Source of the DNA: Eledone cirrhosa
Lineage: Eukaryota
NCBI GenBank assembly: GCA_964016885.1
Contig: OZ024740.1
Span: 423,460,001 to 423,524,000, forward strand
Direction: 5' to 3'
Length of the DNA stretch: 64,000 bases
Made by a program: the position numbers and the translations under genes. Below, piece after piece: positions 1 through 64,000 of this stretch (within the stretch, counting starts at the first letter, position 1; every line of letters starts with the position of its first letter). The notes under the pieces are model-generated. The model did no database searches and was not told the origin of the DNA. It saw nothing but the letters and a program-made list of their open reading frames with translations.

Positions 1-965
1 CTATATGCCATAAGTTTGTCCTGGAGAAAAAGGCCAAAAATCTTATTCCCAGAGACAAGAAAATCCTTATGAGATGAAGAACTAAGATCTCAAACCTGTT
101 AAATATACAACAGAAAAACAAGAAGGAACTCTATCTGAAACAGGCAGTACTTGAAATTGAAACTGCGCTCAAACTTTCCCATGAGAAGGAGAGGGCAGAG
201 AAAAAAGCCAGGGCCATAGAAAATATTAAAACAAACCCTAAGGCCTTCTTTAAATTTGCAAAAGAAAACTGCTTCGGTACACTGCAAGATTGGGCCACTC
301 CTCCATAAAGATGGTTTATTAACCGAGGATCCCCAAGGGATAAATGAAATACTGAATGAACAGTTCAAAAGTGTGTTCACACCTCCACTGAGGCACATGC
401 AAATGACAAAGCCAGAGGATTTCCTTGATGCCACAACACTCCATGAAGAAATGGCGACCACCAACCACAGACATAATGGAGGAAGATGTGATATTCACCA
501 TAGACAAAATTAGAACAAGTTCAGCTGCTGGACCTGATGGGTTCCCAGCAGTCCGCCTAAAAACATGTAAGCGTGCTTTAGCAACTCCACTGAAAATCCT
601 CTTCAGAAGTTCTTTGGCTTACAGTAAACTACCCAGAGAACACAATATGCCTTATCCATAAAGGAGGAAGCAGAGCTGTTACAACACTGGGTACTAAAGC
701 AACCTCTGGACAGCTCACATGTGTACATGATATATCTTGACATTGTGAAGGCCTTTGACAACTACACTCAGCATAACTGGAAAAGTAGGTGAGAGGCTGC
801 ATGATTTCTTAAAAGACAGAAGCCAGACAGTTGAAGCCAATGGAGTCCTCTCAAAGGAAACATCAATAACAAGTGGGGTGCCCCAGGGCACAGTCTTGGG
901 ACCACTACTGTTTTTGGTGGCTCTCTCAGACATGCTCTCTGTAGTACACACAACATCCCTCACTA
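1..965 (+). mobile_element. Degenerate CR1/L2-group LINE ORF2 (RT) fragment
   Basis: Broken frames carry SAAGPDGFPAVRLK and TSGVPQGTVLGPLLFLV; ends at (TA)n/(TAA)n; same type as 31860-34298. Confidence 0.8.
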
Positions 966-967
966 GC

Positions 968-1093
<126 letters not shown>

Positions 1094-1275
1094 ACGCTTT
1101 TTGGAACGCTTCAAAAGGCATGCTTGCTGGGAACAGCAAGAACCCTCCGATACGTCCTGAATATCTGAGGCTGCAGGTAGTGGCTTGATATTCATCTCAA
1201 CAAACTTTCCAGTTAACTAACATCAATGACTGAGACTCAAAGAGTAATAACAATAATAATAATAGTAATAATAAT
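1094..1275 (+). mobile_element. Short 3'-end copy of the Dong/R4 element with (TAA)n tail
   Basis: Near-identical to 3786-3965 (LQKACLLGTARTLRYVLNI stop plus 3' UTR). Confidence 0.9.
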
Positions 1276-3933
1276 ACATTAGAAAGCTTGAGTCCCTACT
1301 GAATGGGACACTAAAAAACATAGACACTAAAAATAGACTGGAAATAAAGTACAAAACTAGGAGGAAAAAGCTAAATATTATCATAGAGGAACTGAAGCAA
1401 CGCATTGTAGCAAAGAGTGCAAAAATCAGGCGATACGAGAACAGAGTCAGTCAGTATAGACAGAACCGCATGTTCGACAACAACCAGAAGATGCTGTTTG
1501 GACAGCTTGAAAGGAAAGAAAGAGGCAACGACTTGATCCCTGAGGCGGAACAAACTAAAGCATTCTGGAGAGGAATATGGGAGCAGGATGTTAAACATAA
1601 TGACCAGGCAGTGTGGATTGAGACAGTACAGAAGGAGATCAGTGAACAGGCACACCAACAAACTGATTTGAGTATCACAGTTGAAACTCTTAAGGGGCAG
1701 GCCAAAAAACTAACCAACTGGAGATCGCCAGGCCCAGATGGTGTGCAGGGGTATTGGATTAAAAATATAACATCCCTCCACCCGAAACTGACAACCATGT
1801 TCAATGACTGCTTGATGTCAGGTGAGGTACCAGAGTGGTTGACAAAAGGTACCACAGTTCTGATAATGAAAGACCGAATCGAGGATAATGATGTTACCAA
1901 CTATAGACCTATCACATGTCTGTCCGTAATGTGGAAACTGTTGACAAGCATTATGTCTGAGGAAATCTACCATCACCTCCACACAAACAACTTGTTACCG
2001 GACGAACAGAAAGGATGCCGAAAGAAGTCCCGTGGTACAAAGGACCAGTTACTTATTGATAAGATGGTAATGAGGAATTGCAAGAGGAGACACACTGGTC
2101 TTGACATGGGATGGATAGACTACAAAATGGCATTTGACATGTTGCCTCATTCTTGGATCACCAAAAGCGTAGAGATCTTCAGGGTGGCAGATAACATCAG
2201 ACAGTTGTTGGGCAAAAGTATGAAGTCCTGGGAAACAGAGTTAACATCAGCTGGAGAATCCTTGGGAGGCGTGAAGATCAAGAGAGGTATCTTCCAGGGA
2301 GATAGTCTGTCCCCTCTGGTGTTTGTCCTTGCCCTGATGCCCCTGACCATTATACTGCGAAAAGTGAGAGCAGGATACAAGTTGGGAAAGGGAGAGCTTA
2401 CCATCAATCACCTCCTCTTCATGGACGATCTTAAGCTCTTCGGGAAGAGTGAGAAGGAGTTGGATGTGCTCGTTGACACTGTCCGTATTTTCAGCAATGA
2501 TATATGTATGCAATTTGGTATTAGTAAGTGTGGAGTCCTTGTGATGAAGAGGGGTAAATTGAGCAGAAGTAACGGAATCCAGGTACCAACAGGTGAGATG
2601 ATAAAGGAAATTGACACTGAGGAGGGATACAAGTATTTGGGTGTTCTGGAGGCTGATGACATCAAGAACAAAAAAATGAAGGAATTGATAAGAACTGAAT
2701 ACATTCAGAGAGTAAGGAGCGTATTAAAGTCACATCTGAACAGTAGGAATGCCATAAGTGCAGTAAATTCCCGAGCTGTGTCTATTATTAGGTACAGTGC
2801 AGGAATTCTGAGATGGAATGTTACTGAACAAAAAGAAATGGATAGGAAGACTAGGAAGCTATTGACTATCTACAACATGTTCCACAAAAGGAGTGATGTC
2901 GATAGACTCTACTTAAGGAGATCTGAAGGTGGAAGAGGTCTTATCAGCATAGAGGACTGTGTTCAGATGGAGAAAAACAACCTACACAAATACGTGACTG
3001 ATAGTAAGGAGCCAATGCTCAGAACTGTACTGAAGGAGAGGACAATGGACCAGGGGATGTCCAAGGAGGAAATAACAACAAGGAGAAAGAGCAGCCTTCA
3101 GGAAAAATCCCTTCATAGTACCTTCTTTGAGAAAACTGAATTCAGAGGTCCACAGACATGAAACTGGTTGAAAAGAGGAGACCTTAAAAAGGCTACAGAA
3201 GGAATGCTAATGGCTGCGCAAGAGCAGGCCCTCAAAACGAAGTGGTTGAAACACCATATCTACAAGGAGGAGGCTAGCCCACTGTGCAGGATCTGTGGAG
3301 AGAGAGAGAGGAGACTGTGGCTCACATTGTATCCGAGTGTAAACACCTAGCCCAGACCCACTATAAGGGCTGGAGACATGATGTGATGGGCAGGGTGATC
3401 CACTGGCACCTGTGCAAAGTAAACAATTTACCACATTCTGAGAAGTGGTATGAGCATAAGCCAGAGTCGGTGATAGAAAACGATCAGGTGAAGGTGCTGT
3501 GGGATTTTAGGATACAGACGGACAAGAAACTGGACCACAATAGACCTGACCTGGTGGTTGTGGACAAATAAAAAAGATCGTGCCTGATTGTGGATGTGGC
3601 CTGCCTATTCGACACGAGAGTGCAAGAGAAGGAGAGGGAGAAAATTAACCGATACCAGGATTTAAAGTGGGAGGTAAAAAGGATTTGGAACTGCCATGAA
3701 GTCAAAGTGGTCCCGATTGTCATAGGCGCACTAGTACTATCTCAAAAAGTTTCCAGGGATGGTTGAAGAAAATTGGCCCCTTCATGCTTTTTGGAACGCT
3801 TCAAAAGGCATGCTTGCTGGGAACAGCAAGAACCCTGCGATACGTCCTGAATATCTGAGGCTGCAGGTAGTGGCTTGATATTCATTTCAACAAACTTTCC
3901 AGTTAACTAACATCAATGACTGAGACTCAAAGA

Positions 3934-3964
<31 letters not shown>

Positions 3965-3965
3965 T
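1276..3965 (+). mobile_element. 5'-truncated R4/Dong-clade non-LTR retrotransposon (RT + CCHC + restriction-like endonuclease), disrupted
   Basis: ORF 1470-3161 has NYRPITCL, GIFQGDSLSP, HLLFMDDLKLF; downstream CRICG..ETVAHIVSEC, RHD, HNRPDLVVVDK; stop at 3159-3161 and frameshift in a (GA)n run near 3300; (TAA)n on both sides. Confidence 0.9.
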
Positions 3966-4247
3966 GATTTCTTTATTAGCCACAAGGGCTGACATCAAGA
4001 AAAATATCACAGACGGAACAGGACGGTATGATGTGGGTTTTGTGCGTGTAAATATTTTTATTATTTATATAAGAAAAGAAAAAAAAGACATAAAACATAT
4101 ATATAAACAATAAAATGAAAATTGAAACAATGAAAAATTCCCCAATAGGGGGGAAACCTCCGAGGGTTACTCGTGGCGAAAAGCACACAAAAGACAACGG
4201 CCACCCTGACTACCAGGGCAAGCGCCCTCTCTCAATTTTTCCATCTC

Positions 4248-7200
4248 TCAAACTACAGACGTATATTCAGAGTGGTCCCGTTCACTCGCTACATTCACCC
4301 ACCTTTCAACAAACTTGCTAGAAAGCAGCACTTTCCTCTCCACCCTGATTTTCCTCTTCAAGTGAAACTTGAAAAAGCTAATTAGGAATTCGCCGAAGAG
4401 GAAAGTGTTTGTCTTTAATCCTTTTAACCTTGTCCACCACACAATCTCTTTCGCCATGGCCACCAGGCAGATGAAAACCGCCTGCCCTTCCTCCTCGAAG
4501 GAAGACGGCGAGACCATCTGCACAATGGACTCAGTCGACAACCGGATCAGTGCCACACGTGACAGCAACTGTTCGACATAGCTCCACAAGTCAGCAATGC
4601 TCGGGCACTGAACGAGTGCGTGCACAACGGTTTCGTCGCTATGCGCGCATCTCGGACAGGCTCGGCTGACGGCACTTCCGTGCCTGTAGAGCTTATCTCG
4701 AACCGGCAACGCTCCCCGGTAGCACTTCCAGGCCAGGGATTTTTGGAAGTTATCCATAGGCCCGGGCTGAAAGTTCTCCGGAAGAGAGCAAACAGCTGAT
4801 CTTCTTCGACGCCCAGGATCTCTCCGAGAATGTCGTCGCTCTTCCCCTCCACTAGTCCTCTATAGAACGCCGAGGTGGATGTTCCACTGATACTGGTGCC
4901 CAACTGGGAGAGGGCAGTGAGCGCCTGGAGACATTCCAGTTTCCAAGCGCTATCCCTCGGTCTTTTTCTGACCCAGGACTGCAGCTCTGTCAAGGAGACG
5001 AGCTGTGGGACAATGTGCATGGCGAACGGCGACCACACCCGTTCACCATCAAGGAAGCACCAGATATGTCGCAGCCTCAGCGCATGTTTGCGCATCATCA
5101 GCCATGGCATGCCCAGTCCTCCACGCAACGGGTGTTGACAGCAGATGGATCGTCTGACCATGGGAGCGCGTCCCTTCAACAAAAAGCGGAAGAGGAGGCG
5201 CTCCATTTTGGTGAGAGTTGGGCTGGAGCAAGGGACGACGGTGAGGCGGTAGCAGATGACGGATGCGATGTACGCATTCGCCACTTCCGCCCGGCCTTTC
5301 AGGGACAGCTTCCTCTCAGACCATTTCTGGGTGAGAGAGGCCACCCTGGTCGTCACTTCGTTCCAGTTTTTCTCCATCTGGAGGTCCGGTCCGAACCAGA
5401 CCCCGAGCAATTTAACCGGTCCGTCCGTCCAACGCCTCACGACGCTGTCGGACGGCATGGACTTGCCTCTCCAGGTGCCTAGCTGCAAGCCCACCGACTT
5501 TTCCTGGTTTATCTTTGCTCCTGTCACCGCTTCGTATTCCTTGAGAGCAGTGCCGAGCATCTGGACGTGTCTGGTGCTCGACACCACCACGGTGACGTCG
5601 TCAGCGTAAGCCGACTCGGATTTTCCGCATCCTAGTTCGCGTGGGACGCCCCTCATCGCCCCCAGTTTGTGCAGTAACGGCTCGAGAGCCAATACGTACA
5701 AGAGGGACGAGAGGGGACAACCCTGGCGGACTGAACGCATGATGCTGAACGGCTGCGACAGGTGACCGTTCACCCTCACAACTGAGCAGACGTCGCTGTA
5801 CATTGCTGCGATCCAACCTCTGAAAACGGGCCCGAAACCGGCTGCCTCGAGGACCGCGGCCATGTACCGATGGTCGACCCTATCGAATGCTTTGGATTGA
5901 TCCAAGTTGATCAGGGCCCTACCCTTGCCAGGTTCCTTAACCACCCTCTCTATGATGTATCGCATGAGGTGGAGGTTGTCGTGTATGGATCTGTCCGGAA
6001 TGGCGCATGTCTGCGCCTGTCCCACCAGACCCTTGACGACAAGCGCCAACCTCGTTGCTAACACCTTGGCCAAAATCTTGAACTCTGCGTTTAGCAGGGT
6101 CATGGGCCTGAAATTATCAATAACATCCCCCTTGTTCGGGTCTTTTCTCAGCAGCTCCACTGCTCCCCGGCTCACAAAACTGGGAATGCTTCCGTTCTGC
6201 TGCCAGTTGCAGTAGACGTCTGCCAAGAGGTCACCGAACAAGTCTGGCATAAATGCATAAAGCTCGTAGAGCAGACCATCTAAACCTGGCGATTTACCCC
6301 TTGTGCAGTTAGCCATCGCTTACCGTATTTCACCGGCTGTTATTGGCTTTTCGCAACACTGTGCTGCGGTCGTCGAGAGCCGAGGCAGTCCGTTGAGGTA
6401 TATCCCCGATCCGGGCCGCCGCCGCTCCCGAACAGTTCAGCAAAGTGCTGCTGAAAAGCTTCACACATCCGCTCGGGTTCGAGCATCACGCACCCGTTTT
6501 GGTCAGACAAAGACCAAATTGTGGCTTTCTTGCCACGTCGCGCCTCTGCCACCCGGGCCCATTCGGCTTTTGTCCCCTCGTGTTTCAGAGCACGCGCTCT
6601 AGCTCTGACAACGCAGCCTTCGTGTTTTGCGTTGAAGAATTGGTCGCGTGCCAATCTCGCCGCAAGCACGTCGGTTGCGATGCCTGTCCTAAACGCCTCT
6701 TCTAGCTTTCTGACTAGCTCTCCCTTTACTCTATTTTCCTCTATCACTACTCCTTTGCTAAACCTTATCGACTATACTTTAATTGCCCTTTTCAGGGCGA
6801 ACCACCACCTGTTGTTGACGACCGCTCCCGTCAACGCCCGCTTAACTAATACGCTAATCCGGTCTCTGTAGGCCTTGCGCGCCGGGAAAGACGCGTTCAG
6901 CTTCCAGTAACCAGGCCCTTGTCTATGAAGTCTGTCTATGTCGATCTCACAGTTCACAAATTTGTGGTCTGTGTAGTCGACTATTTTAAATTGTGGACAA
7001 CTTATACTAGCCTTATCTAGTTCCCTGCAGAATACCCTATCTAGATACGATTTGGATGACCCGATGCGGTTTGTCCATGTCCACATTGGCACATTCGGGT
7101 GATCCAGTCGATACCTGTCAGACAGTTAAAAACCTCTGAGCAGGTTGGTGAGGCTCTTGCACCCTCCTCCCCTATCCACTAGCCCCACACGATCTCAGCG

Positions 7201-7644
7201 TGCATCCAAGATACCGTTCCAGTCGCCCACTAACACTAAAGAGCGGGACGTTCCAAGAAAGGTCTCTAGACGTCTGAAGAAATCTGGCCGTCCTGCCCCT
7301 GTTGGGGCGTAGACGGCAACTAGCTTGAAAGCATTGCCTTCGCTGCCGGTCACGTCCAGCACCACCGACTTACCTTCTGGGTCCAGGAAGATGGCCCGTA
7401 TCGCGAGATCCAAGCCTCTCCGAAAAAGGACGGCAACCCCTCCCCCCGATCCTGGACGGCTGGGAGATGCGTATACATCGTAGCCGCCGAAGATCGGTGC
7501 GAAGGCCCGTGCCTCGGAGATATTGGTTTCACTGATGGCCACCACAACTATGTTTAGTGACCTGAGGTCATTGAGCAGGTGACCCTGCTTCCAAGATGAC
7601 CCCAGGCCACGTGCATTTTTACTGCCTATTCTGAGTACAGCCAT
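4248..7644 (-). pseudogene. Tx1 ORF2 (APE endonuclease, RT, C-terminal zinc motif), several frameshifts and stops
   Basis: VAISET, LVGDWN, YLDRVF, YTDHK (APE); GKSPGLDG, RQGCPLS, AYADDV (RT); CPRC..ETVVHALVQC. Confidence 0.9.
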
Positions 7645-7676
7645 GTTGGATGAGAAACGGGGCAAATGAGAAAGGG

Positions 7677-9755
7677 TCACTTACCTTGTTCGTGTGGTGA
7701 AGGGACAGTAGAACCGTCCCTTTCGCTGGTCATGGGTGTTTCCAAGAGGATGTCAGTGTATATCCTCTTGGTAACCGACCCTCTGAAGTCTCCAACTGCG
7801 TTGGTGAATTTTTGTTTTAAAGGTTTGTATTGTTCTATTGAGATTTCGATGATGCTTATGTTTGTTGGGAGATTTCTTGGTGTTGGTGGGGTGTAGTAGT
7901 TTTTTTCCGTGATGTCTGTGTGCTGCTTTATATATTTTATGAGTTCTTTTTTTGCTATGTTTATGGCTGTGTACTTTTTGGGGGGAGGGGTGATTTTGTT
8001 GCCGTTTTCTTCTTGTTGCTGTTTGGTGTGTGTGTCTTGTTGTGTTTGCGTTGTTGGTGTTTGTGGTGGTGTTGCTGCAAGTTTCCTTGCTGCCTTTACC
8101 CCTCTTTGTATGCCTTCGCTTTTGGAGGGTGAATCTAAGGGTTTTTTTCTTTTTTCTTTTTTGTGGCAGACTGTTTGCCACGTCACTCCCGCCTCAAACT
8201 CCATGTCGAATTCTGTGGCGTCTGGGAGGGGTATGTGCTCCACGGCTGTTGGTGGTGGTAGTGGAGCCCTCTTCGGCAATTTTGTTGCTGGTGTAGCTAT
8301 TTCAAATGTAGCTATTGGTGTTGCCGCTACTGATGATGCTGCTTTAGTTATCCGTGGCCTTGGTACGGGTGCTACGGACGTTGCCCTCCTACTCACCGTG
8401 GAAGGGGCTTCTTCGTTTGTTGCCTGTCCTGCTCTTGGTAGCAGCGGACCAGGTATTGGAAGGAGAGGGGCCCTCTTCGGTGTCTTCTGCGGGCAAAAGG
8501 CCCTGAGGTGACCTTTCGACCCACAGAGATAACATTTTGGCCGTCTTCCTTCTACACTTATAGGGAGTTGGAGTCCTTCCTCGAAGTCTACGATACATTC
8601 CTGGTCAGTTTGTATAAGCATTTGCATGCCTATACCTGACCAGTTCTCTCTCCCTATTTTTTCTACTTGCAGCATGGTCGCCCTGTTCTCAATTCCAGCA
8701 AGGACAGACGCGGCCAGCCAAGGTATGGGCACGTCGGGTGGGACCTGGGTCACTTTGACCCTCACAATTTTCTGCCCGCAGTAGGAGGGCACCAAGACTA
8801 ACTCCCCACTCTTTAGGGTTTCCAAAGAGTGAGACTTTGCTTCCTGGGGGGTGGCGAAAAGTACGTCTACTGTGGCGTACTTTCTGCCTCAGATGATGTG
8901 GGTTTTGCGTGCCCAGACGCACCCCAAGGCCTTTTGGATTTGAGCCTCCGTGGCTCTCTTCACTCGATGTGAGATTTTGCTTACGGTGCGGTAAGTCACC
9001 GTCCGTAGCTGCTGGTCCTTGAAAAAATCGGGTGGAGGTTTCAGGGAAACTCTATTTGCGCTTCTTGTCACCATGGCCCTTGCGACTGCCATCTCCTCCT
9101 CTGTGACTAACACTGTCTCGATATTTCGGGCGACACCTGCAAAAGAAGTGGTCCCTTTTTCAGCAGCACCACTATTGCTGCCGCTACTGGTCTTACTGGT
9201 GGTGATGAGGTCGCTATTACAGGTATCGGTGTCATTGTTGTTCTTTTCGCTGGCACAGTTGTTGGTGTTGTTTTCGTTGATACTGTTGCTGCTGTTACTG
9301 TTATTGTGGCTGTTGTTATTATTGTTGTTTTTGTTGATACTGTTCCTACTGTTATTGTTGTTGTGGCTGTTGTTATTGTCATTGTTATTGTCGTTCTCGA
9401 CCTTACCGCTGTTATTTTTGTTATTGTCGTTCTCGACCTTACCGCTGTTATTTTTGTTATTGTTGTTCTCGACCTTACCGTTGTTATTTTTGTTATTGTC
9501 GTTCTCGACTTTACTGCTGTTATTTTTCGTGTTGTTGTTGGTGATGTTGTTGGTGTTATTGTTGGTGTTGTTTGTGTTAGAAATATTTGGTAGTTTTAAA
9601 TCTGTAACAATCTTTTTTTCCTTTGTAATATTTTCGTTTATATTTACCTCCGCTGGAACGCTGTCTTGTTGACATGCTGATAAAGTCTCCCTCTCTCTGT
9701 GTTGTCTGACAGTGCTCTCTCTCTTTCTTGTATTATCCATGTTGAAATTTTTCAA
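7677..9755 (-). pseudogene. Tx1 ORF1 (Asn-rich N-terminus, SFAGVA motif, single zinc knuckle), frameshifted near 8890
   Basis: ORFs 8889-9755 and 7677-8825; CYLCGSKGHLRAFC; TWQTVCHKKEKRKK basic motif; lies just upstream of ORF2. Confidence 0.8.
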
Positions 9756-9959
9756 AAAAATTATTTTTACACAAATACGAATACGACACCCCGTAAAGGA
9801 GTGCCGTATTATTTACTAGTGAACCCCTGTATTAGGTGGGTCACTTCTTCTAAACTTTTATCAAATTTAAAACTTGAATAAAAGGTTTAGAACGGTTGAA
9901 AAAGAGGTAAAACGTTGAAAAAGACTGGAGGCGATAAGAAGCGTGGCTTCACCAACAAC

Positions 9960-9992
<33 letters not shown>

Positions 9993-9993
<1 letters not shown>

Positions 9994-10942
9994 GTAATAA
10001 TAATAAATTTGAAGACTAAGGTAAGTATATGTTACCTGTATGTTTTGTGAAGGTACGTATACTTTCTCGTACGTATATTTGATTGTATATGTTATGGCGT
10101 ATATTTTTTATATATTCTGGTACATATGCTTTTGGTTATGTGTATACGTGAGTTTTGCGTCTGTGTGAGTATGCGGATTCGTACGTATGTTGGGTGTGTA
10201 TATGTGTTCTTCGTGTTTTGGTTGACTTACGTCTCCAAACATTTGTGTATTTACATGTAGGTATGTGTGTGCGCTTGTTATATACGTATTTATTTATTTA
10301 TATACGTTTATTTAATTATTTATTTATTTGTATACACGCACACACATATTTATATGTGCGTGGTTTTGTATACCTATGGTAAGTGTTTTCGCGCATGCTT
10401 GTGTATGTACGTATTTGTATGCGTGTATTTATTTATTTAATTTCTATTACCTCTGTATTGTATTTATTTACTTTATTCTTAACTCTGAAGCGGAGAATCA
10501 TTCGGTCTCCTAGTTAGAATTTTAGTCTACGACTTCTGCTATACCATTTACCTGGTTTTGTCTTTGCGTGCAATTGTTCTCCACGCTCCACATATGACGT
10601 ATTATCTTCGTCTTTTTCGTTCATTGCCAGAGAACGTCTCTATGAACCACCTAAGAGAACATTAGTCTACGACCTCTTTTATACCATAAACGTGGTTCTG
10701 TCTTTTCGCGTAATTGTTTTTCACCGCTCCTATTAATGACGTATTATATTCGTTTTTTCCCGCTCTTTGCCAGGGAACGTTTCCACGAACCAAAGTATCG
10801 TCTTCCTGTCTTCCTCCGGTTGCAACGTTTTTTGAAATATCCACTTCTGCGTTTACAGATTGACTTTGCTAGTTTCAGAAGATCCCGTTAAGGGTGAAAG
10901 CAGCGATTCTTTGCTTTAACTTTAATCTGTTATTTTAATAAA
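9993..10942 (+). mobile_element. Non-coding pLTR-like repeat of a PLE family (CAGAAGA-hammerhead family) with inverted tail at its 5' side
   Basis: Highly similar to 35041-35939; terminal block recurs at 28612-28885, 34591-34830 (-) and 41921-42018. Confidence 0.7.
10871..10921 (+). ncRNA. Type-I hammerhead-like fold with variant core CAGAAGA
   Basis: agttt-CAGAAGA-tccc gttaa gggt-GAAA-gca(9 nt)tgc-TT-taact. Confidence 0.45.
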
Positions 10943-11081
10943 TATATATATATATATATTTATTAAAATAACAGATTAAAGTTTTTTATTATTACTATAT
11001 ATATATATATAACAGATTAAAATTTATTATTATTACTATATATATATATATAACAGATTAAAATTTATTATTATTACTATA

Positions 11082-11275
11082 AGGGCGGTGGATTGGCAGT
11101 ATCGGTAGAGGGTTTGACGCCATGCTTTCCAGCATAGTTACGTCCCTTTATGATCTGAGTTCAAATACCGCCGAGGTTGACTTTGCCTTTCATCCTTACG
11201 GGGTCGATAAAATAAAGTACCAGTAATGCACTGGGTAATTGCTGGCCTTGTGCCTAAAGTAGAAACAATTATTAT

Positions 11276-11278
<3 letters not shown>
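11082..11278 (+). mobile_element. tRNA-derived SINE family 1
   Basis: A-box-like TGGCAGTATCGG, B-box GAGTTCAAATACC, central GCCTTTCATCCTTACGGGGTCGATAAAAT block (resembles Deu/Nin-type domain), (ATT)n tail; at least 7 copies in window. Confidence 0.8.
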
Positions 11279-11306
<28 letters not shown>

Positions 11307-11405
11307 CCCGTCCTTATGTACCGGAAGCTATCAACCACTTCTATAGAACCCACCTGCATTTGAAAAATGTGTCTATCAATGCGACTTCTACTGTCATATA
11401 TATAT

Positions 11406-12317
11406 GAGAGTAAATCTAGCTAAGACAAAAGTGTTGATGAGTAGAAAAGAGGACAAAACCCTGATTCCGTCAGGGAAATGGCCATGTTCGATATGTAGAA
11501 AAGGAACTGGCATAAATTCTATAAAATGCACACAATGCAGGTCCTGGGTACACAAGAGATGTAGCGGGATAGCAGGCAAACTAACAGGTAGGGAGAAATA
11601 TGTATGCAGTGGATGTACAGGGAAATTAGACAGTAGAAGTCGCATTGATAGACACATTTTTCAAATGCGAGAGGGCGCTATAGAAGTGGTGGATAGCTTC
11701 CGGTACCTAGGAGATCAGATTAGCATGGGAGGAGGGTGTTCCGAGGCCATAGTATCTAGAATAAGGACGGGTTGGAAGAAGTTTAGGGAGTTGCTTCCTC
11801 TGTTGACGAAGAAGGGTTTCTCCCTGCGTACGAAAGGCCGGTTGTATGATGCCTGTGTGAGGAGCGCGATGCTGCATGGTAGTGAGACATGGGCAGCAAC
11901 TGCAGAGGATATGCGACGGCTGGAGAGAAATGAGGCAAGCATGCTCCGTTGGATGTGCAGTGTAAATGTGCGTGAACGACCCAGCATAAATGTGTTGAGA
12001 GAGAAACTGTGTCTGAGAGGGATAGAATGTAGTGTAAGGGAGAGGAGACTGAGGTGGTATGGACATGTGATGCGCATGGAGGATGACCGATGGGTGAAGA
12101 AGTGCCAGGAAATGCCAGTTGAAGGAAGACGTGGTAGAGGTAGACCACGAAAAACATGGGCGGAGGTGGTGAGAACAGACCTCAGATCATTGAAGCTCAC
12201 GGTGGAGATGACGAGGGACTGTGACGAGTGGAGAGATGCTGTGCTGAATAAGACCCGTCCCACCCTTGCAAGCAGGGAAAAGCGGACGTAAAATGATGAT
12301 GATGATGATGATGATGA

Positions 12318-12320
<3 letters not shown>
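11406..12320 (+). mobile_element. 5'-truncated RTE-clade LINE, family RTE-a, with (GAT)n tail
   Basis: SGKWPCSIC..CTQC..WVHKRC, FRYLG, LHGSETW, RLRWYGHV, RGRGRPRKTW. Confidence 0.9.
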
Positions 12321-12390
<70 letters not shown>

Positions 12391-12393
<3 letters not shown>

Positions 12394-13254
12394 TCATCAT
12401 CATCATCATCATACGTCCGCTTTTCCCTGCTTGCAAGGGTGGGACGGGTCCTATTCAGCACAGCATCTCTCCACTTGTCACGGTCCTTCGTCATCTCCAC
12501 CGTGAGCTTCAGCGATCTGAGATCTGCTCTCACCACCTCCGCCCATGTTTTTCGTGGTCTTCCTCTACTACGTTTTCCTTCAACTGGCATTTCTTGGCAC
12601 TTCTTCACTCATCAGTCATCTTTCATGTGCATCACATGTCCATACCACCTCAGTCTCCTCTCTCGCACACTACAATCTATCCCTCTCAGACACAGTTTCT
12701 CTCTCAACACATCCATGCTCGGTCGTTCACACACATTGACATTGCACATCCATGCTTGCCTCATTTCTCTCCAGCCATCGCATGTCCTCTGCAGTTGCTG
12801 CCCATGTCTCACTACCATGCAGCATCATGCACCTCACACAGGCATCATATAACCGGCCTTTCGTACGCAGGGAGAAACCCTTCTTCATCAGCAGAGGAAG
12901 CAGCTCCCTAAACTTCTTCCAACCCGTCCTTATTCTAGATACTATTGCCTCGGAACACCCCCCTCCCATGCTAATCTGATCACCTAGGTACCGGAAGCTA
13001 TCAACCACTTCTATAGCGCCCTCTCGCATTTGAAAAATGTGTCTATCAATGCGACTTCTACTGTCAAATTTCTCTGTACATCTACTGCATACGTATTTCT
13101 CCCTACCTGTTAGTTTGCCTGCTATCCCACTACATCTGTACCCAAGATCTGCATTGTGTACATTTTATAGAATTTATGCCAGTTCCTTTTCTGCATATTG
13201 AACATGGCCATTTCCCTTATGGAATCAGAGTTGTGTCCTCTTTTCTACTCATAG
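12391..13254 (-). mobile_element. Second RTE-a copy, inverted, tail-to-tail with the first
   Basis: Reverse complement of about 11440-12320 with scattered substitutions and small deletions; (CAT)n tail. Confidence 0.9.
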
Positions 13255-13280
13255 TTATATATACATATATAGAGATATAT

Positions 13281-13803
13281 AAAAACAAGAAGTGTAAGCC
13301 AACAGAGTAAAATTAGCCTCGTTTATTCATATTCGCTGCTATATATATACAACAGCTATGACCTCATCAGGCAGTAAGAACTTGAATAGAAAAAAACAGA
13401 AAAACAATGTAATAGATTTTACCTTGTTAATCCATTGATATGCTCAGATCCAGAGTGTGGTGTTAGTCCTCTAAGGAACTGAAAGCATATGCTTCCAGTT
13501 CCTCAGAGGTCTAACACCACACTCTGGTTCTGAGCATATCAATGGATTTACAAGGTAAAATATATTACGTCATGTTTTTTCTGTTCAAGTTCTTACTGTC
13601 TGATGAGGTCATAGCTGTTGAATAATGGCTATCACTGAAATATATATAGCAGCAAATATGAATAAACAAAGCTAATTTTACCCTGTTGACTTACACTTCT
13701 TGGTTTTACATTACTCTGGAGTAAACAGACCCAGCACACCTCGTTGAGTGCTCCAACCTGCACACTAAGGTGTCGGTAAACAACCAACACATACTCAAAA
13801 TTA
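13281..13803 (+). mobile_element. Palindromic PLE pLTR-like module with hammerhead and 3' tail
   Basis: Spacerless inverted repeat centred at 13488/13489; tail 13708-13803 resembles 42860-42958. Confidence 0.7.
13596..13652 (+). ncRNA. Type-I hammerhead ribozyme with minimal palindromic stem III
   Basis: ctgt-CTGATGA-ggtcatagct...ggctatcact-GAAA-tatata-TA-gcag. Confidence 0.75.
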
Positions 13804-14058
13804 TAAATATAAGGAAGAAAGATGAAATCGAAAATGCAACTGGAGTCTTTTTTTATAAAAATATATATTTATTTGGTTCCTTTACCAGTTTCGCAGTTCT
13901 TCTGCTTTTCAAAAGTAAAGTTGAGATGGAGGGTTTGAGGTTTTTCTCACAGTTGTGAGAAAAAAAACTCCAGTTGCATTTTCGATTTCATCTTTTTTCC
14001 TTATACTTTCACTCATGTAGGACACCTCGGTTTTTTTCATTTTGTAGAAAAACCTCAC

Positions 14059-14124
<66 letters not shown>

Positions 14125-14128
<4 letters not shown>

Positions 14129-15525
14129 GTGGTGTGGATGGGGTAGGGGTAGTGGGACGGGGGTGTATTTTTGTTAGAGGTGCCTACTGACTGTAGTAGG
14201 TTTCACTTTGTACTTAGATAAGGCGGGTCTTTGTATGACTGTGTAGCGCCAAAGATCTCGGTCCAGTGACATTGTCTTGGAGAGGTGTAAGTGTGTGAGG
14301 TCGGAATTTATCAGATCGTCCCAGGTTTTTCTGGGTCTGCCTACTCCGTCGCTACCGTCTATTTTTATTGCCCTGCACTTTTTTATACAGCTGTCGTCTT
14401 TCATGCGCATCACGTGACCGTATCAACGTAGTCTTCTCTCGAGTAAACAACATCTGATACCTCTTATTTCTAATTTTTCTCTTAGTTCGTTTATGCTTTG
14501 CCGTTCACATATATTACTATTACACATGCAGCGGAGCATGCAAGCTTCGTTCCTCTCCAGTCTGCGTATATCCTCTGCACACAATGCCCAGGTCTCACTG
14601 CCATGTAACATTGCTGTTCGTATGCAGGCATCATACAGCCTGCCTTTCATTTTTAGAGAGAACCCTTTAGCGGCTAATAGTGGTATAAGCTCTCGGAACT
14701 TTTTTCCATCCAGTTCTGACTCTAGCTACTGTACTTTCAAAGCACCCTCCACCACTGCTGATTTTGTCACCCAGGTAACTGAAGGTGTCCACTATTTCTA
14801 TAGAACCATCTGTGCAATGGAATGAGCTAGTATTCTGTGGGCACTTGCTGCTACTTATTGCACCAGAGCACCGGCCACATATAAAATCTATATTCTTAGT
14901 TAGTTTACCTGTGATCCTACTACATCTTTTATGCGCCCAGACTTTGCATTTGGGACATAAAATGGAGTTTCTGCCTACTCCTTTCCTACACACTGAGCAT
15001 GGCCATTTCCCAGATGGGACCAGTGCCCTATTTTCCTTCCTACAAACTAGAACTTTAGTCTTAGACAGGTTAATTTTAAGACCTTTTGACTCTAGGCCAT
15101 GCTTCCATGTTTGGAATTTCTTCTCTAGTTCAACCATTGATTCAGCTATGAGCGTTATATCATCTGCGTATAGGAGTTCCCATGGGCAGCCGGTCTTGAA
15201 CTCCTCTGTTATAGCCTGAAGGGCAATAATAAATAGTAGGGGGCTAAGGACGGAGCCCTGATGAACACCAACTTTTACGCTAAACTCTTTCGTGGTTAAT
15301 TCTAACCTTGCTGACTGTTTCTTTATACTCACAAGCCATTCATCAACACCAGATAATGGAGTGGAGGACTTTGTCAAAGGCTTTCTCCAAGTCAACAAAA
15401 GCTAAGTATAGGGGTTTACTTTTAGTTAGGTACTTCTCCTGTAGTTGTACAATGAAAAGAGCGTCTCTGGTACTTTACCTGACACAAACCCGAACTGCAT
15501 TTCATCTAGATCAATTCGCTCTCTG

Positions 15526-15527
<2 letters not shown>
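14125..15527 (-). mobile_element. RTE-clade LINE fragment, family RTE-b
   Basis: GVHQGSVLSP, ELLYADD, SGKWPCSVC; similar to 39163-40330. Confidence 0.9.
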
Positions 15528-15594
<67 letters not shown>

Positions 15595-15601
<7 letters not shown>

Positions 15602-15722
15602 ATGCCCTAAGGACAGACACTGGTCTGTTGGAGACGCAGGACATGGCAGCGATAATGAGGGACAGAGACCGCTGGAGAGATCTCGTCCATGGATCTCGGG
15701 AATTTTACCCGCCCTAGAAGGT
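15595..15722 (+). mobile_element. 3' end of RTE/RTEX-like LINE
   Basis: Inverse match to 20347-20476. Confidence 0.8.
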
Positions 15723-15835
15723 ATATATATGTATATATATGTGTATATATATATATATCTGTGTATATAAATGTATATATATATATCTATATGTATGTAT
15801 ATATATGTATATATCTATATCTATATGTATGTATA

Positions 15836-15942
<107 letters not shown>

Positions 15943-16009
15943 ATATATGTATATATATATGTATATATATATATATAAGAACAAAAGATGGTTAAAAGAG
16001 TTCCATGTA

Positions 16010-16076
16010 TTTTATTATGCGCATTTCAAAAACAAATATCATCATGCAATAATATTTGTGTTTTCATCAGATAAAA
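16010..16076 (-). ncRNA. Type-I hammerhead ribozyme (inverted copy)
   Basis: Reverse complement of 16222-16288. Confidence 0.8.
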
Positions 16077-16221
16077 CAGGAGGACATGATATGAAGGTTA
16101 AAAAACACTTGTGGATAGTTCAGTTTTAAATCAACATATATACATATATATATATATGATATGTTGATTTAAAACTGAACTACCCACAAGTGTTTTTTAA
16201 CCTTCATATCATGTCCTCCTG

Positions 16222-16288
16222 TTTTATCTGATGAAAACACAAATATTATTGCATGATGATATTTGTTTTTGAAATGCGCATAATAAAA
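16222..16288 (+). ncRNA. Type-I hammerhead ribozyme
   Basis: ttttat-CTGATGA-long stem II-GAAA-tgcgca-TA-ataaaa; perfect stem I, palindromic stem III. Confidence 0.85.
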
Positions 16289-16433
16289 TACATGGAACTC
16301 TTTTAACCATCTTTTGTTCTTATATATTATGTATACTCCAATCCTACAAACTGTAGAGTGCTTCTTATCCGATATCTGCATTGTTTTATTGTACTACAAT
16401 AAAACTCACCTCCTACATATGTATATATATATG

Positions 16434-16522
<89 letters not shown>

Positions 16523-16541
16523 GTGTATATATATATGTATG

Positions 16542-16620
<79 letters not shown>

Positions 16621-16768
16621 GTTGTTATACTTTGGGAGGGTCATGTTGCCAATAAGAAACACACGCACCAGTTGCTTTCACTTCAATTTATTATATATTT
16701 ATAAATTTACAAATTTATAAATTTCTGGTTGGTTGGTTGGTTCCACAACCAGATAGTTGTTTATATAT

Positions 16769-16813
16769 AGTCATAGTTCTTTCGTCACACACTCTGTGAC
16801 CTCTTCAGTGACT
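16769..16813 (-). ncRNA. Type-I hammerhead in PLE pLTR
   Basis: Reverse complement of 18938-18982. Confidence 0.8.
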
Positions 16814-17015
16814 GGGGACTCCTTTCTTTGTTTCTGTGCCTCTCCTTTGTTCTGTCCTACGCCATTTTGTTTCTGTGTGTGTGTTGTGTGCTCAGTCTGC
16901 GCATGCGCCACATCCGGGTGTCTGTGTGTGTTTATGTTCATTTATCTATTTGTTTATTTACATGTTACTGGTTGGTTATTTGTTCTATGTGTCTGTGTGT
17001 GTTTTCATTTTGTCC

Positions 17016-18671
17016 TTAATTGTAAGTTGTGATGTTGCTGTTCCACTCATATTTTCTATTTAATTTTGGTTGTAATTCTTTTATGTTTATTGCCTCTGTA
17101 ATTTGTCTAAACATTGCGTCTTTTCTGTGTGTAGATTCTATTTTTATTTCTATGTTCTCTAATTTACCCTTGTGTTCTATCTTAGCATGTTGGTTGAGTA
17201 CAGTTGATTCTTTATTATCTTGAAGGTCTCGCCAGTGTTCATTTATCCGTTCCCCTACGCTACGAGCTGTCTCACCTATGTACACTATATTTTTGTCTCT
17301 ACATTGTCCTTCGGTACATCTTATGCTATACACTACATTTCTAGTTTTACAGTTAATATGGGGGCTTATTTTACAGGTTATACATTTCTTATCTATACAT
17401 GAGGGTCTTTGAAAAGGGTATGTCTTGCTAATAAGTGTTTTTACGGAGGTACCTGGTCTTTCTACTATCTTAATATTGAGTTTATGTTTATTTAGGGCCC
17501 TTCTAAATTTGTAAGCTAGTTCACCTCTAGGGGTTGTATCGATGAACATTACACTCTGGTATTTATTGCTATCATACCATAAGTTTATTCTATTAGCCTT
17601 GTTCCTAGTTCTTTCTATTCTATTCCAAAATTTGCTCCTATACAAGGGGCAGGTCCCATTTATGTCATTATTTACCATTTTTTCCCATTTGGTTCTGGTT
17701 CCTCTATATACTCTGATTCTATCTCTCTGATTGTAGCCAGATTACTGCATACGGTGGATGAAGTGTTGTATGTGTCTCTCTAGTTCTTCGGGGTTGCACA
17801 CGCGGGACACATTTCTCATCACCCGTACCAAATCCGCAATCAGTATGTTGATTTTGGTATGGTCCGAAACGGCCGAGTTTCGGTGGATCAGATGTTTGGA
17901 AGTCATGGGTTTGGCATAATGGGAATGGAGGATTTGTTTTTTGTTGTTAATGGTATCTAACCAGAGCTCTGTGTCTAGTACAGGTAATCGATGGTTGGGG
18001 TGTTTACTTGGGTAGTCTATAGTAACTCTAATGCTCTGGTGGATGGAGTTTGCTATTTGCTGGATGCTTTCCATTGTGTTTTTCTCTAGTTCCTGACTGT
18101 TCTCTAGTGGGGGTGTCTTAACTACGATGTTTATATCATCTACGTAGCGGGAGTACATTATCAGGGTTAAGGGGTCTTCTAATTGTTCTTTAAGTTTAAG
18201 TTTAAGTCTACTGTCCCACCATACCATGAATAAGTTAGCTATGTCGCCTGCAATGCTAACACCAATGGCTGCTCCTTCCTCTTGGGCATATGTTTTTCCA
18301 TTAAATTTGAACATATGTTCCTTAAGGGTTAGTTTTATGCTGGCCCCTACCGCATGTGCAATCATTTTCTTCAGTTCATCGTGGTTTTCGGGTGTCCGTA
18401 TGGCTCTGGTCCACCCGTTCCATCTATCTGTGTGGGTTTTCTTGGCCATTGAGGTAATGGTAGGTGGTCTGCCTCTTGCTGGTCTTGTAGGGCACAGGTT
18501 GCTAAGGTCATATGTGTCTAGGTAACTATTACTATAGGTAAGCTTAAGTAGGAGTCCCAGCTCACTGGTATCAATCCCACGGAACTCAACCTTGCTCTCA
18601 CTGATCATTTCTACGCATTTCTCCACAGCAAAATCCACGTCAATAGATGGATACAGGGACACAACATCCAT
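17016..18671 (-). pseudogene. PLE RT plus GIY-YIG endonuclease, one in-frame TAA at 17742-17744
   Basis: DVVSLYPSI, GAAIG, YSRYVDDI, LPVLD; NVVYSIRC..YIGETARSVGERINEH; the two ORFs share a frame. Confidence 0.9.
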
Positions 18672-18937
18672 ACTGCCTATTAAATAGAATTAAATAGAAA
18701 ATATGAGTGGAACAGCAACATCACAACTTACAATTAAGGACAAAATGAAAACACACACACACATAGAACAAAGAACCAACCAGTAACATGTAAATAAACA
18801 AATAGATAAATGAACATAAACACACACAGACACCCGGATGTGGCGCATGCGCAGACTGAGCACACAACACACACACAGAAACAAAATGGCGTAGGACAGA
18901 ACAAAGGAGAGGCACAGAAACAAAGAAAGGAGTCCCC

Positions 18938-18982
18938 AGTCACTGAAGAGGTCACAGAGTGTGTGACGAAAGAACTATGACT
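18938..18982 (+). ncRNA. Type-I hammerhead in inverted PLE pLTR
   Basis: agtca-CTGAAGA-g gtcaca gagtg tgtgac-GAAA-gaac-TA-tgact. Confidence 0.8.
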
Positions 18983-19248
18983 ATATATAAACAACTATCT
19001 GGTTGTGGAACCAACCAACCAACCAGAAATTTATAAATTTGTAAATTTATAAATATATAATAAATTGAAGTGAAAGCAACTGGTGCGTGTGTTTCTTATT
19101 GGAAACATGACCCTCCCAAAGTATAACAATATCGGTTTCAACGCACGATTTCAGATAAAGAATCTTGCTAAACAAATTCAGAAACGAAATATATATATAT
19201 GTATATATATATATATGTATGTATATATATATATATATATATGTATAT

Positions 19249-19759
<511 letters not shown>

Positions 19760-19769
19760 TATATACATA

Positions 19770-19988
<219 letters not shown>

Positions 19989-20001
19989 CATACATATATA
20001 T

Positions 20002-20162
<161 letters not shown>

Positions 20163-20346
20163 CATATATATATATACATATATATATACGTATATATACA
20201 TACATATAGATATATAGATATATATACATATATATACATACATATAGATATATATATATATACATATATATACATACATATAGATATATAGATATATACA
20301 TTTATATACACACATATATATATACACATATATATACATATATATA

Positions 20347-20835
20347 CCTTCTAGGGCGAGTAAAATTCCCGAGATCCATGGACGAGTTCTCTCCAGCGGT
20401 CTCTGTCCCTCATTATCGCTGCCATGTCCTGCATCTCCAACAGACCAGTGTCTGTCCTTAGGGCATCAACATATGTTAACCTTGGTCTTCCTCTTCCAGT
20501 GTGTCCATGTAGGGGCTCCCAAAGGAGCACTGAGTGCAATGCCAACTCTGGATGTCGGTGAGCATGTCCAGCTAACCTCAGTCTCCTCCGTGTCACTTTT
20601 GAGCTGACTTTTGGGAGGCTCCCATTCAGCGCTGTGTTTTTCATCCTCAGTGTATACTGATTAATGTTCAGAGCCATCCTCATGTAGCACCCACCCACCA
20701 ACTGAGTGAGTTTCTTGGTCAGTGTCCAAGTCTCAGACCCGTACAGCAGTACAGACTCCACTATAGCAATGAAGAGGCGGATTTCCAGGTCTTTACGAAG
20801 GTCTGACTTCTAGCAACCATCGTTGCTCATTTGTT
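20347..20835 (-). mobile_element. RTE/RTEX-like LINE 3' fragment
   Basis: ESVLLYGSETWTL, RRLRLAGH, LLWEP, GRGRPRLTY. Confidence 0.8.
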
Positions 20836-21074
20836 CAACAAAGGAACGCTGTACTAATTTCAAGCTTATTAGCTATCATCAGCAACGTATACCTTCCTGC
20901 CAGATGGTTGAACATCTGAAAGTATATACTTTCCTTATGCATATTAACGGCTGAGCAGCCTAATTTGCATATCGAGTGAGTTAATCGGCCGGGGTACCGA
21001 AAACGATAAACGGAAAAAATGAAACGAAATTTCATTTCCCACTCTTAGTACGACTGTTACTTAAATATAAGTAT

Positions 21075-21364
21075 GTACACGTACATACATATATGTATAC
21101 AGACGTACAGTATTATGTATATATATAGAGAGATACATGCACACATATATATATGTATACAGACGTACAGTAGTATGTATATATATATATATACAGGCAC
21201 ACATACATATATGTATACAGACGTACAGTAGTATGTATATATATATATATATATATACAGGCACACATACATATATGTATACAGACGTACAGTAGTATGT
21301 ATATATATATATATATATATATACATACAGGCTCACATACATATATGTATACAGACGTACAGTA

Positions 21365-21402
<38 letters not shown>

Positions 21403-21408
21403 GCTCAA
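21075..21408. repeat. Minisatellite of about 55-65 bp with variable (TA)n inside each unit
   Basis: Recurrent catacatatatgtatacagacgtacagtagtat block, about 5 copies. Confidence 0.85.
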
Positions 21409-21452
21409 ACGTTTAAGAATCTCTGCTATATGGTAACACCTTTAACAGACGC

Positions 21453-22165
21453 GACTGAGGTACCACTCAGACTGGAGTGTAGTGTCTCCCCCAACTGAGA
21501 TACCACTCAGACTGGAGTGTAGTGTCACCCCCAACTGAGGTACCACTCAGACTGGAGTGTAGTGTCTCCCCCGACTGAGTTACCACTCAGACTGGAGTGT
21601 AGTGTCTCCCCCGACTGAGGCATCACTCAGACTGGAGTGTAGTGTCTCCCCCAACTGAGGTACCACTCAGACTGGAGTGTAGTGTCTCCCCCGACTGAGG
21701 TACCACTCAGACTGGAGTGTAGTTCCCCCGACTGAGGTACCACTCAGACTGGAGTGTAGTGTCTCCCCCAACTGAGGTATCACTCAGACTGGAGTGTAGT
21801 GTCTCCCCCAACTGAGGTACCACTCAGACTGGAGTGTAGTGTCTCCCCCAACTGAGGTACCACTCAGTCTGGAGTGTAGTGTCACCCCCAACTGAGGTAC
21901 CACTCAGACTGGAGTGTAGTGTCTCCTCCGACTGAGGTACCACTCAGACTGGAGTGTAGTTCCCCCGACTGAGGTACCACTCAGACTGGAGTGTAGTGTC
22001 TCCCCCGACTGAGGTACCACTCAGACTGGAGTGTAGTGTCTCCCCCGACTGAGTTACCACTCAGACTGGAGTGTAGTGTCTCCCCCGACTGAGTTACCAC
22101 TCAGACTGGAGTGTAGTGTCACCCCCAACTGAGGTACCACTCAGACTGGAGTGTAGTGTCACCCA
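21453..22165. repeat. 40-bp tandem array, about 18 units
   Basis: Unit ACTGAGGTACCACTCAGACTGGAGTGTAGTGTCTCCCCC(A/G). Confidence 0.95.
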
Positions 22166-22601
22166 CTCCCTTTCTTTCGTTGCTTGATTCTTTGTAAAAT
22201 AAAATAACTTTAGTCAGAACAAACAGGAATTATGTTTTCAGAAAAGTATTTTCGGTGGGAAGGTCTTGGAATGTCTTGGAATATCTTGGGATATTGAGGT
22301 TGGGAATGTCTTGGAATGTCTTGGAATTGGTTGGAATGTCTTGGAATATCGAGGCTGGGAGTATCCTGTTTGTGTCACATGTGAAATCTCAAATCCGACC
22401 CAACAAAATATGGCCGCAAATCAACGGTGATCGTTTCTCCCTCCAAATAATGGATATCTTTAGATTGATGATCATTGATCTCCCATATTTGTCTCCGTTC
22501 CTGTACTGCCCATATATATTACTCTATTACATGTTCCAGCCGACAGGCCGAGGCCATGCTGGGGCACCCCCGTTATATATATACATCCATACATATATAT
22601 A

Positions 22602-23130
22602 TGTACAGCCACCGGAAATAACAGCTGTGAAATATACAGCGCCATCTACCTGTTAGCTAGCTACTTCAACGTGAAACAAAAGAACCCTTAGAACCTACCA
22701 GAATTAGAACCTACCAGAATAAGAACCTACCATAATAAACGCCTACACATCGGCTAAACAACAAAGGATTGTTCCTGTATAAATAGAGTGGTTCCTAACA
22801 CTTCGCTAGTCGACTTTTGGCAGAGTCAGCTAGCGCATCGTTGTTCCTTTACTCTGCCACGCTTTGTCACTCACACGCCTTGTATCTCGTATCGTCGCTT
22901 CATGTGAAAATAAATAGCTGATCGAATTTACATCTCGCCTTGCTTCGTCCTTTCAACTTGTGCTTTCGTCTGTCCATCTTCAGCAGTTCTTTTAAGGGCT
23001 ATATGCGACAACAGTCCTTTTAAGGGCTATCTTCAGATCTGATCAGACCGTATGCGATAAGAGTCCTTCTAAGGGCTATTCTCGGATCTGATCAGAAGTA
23101 GTGACTAGACTGACTAACCACGTCGCTACA
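22602..23130 (+). repeat. 5' LTR (529 bp)
   Basis: TGTACAGCC..GTCGCTACA; contains TATAAATA and AATAAA. Confidence 0.95.
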
Positions 23131-23132
23131 AT

Positions 23133-23143
23133 TGGTGACCCGA
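23133..23143 (+). promoter_or_regulatory. Primer-binding site, probably tRNA-Trp
   Basis: TGGTGACCC two bases after the LTR, complementary to a tRNA ending GGGUCACCA. Confidence 0.6.
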
Positions 23144-23189
23144 ACATGAGTCGAACGCACAACCAGACAGCACCTAAGAAAATATCAAC

Positions 23190-24058
23190 ATGGACATGTC
23201 ACAAACGACAGAAGCCGAGATACCAACCACACAAGCAGCGTTAACATTGAAAGTCCCCGTATTTTGGTCTAACGACCCGACTCTGTGGTTCGCTCACATA
23301 GAAGCGCAATTCACCGCGAACAGAATTAAGAACGATGCCGCAAAACTCACCTACATCATTGGATCTGTCCCGCCAGAAGTCTTGGCTGAGGTGAGGGACC
23401 TCGTCATGGCACCGCCGGGCACGGTGTCATCTGAATCATTCCGCAAGGAATTGATCAAGCGGACGACCGCGTCACAGCAGAGACGACTCAACCAACTCGT
23501 GTCTGCAGAAGAATTGGGGGACAGAAAACCGTCCCAACTATTGCGAAAGATGAGACAGCTGATGGAGGACCAGCCGCTCTCAGAAGATCTGCTGAAACGG
23601 TTGTTCATACAGCGCTTGCCCTTATCGATGCAGGGCATTCTGGCGTCGACTAACGAGTCAGCAACCCCGGAGAAACTGGCGAGTGTCGCAGATAAGATCG
23701 CTGAGGTATCAAACCCTTTTGCCTCAGTAGCACAGGTAGATCGTCGGACGAACCCTTACGTAGCGTCCTCGGACTCCACCTCCGAGATTGCAGCGTTTCG
23801 GGCTATGATCAGAGAGCAGGCTGGTCAAATCAAAGCCCTCTCAAACCAATTAGAAAGCCTGACCTTGCAACATACCGGCGGCGCAGCAACAGTCGGTCCA
23901 GACCCTTTCACCGTCAAAGATCGAGAAGTCCCAGTCAAAATCGTGTGTCTGGTAACCTCTGCTGGTATCACGAGGAATTCGGCGCTCGGGCATCTAAGTG
24001 TAGGGCCCCGTGCTCTTTCCAGAATACCACCCAGGGAAACGGGCAGACCAGGGCCTAG
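23190..24058 (+). pseudogene. gag: Gypsy gag, frameshifted near 23870
   Basis: KVPVFWSNDPTLWFAHIEAQF, LGDRKPSQLLRKM; true C-terminus [22 protein letters not shown] lies in another frame ending in TAG at 24056-24058. Confidence 0.85.
24034..24040 (+). promoter_or_regulatory. -1 ribosomal frameshift slippery site G GGA AAC
   Basis: X XXY YYZ heptamer in the gag C-terminal frame; pol is in the -1 frame. Confidence 0.7.
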
Positions 24059-27000
24059 CGACGACGTTCACCCCTGGTACTGAAAAGAAAAGTCGTATAT
24101 TTTTTATTAACGACCAGGCGACAGGCATCCGATACCTCGTGGATACAGGAGCCCAGGTCAGTGTTATTCTGGTTTCACTGATCTCGGGCAAAAGACACCC
24201 AACACCGTCCTTTCTGCAGGCAGTGAATCAATCGTCAATTCCGACTTTCGGGGAGAATTCTCTGACCCTCAATTTAGGCCTGAGGCGGCGTTTTCAATGG
24301 GTGTTCGTCGTGGCAGACCTGCCGACCCCTATCCTAGGAGCCGATTTTCTCCACCACTTCAACCTTCTGGTGGATATGAAGAACCGGAGGCTTATCGACA
24401 CCACCACAAACCTCACTGTGAGAGGTATATTTACGACGCAATCCACAGTGAGCCCTGTAATGTGCCAGTCAGAGCCTTCGCGGTACAACGGCATTCTCCA
24501 GAAATACCCAGACATCACTCGCCCGGTATTTAAGGATGGTCCCATTAAGCATAGTGTCACGCACCAATTCGAGACAAAGGGACCACCCACAGCTGCCCGA
24601 CCAAGGAGACTGCCTCCAGACCGATTTAGAATTGCCAAGCAGGAGTTCCAACACATGCTGGACCTCGGAATCATTCGCCCTTCCTCCAGCAACTGGTCTG
24701 CACCCCTACACCTTGTTCCAAAAAAAAACGAGAATGATTGGCGACCATGTGGGGATTATCGTGCACTTAACAATTCTACAGTGCCCGATAATCACCCTGT
24801 ACCTCACCTGCACGATTTTTCCGCCTTTCTGCAAGGCGCACGCATCTTTTCCAAGGTAGATTTGGTGCGTGCATATAACCAGATACCTATGGAGCCTGCA
24901 GACATTCCGAAGACCGCAATCACAACACCGTTCGGTTTATTCGAATTCCTGCGAATGCCGTTCGGTCTGCGCAACGCTGCACAAACTTTTCAGCGGTTCA
25001 TTGACACCGTGTTACGCGATCTACACTTCGTATACGTGTATATTGACGACGTACTGGTAGCAAGTGCTTCCGAGAATGAACACGAGAAGCACTTAGATCT
25101 CCTTTTCCGACGTTTGGCTGAGTACGGTATCATCATCAACCCCAGCAAGTGCCTTCTCGGCGTTCCTTCACTGTCCTTTCTCGGGCACATCATCGATAAA
25201 GACGGCATTCGTCCACTTCCCGAGAAAGTAGAAGCTATCCGCAGTTTTCTCGCACCTACATCACTTCGGAAACTGCGTGAATTCCTCGGTCTGGTGAATT
25301 TTTATAGGCGGTTTATCCCTCATTGTTCCGACGCAGCCAGACTTCTCACGGACCTTCTTCGTAACCGGACTCGCAAAAACGAAGAGATCACTCCGAACGG
25401 GGAAGAATTAACATCTTTTAACTGCCTGAAGGAAATGTTGGCAAACGCTTCCATGCTCGTTTTCCCCAGGTCTGGTGCCCCTCTTTCGCTGCTAGTGGAC
25501 GCATAAGACACGAGGGTTGGAGGCGTTCTACAACAACATTCGACGGCTTGTGGCAACCCTTATCCTTCTTTTCTAAGCGGTTGCAACCGGCAGAAACGAA
25601 ATACAGTACCTTTGGCCGCGAACTTTTGGCAACCTATCTTTCGGTTAAGCATTTCGTGATCTACACGGACCATAAACCACTAGTTTATGCGTTCCGTACC
25701 AAACCTGATCGACATTCACCGAGAGAACTCCGACACCTGGATTTTGTCTCCCAATATTCAACTGATATTCGGCATATCAAGGGATCAGACAACGTAGCAG
25801 CCGACGCCCTGTCCCGAATCCAGCTGAACGCAATACATGTGCATTCAGGCATCGACCTTCAACAGATCGCAGCTGACCAAGAGACTGACGAAGAGTTTAT
25901 CAAGCTCCGAGATTCGCCATCCCTCAAGTTTCAGCAAGTTCCCATTCCTTCTTCTCCGGGACAAATTTGGTGCGACCTTTCTACCGGTCATGAACGACCG
26001 TACGTACCACAGATGCATCGTCGACAAGTTTTTTCTGCTTTACACTGCTTGTCTCACCCGGGAATCCGGGCTACACAGAAACTCATCTCTGCTCATTTTG
26101 TGTGGACTAACATTAACAAGGACGTGCGCGACTGGTCCAGGAGCTGCATTGCCTGCCAGAAAGCCAAAGTCCACAGACACATCAAAACTCCACTTGGCAC
26201 ATTCGCGCAACCTGATGCACGTTTTCATCATGTACATATCGACATCGTCGGACCTCTACCACCATCACAGAACTACACACACTTGCTCACCTGCATAGAT
26301 CGATTTTCTCGTTGGCCTGAGGCTTTTCCCATAAATGATACCTCAGCGGAAACAGTCGCTAAAACTTTGGTTTTACACTGGGTATCACGTTATGGCGCCC
26401 CAGCGAAGATAACAACGGACAGAGGACGCCAATTTGATTCCCACCTCTTCAGGGAACTGACTCGCCTTTTAGGATGTAAACACATCGGCACGACAGCTTA
26501 TCACCCGCAAGCTAATGGTCTCGTGGAAAGATTCCATCGCCAATTGAAAGCTGCAATAAAAGCATATCCAGACAAGACACACTGGTTTGAATACCTACCA
26601 CTCATCCTTCTGGGCATTCGATCCACCGTTAAGGAGGAATTCGGACACACACCTGGTTCGGACACCACCCTGGTTCTACCTGGTCAGATGGTTGCTCCCA
26701 TCTCTCCTCAGGATGTTCCAGACCCAGGATCATACGTACACCGTCTTCGACAATATATGTCTCACCTTGCTCCTGCAAGCACCCGTCAACAGAACACGGC
26801 CACACACGTACCTTCAGACATTAAAGATTGGACACACGTTTTCGTTCGAAACGACACCATCTCAGCTCATCTTCGACCTCCATATTCTGGCCCTTATCGT
26901 GTTCTAAAAAAATATCCGAAATATTTTATTCTCGATCTAGATGGTAAACAGAATTCTGTCAGCGTGGACAGATTAACAAAAGCCATCATGGATACTGTTA

Positions 27001-27128
27001 TAGTCTCTACACCAGAAACTCCAACAGATTGCTGTCCCAGCGATCCACCTGTTTCATCTCCAGTCACGAGAAGCGGACGACGCGTCCATTGGCCCGCAAA
27101 GTTGGCACAATATGTGAATTACTGTTAA
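24034..27128 (+). pseudogene. pol: Gypsy pol (protease, RT, RNase H, integrase), with stop and frameshift at about 25504-25550
   Basis: LVDTGA; YIDD; TDHKPL, ADALSR; HHCC; HIDIVGP, TTDRG, NGLVER; PYSGPY. Confidence 0.92.
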
Positions 27129-28060
27129 CCTCAAGTGAGTTTCTTAATCATTCTTCGTGCAAAACATTTCCATTTTTCTTGTGTTTACTATTTCCAGTTT
27201 CAAATACAATGAACTTTCGGCTTGAACAATTGCAATTTTTAGTGACCATGTGCTCATGTCACGAAGAACATTATTTATTATGAACATTATTTATTACAAA
27301 CTCTATTTACGAACAAACATTGTGTATATCATTGTGTATAACATTTTTTTTCTTCTCTCTCTTGTTTTGCAAAAGTTTATATTTTTCATGTTCTGTAACA
27401 TTGATTGTGTAATTGCCATAGTTTTTATATACATACAAGGCGTGTACATATTCTGTTTTCCATGCACACTACAAAACTACGTTTGTTTCACCTTTTGGTT
27501 CATACACTGAGCAATAGATATTTGTGTCCCTCTAACTCTTACACTACAAAATGTTTTCTCTTTGATCAAGCATTTCACAAATCGCATTCTCAAAACACTG
27601 GCCTTCTTTTTTCAAGTACACATTCACTCAATAGCTCGAGAATGCCTCGCTATTTTTTTTTTTTTACCACATGCATTCGCTCAAGTCATATGCTGTGGAG
27701 CAAACTGTTACTTTTAGGCAGCATGCTTACGGCCATTCAGTTCACACATTACGGTTATCTTCACTGCCCAGTTAGACTTTTTGTCACGCAATTCACAGGC
27801 AGCTCAACCCAAATTGCAACAGGCTCATGCATCACGCCTGCATAAATCTGGTCAAAGTCATTTTAAAGTTTATTTATTTTTTCCCTTCCTGACACACAGA
27901 TCTTGCCATATCATCTCTACATCTGTCCTGTACTCGATGATCACAACATTTCACAACGTTCTGGACACTCCTGGGGCTATTGTCATGACAAATGCACCAC
28001 TGGCCCATTACTATACGATATTTCGCTCTTTTGTTGTACAAAAGAACTGGCAGGGGCTAA

Positions 28061-28589
28061 TGTACAGCCACCGGAAATAACAGCTGTGAAATATACAGCG
28101 CCATCTACCTGTTAGCTAGCTACTTCAACGTGAAACAAAAGAACCCTTAGAACCTACCAGAATTAGAACCTACCAGAATAAGAACCTACCATAATAAACG
28201 CCTACACATCGGCTAAACAACAAAGGATTGTTCCTGTATAAATAGAGTGGTTCCTAACACTTCGCTAGTCGACTTTTGGCAGAGTCAGCTAGCGCATCGT
28301 TGTTCCTTTACTCTGCCACGCTTTGTCACTCACACGCCTTGTATCTCGTATCGTCGCTTCATGTGAAAATAAATAGCTGATCGAATTTACATCTCGCCTT
28401 GCTTCGTCCTTTCAACTTGTGCTTTCGTCTGTCCATCTTCAGCAGTTCTTTTAAGGGCTATATGCGACAACAGTCCTTTTAAGGGCTATCTTCAGATCTG
28501 ATCAGACCGTATGCGATAAGAGTCCTTCTAAGGGCTATTCTCGGATCTGATCAGAAGTAGTGACTAGACTGACTAACCACGTCGCTACA
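28061..28589 (+). repeat. 3' LTR (529 bp), preceded by polypurine tract
   Basis: Matches the 5' LTR with no difference seen by eye; purine-rich tract at 28040-28056. Confidence 0.95.
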
Positions 28590-28611
28590 TATATATATAT
28601 ATATATATATA

Positions 28612-28882
28612 CGTTCTTTGCCAGCGAACGTTTCCACGAACCAAAGTATCGTCTTCCTGTTTTCCTCCGGTTGCAACGTTTTTTGAAATATCCAGTTCTG
28701 AGTTTACAGATTGACTTTGTTAGTTTCAGAAGATCCCGTTAAGGGTGAAAGCAGCGATTCTTTGCTTAAACTTTAATCTGTTATTTTAATAAATATTTGC
28801 TCTACGGTTCTTATATATTTGATATATATTTATCCTTATCGAGCCCTCTTTGGATTTTAGCCTTCAATTTTATTATTATTAC

Positions 28883-28885
<3 letters not shown>
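28612..28885 (+). mobile_element. 3' part of CAGAAGA-family pLTR with tail in direct orientation; hammerhead-like fold 28722-28772
   Basis: agttt-CAGAAGA..GAAA-gca/tgc-TT-aaact; ends TTATTATTATTACTA then (TA)n. Confidence 0.65.
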
Positions 28886-28913
<28 letters not shown>

Positions 28914-28950
28914 ATATATATATGTGTGTATATATATATATGTATATATA

Positions 28951-31801
28951 TCAAGTCGCTCTATACAGTCAATCCCCACGCCGACGGCTTACGTGCCCTC
29001 AAGCTTGTGACCTCGACCTTCGCCCCTCCTCCATCCCCTCCACCCCCACCCTCCTTCGCCTCGCCGAGCTGGTCCTCACCCTCAACCATTTCTCCTTCTC
29101 GGGTGAGTTTTACCAACAGGTCACGGGGGTAGCCATGGGCACAAGAATGGGCCGAAACTATGCCAACATTTTCGTTGGCCATGTTGAGGCACAAATCTTT
29201 GCCCAGTACACCGGCCCTACGCTCGAACTGTACGGTCGTTACATCGACGACTGTATCGGAGCCACGACCCTCACCCGAGAACAGCTCGACTCCTTTCTCT
29301 CCTTCTTCTTCTCCTTCCACCCCTCCCTCCACTTCACCACCTCTATCTCCACCACCCACGTCCACTTCTTAGACATCTCCGTCGCCTTCGACCCCTCTCA
29401 CCACTCCCCCGTCACCTCCGCCTTCTTCAAACCCACCGACTCCCACTCCTACCTCGACTTCACCTCTTCCCACGCTACACACACTAAACACTCTATTCCC
29501 TACTCCCAACTCCGCCACCTCTGTAGCCTAGATGCTAACTTTGAGTCCCAGGCCCTTTCCCTAGTCAGCCATTTCATCCGCAGAGGTTATCCCCCCTCTC
29601 TCGTCCACACCACTCTCACTTGCGCCCGTGCTGTCCACCGCTCCATCACCCTCACCCCACGCCACCGCACACCCACCCACCGTCTCCCCTTCCCCATCAC
29701 CTACCACCCCTCCACCCTACCTCTCCACCGCACCATCCTCCGCCTCTTCCGACGCCTCCGGTCTGACCCCTCCACCTCCCACATCTTCCCAGCCCCACCA
29801 CTCCTCTCCTTCAAACGCGCACGCAATCTCCGCACCCTCCTCGTCCGCAGCCGCCCCCGGTTCCCTTCCCTGTTCCATGCCTCGTTGCAACACCTGTCCC
29901 CACATCACCAACACCACCACCTTCCAGGGTCCCAACGGCCACTCTCTCTCTGTCCGGCACGCCTTCCGCTGCACCTCCTCCAACCTAGTCTATGGACTTC
30001 GCTGCACGGAGTGCAGCGCAACCTACGTCCGACAGACTGGACGTCGCCTGGCGGACCGTTTTACCGAACACCTCCGGGATATTCGTCTCGGCGGTAGTTC
30101 CCCCATCGCCCGCCACTTTGGGTCCCCTGGACATTCCGCGCACCACCTCACAGTCTGTGGCCTACTCCAATGCGACGGAACACCCGCCACCCTCCTCAGG
30201 GTCGAACAACGCACCATCTTCACCCTACAGACCCACACTCCCCTCGGCCTGAACTCCCCACCCCTATTCGACCGCCGTGTCCCCCCTACACACACATATC
30301 CCCCACTAACACTACTAACACACTCCTCCTTTTCACCGCCCACCTCACAACTAACAATACTAACACCCCCACCTCACACCCGACCACCCTTCCCCAATTA
30401 ACAATACTAACATCCTTTCTTTCCCCCCTCTCCTTATCACGCACACACCCACCGGTACATATATACACGCACTCACACTAACCACACACCCTACTACAAC
30501 CACTAACCCTCACCCACACATCCACTCCCACCACCCCACAACTAATACCACTAACACCCCCCAACCCCACGCACACGAACACACACACCCACCCACACCC
30601 ATTTGCACCACCCACTCTACACACCCTACCACCACTGACCCCCACTAACACACCCACATTCAACCCTATCCCCACCACCAGTATACTAACACCCACTAAC
30701 ACCCCCTTCACCACACACACACTCATCCAAACACGCACACACACACCAGTACACTACACTCCCTCCATCCCCCCCACACACCTTTCTCTCCCCGCTCCAC
30801 CCACACCCCTTCTCACACACACACATCCCACTAACACGTCTACTAATGCACCCCTCCCCACTCCACCTTTCACACCTACCCATCCTCTCCCCTGTCCACC
30901 GCACCTCCGCACACACTGACACACCGACTTTCTCCACCTGCGATTCTCCCTACTGCTGCTATGCCCTGACCCTCTGACCACCTCTCCGCACACACAGACA
31001 CACAACCCTCCTCCTGTCTTGACCCTCTGACCACTTCCTGTTGCGCGCGCACCCCACATCTCCCCTCTTCCGACCAACCCAACCACGGATTACACACATT
31101 GGACATCGCTCCCACGAATCAACTGCATCACAAGGAAATTATCCGGCAACCCACCACACCCTCTACGGAACTACCTTAGGAACATACCCACGGACATACA
31201 CTCACAACAATTTTTTCCCACACGCCACCTACATCCACAATACGTATAAACACCACACACACGTGCGTACCACCACATATTTACACACTCAGTCTCCGGA
31301 ATCCCCCCTCTGACCCCCTCCCCATCCACGCACGCGCACACACACCGACCTACACCCCAACCCACACACACCTTTTCCTGAACATGGAACCCCGTTCTTC
31401 CACCAACTCTCACATTCACATACACACACACGTACACCTACACACACACACCACCTTCAGCCCTCCCCGCTCGGACACCCCGCCTCCCTCTCCCCACTCC
31501 ACCCGCCACCGCCCCTACACGCCCCACACCCTTCCGCCACTTGTTTATCTTCATGCTTATTTTTATTTTTATTCTGTTTTTATATTTATTTTCATTTGTA
31601 CCGTTTCCTCTCACCCCCTTTTTTCTAAATGTATCTACCGCACTCCCCTACACACCATTGGAAATCTCTTCCCACACACTTTTCGCCTGAAGAAGGGCTT
31701 ATGCCCGAAACGTCGTTCCCCACCACCACCCCACTCTCAAGAGCGTGAAACTAATAAACCTTTGTTCGTACTGCCTCTCTGTTTTGTTCCCGTTCCATTT
31801 T

Positions 31802-31806
<5 letters not shown>
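28951..31806 (+). mobile_element. 5'-truncated Penelope-like element with long C-rich 3' region
   Basis: GVAMGTRMG, GRYIDDC, FLDI, KPTDSHSYL; NLVYGLRC..YVRQTGRRLADRFTEH, TPLGLN; hammerhead and AATAAA at the end; (TA)n flanks. Confidence 0.9.
31687..31714 (+). ncRNA. Minimal hammerhead core
   Basis: CTGAAGA-a-gggc ttat gccc-GAAA-cg-TC; stem I poorly paired. Confidence 0.7.
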
Positions 31807-31843
<37 letters not shown>

Positions 31844-31859
31844 CATATATATATATATA

Positions 31860-34298
31860 GGCATGAGGCATCAGAAGAACATTCTGGATCTAGTGTTTAG
31901 TAACCACACTAACACTATATTACAGTGGAAAAACCCTTCTCCCAGACCATGACATGGTTCTTTGTAACCTGAGATTCCACCAGCCGAAAGCTAATCCCAG
32001 GGTCCTCTCTACAGCCCACCCATTTGATAACATGGATCTCCACAATGCCAACTGGGATGCAATTATGAACGAACTATCACATGTCGACTGGTCTTTTACA
32101 CTCGCACACACTTCCACCAACATCAAAACATCTTGGCAGATCTTTGTAGACACTGTCACAAATATATGTACAAAACACACCCCACCAAAACCTGTGAACA
32201 AAACTAAGTGCAGTACCCCCAAAACAGAAAAACAATTATCAGAAAAATAAAAAGAACTAACAAAAAAATTAACACACTAAAATACTGCCAACAGCAACAC
32301 ACACATTCAATGGATATCACCCTGCTTGAGTCAAAAAAATATAACCTCCAAAAATGCATGATGACCATCATCAATAACCAGAGAATAGCTGAAGAGAGGT
32401 GGGCCATTGAGAAAATCAAACTCAACCCCAAAGTGTTCTTCTCATTCGCTAAAAAACACATGGTCACCGTCTCCACTGTTGGCCCCCTAGTTGATGAAAG
32501 TGGCACACTCCAAGACAGCCAAAACCATGGGCGAGATACTGCAGAAACAATACTGCTCTGTTTTCAGCAACCCTGATATGGCCGATCTGGGCCGTATCAG
32601 TGATATTAACCCCCAACACACTATATCAGATATAACGTTTGGCACCCCTGATGTCTTAGCGGCAATAAACGAAATTAAACACAATTGAGCAGTAGGCCCC
32701 GACAGTTTCCCTGCTTGTGTCCTGAAGGTGTGTCGACACCAACTTGCATCTCCTTTTGTTAATCTGTGGAGGAACTCACTGGACACTGGCTATATTCCTG
32801 AAAACTTTCTGTCCCAGTCTTCAAAAAGGGAAATAAGTCCCTTGTAGTGAACTACCGTCCGATCTCACTCACCTCTCATATTATCAAGGTATTTGAGAGG
32901 GTGGTGATATCACGAATAACCCACTTTCTTGAAAGCAACGGCCTGCTGAACTCCAACCAACATGGATTCCGTAATGGAAGGAACTTCCTAACGCAGCTCC
33001 TGCATCACTTTGACAATGTTTTGAGAGCCTTGGGAGAGGGCTCCAACACTGATGTCATCTACCTTGATTTCAGTAAGGCATCCGACAGGGTTGATCATAA
33101 GATTCTACTGAAAAATCTATCCAATGCTGGTGTCTCAGGAACGTTACTACAGTTCATCAAATGTTTCCTGACAGGCAGAACCCAGCATGTTGTAGTCGAA
33201 GGAGTAAAATCAAGCCCTGCCAAAGTCAGCAGTGGCGTCCCACAAGGCACTGTGTTGGGCCCATTTCTTTTCATCATCTACATTAATGACATTACTGACA
33301 TCATCAAGCACAGCAACATCAGAATCTTCGCAGATGACTCCAAGCTCCAAAGGGTCATCAATGAGGTGGGTGACCGGACTTGCCTTCAGTCAGACCTACT
33401 GGCTGTTATCCAATGGGCAGAGATGAATAATATGCTGTTGAATGAGGATAAATTTGAACGAATCCACTTTGGAAAAAATGATGCCCTGAAACTACCATAC
33501 TCTCTTCCTTCGGGGTGAAACTCTAGTGGCTTCCAATAACATCAGAGACCTGGGAGTAATTGTCGACAACAATATAAGCTGGGCCACTCATATAAACAGC
33601 AAAGTTGATATGGCCCGCAGAGTGTGTTCCTGGATTCTCAGAACTTTCCAGTCGAAAGATATCCACACTGTTGTCCTTCTCTTCTCCACTTTTGTCCGAC
33701 CCCACCTTGAATACTGTTGTCCACTGTGGTCACCACACACGAAACAAAGTATCATGAAAGTTGAAGCACCCCAAAGGTCAATTACAAAAAAGATAGTTGG
33801 CATGACAGGCCTTGACTATTGGGGTCGATTAGAAAAGCTCAAACTTTATTCTCTTCAACGTCGCCGTGAGCGCTACATTATATGTATGATGTGGAAAATA
33901 TTCCATCATTTGCCCAAATGATGTTGGCATCATCTTTAGTCTACACCCAAGGCTTGGGCCTCGTGCTCTCCGCCCACGACAAAAATCCCACTCGCATCAC
34001 AAAACAACAATACGGCACAATTATTTCACCTCAATTGGCCCTGCACTCTTTAACATTACACCAATACACATCAAAGCAGAGACAGACCCCATCAAGTTTA
34101 AGAAGTCTTTGGATAAATTCCTTCAAAAAATCCCGGATAAGCCTCCTACACCCGGATATACCTCCGTAAACAATAACTCTCTGCTCGAGTGGGCCATGGT
34201 GCCCAAACACTGATTTGTAAGACTTCGCCAGGTGGTGCTATTAAGTTAGTTATGGCCTGGGCCAATACTGACCGAAATCTATCAAAGTTATCAAAGTT
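31860..34298 (+). mobile_element. 5'-truncated CR1/L2-group LINE, decayed
   Basis: NYRPISLTS, YLDFSKA, SGVPQGTVLGP, FADD, RDLGV, RPHLEYCCPLWSP; tail (ATCAAAGTT)2. Confidence 0.9.
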
Positions 34299-34303
34299 AT
34301 ATA

Positions 34304-34360
<57 letters not shown>

Positions 34361-34413
34361 GGATTCTTTCTCACGTCGTGTAGACGCGTTCTTGAGACTA
34401 GTAAAATGAGGTA

Positions 34414-34501
34414 TCCTCTTGATAAGTCGGCAGACCTCGCAAGGACTCTATATCTTTGATATATTGTTTTTGTTTATGCCACGAAACTACGTAGTCGAGG
34501 A
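34414..34501 (+). ncRNA. Type-I hammerhead with U3-A8 covariant core, in a solo module (about 34338-34572)
   Basis: tcctc-TTGATAA-gt(c)ggca..tgccac-GAAA-ctacgtag-TC-gagga. Confidence 0.65.
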
Positions 34502-34590
34502 ACTTAGGAACAGTTTAGGTATGATACATTTTATTACTAATTATATCTAAATGTTTCTTCTCTCTTCATAATGTATATATATATATATAT

Positions 34591-35939
34591 ATTTATTAAA
34601 ATAACAGATTAAAGTTTAAGCAAAGAATCGCTGCTTTCACCCTTAACGGGATCTTCTGAAACTGACAAAGTCAATCTGTAAACGCAGAAGTGAATATTTC
34701 AAGAAAGGTTGCAACCGGAGGAAGACAGGAAGACGATACTTTGGTTCGTAGCAAAGTAGATAGACGTAGGAAGACGATACTTTGGTTCCTTGGCAAAGAA
34801 CGGGAAAAAACGAATATAATACGTCGCGCCGCTGAGGCCCTGGAAATACTCTACGCCACAGACCACATCTTAAACAAAAAATCTGAGGCAATTTCGGCTT
34901 GTAAACATAAATTGCACAAAACTTTCCTGTATTACAGCCCCACATTATACCCTAACGGATAGTACGATCTATACGCGGATATTTTACGTCCTGATGTGGT
35001 AGTTAAGTATATGTAATGTTTATACCATTACTTATTTGATAGGTAAGTATATATTACCTTTATGTTTTGTGAAGGTACGTATACTTTCTCGTACGTATAT
35101 TTGATTGTATATGTTATGGCGTATATTTTATATATTCTGGTACATATGCTTTTGGTTATGTATATACGTGAGTTTTGCGTCTGTGCGAGTATGCGGGTTC
35201 GTACGTATGTAGGGTGTGTGTATATGTGTACTTCATGTTTTGGTTGACGTGCGTCTCCGAACATTTGTGTATTTACATGTAGGTATGTGTGTGCGCTTGT
35301 TATATACCTATCTATTTATTTATATACGTTTATTTAATTATTTGTATACACGCACACATACACACACATATTTATATGTGCGTGTATTTGTATACCTATG
35401 GCGAGTGTTTTCGCGTATGCTTGTGTATGTACGTATTTGGTTGCGTGTATGTATTTATTTAATTTCAATTACCTCTGTATTTTATTTACTTTATTCTTAA
35501 CTCTGAAGCGGAGAATCATTCGGTTTCCTAGTTAGAATTTTAGTCTACGACTTCAGCTATACCATTTACGTGGTTTTGTCTTTGCGTACAATTGTTCTCT
35601 CCGCTCCACATATGACGTATTATCTTCGTTTTTTCCGTTCATTGCCAGAGAACGTCTCTATGAACCACCTAAGAGAACATTAGTCTACGACTTCTTTTAT
35701 ACCATATACGTGGTTCTGTCTTTGCGTGTAATTGTTTTTCACCGCTCCAAATAATGACGTATTATATTCGTTTTTTCCCGTTCTTTGCCAGGGAACGTTT
35801 CCACGAACCAAAATATCGTCTTCCTGTCTTCCTTCGGTTGCAACGTTTTTTGAAATATTCACTTCTGCGTTCACAGATTGACTTTGTTAGATTCAGAAGA
35901 TCCCGTTAAGGGTGAAAGCAGCGATTCTTTGCTTAAACT
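34591..35939 (+). mobile_element. PLE 3' end (CAGAAGA family): inverted pLTR piece 34591-34830, ORF tail, then pLTR
   Basis: EALEIL..ILNKKSEAISACKH resembles a PLE endonuclease C-terminus; hammerhead-like folds at 34613-34663 (-) and 35889-35939 (+). Confidence 0.65.
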
Positions 35940-35987
35940 ATCAGAGGAAATATACATACCTACTCATATATATGCTGTCTTCAGAAA

Positions 35988-36347
35988 TAATTGTTTCTAC
36001 TTTAGGCACAAGGCCAGAAATTACCCAGTGCATTACTGGTACTTTATTTTATCGACCCCGTAAGGATGAAAGGCAAAGTCAACTTCGACGGGATTTGAAC
36101 TCAGATCGTAAAGGGTCGTAACTATGCTGGAAAGCATGGCGTCCGACCCTCTACCGATACTGCCAATCTTCAGAAATAATTGTTTCTACTATTGGCACAA
36201 GGCCAGAAATTAACCAGTACATTACTGGTACTTTATTTTATCGGCCCCGTAAGGATGAAAGGCAAAGTTAACCTCGGCGGGATTTGAACTCAGAATGGCG
36301 TCCGAACCTCTAAAAGCATGGCGTCCGAACCTCTATCAATACTGCCA
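35988..36347 (-). mobile_element. Two tandem SINE family 1 copies interrupting a hammerhead-bearing repeat (35940-36570)
   Basis: Inverse match to 11082-11278; flanks match 42340-42580. Confidence 0.8.
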
Positions 36348-37204
36348 AATGATATTTGTTTATTGAAAAAAAAAACAACAAAGATTTAATATAATAGGTC
36401 TGTTTGGGAACAGGTTTTGAATTGACCAATAGAAAAGTAGTAAGTGGTCAAGTTGATAGAATAGTAGCAGTAGAGATTTAATTTAGGGGTAGAGGAATGC
36501 AGACTTAAGTTTTGAATGGAAAGAATACTTTGAATGAAAAGATTACTTTGGGGATGAAAAGAGGTTAAGCTGGTGAAAGGTACACGAAAATTTTATGTTT
36601 TTAAAGAATAATGCTAATGTTAAAATCGAAGGAGAATAAAATTTTAGGGTAAATGTGTTAGTGAGAACACATTTACCCTAAAACACATTTCACAGTAATG
36701 GTGGCCAAGTTTATTCATGTATACAGTTAATACATTATATATATATATAAAACTATATATAATATATATAGTAATAATAATAAATTTGAAGTTTTATATA
36801 TATATATATAATGTATTAACTGTATACATGAATAAACTTGGCCACCATAACTGTGAAATGTGTTTGTTTGTGTGTGTTTATGTGTGTGAGTGTGTGTGTG
36901 TATGTGTGTGTATGTGAGTGTGTGTGTATGTGTGTGTGAGTGTGTGTGTATATGTGAGTGTGTGTGTGTGTATGTGTGTGTGTATATCTGTGTATGTATA
37001 TGTGTGTGTGTGTATGTGTGTGTATTTGATAATGATTCATTAAACTAGTTTAAATGTTTCCTATCTTGTTATACACTTTTACAATAAGACAGGTTTTAAT
37101 GTCTGCAGCCTTGAAACACAGAAACTGTTTCGAAATTAAATTAGAAAATATTTTCAACATTGTTGTTGTTGTTGTTATTGATTTTAAAAAAAAACTTTAT
37201 TTTC

Positions 37205-37300
37205 TTAGTCTCAGTTATAAATTTTATAACGTTCTGTGCCGTCTGTAATGTTTTCTTAATGTGAGCCCTGTGTGGCTAATAAAGAAATTATTATTATTAC
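37205..37300 (+). mobile_element. Tx1-family 3'-end fragment with (ATT)n tail
   Basis: CCGTCTGT..GAGCCCTGTGTGGCTAATAAAGAAAT matches the reverse complement of 3966-4025. Confidence 0.75.
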
Positions 37301-37307
37301 TATTATT

Positions 37308-37531
37308 CAGGGTGGTGGGTTGTCAGTATCAGTAGAGCGTCGGACACCATGCTTTGCAGCATAGAGATACGGCCCTTTACGGTCTGAGTTCAAATCCCGC
37401 CGAGGTTAACTTTGCCTTTTATCCTTACGGGGTCGATGAAATAAAGTACCAGTAATGCACTGGGGTCGATTTAATCAAATTTTCCCTGTCCCAAAATTGC
37501 TGGCCTTGTGCCTAAATTAGAAATTATTATT
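37308..37531 (+). mobile_element. SINE family 1
   Basis: Similar to 11082-11278. Confidence 0.8.
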
Positions 37532-37779
37532 AGTCGGCCCTGTAAGTTTCTTAGTTTTTCATTCGTTTATAATACCTATATTGTTAGCATTTTGTAAAAC
37601 ACTTGTTTCTAAAGTGCTGTGCTGTGATTTGTATTAGGGGGCAACCCATGACATTCGGCCCTTAGGAAATGGAGGCAAAAAAATTCCTTATGACATCCAC
37701 TGAACGTAACGGCCAAAACATTTCAGGCAGTTTTCATTGCAAACCGATCGAAAGTAATTAAAACAATCCCAATAGCAGA

Positions 37780-38012
37780 CTTAGTGGTTAGAGAATTGGG
37801 CTTGCAATCGAAAGGTTGTGAGTTCAATTCTCGGACCGGGTGATGTGTTGTTTCCTTGAGCAAGACACTTTATTTCACGTTGCTCCAGTTTACTCAGCTG
37901 TAGAAATGAGATGATAGGACTGGGGTCCCTATCATTAAATCACCCAAGACACCTCCAGCGAGATATACCTTGGAGCAGGCCAGCTAAACCTACATAGGTG
38001 TGAGCTGTCACA
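37780..38012 (+). mobile_element. tRNA-derived SINE family 2 with CORE-like block
   Basis: TAGTGGTTAGAG, GAGTTCAATTCTC, CCTTGAGCAAGACACTT; inverse copy at 61433-61659. Confidence 0.75.
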
Positions 38013-38455
38013 CACATACACACACACAATGGCAGACGACACAGCGAAACAGCTGCAAAAGGTTTTCCTTTTGCAAATGTTAGCAATGTTTTAGAGAAAT
38101 AAATCTCGCATGAAGAAGATTTAAAGGAAATCGGGTATGTGCTACAGCGAAATGGATGCAGAATAACCTTGAGACACCCTCTCAGGTAGTAGACCGCTGC
38201 ATCGTAGCTAAATCATGTCAGGTGGGAAGGTAAGCGAGGCCCAAATCCAAAAAGAGTTTGTGTGGGAACATAAAACTCCCATTTCCCCAGAAAAGAGATA
38301 TGGAACAGTAGAGGTGAAATCTGTGACAGAGACAAAAGTAAAATCCTACTTTTTAACATCTGCCGTGACTAGTAAAAGAGAGGGTCACCCAAGTACCACC
38401 CGTGATAATCAGTTGATTGTCCCTGGCTGATGGTGGCCTTCATAGGAGGGGAAAC

Positions 38456-38630
38456 ATCATCATCATCATCATCACCGTTTTACGTCCGTTCTTCCACGCT
38501 AGCATGGGTTAGACGGGTTTTCCTGTTGTGGGCGCAGTGTCCAGTCGGCTGACCTTGTCTTGCTCATACGGGAACTGATTCTGGCTTGATTTCTACAGCT
38601 GGATGCCCTTCCTAACACCAACCTCATTTA
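38456..38630 (-). mobile_element. RTE 3' UTR fragment with (CAT)n tail
   Basis: TTTCTACAGCTGGATGCCCTTCCTAACACCAA is the inverse of the motif in 40406-40749. Confidence 0.75.
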
Positions 38631-39162
38631 CAATGACAACAACAGTAGGAACATCAACAGCAACACCAACTTCCACAGCATCTGCGACAGAACCCCGCAA
38701 CTACACCTCAGAACATATCTTTGCTCGCTTCGGATCTCTCTGGTGAAGACCAGAATGGGGGAAAGTGTTTTTTAAAAGAAGGGAGAAAAAAAAAGACAAA
38801 AAAAATAGGCAGAAAGAAAATAAATCCCACATCAGCACCACCACCCTATCACCAACACTATAAATACAATAAAATTCACAACTACAACAACAGTACCCAC
38901 AAAAAACTAAACATATCCCCAACTACATGGCCATAAACAGATTACTGAACCTCATACACCAAGATAGAGATATTACAGAAAATGACTACATCACACCGAC
39001 AAATAGCAACACACAAATAGTTCAAATAACACAAGACACTTTACACAAAGATACTCATTGCCCCCAGTATTTGCATTTCTAAGATATGATGAAAGTATAT
39101 TCAATAAAACAGAAGTCTTACATAATAAAAGTATTTACAATCTCAATTATATCTTTGATATT

Positions 39163-40862
39163 ACGTTTAGCGTAAAAGTTGGTGTCCATCAGGGCTCTGT
39201 TCTTAGCCCCCTACTATTTATTATTGCCCTTCAGGCTATAACAGAGGAGTTCAAGACCGGCTGCCCATGGGAACTCCTATACGCAGATGATCTAACGCTC
39301 ATAGCTGAATCAATGACCGAACTAGAGAAGAAATTCCAAACATGGAAGCACGGCCTAGAATCAAAAGACCTTAAAATTAACCTGGCTAAGACTAAAGTTC
39401 TAGTTTGTAGGAAAGAAAATAAGGCGGCAGTCCCATCTGGGAAATGGCCATGCTCAGTATGTAGGAAAGGCGTAGGTAGAAACTCCATTTTATGTCCCAA
39501 ATGCAAAGTATGGGTGCATAAAAGATGTAGTGGGATCACAGGTAAGCTAACTAAGAACATAGATTTTACATGTGGCCGGTGCTCTGGTGCAATAAGTAGC
39601 AGCAAGTGCCCACAAAATACTAGCTCCCTCAACTGCGCAGAGGGTTCTATAGAAATAGTGGACAGCTTCCGTTACCTGGGTGACAAAATCAGCAGTGGGG
39701 GAGGGTGCTCTGAAAGTACAGTAGCTAGAGTCAGAACTGGATGGAAAAAGTTCAGAGAGCTTATACCACTATTAGCCGCTAGAGGGTTCTCCCTAAAAAT
39801 GAAAGGCAGGTTATACGATGCCTGCATACGAACAGCAATGCTGCATGGCAGTGAGACCTGGGCATTGTGTGCAGAGGATATACGCAGACTAGAGAGGAAC
39901 GAAGCTTGCATGCTCCGCTGGATGTGCAATAGTAATATACGTGAACGGCAAAGCATAAACGAACTAAGGAAAAAATTAGAAATAAGAGGGATCAGATGTT
40001 GTTTACTCGAGAGAAGGCTACGTTGGTACGGTCACGTGATGCGCATGAAAGACGACAGCTGTATAACAAAGTGCAGGGCAATAAAGATAGACGGTAGCCA
40101 CGGAGTAGGCAGACCCAGAAAAACATGGGACGAGCTGATAAATTCCGACCTCACACGCTTACACCCCTCCAAGACAATGTCACTGGACCGAGACCTTTGG
40201 CGGTACTCAGTAATAGAGAAGACCCGCCTTACCTAAATACAAAGTAAAAACCTACTACAGTCAGTAGGCATCTCTATCAAAACACCCCCCCGTCCCACCA
40301 CCTCCACCCCATCCACACCGCCCCTTTCAATGTAAAGTTATGTTGGTCCCACAACATCCAGGCCGAAACAAATGAGATCGTGTAGGTGTCACGACAAAAA
40401 AACACACAGTCCACGCTGTAAATGTGGCCGTGTAGGAAACACGGTAAAAACCTCCCAGCCCCACACTGTAAATGTCGTTGGTGTTAGGAAGGGCATCCAG
40501 CTGTAGAAAACCCGCCAGACAGTCCACGCTGTAATGTGACCGTGTAGGCAACACGGTAAAAACCTCCCAGCCCCACACTGTAAATGTGGTTGGTGTTAGG
40601 AAGGGCATCCAGCTGTAGAAAACCCGCCAGACAGTCCACGCTGTAATGTGGCCGTGTAGGCAACACGGTAAAAACCTCCCAGCCCCACACTGTAAATGTG
40701 GTTGGTGTTAGGAAGGGCATCCAACTGTAGAAAACCCGCCAGACAGTCCTATGCGAGCAAGACAACCACTCTTGCCTCAAGTGGGAAAACCCCCGTCCAA
40801 ACCCATACAAGCGTGGAACACGGACGCTAAACCTGATGATGATGATGATGATGATGATGATA
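39163..40862 (+). mobile_element. 5'-truncated RTE-b LINE with complete 3' UTR (three 112-bp tandem units) and (GAT)n tail
   Basis: Open RT C-terminal frame to 40236; units at 40406-40749. Confidence 0.9.
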
Positions 40863-41425
40863 TCTTTCCATACTTAAAATTTACGGCCGTCAATTTACAG
40901 GAAGTTTGCCAATTGTGCTGAAATGGTAGTTAAAAATCAAATACCCTGATCGAATCGGTATTTGTGAGGGGCCACCAGTAAAAGGATATAAGAGACTTGT
41001 GGAAACACCTACAGAGGCAGGGTCACTGTGGTGCTTCAGAAAGGTCTGGACCTTGCGATACGGACCATAACCTTCAACCCAGAAGATAAATTGATGGTGT
41101 TTAAGGTGACCAACAATGTGATCCAACATGGTGTGGGTGGGGTGCTACACCCCCCACTCACACCCCTGCAATACACCACTGATTGTAACCCACCCTACTT
41201 TTGTTTTTGTTATTTCACACTTATACACGTTAGCATGTAAACCAATACTTCACATATTTTATCATCCTTGTGCTTTTTATAAACCCCTGGTGGTCAATAA
41301 AGAAATTATTATTCTTATTGTTGTTGTTGTTGTTGTTGTTACTGTTGTTACTGTTGTTACTGTGTGTTGTTGTTATTGTTGTTGTTGTTACTGTTGTTGT
41401 TGTTGTTGTCATTATTGTTGTTGTT

Positions 41426-41630
41426 GGGCGGTAGATTGACAATATCGGTAGAGCGTCGGGCAGAATGCTTTGTGGCATAGAGTTATGGCCCTTTACGATC
41501 TGAGTTCAAATCCTTCCGAGGTTAGCATTACCTTTCAGTAATGCACTGGGGTCCATTCTATTGACTCCTCACCCCACAAAAAAAAAATTGCTGGCCTTGT
41601 GCCTAAATCAGAAACCATTATTATTATTAT
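41426..41630 (+). mobile_element. SINE family 1, internally deleted
   Basis: Head and 3' end match; central block missing. Confidence 0.7.
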
Positions 41631-41708
41631 TATTGTTTTTGTTGTTGTAGTAGTAGTAGTAGTTGTTGTTGCTGTTGCTGTTATGGTTGTTGTTGTTGTT
41701 GTCGTCGC

Positions 41709-41775
<67 letters not shown>

Positions 41776-41920
41776 GGTGGTGGTGGTGGTGTTGTTGTTG
41801 TTGTTCAGCTATTTTTATTTTATTTAAATAAATGTATTTTCATAAAACTGATTAGAAAATCAATTTTACAAGAGTTCAGACCACAATATTGTATATATAT
41901 ATATATGTATATATATATAT

Positions 41921-42012
41921 AGTAATAATAATAAATTTGAAAACCAAAATCAGAAAATCCCGTTAAGGGTGAAAGCAGCGATTCTTTGCTTAAACTTTAA
42001 TCTGTTATTTTA

Positions 42013-42018
<6 letters not shown>
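41921..42018 (+). mobile_element. Minimal CAGAAGA-family insertion (inverted tail plus pLTR end)
   Basis: TAGTAATAATAATAAATTTGAA joined to CAGAAAATCCCGTTAAGGGTGAAAG..AATAAAT. Confidence 0.7.
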
Positions 42019-42075
<57 letters not shown>

Positions 42076-42258
42076 GATAAAACTACCAAAATATACGGTA
42101 GTCTCCAATCCGTATGAAGAACTCAATGTAATCCAAATATTATGTAAAGAGGAGATGCATTCAAAATTTTTCGATAAAAATCATAGGAAAACAGAGTCAA
42201 GATAAATTAATAAAAATAATGAATAAAGACAAAGAACAAGTTCCTTATATTAAAAAAT

Positions 42259-42394
42259 TCATCATTTTACGATCGTTTCTGGGATGTATATGTGTGTTGG
42301 TATGTATATCATATAGATATATGTAAAAATATTACAAATTATCAGAGGAAATATACATACCTACACATATACATTCCGTACTCAGAAATGATGA
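42259..42394 (-). ncRNA. Type-I hammerhead with very long stem II and mutated core
   Basis: Minus strand: tcatcattt-CTGAGTA-(about 100 nt hairpin)-GAAA-cgatcg-TA-aaatgatga; sibling at about 35979-35985 has CTGAAGA. Confidence 0.6.
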
Positions 42395-42749
42395 GATGTG
42401 TTTAATGAAAAAAAACAACAAAGATTTAATATAAAAGGTCTGTTTGGGAACAGGTTTTGAATTGACCAATAGAAAAGTAGTTAGAGGTCAAGTTGATAGA
42501 ATAGCAGTAGTAGATATTTAATTTAGGTGTAGAGGAGTGCAGACTTATGTTTTGAATGAAAATAATATTTTGGGGATGACCAATGGGATGCGAGCGTGTC
42601 CTATGACGCCAAAATTCGTTTGCTCTAACTCATATGATTCCAGTTCCTAAGAGAAATAACAACACAACCAGGAGCTGGACATATCGAGGGATTGGCGGAG
42701 TAAAACACACTTCAACAACATGTGCACCTGTCCTTCCACACGAACTCTG

Positions 42750-42804
42750 ACTGCTTGAAGAAGTCACAGCCAATGATGGCTGTCACCGAAATATATATAG
42801 GAGT
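42750..42804 (+). ncRNA. Degenerate type-I hammerhead (relative of 13596-13652)
   Basis: actgc-TTGAAGA-..acagcc aatgat ggctgt..-GAAA-tatata-TA-ggagt. Confidence 0.55.
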
Positions 42805-42967
42805 ATATTTATAATTTGTAATAAACGAAGCCAAATTTGACATATTTGACTTAATTATTTTACATTACTCCGGAGAAAAGAAACCAGCGCATACTTCGTC
42901 GAGTGCTCCATTCTGCATACTGAGGTGTCGGTAAACAACCAACATATACTCAAAATTTATATATACA

Positions 42968-43048
<81 letters not shown>

Positions 43049-43052
<4 letters not shown>

Positions 43053-43215
43053 GTTTCTACTTTAGGCACAAGGCCAGCAATTACCCAGTGCATTACTGGT
43101 ACTTTATTTTATCGACCCCGTAAGGATGAAAGGCAAAGTCAACCTCGGCGGGATTTGAACTCAGATCGTAAAGGGACGTAACTATGCTGGAAAGCATGGC
43201 GTCCGACCCTCCACC
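43049..43215 (-). mobile_element. SINE family 1
   Basis: Inverse match to 11082-11270. Confidence 0.85.
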
Positions 43216-43973
43216 GATACTGCTAATCCACCGCCTTTTTATATATAATATTAAGTGTATTGAGTTCAAAACTCAAGCATTCCTTTACAATGAAATAGCT
43301 CAAAGAAAAAAATATTTCTGAGCCGTGTAATATAAGTAAATATAAATTAATATATATGATGAAACACAAATACCAACATATCTGTGTTTATATTGTAAAA
43401 GAAATTAAGTTAGCTAGAATGAAATATACTAATTATAATATTACAGTTTGCCTATATCGATTTAAAATAATAAATCAACAAAAACAAACAGTATTGGCAA
43501 ATGGCCATGGTGTTTAGACAAATTTAAATTTCAAAATCAAACCTGTTCCGTAGATAAGTTTAAACTTTAAAATCCAAATATGTTTCGAGATAAATAAGCG
43601 TAAGATATCTTGTCCTGCTCACATCAGTAAACACCCAAAACAAATTGATATGCCTCACTTCTAAATATTTTAAAAGACTGTTTAATGCACATGGTTTTAC
43701 AGTTTCTAGCTAGCCTCATACCCGTACTGCTAGAAATAACAGCCGTATATATGGGGCTACTATCAGCTCAACGTAAGGAGCAATTATATTAAGTGTATTG
43801 AGTTCAAAACTCAAGCATTCATAATATTATAATTAGTAATATTATAAAAGTAATATTATAAAAATAATATTATAATTAGTATATTTCATTCTAGCTAACT
43901 TAATTTCTTTTACAATATAAACACAGATATGTTGGTATTTGTGTTTCATCATATATATTAATTTATATTTACT

Positions 43974-44067
<94 letters not shown>

Positions 44068-44077
44068 TATATATACA

Positions 44078-44438
<361 letters not shown>

Positions 44439-44480
44439 TATACATATATGTATATTTATATATATATACACATATATATG

Positions 44481-44544
<64 letters not shown>

Positions 44545-44576
44545 TGTGTATATATATATATATGTATATATACAGT

Positions 44577-44625
<49 letters not shown>

Positions 44626-44627
<2 letters not shown>

Positions 44628-47600
44628 TCTTCTGGTTTTATAATTTCACAAAGTTTTACCAATAGAGAGAGAGTCGATTTCTAACATAGACACAAGACTC
44701 TCTCATTGGAATTTACACATCAAATAGGTAGATATGTATGTATGTCTGCATGCATGCATGTGTAGATATGGATGTTATTGTATGTGTGGATGTGGATGTT
44801 TTGAGTTGTATGTGTGCATGTGTATATGCTTTGTATCTGTACATGTGTATATGCAGTTATTAGATGCAAAAGTTTTGGAATGTTTTACATATTTTTACTG
44901 TTCCATTAATGGATTGTACTTGTAATTTCCTAACTAGTTGTGTTCTTTCTGTTCCTGTGAAGCCTAGCTTCTCAAGATTTGTATTGAGGCAGTTACTAAC
45001 ATATCCCAGTGCCCCAATAATAACAGGCATAAATTTGAAGGTATAATCAGGGTGGAGTATCTGCAGATTTCTCATCAGTTCTGCATAAATATTCTCCTTT
45101 TTACTAATCTTTGATATTATATTGGCATCTGCTGGGCAGCTAATTTCCACTACTGTGCATGCTTTCTTCTCCCTGTCTCATATCATAATATTTGGTCTGT
45201 TATGCCTGCATTTTATTGGAGTTTTTACTGGAACATTCCACCAGTACTCTTTCATATTATGTACATGGATGTCTTCCACATTGTTGTAGCTTTTAATGTG
45301 TTTGTTATCGGGGCTATCTTTTTTACGAACTGCATTGTAGTGTTTTGGCCACTACATCATGCCTCATAGGTAGATAATACTGCGATGACATCTTTGGGCA
45401 GCTGCTCATGACATGGGTGATATCCTCGATGTTAGTTCTGCAGAGTCTGCACTTGTTATCACATCTAGGTGTTTTGCCTGCATCCCTATCTCTTTTGTGA
45501 ATCAGGTATTTCGTGCTAATCTCCTGTTCTTGGATTGCAAAAGCGTATCCTTCAAAGTGGGAGCCAATATAGCGGTTGTTGGTCCAATATAGACTACTTT
45601 CCTTATCTATATTACTCTCACTCTGGAGCTTCCTGGCAACATATCCATGCATGGTTTTTTGCTGATAGGCATGCAGTTTTTCATCCATGGATTCACTGCG
45701 ATACTGCTGAGCGACATCCCTGGGTGTGAGTTTTTGATTATAACACAGGGAATATCTCTCAAGGAGTTCCTTCCTAACTCTCATGATCTTATCTGTTTCA
45801 TGCAGATAGACTTGCTCGAGAAGCGGGCTCCTACGCTTCGAGGTTCGTAGATGTTGTCGGAAAGATATGATGCGACATTCAAATGTTGTCTGGACTGATG
45901 TTAAGCCTCTGCCTCCCTGCTTACGTTTCAAGTAAAGGCGGTCTATGTCACTGTTGATGTGGAAGTTTCCGGTGTTGTTCAGTATTTTTCGAGTTCCAAC
46001 ATCAACTGCTCGGATTTCGTCTATCGTCCAATTGAGTATTCCAAACGTTGGTGTTAGGACAGGCACAGCAAACACATTGTGAGCCACTGTTTTGTTTTGC
46101 GCAGAGAGTTCTGATGACCAGATCTTTCTTAATCGGGTGTAGTATTCCCTGGTTACGCGTTCTTTATTACAGATACCATTATAGGATATGTTCTAATCTA
46201 TCCCCAGGTATCTGTAGCAGTCCTCATCAGATATCGGTGAAACAGTTAGACCATTGATGACAATGTTGCTAGATTGGGTTGTTGTTTTTTCCCGCTTTAC
46301 AGTCCTATATCCTTTGAGAATGTTGTAACCAGGTCAAGATTTTTCTTCATCCCATCCATGTTCTTGGCATAGAGTTTCAGATCGTCCACAAAGAAGTTAT
46401 GGGTTAGGTTCGTATTTCTGTCCTCCTGTGAGCCAATGATGTATCCCTCACATTTCTTGAGCAGAAAGGACAAGGGGTTTAATGACAAGATGAACAATAT
46501 CACAGAGAGACTGTCCCCCTGAAATATACCCCTGCAATATTTTATTTTATCAGTGAAAATAGAGTCCTCTCTCTCTGTCTTTAACCTTAGGATAGTAGCC
46601 CAAGAAGAAGACAGCCTCTCTATGGCTCTGACAATAATGTCTGGGACTTTAGCAAGCTGGAGGGCCTCTATCATCCAAGAGTGGGGAACCGAATCGAAAG
46701 CTTTCTTGTAGTCCAGCTAGACTGTAGTCATATTCCTCCTAAGTTATCGCACCTCCGACATCGCAGTTTTGTTGATTAGGAGTTGTTCAGCACATCCCCA
46801 AACCCTTTTCTTTCCAGCTGCTTGTTCATCTGTGATGATGTTATTATTTTCACAGTGATCTTGGAGGAATAGGTTGAGGCAGGCTGTATACATCTTATAC
46901 ATCAGGTTCTGGCATGCAATGGGTTGGTATTTTTTTGCCAAGTGGGTGTCTTTGTTCTTGGGGACCAGTAACGTTTGCGCTAATGTCAACCATTCTGGTA
47001 TAAGTGTATCTCCCTTAAGAACTTGTTAGTAGAGGTCAGTAAGATACCTCCGATAGAATATTAGTTTTTTGTACCAGTAGCCGACAATCATGTCTCTTCC
47101 TGGTGTTTTCTTATCTTGGAGTTTTCCTATCACAGTCTCAAGGGTACCCTCACTTATTTCGTATGTTTTTGTTGTAGTGTAGGAGCAATAGTTCTTTCGG
47201 ATTTCTCTTAGCCACACTGCATCTTGGTTGAAATTCTTCTTTTCACCCCATATTTTTCTCCAAAAGGAATCTATGTCTTTCTGGGATGGGGCCTCAGTGA
47301 CACTTATTATTTTGCCCTTCATATCTCTATAGACTGATGTTTGGTTTCGTCTGAATCTTTTATTAAGCATTTTTCTCTCATCTACCTTCTTCAGGTATCG
47401 GCGTTTTTCGCTAACAGCTCTCAATTCTTGTTTGAAGATGATCAGCTTATATTGGAGAGTTCTGGTTCTACTGTTACCAAACATCGTCTCTATTTTATTT
47501 TTCACTCTTTGTTGGTGAGAAGTGAGGGTTTTTTGTGTTTGTTTGCATGTAAGGAGCATTATCACATGTCCTATGTTTTTTCGTAGGTCAGCACTCTTTT

Positions 47601-48970
47601 TTTCTATTTTAGTTATATATGATGGTATTTTTGGTGGTGTTTTGTTCTTGTTAATATTGTGGTTAGAAAAAGCTATCTCACTTACCGCTTTTCACAGGCG
47701 CCGCTAAATTCCACTGCAGGTACTCCTCTTCCACGTGCGTCCAACAGCTTAACACCGGGAGCTGCCCAAAACGCGCGTCCACACCGTGTGCTGGTCACCA
47801 CTAGAGAGAGGCCCTCTGCTGGCCCTTCCGGTCGAGCATCCTTCCGGCCCAAAACCCCTTCCGGTCGAGCACTCCCCCGCCTCCGGCCACCGCACGCCAC
47901 ACCATACCCATAAATATCTCTGCTACCACCAAGATAATGCTTCACTGTCATTGCTAAGGCATATAAACAGGCGTTGATTTGCCAAAATGTTGGGGTTTTT
48001 ATCCGTCGTAAATATTCATCCCCTATTTCGTCAATAACACGTAGTATTTCATTATTTGGTTTTTTATTCACCATTGTCATTTTAACACGTTCAGCCAGAG
48101 AGATATTTATACATGAGTTAATTTCTCTCTGGAAGATTTCGTTGAGGGAAATTTTCAATTGTTTATACTTTTGATTATCATTATCGATAGTATTTTCCAC
48201 AACAGTCGAGGTAGACTCGGATGGTATACGTGGTGTCAAATTTCTTCGATTATTATTATTATTATTTCTTCGATTATTATTATTATCGATAGTGTTTTCC
48301 CCAGCATTCGAGGTAGACTTAGATGGTACAGGCATAGTTGTTTCAAGGCGCTGTTCGACCTGGCTGCTAGGAAGTCTAGTAGCATAGTGATCTGTAGCAC
48401 GTGTTGTTGATTCCATGTTTGTTGTGGGGGACTTACAATTAATAATATTTATCTTATTTTTACGTTCAACAAACGTCGCTTGTTGGCGTAATTGTTTCGC
48501 TGTGAAATAATTTAGCTCTGGGTGCATTTCGTCCCAGTGTAGCTTCATTCTATTCATATAGCCAATGGAGGGATTGTTTTTTGCCATTTTATAACAATTA
48601 AATAAATCATTATTAAGTTCGCAACTCCAAGAGAAATGCGATTTATAATTTCGGTTTCTTCTGTAGCTACAACTGAATAAAGTTTGATTATCTTCTTTGT
48701 TATTTGTCTTCGATACTTCCTTAATTTTCTTGTTGATGTTGTGTTCAGCCATGCTGTTTGTAGCAAATCCTTGTAAAATGAATTATGTATTTAGTCGGAT
48801 ATCTCTACGAATTCGAATAAAAGGTGTCTTCAGAAGGGATAGTTAGAAGAATAACCAGTTATTCAACCTGGCTGTAGTTGTGGCATTACTGTCGGAGATA
48901 GTATTCATCTTAAATTTAATAAATAGTCTCCCACGCCAAAATATGCGACTGATCGCGTTGACTGGTGGAA
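44626..48970 (-). mobile_element. Apparently full-length R4-like RLE non-LTR element (family A), decayed, in (CATA)n
   Basis: N-terminal FSW..YMNRMKLHWDEMHPEL; YQPIAC, GIFQGDSLS, FFVDDLKLY, CRLC..HVMSSC, RHD, NRPNI, EISCP. Confidence 0.88.
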
Positions 48971-48982
48971 TGTATGTATGTA

Positions 48983-49013
<31 letters not shown>

Positions 49014-49258
49014 ATGTATGTATGTATGTATGTATGTATGTATGTGTGTGTATGTATGTATGTATGTATGTATGTATGTATGTATGTGTGTGTGTATGTA
49101 TGTATGTGTGTATGTATGTATGTATGTATGTATGTATGTATGTATGTGTGTGTGTATGTATGTATGTATGTGTTTGTGTGTATGAATGTATGTATATATG
49201 TATGTGTGTGTGTGTATGTATGTATCTATGTATGTATGTGTATGTATGTGTGTGTATG

Positions 49259-49507
49259 TTATTTTCTCTTTCTCTTAATTTCGAGTATATTTTTTTGACC
49301 GGCCACCTCCCTGGTGGCAAGGTTGTAAAAGAAAAGAAATTGTCATCCCTTGAATCGCAAGAATGTTTTGCAAATTTTGAAGGTGCCAGCTATCGCAGCC
49401 ATTTGTAGACTATGAATTGGGGAGCTGCGCTTTTTGTCCGCAAATCCAAGTTCAGTCATACTTTGGTCCAAGCGGGTCGGTATATAACCCGTAGCACCAA
49501 TAATGAT
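49259..49507 (-). mobile_element. 3'-end fragment of R4-like family B
   Basis: Inverse match to 59450-59695. Confidence 0.9.
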
Positions 49508-49872
49508 GTATGTATGTATGTATGTATGTATGTATGTATGTATGTATGTATGTATGTATGTATGTATGTATGTATGTATGCGTGTATGTATGTATGTATA
49601 TATGTATGTATGTGTATGTATGTATGTATGTATGTGTGTGTATGTATGTATGTATATATGTATGTATGTGTATGTATGTATGTATGTATGTATGTATGTA
49701 TGTATGTGTATGTATGTATGTATGTATGTATGTATGTATGTATGTATGTATGTATGTATGTATATATGTATGAGTATGTATGTATGTATGTATGTATGTA
49801 TGTATGTATGTATGTATGTATGTATGTGTGTGTATGTATGTATGTATGTATGTATGTATGTATGTATGTATG

Positions 49873-50446
49873 TTTTGTTTTTAGTCCTGCAGGATGTCCA
49901 AAGTCACCCTCCTCACCAAGAAACCTTGGTGGGGTTGCCAGTTTAGTCGCCAACGACCCAACCATGAGACAGGTTGTACTGGCATACATGTCAAAGGGCA
50001 AAGGAGCTCTTAAGAGTCAATGGCCATCCAAAATTACCGGGAGAGATGACCCCTTAGCCTTTGTCAAGGCAGAATTCTAGGAGAAGGAAAACTCTGATAT
50101 AACACCTGCAACTCTGATGGTATCCAATGCTGCTGACTTGTTCTTCTTTTTGGTAAATATCATCTTGGTTAAGAGAGTGGGACTGGCTTTGTGCAGTGCC
50201 TTTGCTCACTATAAAAGCTTCACGGCACAGGCATTGCTTTATGTCTGGAGATCTCTCTGCACTTGTCGTCACATGGTACCATGGGCCCAGCACTATGTGT
50301 CAATAATTGTCACAAGTGTAATGTTTGTACCAGAGTTTTCAAGTCGCTGGCTGGACTAAAAAGTCACTCGTTCAGCGCATCGGTAGGAGTTCTCCTACAT
50401 GGATATAAAGTAGTGGCCATACTCGAAAACAAGTTGGCAGCCTCCA
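49873..50446 (+). mobile_element. Non-autonomous RTE-derived bipartite element (family C) with (ATGT)n tail
   Basis: RTE-like 5' UTR motif CTAGGAGAAGGAAAACTCTG joined to a C2H2-type end (C..C.RVFKSLAGLKSH). Confidence 0.65.
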
Positions 50447-50452
50447 TGTATG

Positions 50453-50485
<33 letters not shown>

Positions 50486-51091
50486 CAGGTCACTATTTGG
50501 TGCTACTGGTAACATGTATCCCAGTACAACCTGTCACATGGTCGGGTCTTTGGCGACTAAACTGGCAACCCCACCAAGGTTTCTTGGTGAGGAGGGTGAT
50601 TTTGGACATCCTGCAGGATTAAAAACAAAACCTGTCAAAGGGCAAAGGAGCTCTTAAGAGTCAATGGCCATCCAAAATCACAGGGAGAGATGACCCCTTA
50701 GCTTTTGTCAAGGCAGAATTCTAGGAGAAGGAAAACTCTGATATAACACCTGCAACCCTGATGGTATTCAATGATGTTGACTTGTTCTTCTTTTTGGTAA
50801 ATATCATCTTGGTTAAGAGAGTGGGACTGGCTTTGTGCAGTGCTTTTGCTCACTATAAAAGCTTCACGGCACAGGCATTGCTTTATGTCTGGAGATCTCT
50901 CTGCACTTGTCGTCACATGGTACCATGGGCCCAGCACTATGTGTCAATAATTGTCACAAGTGTAGTGTTTGTACCAGAGTTTTCAAGTCGCTGGCTGGAC
51001 TAAAATGTCACACTTGTTCAGCGCATCGGTAGGGGTTCTCCTACATGGATATAAAGTAGTGGCCGTACTCGAAAACGAGTTGGCAGCCACC
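50486..51091 (+). mobile_element. Family C copy with inverted 5' segment (50486-50630)
   Basis: First about 145 bp is the reverse complement of the family 5' end. Confidence 0.75.
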
Positions 51092-51112
51092 ATGTATGTA
51101 TGTATGTATGTG

Positions 51113-51146
<34 letters not shown>

Positions 51147-51437
51147 TGTATGTATGTATATATGTATGTGTATCTATGTATGTATGTATGTATGTATGTA
51201 TGTATGTATGTGTATGTATGTATGTATGTATGTATGTATGTATGTATGTATGTATGTGTATGTATGTGTATGTATGTATGTATGTATGTATGTATGTATG
51301 TATGTATGTATGTATGTATGTATGTATGTATGTATGTATGTATGTGATAGATGAGAGAAACAACAGGTGTGTCCAGGTAAAGCAGTGAAAACCAACAAGC
51401 TAAAAGTTAAAGGTAATACATTTCAGAGATTCAAAGA

Positions 51438-51725
51438 TGGCTGCTACTGCTGCTGGTGCTGCTGCTGCTGGAGGTGCTTCTGGTGCTGCTACTGCTGCTG
51501 GTAGTGGTGATGGTGCTGCTACTGCTGCTGGTGGTGGTGATGGTGCTGCTACTGCTGCTGGTGGTGGTGATGGTGCCGCTACTGCTGCAGGTGGTGGTGA
51601 TGGTGCTGCTACTGCTGCAGGTGGTGGTGATGGTGCTGCTACTGCTGCAGGTGGTGGTGATGGTGCTGCTACTGCTGCAGGTGGTGGTGATGGTGCTGCT
51701 ACTGCTGCAGGTGCTGGTGGTGTGC
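51438..51725. repeat. 30-bp GC-rich minisatellite, about 9 units
   Basis: Unit GGTGGTGGTGATGGTGCTGCTACTGCTGC(A/T). Confidence 0.9.
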
Positions 51726-52189
51726 TGGTCACTATATATGTGTCTACAACAATGGCTACTGTTGGTACGTTGGAGAAATGCTATAAATAAATGATGAAAT
51801 CATTACTCCTCACTTCTAAAGAGTTCCACTCAAATCAAGGTAATTACCTGCAAATACATTCACAACTCTCCACATATTTTACACTAGTCTTAATTATTTC
51901 TATGGGGAGAAATTAAACCACACACACATACACACAGATACACACACACATACATACACACAGTTACACACATACACACAGACACGCACAGATGCACATA
52001 CACACGCAGACACACACATATACACACACATACACACAGATACACATACACACACATACCCCCCCCCCCCTACACACACACATATATTGCTAAGCTAAAA
52101 CAATATCGACAGAGAACAATCTTTAACCTAGATTTAATTCCCAGAAAACCATTCCACTTCACTTATTGATGTTGTCGGCAAAAGACATA

Positions 52190-55100
52190 AATACTACCTC
52201 TACCACCCCTTTAACCACCCTACTAAATACAATAGTACCTCTACCACCCCTTTACTCATCCTACTAAATACAATAGTACCTCTACCACCCCTTTACTCAT
52301 CCTACTAAATACAATAGTACCTCTACCACCGCTTTACCCACACTACTAAATACAATAGTACCTGTACCACCCCTTTACCTACCCTACTAAATACAATAGT
52401 ACCTCTACCACCCCTTTACTCATCCTACTAAATACTATACTACCTCTACCACCCCTTTATCCACCCTACTAAATACAATACTACCTCTACCACCCCTTTA
52501 CCCATCCTACTAAATACAATAGTACCTCTACCACCCCTTTACTCATCCTACTAAATACAATAGTACCTCTACCACCGCTTTACCCACACTACTAAATACA
52601 ATAGTACCTCTACCACCCCTTTACGCACACTACTAAATACTATACTACCTCTACCACCCCTTTACCCACCCTACTAAATACAATACTACCTCTACCACCC
52701 CTTTACCCATCCTACTAAATACAATAGTACCTCTACCACCCCTTTACCCACCCTACTAAATACAATAGTACCTCTACCACCCCTTTACTCATCCTACTAA
52801 ATACAATAGTACCTCTACCACCCCTTCACCCACCCTTCTAAATACAATAGTACCTCTACCACCCATTTACCCATCCTACTAAATACAATAGTACCTCTAC
52901 CACCCCTTTACCCACCCTACTAAATACAATAGTACCTCTACCACCCCTTCACCCACCCTACTAAATACAATAGTACCTCTACCACCACTTTGCCCACCCT
53001 ACTAAATACAATAGTACCTCTACTACCCCTTTACCCATCCTACTAAATACAATAGTACCTCTACCACCCCTTTACCCACCCTACTAAATACAATAGTACC
53101 TCTACCACCCCTTTACCCATCCTACTAAATACAATAGTACCTCTACTACCCCTTTACCCATCCTACTAAATACAATAGTACCTCTACCACCACCCTACCG
53201 ACCCTACTAAATACAATAGTACCTCTACCACCCCTTTACTCATCCTACTAAATACAATAGTACCTCTACCACCACCCTACCGACCCTACTAAATACAATA
53301 GTACCTCTACCACCCCTTTACCCACCCTACTAAATACAATAGTACGTCTACTACCCCTTTACCCATCCTACTAAATACAATAGTACCTCTACCACCACCC
53401 TACCCACCCTACTAAATACAATAGTACCTCTACCACCCCTTTACTCATCCTACTAAATACAATAGTACCTCTACCACCACCATACCCACCCTACTAAATA
53501 CAATAGTACCTCTACCACCCCTTTACCCACCCTACTAAATATAATAGTACATCTACCACTCCTTTACCCACCCTACTAAATACAATAGTACCTCTACCAC
53601 CCATTTACCCATCCTACTAAATACAATAGTACCTCTACCACCCCTTTACCCACCCTACTAAATATAATAGTACATCTACCACCACTTTACCCACCCTACT
53701 AAATACAATAGTACCTCTACCACCACTTTACCCACACGACTAAATACAATAGTACCTTTACCACCACCCTACCGACCCTACTAAATACAATAGTACCTCT
53801 ACCACCCCTTTACCCACCCTACTAAATATAATAGTACATCTACCACCACTTTACCCATCCTACTAAATACAATAGTACCTCTACCACCACCCTACCGACC
53901 CTACTAAATACAATAGTACCTCTACTACCTCTTTACCCACCCTACTTAATACAATAGTACCCCTACCACCCCTTTACCTATCCTACTAAATACAATAGTA
54001 CCTCTACCACCCCTTTACCCACCCTACTAAATACAATAGTACCTCTACCACCCCTTTACCCATCCAACTAAATACAATAGTACTTCTACCACCACCCCTT
54101 TACCCACCCTACTAAATACAATAGTACCTCTACCACCACTTTACCCACCCCACTAAATACAATAGTTCCTCTACCACCACTTTACCCACCGCACTAAATA
54201 CAATAGTACCTCTTCCACCACTTTGCCCACCCCACTAAATACAATAGTACCTCTACCACCACTTTACCCATCGCACTAAATACAATAGTACCTCTACCAC
54301 CATTTACCCACCGTACTAAATACAATAGTACCTCTACCAGCACTTTACCCATCCTACTAAATACAATAGTACCTCTACCACCACTTTTCCCACCCCACTA
54401 AATACAATAGTACCTCTACCACCACTTTACCCACCGCACTAAATACAATAGTACCTCTACCACCACATTTCCCACCCCACTAAATACAATAGTACCTCTA
54501 CCACCACTTTTCCCACCCCACTAAATACAATAGTACCTCTACCACCCCTTTACCCACCCTACTAAATACAATAGTACCTTTACCACGACCCTACCCACCG
54601 CACTAAATACAATAGTACCCCTACCACCACTTTTCCCACCCCACTTAATACAATAGTACCTCTACCACCACGTTACCCACCCCACTAAATACAATAGTAC
54701 CTCTACCACCACTTTACCCACCCTACTAAATACAATAGTACCTCTACCACCACGTTACCCATCCTACTAAATACAATAGTATCTCTACCACCACTTTGCC
54801 CCCCTACTAAATACAATAGTACCTCTACCACCACTTTGCCCACCCTACTAAATACAATAGTACCTCTACCACCACTTTGCCCCCCTACTAAATACAATAG
54901 TACCTCTACCACCACTTTACCCATCCTACTAAATACAATAGTACCTCTACCACCCCTTTACCCTCCCTACTAAATACAATAGTACCTCTACCACCACTTT
55001 ACCCATCCTACTAAATACAATAGTATCTCTACCACCACTTTGCCCATCTTACTAAATACAATAGTACCTCTACCACCACTTTGCCCACCCTACTAAATAC

Positions 55101-55554
55101 AATAGTACCTCTACCACCACTTTGCCCACCCTACTAAATACAATAGTACCTCTACCACCACTTTGCCCACCCTACTAAATACAATAGTACCTCTACCACC
55201 ACTTTGCCCACCCTACTAAATACAATAGTACCTCTACCACCACTTTGCCCACCCTACTAAATACAATAGTATCTCTACCACCACTTTGCCCATCTTACTA
55301 AATACAATAGTACCTCTACCACCCCTTTACCCTCCCTACTAAATACAATAGTACCTCTACCACCACTTTACCCATCCTACTAAATACAATAGTACCTCTA
55401 CCACCACTTTGCCCACCCTACTAAATACAATAGTACCTCTACCACCACTTTGCCCACCCTACTAAATACAATAGTACCTCTACCACCACTTTGCCCACCC
55501 TACTAAATACAATAGTACCTCTACCACCACTTTGCCCACCCTATAAAATACAAT
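52190..55554. repeat. 41-bp satellite, about 80 units
   Basis: Unit CTACTAAATACAATAGTACCTCTACCACC(C/A)CTTT(A/G)CCCACC. Confidence 0.97.
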
Positions 55555-55765
55555 CGAACTTCTCCCTTATACTATTAGTAGACAACACTAATTAAGAATA
55601 TTAACATCAGAAAATACATACATATTTACGTACGTACATACATACATACATATATTATTCATACGTACATACATATATTATTCATACGTACATACATACA
55701 TATATACATTCATACACACATACACACACACATACATACATACATACACACATACATACATACAT

Positions 55766-55968
55766 GGTGGCTGCCAACTCGTTTTCGAGTACGGCCACTA
55801 CTTTATATCCATGTAGGAGAACCCCTACCGATGCGCTGAACGAGTGTGACTTTTTAGTCCAGCCAGCGACTTGAAAACTCTGGTACAAACACTACACTTG
55901 TGACAATTATTGACACATAGTGCTGGGCCCATGGTACCATGTGAGGACAAGTGCAGAGAGATCTCCAG
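55766..55968 (-). mobile_element. 5'-truncated family C copy
   Basis: Inverse match to 50888-51091. Confidence 0.85.
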
Positions 55969-55983
55969 CATACATACACACAT

Positions 55984-58900
55984 TACCCAAGCTGTGAATA
56001 ACTTTAAATTTGATTCTGACAGAACTTTGTCGTAACTTTTAAAGAAGATCATCGACTAATTTGAAAAATAAATACGAAATATTAGTGAATAGACGAACTC
56101 ATCATGGTAAAAAGTACAAGTCTCCTTCGACCAAATCGCAACTACAATCGTTTTACACAGTGGAGCTACGAGCTTAACAAAGTATTATATGAAGCATACA
56201 AACAATCTGAACCCCAAAAGTTCAGTTTTATGCAAAGGCTAAAAACTTTATGGACCTCCAAACACCCAGAATTAGACTTTTCTCCAAAGCATCTAAATGA
56301 ACAGACAAAACGTATCATTAGATGTAAATTGATACATCTAACGGAATTGAGTGATACTACAAATACAGCCCTTGTAGACAACCACCCCACCTCCACTGAC
56401 AGACAAAGAGAATGGCCAGCTAAATCTAACAGTGAACAGCTCACCAACAATTTTGCTGAAATCCATCCCACTTCCACTGAAGAACAGCGAGAAAGGTCAG
56501 CTAACTCTAGTAGTAATTGTCACCACATCAACAACGAATCTGAAATTCATGACTCTACTGAACAAACAGAGCACCAAAAACTTGTGGGCACCCTACAAGT
56601 GATATGGAACGATATGTTTCAAGAGATACACAGCCTTAATGTGAGTGACAGACCATACAACACTAGAGTCAGTAAAGAACCCACTAAATTGGAATTGGAA
56701 GCGGTGAACGAAATAGCTGGCAATTATCTGAAGGCTATACGATCTAAAGGTGTAGAAACGACATTTGAAACGCTTAATGTTTTGTTATATGTTTCAGCTG
56801 TCACATTGCTATCATATAACACACATCTAAAACCACGCAATCAAGATACAAACAGAAAGCCTGAACCAGCGTGGATGCGAAATTTAAAAACCAAAATTTT
56901 GTCCCTGAGACGAAGTATCTCACACATCGCAGTCGTTATGAAATGCAACATAGAGAGCAACTTCACACGACACCAGGAAGACCTAAAGAAAAAGTTAGAG
57001 AGACGATTTGGAGATACAAAATTTAAAACTTTGAACTCCAAATTACACCAGTTGAAACAACAACTCACAGCTACAACAGAAAGACTAAAATATAAGTCAA
57101 CAGCACATAAACGACAAGTGCTAAATAGATTGTTTGCCAGAGATACTAAATCAGTTTATCGCAGCTTAGGTGGCAAAAGCTCAATCCCTGTAAACGACAC
57201 CCCTTCAAAAGAACAGGTTGAGAGCTACTGGAGATCTGTATGGGAAACGGATGACGGATTCAACAGACAAGCTAATTGGCTAAAAGAACTGGAACAGGAC
57301 TACTGCCAACATGTCCAGACAAAACAATATGACATAGATGGGTCAATACTGGAAACAGCTCTACAGAAAATGTAGAATAGGAAATCGCCAGGCCCAGACC
57401 TCATTACAGGATACTGGTTGAAGAATTTCACTTTCTATCGGCAAGATCTCATACGGCTGTTTACAGAAACCATTAAGGGCACACAAGAACTGCCCAGATG
57501 GTTATCAACTGCCACTACTCTCCTCATTCCCAAAAATAGCCAAACCACCCTTGCTAAAAATTACCGCCCAATTGCCTGCCAAAACATCATGCATAAATTA
57601 TATACTGGGTGCCTTAACCTGTTCTTACAGGATCACTGTGCTACCAACAACATCATAACACCTGAGCAAGCTGGTGGAAAAAGGGAGGTGTGGGGTTGCA
57701 TAGATCACCTACTAACTAACAAAATGATTCAGGAAAAAACAACAAAGAATCGCAGAAACATGACTGTCGTGTGGCTGGACTATCAAAAGGCATTCGATAG
57801 TGTACCTCATGGGTGGATTATTAAGGCTTTACAGTTAGCTAAAGTCCCACAACCATTGGTAGCTGCTGTTGAACGCCTGACCAAGAACTGGTACACCAAT
57901 TTGATCCTTAGAGGTGAGAAGGAGCAGGTTAAGACTGATAAGATACATTACCAGAAGGGCATCTTTCAGGGTGATAGCTTGTCAGTGCTATTCTTCGTTC
58001 TCTCACTAAATCCACTATCTTACCTACTCAGGAAACAAGGTGGACAAAGAAGTGGGCCCAGAAGTATCTCCCATCTTTTCTTTGTTGATGACCTGAAGTT
58101 GTATGGGCCAAATATCAATGACATCAAGAAACAATTGGACCTCATTACACAATTTTCAACCGACATCAAAATGAAATTTGGTGAGTCCAAGTGTGCATAT
58201 TTGGCAGTAAAACGTGGAAGAGCTGTGCCCTCCTCTAGAAATCTAGAGATGAACGGCCTGACAATACAACCTCTGCAGTCAGGTGGCAACTACAGATATC
58301 TTGGACAGGATGAGAATGTCAGATATGATGGACCCATAAATAAGGAGAGAACCAGAACTGAATACCTCAGAAGAGTAAAGAAAATATGGTCATCAGAACT
58401 GTCAGCATACAACAAATACATTGCCCACAATACTTATGCTGTGCCAATTCTAACGCCAACATTTGGCCTACTGAACTGGTCATTGCAAGAACTAAGTGAG
58501 ATGGATGTTAGAACTCGAAAACTTCTCAGTGTTACTGGGAACTTTAACATCAATGGTGATGTGGATAGGCTATACTTCTCACGCAAGGAAGGTGGCCGGG
58601 GTCTAAGATCAATATTAACAACATATGAGACCCGGATAGTAACACTGAAGCAACACCTTCAACAGAGGAAAAAGGTTGGCAACCATCTTGCCCAGGTTTA
58701 TGAGCATGAAAAAAGAAATATCATTAGAATAGCGACTGATCTGGAGGAGAGATATGGAATAAAGCCTGATATAAATCTCTCACCCACAGAAATCGGAAGA
58801 TCCTATTCAATGTTCAAACTAGATAAAAAAAATTGACCAATTTACAGAAAAGGTTGTGCATGGATACTTGAGGCGTAAAACACAGACCATAGAGGGGATA

Positions 58901-59695
58901 AACCACTCAAAAAGCCTGACATGGAGTTCCGACAAGTTTATGACATCACACCTTGAGGGATATCTCTATGAAATACAGGAACAAGAACTCCTTACCAAAT
59001 ATCTGCTGCACAAAAGAGGAGGGCCACCAGCTGACACTAAATGTAGGCTATGTAAAACAAAGATCGAGGATGTAAGCCACATTGTTGCCAGCTGCGAAAG
59101 AATGTCATCTCGCTACTACCTCCCCATGAGACACGATGGGATAGCTAGAACCATCTGGAACGCACTTCGGAAAACAAAATTAACAACAAACGAGGAAGAA
59201 TATATTGAGGCAGATGGCACTAAGGAATACTGGTGGAACCTGAAAATAAAAACTGCCACCAAATTAAAGCACAACCGGCCTGATATTGTAGTTTGGGACC
59301 ACACATTGAAAACGTGTTCTGTTGTGGAGATCAGCTGCCCACTTGATTTAAACGTTGTCAGAAAAATACAGGAGAAGGAGGACATCTACGGACCATTGAT
59401 GAGGAGTTTACAAATCCAGTATCCAAGATACACCTTTAGCTTCATACCCATCATTATTGGAGCTACGGGTTCTATACCAACCCGCTTGGACCAAAGTATG
59501 ACTGAACTTGGATTTGCGGACAAAAAGCGCAGCTCCCTAATTCATAGTCTACAAATGGCTGCGATAGCTGGCACCTTCAAAATTTGCAAAACATTCTTGC
59601 GATTCAAGGGATGACAATTTCTTTTCTTTTACAACCTTGCCACCAGGAAGGTGGCCGGTCAAAAAAATATACTCGAAATTAAGAGAAAGAGAAAA
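55984..59695 (+). mobile_element. Apparently full-length R4-like RLE non-LTR element (family B), in (CATA)n
   Basis: 5' UTR, single disrupted ORF, short 3' UTR, (CATA)n both sides. Confidence 0.9.
56104..59614 (+). pseudogene. R4-like polyprotein (N-terminal DNA-binding-like domain, RT, CCHC, RLE); stop at 57373-57375 and frameshift near 58830
   Basis: NYRPIACQN, LDYQKAFDSV, FFVDDLKLY, CRLC..HIVASC, RHD, HNRPDIVVW, EISCP. Confidence 0.9.
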
Positions 59696-59823
59696 CATAC
59701 ATACATACATACATACATACATACATACATACATACATACATACACGCATACATACATACATACATACATACATACATACATACATACATACATACATAC
59801 ATACATACATACATACACATACA

Positions 59824-59857
<34 letters not shown>

Positions 59858-59870
59858 CATACATACATAC

Positions 59871-60290
59871 ATGATATTGTTGTTTGGGACCACACATTGA
59901 AAACGTGTTCTGTTGTGGAGATCAGCTGCCCACTTGCCCAATGTAAACGTTGTAAGAAAAATACAGGAGAAGGAGGACATCTACGGACCATTGATGAGGA
60001 ATTTACAAATCCAGTATCCAAGATACACCTTTAGTTTCATACCCATCATTATTGGTGCTACGGGTTATATACCAACCCGCTTGGACCAAAGTATGACTGA
60101 ACTTGGATTTGCGGACAAAGAGCGCAGCTCCCTAATTCATAGTTTACAAATGGTTGCGATAGCTGGCACCTTCAACATTTGCAAAACATTCTTGCGATTC
60201 AAGGGGTGACAATTTATTTTCTTTTACAACCTTGCCACCAGGAAGGTGGCCGGTCAAAAAAATAGACTCGAAATTAAGAGAAAGAGATAA
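59871..60290 (+). mobile_element. Family B 3'-end copy
   Basis: Matches 59281-59695. Confidence 0.9.
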
Positions 60291-60906
60291 CATAATATGA
60301 AAGAGTACTGGTGGAATGTTCCAGTAAAAACCCCAATAAAATGCAGGCATAACAGACCAGATATTATGATACGAGACAGGGAGAAGAAAGCATGCACAGT
60401 AGTGGAAATTAGCTGCCCAGCAGATGCCAATATAATATCAAAGATTAGTGAAAAGGAGAATATTTATGCAGAACTGATGAGAAATCTGCAGATACTCCAC
60501 CCTGATTACACCTTCACATTTATGCCTGTGATTATTGGGGCACTGGGATATGTTAGTAACTGCCTCAATACAAATATTGAGAAGCTAGGCTTCACAGGAA
60601 CAGAAAGAACACAACTAGTTAGGAAATTACAAGTACAATCCATTAATGGAACAGTAAAAATATGTAAAACATTCCAAAAATGTTGCATCTAATAACTGCA
60701 TATACACATGTACAGATGCAAAACATATACACATGCACACATACAACTCAAAACATCCACATCCACACATACAATAACACCCATATCTACACATGCATGC
60801 ATACATACATATCTACCTAGTTGATGTTGTGTAATGAGAGAGTCTATGTTAGAAACCGAATCTCTCTCTATTGGTAAAACTTTGTGAACTTATAAAACCA
60901 GAAGAA
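60291..60906 (+). mobile_element. Family A 3'-end copy
   Basis: Inverse match to 44626-45261. Confidence 0.9.
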
Positions 60907-61432
60907 CATATATATATACATACATACGTTTAATGTTAAATAGATTTATTTCACCTTCATTGGGAAATTATTTTATCAGTATTTTAAAATACATTTTTTA
61001 ATCCAAGTAATTTTCAATACTAATCTACAACTATTACTACAAACGTTTTAAGGGCAAACTTCGTTGGCAGGTTTTTACTCATCGTGGGACCCTATTTGAG
61101 AGAAATGTTTCACAGTCAGGTGCACCAATCCTTTTGTCGCCTTTTATAACAAGCAGGGATACGGTGTACCTATTTTAAACCAGATAATAGAGAAATATTT
61201 ATATAATACTAAAACTCTCTTATGTATGTTTGTTAGTACCTTAAATATAGCTCAAATAGTCCATTGTAATCTAAACATACGCTTCCACCTAAGATAACTA
61301 ATACAAAGAATATATTTTCTTATATAAAACAACAGAGAATGGTTATTTTCAATATTTCTTCAAATGTGATGTCTTTAGAAATGCGTGTGTTCACAAACAA
61401 AACAGATACACATGACAATATATGTTGTTGTT

Positions 61433-61659
61433 GTCACAGCTCACACCTATGCAGGTTTAGCTGGCCTCCTCCAAGGTATATCTCGTTGGAGGTGTCTTGG
61501 GTAATTTAATGATATGGACCCCAGTCCTATCATCTCATTTCTACAGCTGAGTAAACTGGAGCAACGTGAAATAAAGTGTCTTGCTCAAGGAAACAACACA
61601 TCACCCGGTCCGAGAATTGAACTCACAACCTTTCGATTGCAAGCCCAATGCTCTAACCA
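61433..61659 (-). mobile_element. SINE family 2
   Basis: Inverse match to 37785-38012. Confidence 0.8.
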
Positions 61660-62607
61660 ATATATGCACATATATATATATACATAGATTCACGCAAACG
61701 TTCGTACATACATACACATACTTACATACGTACAAGCAATACGGAGACACGCATATACAAACACATATGTAACAACGTACGCGTTCACATAGACAAATAA
61801 AGAAGGAATCAGTGTGTGTGTGGGGGAGGGGGGTTAAGAGTGGGGGTGAATCAGTAATTTTTATAGTTTGATTTTTTACAAACCAGAATTAGTCGCTTAG
61901 TTTACATATTGAGACGTGAACCCATATTTATTTTATAATGTATCGAATTTCTAGTAATGTATTTTATTGTCGTATATCTTTTAATGTCTAAAGAAAAGCA
62001 ATTGTCACAGGAATGCTACCACTTAAAATAAAATTTGCTGGAGGTAGATTAGCAAAAATTAATAAGTGTGTGTGTGTGGGGGGGGGGGGGGTCTGAACAA
62101 ATTAATAAGCTGGGGGAACGATTATTGGAGACCCAAGAGTAGACACATTAGCAGGACATACACTATCTGAAATACACTCTCTGAAATACACTTCGCATAA
62201 ACATACACACACACACACACACAACAGGATACGGCGAAAACTAAAAGAGAACAGTGCAATTAAGAGAACAACCAAGAAGTCTCTACATGGTCGGTTGACC
62301 TGCTAGAAATAACAGCTAAATTCCCTCAAATCATACCCTTCCATTTAAAACAAACAAAAACACATCAACAACAGCATAAAACGCCACATTAAACAATATA
62401 ACTGTGTTTTATATAGAAACAGATGGAGTGATCACGGCTGGAGGGCTTTCGATTAGATGTCTGCTCAACCAGTGGTAAACTGGGGATCAAACAACAACAA
62501 CGAAATGATCAATGAAGAATCGATGAAGCCCGTTAGTAAGTGTTTGAGCTGCTAGAAATAACAGCCAAGTGTTCTCAAATGGGTAAATGGTAAAGACCTC
62601 CTTCGAT

Positions 62608-62905
62608 CACGAACGACCAAGGAATTTACACCTAGAAAGTTCCTCTCCAAGGCACAAGTCCCGGCAAGGTGTGTTTGTAGAAGACCCGCAGTCTCCCATG
62701 TATATCAGTTTCCCCTCTCCATGCCACCAATGTTGTCTGGGGGAAGGCAATGGCCGATAGAGCTTAACACCAGTGACATCGCAACTCATTTCTACAGCTG
62801 AGTAAACTGGAGCAACGTGAAATAAAGTGTCTTGCTCAAGAACATAACGCAAATCAAACTCGCAACCTCACGATTGTAAGCCGGACGCTCCAGCCACTGA
62901 GCTAT
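62608..62905 (-). mobile_element. SINE sharing the family 2 core but with a different 3' part
   Basis: Shared CTCATTTCTACAGCTGAGTAAACTGGAGCAACGTGAAATAAAGTGTCTTGCTCAAG; unrelated sequence at 62608-62784. Confidence 0.7.
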
Positions 62906-63196
62906 GTACCGTCAAATGACACTATATAACTCATGAAGTCAAGAAGATAAATGGGAAATGTTAAAATCGATGAAAAGTCTCAAACTGGTGGTGACAAAAT
63001 AAATAAAATTAAATTAAAACAATAAAATATAATTCAAAAACGTTCGTTTTATTCTTTGTCTGCATCAAGATTGTTAAGTTTGGTATAATTTTAAAACTCT
63101 GTCTGGAATATTAAATTACTGTGAAATGCTATTGGCTTTTTAAAATGTTTTAAACGAATATTTAAAAAAATAACGAATCGACTATTATTACTATTC

Positions 63197-63390
63197 GAGA
63201 TTAGCAGTATCGGTAGAGAGTCGGACGCCATACTTTCCAGCATAGTTACGTCCCTTTGCGGTCTGAGTTCAACTTTACCTTTCCCGTCGAGGTTAACTTT
63301 ACCTTTCATCCTTATGGGGTCGATAAAATAAAGTACCAGTAATGTACTGGGTATTTGATGGCCTTGTGCCAGAAGTAGAAACAATTATTA
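63197..63390 (+). mobile_element. SINE family 1
   Basis: Similar to 11082-11278. Confidence 0.8.
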
Positions 63391-63673
63391 TTCGATATAA
63401 AACTCATGAATACATTTACGTATCCGCTGTGTTAGAGCGAAAAAACAAATTCTAATTTTGTTTTTAATTTTCGGCAAAGCCAGACGTAAGATCCTAGGTA
63501 TGCAAATTAGGTTAATCATTTTCAAGAATTCTGGTGAGTGAGAGTGAGAGTGAGAGAGCGAGAGAGAGAGAGCGAGAGAGAGATACACCATCTCGACAAG
63601 GGGCAATAAGGCAGAAACAACATTGTCGGCTGCTTCTCTCTGTCACCGCCAGAACAAAAGGATGATGATGGTC

Positions 63674-64000
63674 GTCTAAAACACATGGTGTAATGAGGCT
63701 GTCTACAACACATGGTGTAATGAGGCTGTCTACAACACATGGTGTAATGAGGCTGTCTACAACACATGGTGTAATGAGGCTGTCTACAACACATGGTGTA
63801 ATGAGGTCATCTACAACACATGGTGTAACGAGGCTGTCTACAACACATGGTGTAATGAGGTCATCTACAACACATGGTGTAATGAGGTCATCTACAACAC
63901 ATGGTGTAATGAGGTCATCTACAACACATGGTGTAATGAGGCTGTCTACAACACATGGTGTAATGAGGCTGTCTACAACGCATGGTGTAATGAGGTCATC
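63674..64000. repeat. 27-bp tandem array running off the window end
   Basis: Unit ACAACACATGGTGTAATGAGG(CTG/TCA)TCT, about 12 units. Confidence 0.95.

Follow-up and report, generated by a model that had tools for sequence, protein, structure and literature searches.

U4 is normally a fixed letter of the hammerhead core, and a hammerhead-like motif with A in its place, found in the genome of Eledone cirrhosa, raises the question of whether such a core is an active variant or belongs to a disabled ribozyme. The first-pass annotation of the 64,000-nucleotide stretch analysed here (contig OZ024740.1, positions 423,460,001 to 423,524,000; hereafter the window) posed the question in this either/or form. 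The letters of the motif were as described there, and read, on the plus strand from 28722 to 28772, AGTTT CAGAAGA T CCC GTTAA GGG T GAAA GCAGCGATTCTTTGC TT AAACT. Its parts, all on the plus strand, are as follows.

28722..28772, the hammerhead-like motif, type I, with A at core position 4 (A28728)
28722-26/28768-72, stem I
28727-33, core
28734/28746, U-U closure of stem II
28735-37/28743-45, stem II
28747-50, GAAA
28750-54/28762-66, stem III
after 28767, predicted cleavage point
28706-14/28773-81, within 28706..28781, outer helix of 9 bp, predicted by folding
28715-21, bulge of 7 nt next to the outer helix

When compared with the canonical core C3 U4 G5 A6 N7 G8 A9, the motif fits at six positions and fails at U4, A4 being fixed. 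G12 A13 A14, the A15.1-U16.1 pair and H17 are all present (as GAAA and C-U-U), and are the same in the old subfamily; the last base of loop II is A in most copies. Because the motif resembles a type I PLE hammerhead, but the canonical core fails at U4, we classed it as a hammerhead variant. Stem III does form as annotated, although with 5 bp (one of them G-U) and a 7-nt loop upon folding rather than 4 bp and a 9-nt loop. The 9-bp outer helix, which the annotation overlooked together with a probable capped 5' end at the start of the motif, would be formable only in RNA reading through from upstream, at the 3' pLTR. The three helices can pair around the core in type I order, yet this is not the predicted minimum-energy fold of the 51-mer, which has core-with-core pairing in place of the hammerhead three-way junction, and the stability of the 51-mer does not exceed that of its shuffles (z -0.03); folding energy alone, therefore, does not support a hammerhead. 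Upper stem I paired poorly in each of the six folds, at a predicted 0.00-0.08 irrespective of whether position 4 was A or U.

All five copies in the annotation's list were located in the window and all five have A4; the start given as 41951 is corrected to 41950, and the minus-strand copy spans 34613-34663. The four besides 28722..28772 are 94-99% identical to it (E 1e-31 to 1e-72 with a 221-nt query), and three of them (10871, 35889, and 41950) carry private damage.

10019..10945, plus strand, element copy with intron and with the hammerhead at 10871, which has one stem I mismatch
34589..34757, minus strand, inverted pLTR piece containing the hammerhead at 34663-34613
35889..35939, plus strand, motif copy with one stem I mismatch, its 3' end cut at 35939 and without AATAAA
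41950..42020, plus strand, short motif copy cut at the core, without the 5' strand of stem I and reading CAGAAAA (G8 to A)

The same letter is found throughout the family. Exact 30-mer matches genome-wide numbered 19,311 for A4 versus 88 for U4. Among 84 young copies, taken in order from the list of 3'-anchor matches and unselected on the core, 66 of the 68 that covered position 4 had A4, as did 65/75 copies of older subfamilies with different loops and with A, U or G at N7. When the old subfamily was re-sampled outside the core (68 copies from 70 loci of 343 3'-anchor matches, so that the core was not selected on), A4 was found in 31/35, and the remaining four, with T, were fold-back junctions. 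A looser search gave 1,214 CTGA-core matches, a candidate U4 subfamily; however, 39 of the 41 matches sampled (in 40 loci, from the first 100 listed) were fold-back insertion junctions centred on core position 4, where one strand reads T, and we rejected it. These false U4 readings arise from fold-back junctions at the micro-palindrome TTC-A-GAA; about a thousand insertions have their fold-back junction exactly on core position 4 (for example, L148-L187). No U4 ancestor of the lineage was found among the subfamilies sampled in the genome. These results show that A4 is old and fixed in this lineage, a family trait as the annotation had it and not the decay of one copy; the CTGAAGA consensus on which that claim would have foundered is not the consensus of the family, which has A4 in young and old copies.

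The motif is housed in a Penelope-like retrotransposon (PLE), whose pieces in the window are these, all on the plus strand.

28612..28882, 5'-truncated PLE copy between (TA)n tracts
ending at 28624, splice acceptor AG in that copy
28788-93, AATAAA in that copy
28796-28882, 87-nt 'tail' in that copy
34828..34962, end of the RT-endonuclease ORF (AAEALE...CKHK...YPNG stop)
35043..35791, retained GT-AG intron in the pLTR, about 750 nt

The annotation had placed the motif upstream of AATAAA in a PLE pLTR, and at the 28722 copy 15 nt separate the two; the PLE-like ORF tail that it noted near 34830-34960 proved to be the end of the RT-endonuclease ORF. Copies of the element have their 3' ends near AATAAA or past the 87-nt tail, and lie in (TA)n surroundings, the insertion target of the Hydra clade. 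A tandem unit of 3,218 bp at locus L031 has the order pLTR, tail, ATG, RT, GIY-YIG, pLTR, its ORF being broken in that copy; the element thus has a single ORF, with RT followed by a C-terminal GIY-YIG nuclease, and pLTRs in tandem or inverted arrays. Marks reported for the Hydra clade are RWK, DKT, a CxCX5C linker, CxxC and CxH, and no CCHH (PMC8557442). The element protein has RWR (a conservative variant of RWK), DKT, CNCRNRADC (CxCX5C), CDLC (CxxC), and CKH (CxH), is without CCHH, and has one Cys between IVY and YIG. Identity as a Nematis or Neptune PLE was rejected, as the CX2-5CxxC linker and CCHH motif are absent. The protein had 616 homologues at E<=1e-20, the best with 47% identity; no Pfam family matched any of its four pieces at E<=0.1, and a phage sequence search with the element gave no match. 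By protein motifs, target and pLTR layout the element falls in the Hydra clade, and the motif, judged from these sequence features, is the pLTR hammerhead of a Hydra-clade PLE. The family is large, with 35,985 genome matches to a 20-nt 3' anchor. The pLTR intron was revealed by a contig joint. Most copies retain it, but 194 genomic copies have lost it exactly; these intron-less copies are a direct DNA trace of spliced templates and show that the element moves through spliceable RNA.

The window holds other elements as well. Canonical hammerheads at 16768-16814 (minus strand) and 18937-18983 (plus strand) form an inverted pair with CUGAAGA, G15.2-C16.2, and a CUA triplet, adjoined by a PLE-like RT and GIY-YIG ORF at 17019-18689 (minus strand). 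Canonical or minimal hammerhead-like motifs occur at 31681-31750 and at 20846-20888 (minus strand), and a PLE-type RT motif in the region 28964-29368. Decayed non-LTR retrotransposon ORFs lie at 4251-9812 and 45326-48782 (both minus strand) and at 14234-15401, and from their motifs we take them to be L1/Tx1-like and RTE/R4-like. A tandem array at 52050-55300 has about 80 copies of a 41-nt unit.

Homology to known hammerheads was assessed through relatives of the element. Rfam gave no hammerhead family among the 150 of 158 matches listed (E<=10). In 78 metagenome loci of protein relatives, a hammerhead descriptor had 67 sense-strand hits versus 2.4 per shuffled pass, and both pLTRs of some elements were among them. 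These hammerheads have the same place in the pLTR, the U-U closure and the short stem III of the A4 family. At core position 4, they have U in 64, C in two and A in one, a low-scoring hit that probably arose by chance. C at position 4 was seen in a related Hydra-type family (L115 and L136, CCGAUGA/CCGACGA), and a U3-A8 swap in the relatives L074, L095, and L107. A covariance model was built from 35 of 56 extracted candidates (the short, distinct and clean ones), with the A4 family left out. Three window copies were the top 3 of its 20 hits, at 16.9, 16.1, and 15.2 bits (E 0.016-0.051, a rough value), which supports the annotation's hammerhead homologue in a PLE pLTR; natural U4 copies scored about 7 bits above A4 copies in this model. 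By these likenesses the motif is a hammerhead homologue. Stem covariation, the check that the annotation had proposed, was present among the 35 relatives (score 0.69 versus 0.19 shuffled, the relatives having been picked for pairing) and absent inside the A4 lineage.

The published table of Hydra-clade hammerheads has CUGA in 26/26 rows, with the U-U closure and U17 frequent (PMC8557442). Thus, the U-U closure, the formed stem III and U17, which the annotation had singled out, are ordinary in Hydra-clade PLE hammerheads, and as these features are usual in the published rows only A4, with a flipped 15.2-16.2 pair and a longer loop III, is unusual; the flipped G15.2-C16.2 pair occurs also in the canonical hammerhead at window position 18937. 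A sister Hydra-type PLE family in the same genome (loci L032:1574-2662, minus strand; L050-L069; L368-L437), with 37,796 anchor matches, has U4 in 65/65, a canonical CUGANGA core, a long stem II and a variable N7. Relatives of the sister-family hammerhead are present in the window at 19452-19514 and 13594-13654.

To judge whether the fold has been kept, the majority bases of old and young subfamilies were compared. None of the 46 stem and core positions had changed, versus 7/20 in loops, bulge and N7 and 18/84 in the upstream flank (Fisher P 1e-4 and 3e-4, respectively); P was 0.001 with three CpG sites left out of the comparison. Paired positions alone gave 0/32 (P 0.006), and the outer helix was unchanged at 0/8 positions, its bulge having changed at 3/7; N7 differs between the subfamilies. 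Conservation of the 14 core positions alone was not significant (P 0.12), and no compensatory pair changes were found between old and young A4 copies. This pattern fits constraint at the level of RNA, and is no proof of catalysis; given the core-only P value and the lack of compensatory change, promoter constraint at the level of DNA can explain part of it.

The 5' ends of element copies point to a transcript start on the motif itself.

28720..28725, plus strand, initiator-like TTAGTT, with A28722 as the probable capped +1

TTAGTT, and the TCAGTT of the older subfamily (C at 28721 in 12/19 old copies), presumably resemble the initiator (Inr) consensus. The 5' ends of 28/84 copies fell within 28717-28731, about 11-fold the per-base rate upstream. 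Nine of the 84 ended exactly at A28722, and in seven of the nine a G preceded that base although T is templated there; other 5' ends followed G in 6/40 (counted by eye). Genome-wide, G preceded A28722 in 709+919 = 1,628 of 21,970 copies, and a control A 16 nt upstream had a preceding G in 11 as compared with 709 at A28722. In 42/42 loci with the extra G that were read, the upstream sequence was non-template, so these are true junctions. Inverted arms often terminate in the complement of the extra G, and for 3/12 G's the arm could have been the template. A stood in place of G in 434 copies, which likely arose in part through stem I microhomology. Spliced-leader trans-splicing was rejected as the source of G, the upstream sequence not being constant. 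The sister canonical family had no pile-up of 5' ends at its own hammerhead. Run X4 showed a stronger rise in contig depth across the motif than X1 did, but contig depth cannot show a start and was set aside. The near-identical X5 and X6, labelled as other organisms and with depth under 20, were not counted as related species. Copying of the cap has been proposed as the source of untemplated G at the 5' ends of retrocopies (PMC3287187), and we infer that capped RNA starts at A28722, the first base of stem I; a C added by terminal transferase would give the same signal as a cap-derived G. The first ATG is at +205 from A28722, with none earlier.

As for cleavage, 174 copies began at the predicted site versus 373 and 287 at neighbouring control sites. 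In the sister canonical family, 0/67 copies began at the cleavage site; because a canonical family also shows none, such ends are uninformative on activity. A 29-nt inverted piece (10984-10956) that follows the copy at 10019..10945 begins at position 1.1 and was considered as cleavage run-off; with the site not enriched genome-wide (174), we regard it as an ordinary case. In a type III hammerhead, single changes in CUGA are reported to give low activity, and in a full pairwise scan CUGA mutants were not rescued by a second change except for the C3-G8 swap (PMC9901934). A contact links U4 to the A6-N7 phosphate; a U4C change leaves little activity in vitro, although a viroid manages with it (PMC3088659). 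PLE hammerheads are described as slow (PMC4209133), and cleavage by that of the Anolis PLE PAc needs protein and is dispensable for insertion in vitro (PMC11167929). A4 further allows A4-U11.1 and C3-G12 pairing (UUUCA with UGAAA), with predicted masking of C3 and G12; this is the lowest-energy fold of the 51-mer. The core-hiding pair probability was 0.14-0.41 in young copies with A4, and about 0 in one natural U4 copy and in the one old A4 copy folded; the prediction is of a hidden catalytic core in a fraction of the molecules. With the remainder of its fold unchanged across old and young subfamilies, the motif is likely a self-cutting RNA that has been slowed or silenced.

Between an active variant and a disabled ribozyme, these data favour a case in the middle, in which the fold is under selection and catalysis is probably weak. 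We think it fairly probable that the fold is still selected and that self-cleavage is slow or nil, in effect a throttled pLTR ribozyme. An internal promoter would give capped RNA from the first base of stem I, so that the message would open with the 51 nt of the motif, the ATG following some 200 nt further on. Rapid self-cleavage of a monomer at this 5' end would take off the 46 nt that bear the cap, and a weakened core may therefore have been tolerated or favoured; the start site may have moved first and the ribozyme weakened afterwards. Possible uses of the retained fold are slow processing helped by protein, or binding of the protein that the element encodes. The canonical sister family is just as successful (37,796 anchor matches), so that U4A brings no evident benefit. 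A bolder form of this, that the natural U4A hammerhead still cleaves, tuned slow or switched on by the element protein as a 5'-end decapping timer, we hold only tentatively. If true, the timer would choose between translation and use as template, and descriptors built on a CUGANGA core would overlook such motifs by the tens of thousands.

That the hammerhead is fully active, with A4 offset by the element's protein, the long outer helix, the flipped 15.2-16.2 pair or the strength of stem III, is in our view unlikely. Full activity would account for the constancy of all stems and of the other core letters across subfamilies in which N7 and the loops vary, and for the conserved outer helix; cleavage of a PLE hammerhead can be protein-assisted (PMC11167929), and the missing cleavage-site ends, being shared by the canonical family, do not count against it. 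Against this must be set the failure of second changes to rescue CUGA mutants, apart from the C3-G8 swap, in another hammerhead (PMC9901934), the presence of U4 in 64/67 of the relatives' hits and 26/26 of the published Hydra rows, and the weak predicted stem I. We consider equally doubtful that the motif is a dead relic, its sequence kept for overlap with a core promoter (initiator, +1 to +50) and with 3'-end reverse-transcription signals. The motif does begin at the probable +1, compensatory changes are lacking and core-only conservation is not significant, and there are precedents in the Inr/DPE internal promoter of the Penelope pLTR (PMC2377424) and in the many PLEs that thrive without canonical hammerheads (PMC8557442). 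However, the changes that did occur fell on loop II, loop III, the bulge and N7 and left each helix intact on its two strands, the outer helix upstream of +1 among them (0/32 paired positions changed, P 0.006), and a promoter is not expected to track RNA pairing so closely. That U4A was kept as a TTTCAG splice acceptor for the retained pLTR intron is very improbable: TTTCAG fits a 3' splice site, and the D. virilis Penelope intron ends at helix I (PMC4209133), but the 194 intron-less copies use an acceptor 97 nt upstream and no copy has its junction at the CAG of the core or at the neighbouring TTAG.

The role of PLE hammerheads is described as an open question (PMC8557442), and the two Hydra-type families of about equal size in this genome (about 36,000 and 38,000 anchor matches), one canonical and the other with long-fixed U4A, amount to a natural experiment on it. 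The comparison bears on two possibilities, namely that a PLE can be highly successful without catalysis, or that the hammerhead core can bear a change regarded as near-lethal. The closest known systems are the Hydra-clade PLE hammerheads (Craig et al. 2021, PMC8557442), which share the place in the pLTR before AATAAA, the type I layout, the U-U closure, the formed stem III, the common U17, the (TA)n target, and DKT, CxCX5C, CxxC, and CxH; the hammerhead listed there for Penelope-1_NV is that of our metagenome relative L125. In contrast, the 26 Hydra-clade rows have CUGA and C15.2-G16.2 where the A4 family has CAGA and G15.2-C16.2, and a loop III of 1-3 nt as compared with 7 nt; the 750-nt pLTR intron and 3.2-kb unit also set the A4 family apart from them. 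The minimal PLE hammerheads (Cervera and De la Pena 2014, PMC4209133) and PAc (PMC11167929) share the pLTR location, the extra nucleotide after A9, a low expected intrinsic activity and a tail structure with two 3' ends, but keep U4 and are mostly without stem III. The core change reported for the minimal hammerheads is U3-A8, and CAGANGA is absent from the searched supplement (PMC4209133). Natural core variants (Perreault et al. 2011, PMC3088659) likewise have rare changes and low real activity, and include the viroid U4C and U10.1-U11.1; the core-variant text of that paper does not name U4A, and its variants are single sequences, whereas the A4 family has more than 19,000 copies. In the literature searched, supplements included, we found no record of a U4A hammerhead family, an earlier listing being possible. 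Finally, in L1 and SVA insertions, too, an untemplated G stands ahead of the transcribed sequence (PMC3287187); here, by contrast, the presumed cap-derived G belongs to a PLE and adjoins the base with which a ribozyme helix begins. This cap-like G would map a PLE transcription start from DNA alone, onto that very base.

What the first reader, a model, noticed from the sequence alone, without database searches (positions are those of the whole stretch)
44626..60925. Two distinct R4-like RLE families apparently specific for (CATA)n
Seen: full-length A (44626-48970, minus) and B (55984-59695, plus) and three truncated copies have CATA repeats or CATA microhomology at their 5' junctions and end in AAC-ATA, always oriented with CATA on the sense strand; B runs into A at a shared ACATA (60290-60294). 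Known: R4-clade elements are often site-specific (R4 in rDNA, Dong in TAA repeats). Inference: a tetranucleotide-targeting lineage that I do not recognise as described; of interest as a site-specific insertion enzyme. B needs few repairs to reconstruct.
Basis: partly seen in the sequence, partly recalled or inferred. Interest (0 to 1): 0.72.

Follow-up and report, generated by a model that had tools for sequence, protein, structure and literature searches.

The report
Dong retrotransposons targeting CATA repeats
Two young, high-copy families of jumping genes in this likely octopus-type genome sit almost always inside the four-letter repeat CATA, facing one way, and belong to a branch whose relatives sit in CATA or CTTA repeats instead of the usual TAA, which likely reflects a shifted cutting preference that intact copies would let one test.

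Summary
Mostly confirmed. A and B are distinct RT-CCHC-restriction-like-endonuclease non-LTR families (56% RT identity) with thousands of copies. Of the first 40 full-length 5' ends of each in genome order, 38 (A) and 39 (B) follow (CATA)n on the sense strand, none antisense, against 1.1% background; 59 of 70 truncated 5' junctions and 86 of 90 3' ends do too. A third family in this window (1277-3932) sits in (TAA)n (30/30 3' ends; 0 CATA), an internal control. In RT trees A and B group with public contigs flanked by (CATA)n or (CTTA)n (SH-aLRT 99-100), sister to TAA-type elements. Corrections: window B lacks about 510 nt of 5' UTR, and needs no repair because 11 of 40 full-length copies are intact. 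Not shown: an empty site, a target duplication, expression, or whether protein or RNA tail reads the repeat. TAA-targeting Dong and ACAY-targeting Waldo are known; nine paper searches found no tetranucleotide-targeting R4/Dong, but Repbase, Dfam and two key surveys were unreadable. This scan noted the same pattern on other DNA of this genome. Verdict: new target variant of a known kind.

The parts
44627..48964 (-). Family A, full-length but broken copy (Myb-like N-terminus, RT, CCHC, RLE); 3' end joins (CATA)n then (CA)n
   Evidence: 5' end matches other full-length copies
47658..47912 (.). About 255 extra bases inside window A, absent from the family consensus
   Evidence: gap between two alignments; origin not studied
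48970..49253 (-). (CATA)n array: 5' flank of A and 3' flank of the truncated B
49263..49508 (-). 5'-truncated family B copy (last 246 nt)
49506..49873 (-). (CATA)n array: 5' flank of the truncated B
49872..51091 (+). Two copies of element C (about 605 nt, non-coding, RTE-like by its zinc-finger remnant; first copy with an inverted 5' piece), lying in the same repeats with TATG on their sense strand
   Evidence: RTE assignment is inferred from recalled motif, not tested by tree
55765..55968 (-). 5'-truncated element C directly upstream of B
55982..59694 (+). Family B copy lacking about 510 nt of 5' UTR; ORF about 56104-59614 with one in-frame stop (57373-57375) and one frameshift near 58826-58830; preceded by CATACATACACAC
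59695..59871 (+). (CATA)n array between the two B copies
59872..60287 (+). 5'-truncated family B copy
60290..60906 (+). 5'-truncated family A copy joined to the B copy through a shared ACATA
1277..3932 (+). Family D: 5'-truncated Dong-type element in (TAA)n, with a second 3' fragment at about 1096-1244; internal control with the classical target

Best explanation
A and B are two recently spread single-ORF retrotransposon families that lie in (CATA)n repeats in one orientation, likely because their protein finds and nicks existing (CATA)n arrays and copies the element RNA there by target-primed reverse transcription. Shown: domain layout, fixed 3' junction (AA-CATA), variable 5' truncation in any register of the repeat, strand polarity, stacking in shared arrays, and placement in a clade whose flank-known members have CATA or CTTA. 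Inferred from R2/R4 biology: the RLE nicks the TATG strand, its 3' OH primes cDNA synthesis from the RNA 3' end (probably helped by a few read-through CATA units), and the N-terminal three-helix Myb-like domain supplies part of the recognition. Each insertion leaves CATA on both sides, so the array stays a target and trains of A, B and C build up.
For: 5' flanks of full-length copies 38/40 (A) and 39/40 (B), 0 antisense, 0 TAA; genome-wide 137 of 150 minus-strand B 5' ends have CATACATA within 14 nt. Truncated 5' junctions 27/35 (A) and 32/35 (B); 3' ends 40/40 and 46/50. Background 1.07%; (TA)n and (CA)n are about 30 and 6 times more abundant than (CATA)n and (TAA)n is equally abundant, yet TAA x3 occurs at 0/90 3' and 1/77 5' junctions of A/B, while family D has TAA at 30/30 3' and 8/15 5' junctions and CATA at none. 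Upstream arrays are long (median 15.5 units) and often shared with oppositely oriented C (17/80) or another A/B (17/80). Intact RT, CCHC and RPD..E..K motifs in 11 B copies; model closest to R2Tg (Z 31.7, rmsd 4.6, 792 aligned) and R2Bm. Independent contig L312 (45% identity) has (CATA)n on both sides with the same AA-CATA junction; L311, L313, L314, L316 have (CTTA)n; clade support 99-100.
Against: No empty site was seen and no target-site duplication could be resolved (8 of 215 candidates versus 1-7 in shuffles). 8/35 truncated A and 3/35 truncated B junctions lack CATA upstream, and 2 B junctions have TATG there. Sequence alone cannot separate protein recognition from RNA-tail annealing. 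The Myb-like call is a lead (Atlas 0.76-0.85; Pfam none). The RxNRxY arm typical of the clade (26/42 versus 0/108) is missing in two CTTA elements, so it is not the whole determinant.
Confidence: 0.72

Rival explanations
1. Targeting is set mainly by the RNA: transcripts end in CATA units that anneal to TATG strands opened or nicked by a loosely specific nuclease, so the repeat is chosen by base pairing and not read by the protein.
For: Nearly every 3' end carries at least one CATA unit in a fixed register; some copies are joined to another element by 4-6 nt of CATA only (window 60290, L041/L232, L029), which fits template jumping on a tail; CATA and CTTA labels interleave on the tree; unrelated element C uses the same arrays from the other strand.
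Against: RLE clades are described as mostly target-specific (PMC4640811 passages) and the Myb-like domain is argued to direct R4/Dong insertion (PMC7998251 passages); a single CATA origin is not rejected (p-AU 0.32); the tetranucleotide clade has its own N-terminal signature.
Confidence: 0.2
2. The elements insert without preference; the CATA runs are made during or after insertion (RT slippage at both ends, later expansion), or copies merely survive better in repeat-rich DNA.
For: No empty site observed; extra untemplated and duplicated bases occur at 5' ends; the pure repeat hides any duplication.
Against: Strict motif and strand specificity at 5' truncation points anywhere in the element; the same arrays exist without A/B in random DNA (19 arrays in 200 kb) and border oppositely oriented C copies; passive survival would favour the far commoner (TA)n and (CA)n and would not separate A/B from D.
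Confidence: 0.06
3. The association is an assembly artefact of repeats joined through microsatellites.
For: Public contigs of relatives end inside the repeats.
Against: Hundreds of loci with different unique flanks; the same junctions occur in separately assembled runs (47 contigs at the B 3' end in X7; one contig at the 5' end in X5).
Confidence: 0.02

Closest known systems
Dong (Bombyx mori), DongAg, DongBg, ostracod Dong1/2; R4 clade
   Same: Single ORF with Myb/SANT-like N-terminus, no N-terminal zinc finger, RT and RLE; microsatellite target; stacking in the target (PMC7998251 and PMC3812793 passages).
   Different: Target is (CATA)n, not (TAA)n; A and B lie on a separate well-supported branch, 36-39% RT identity to the TAA families D and E of the same genome; no HDV-like 5' ribozyme detected, whereas Dong and R4 have one (PMC3774820 passages).
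Waldo elements (WaldoAg1/2, WaldoFs1; R1 clade)
   Same: Target ACAY microsatellites, which include ACAT = CATA (PMC3812793 passages).
   Different: APE-type enzyme; A and B have a C-terminal RLE, so the shared target would be convergent.
Cephalopod 'Dong-R4' RepeatMasker class
   Same: Abundant, recently active in octopuses (5 families, 1,129 recent insertions in O. vulgaris, PMC13282606; also PMC9115989, PMC8967140; passages); B's nearest named relative is an Argonauta hians protein. The families may already be in those libraries.
   Different: No target is mentioned in the main texts searched ('target' 0 times in PMC13282606, 'target site' 0 times in PMC9115989); their supplements and libraries were not seen.
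R2 (R2Bm, R2Tg) and Togen/HERO microsatellite-specific RLE elements
   Same: RT-linker-CCHC-RLE architecture and presumed TPRT; Togen uses (TG)n, some HERO use microsatellites (PMC4640811 passages).
   Different: Only about 20% identity to R2; no N-terminal zinc fingers; dispersed tetranucleotide target instead of 28S rDNA.

Membership tests
RLE non-LTR retrotransposons | Single ORF with RT, CCHC knuckle and C-terminal PD-(D/E)xK endonuclease | tested here: met
   11 intact 1,173-1,174-residue B frames, all with FFVDDLK, CX2CX8HX4C, RPD..E..P and K..Y motifs; same motifs in the A consensus; model matches R2 to the C-terminus
RLE non-LTR retrotransposons | TPRT signature: fixed 3' end, variable 5' truncation, no terminal repeats | tested here: met
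   70 of 77 resolved 3'-anchored copies are truncated at scattered positions, 3' ends constant
R4/Dong clade | N-terminal Myb/SANT-like domain without zinc fingers | tested here: inconclusive
   Confident three-helix bundle at residues 27-79 and no C2H2; profile also hits 28/108 TAA-side proteins; Atlas Myb clusters 0.76-0.85, below its trust level; Pfam no Myb; domain-only fold search not run
R4/Dong clade | RT phylogeny groups with named R4, Dong, Rex6 | tested here: inconclusive
   Sister to TAA-flanked elements and to Bombyx and Pediculus proteins, apart from two 28S-rDNA-inserted elements used as root; no sequence named Dong, R4 or Rex6 was obtained
R4/Dong clade | Insertion into rDNA or a microsatellite | tested here: met
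R4/Dong clade | 5' HDV-like self-cleaving ribozyme (shown for R4 and Dong) | tested here: inconclusive
   No Rfam match in L178 or L125; crude own descriptor found none but had no positive control
Dong in the strict sense | (TAA)n target | tested here: not met
   TAA x3 at 0/90 3' and 1/77 5' junctions, 0/80 full-length 5' ends
Waldo (R1 clade) | N-terminal APE endonuclease | tested here: not met
   Pfam on the intact protein finds only RVT_1 and zf-RVT; RLE motifs present
Named Repbase/Dfam family with this target | Existing entry annotated with (CATA)n or (CTTA)n target | not testable with these tools
   Repbase and Dfam not held; Fell et al. 2025 not held; Kojima and Fujiwara 2004 seen only as a citation

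The most novel reading that the evidence does not exclude
An unnamed, deep sister lineage of the TAA-targeting Dong elements has switched to four-base repeats, reads C(A/T)TA, is spread over several animal hosts, and toggles between CATA and CTTA; with TAA, CATA and CTTA enzymes of one fold and intact natural copies, it is a ready series for working out how RLE retrotransposons encode and change their target.
Probability: 0.5. Interest if true: 0.62.

Novelty: new variant of a known kind. Interest (0 to 1): 0.46.

Why it matters
How RLE retrotransposons change targets is an open question and matters for R2-based gene insertion tools. One genome here holds young TAA-specific and CATA-specific enzymes of the same clade, with intact B copies, and relatives elsewhere differ by one base of target (CTTA). 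That makes domain-swap and tail-swap tests direct. It also gives a target rule for the abundant cephalopod Dong-R4 class and explains trains of elements in CATA arrays. It is not a new mechanism: microsatellite targeting by this clade is known, and the target is too dispersed to be a single safe site.

Tried and rejected
DNA search with B's 3' end returned nothing, probably because common words are skipped; patterns were used instead. Empty-site search among fetched loci was swamped by repeat noise and its output was cut. Target-duplication scan: 8/215 versus 1-7 in 8 shuffles, no signal. (CTTA)n in this genome is rare (681 overlapping 24-mer matches); of 12 arrays read, 3 have A directly across a mixed array but the junction bases are CATA in all 3, none is joined to CTTA, so degenerate C(A/T)TA recognition by A/B is neither shown nor excluded. 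Ribozyme search negative without positive control. No RNA holder listed, which says nothing on expression. Pooled junction counts were dropped for truncated copies because internal insertions and deletions were mis-scored as 5' ends; one search replaces them. First tree had very long outgroup branches and was not used for rooting. Five other papers tried by id were not held. A shared GGACGTG in the first 40 nt of B, L312 and L313 may be a promoter element, but its position varies and A lacks it.
Full report
Observation. Self-comparison and translation show two unrelated-looking RT elements in the window, alike at DNA level only over 253 nt at 69%, with RVT_1 and zf-RVT matches. Against full-length references the five copies are A 44627-48964 (-), B 55982-59694 (+), B 49263-49508 (-), B 59872-60287 (+) and A 60290-60906 (+). 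All end in AAC-ATA with CATA on the sense strand; four have a CATA run at the 5' junction and the last shares only ACATA with the preceding B. One correction: 28 of the 30 best matches to window B's start continue further upstream in shared sequence, and the true 5' end lies about 510 nt earlier, so window B is 5'-truncated. It has one in-frame stop and one frameshift.

Genome-wide test. Exact patterns give 2,198 A and 3,273 B 3' ends and 238 A and 332 B 5' ends in the 3.0-Gb genome (lower bounds). I fetched the first 40 full-length 5' ends of each in genome order: two CATA units lie within 30 nt upstream in 38/40 A and 39/40 B, never antisense and never TAA x3. On the minus strand, where each site is listed once, 137 of 150 B 5' ends have CATACATA within 14 nt (plus-strand matches are counted repeatedly and were not used). 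Background from 20 evenly spaced 10-kb stretches is 611/56,977 windows, 1.07%; there (TA)n covers 6.4%, (CA)n 1.2%, (CATA)n 0.21% and (TAA)n 0.20%. Because truncation points fall anywhere in the element and still meet CATA, the repeat is best read as target and not only as tail.

Internal control. The window holds a third RLE family, D (1277-3932), and a random stretch a fourth, E (L206), both in (TAA)n. D has 2,687 exact 3' ends; of the first 30, 30 have TAA x3 and none CATA; of 15 resolved 5' junctions 8 have TAA x3 and none CATA. A/B have TAA x3 at 0/90 3' and 1/77 5' junctions. Two targets are thus kept apart within one genome.

Age and integrity. 11 of 40 full-length B copies carry an unbroken 1,173-1,174-residue frame, 96.7-99.6% identical, each with RT, CCHC and RLE motifs. 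No intact A was found among 36 of 40 copies evaluated (longest frame 833 aa; four were skipped by a script fault); 14 of 17 near-full copies are 1.0-2.5% from their consensus, three 6-9%. A and B share 56% over the RT and about 47% overall. The AlphaFold model (mean pLDDT 83) has a three-helix domain at 27-79, a disordered linker and an RT-to-RLE body closest to R2Tg and R2Bm (sequence hits). The N-terminal domain resembles Myb clusters only at lead level; a Myb/SANT-like domain without zinc fingers is reported for R4/Dong (PMC7998251, passages).

Relatives. A scan of metagenome contigs returned 80 loci; I read the ends of 29, chosen for reaching the protein's C-terminus. The closest ones are tetranucleotide-flanked: L312 (45%) has (CATA)n on both sides with an AA-CATA junction; L313 has (CTTA)n on both sides, L311 and L314 on the 5' side, L316 on the 3' side. 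Eighteen more distant loci have TAA-type flanks (16 TAA, one TAAA, one CAA; mostly seen at the 3' end only), two lie in 28S rDNA, four gave no call. Trees rooted on the rDNA elements put A, B and the five tetranucleotide loci in one clade (SH-aLRT 100 with 64 rows; 99 with 28 rows) sister to the 19 TAA-type rows (95.5; 89). These are quick searches without bootstrap, each public label rests on one contig, and hosts are unknown. Inside the clade A pairs with CTTA-flanked L313 (96; 81) and B lies nearer L312, but one CATA origin is not rejected (p-AU 0.32). An RxNRxY motif before the helical domain occurs in 26/42 clade proteins and 0/108 TAA-side proteins, yet is missing in L314 and L316. B's nearest named relative is an Argonauta hians protein, which suggests an octopod host. 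Near-identical B sequence is held by 20 runs of 16 studies, five with over half the words under three organism codes; junctions to CATA appear in X7 (3', 47 contigs) and X5 (5', one contig); which of these is the window's own species is unknown.

Mechanism. Shown: fixed 3' register (A: AGAA-CATA; B: GAWAA-CATA), 5' truncations in all four registers, long upstream arrays (median 15.5 units; random arrays 3-20) and stacking, with another A/B directly upstream in 17/80 and oppositely oriented element C in 17/80 full-length copies. Inferred from R2/R4 knowledge: nicking of the TATG strand by the RLE, priming from that end, recognition partly by the Myb-like domain. Not shown: empty sites, duplication length, a ribozyme, expression, use of CTTA here. 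The main rival, selection of the repeat by an RNA tail, fits the short CATA bridges between adjacent elements and cannot be excluded from sequence.

Known versus new. Dong, DongAg and the snail DongBg target TAA, and APE-type Waldo elements target ACAY (PMC3812793, passages); TAA is called the target in most insects, molluscs and cnidarians (PMC7998251); Togen targets (TG)n (PMC4640811, passages); R4 and Dong have 5' ribozymes (PMC3774820, passages). Octopus papers list Dong-R4 as abundant without a target in the passages searched (PMC13282606, PMC9115989, PMC8967140; supplements not seen). PMC5786205, PMC3747384, PMC5678591 and PMC13580325 (passages) added background only. Nine searches found no tetranucleotide-targeting R4/Dong, but Repbase, Dfam, Kojima and Fujiwara 2004 and Fell et al. 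2025 could not be read. Earlier notes of this scan describe the same pattern elsewhere in this genome; they were read after my own tests and are not independent support.

Verdict. Real and strong; a new target variant and probably an unnamed sub-lineage of a known kind of microsatellite-specific RLE retrotransposon; interest 0.46.

Noticed in passing
window 1096-3965: Family D, a TAA-targeted Dong-type element with a stacked 3' fragment; 2,687 exact 3' ends in the genome; used as control.
   Followed up: yes
window 49872-51091, 55765-55968: Element C: about 605-nt non-coding repeat, RTE-like bipartite structure, flanked by (TATG)n on its sense strand at both ends, present in 4 of 20 random stretches; likely makes and shares the arrays that A and B use.
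   Followed up: partly
window 23178-27128 (+): Gypsy-like LTR element with gag-like, protease, RT, RNase H and integrase matches; described only.
   Followed up: no
window 52200-55545: Tandem array of about 81 copies of a 41-bp unit, 90-95% alike.
   Followed up: no
window 39007-40236, 11347-12291: Frames with a PHD finger match, one after an RT fragment; 14234-15285 is an inverted copy of 39165-40215.
   Followed up: no
window 11557-13137, 16619-19132, 44140-44340: Long inverted repeats with microsatellites at or near their centres; may be breakage-repair or assembly features.
   Followed up: no
L127, L139, L141, L144, L153, L154 near position 500: Full-length A copies with tandem re-duplication of their first four bases at the 5' junction, suggesting slippage at the end of cDNA synthesis.
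   Followed up: no
L360, L361: Two public contigs with RLE elements inserted in 28S rDNA, 24-27% identical to B; clade not determined.
   Followed up: partly
L412:2495-3427: A 932-nt stretch of (CTTA)n arrays without any A/B insertion.
   Followed up: partly
window 4547-6319 (-), 7677-8888 (-), 32802-33518 (+): Other LINE fragments (RT, zinc knuckle) unrelated to A/B.
   Followed up: no
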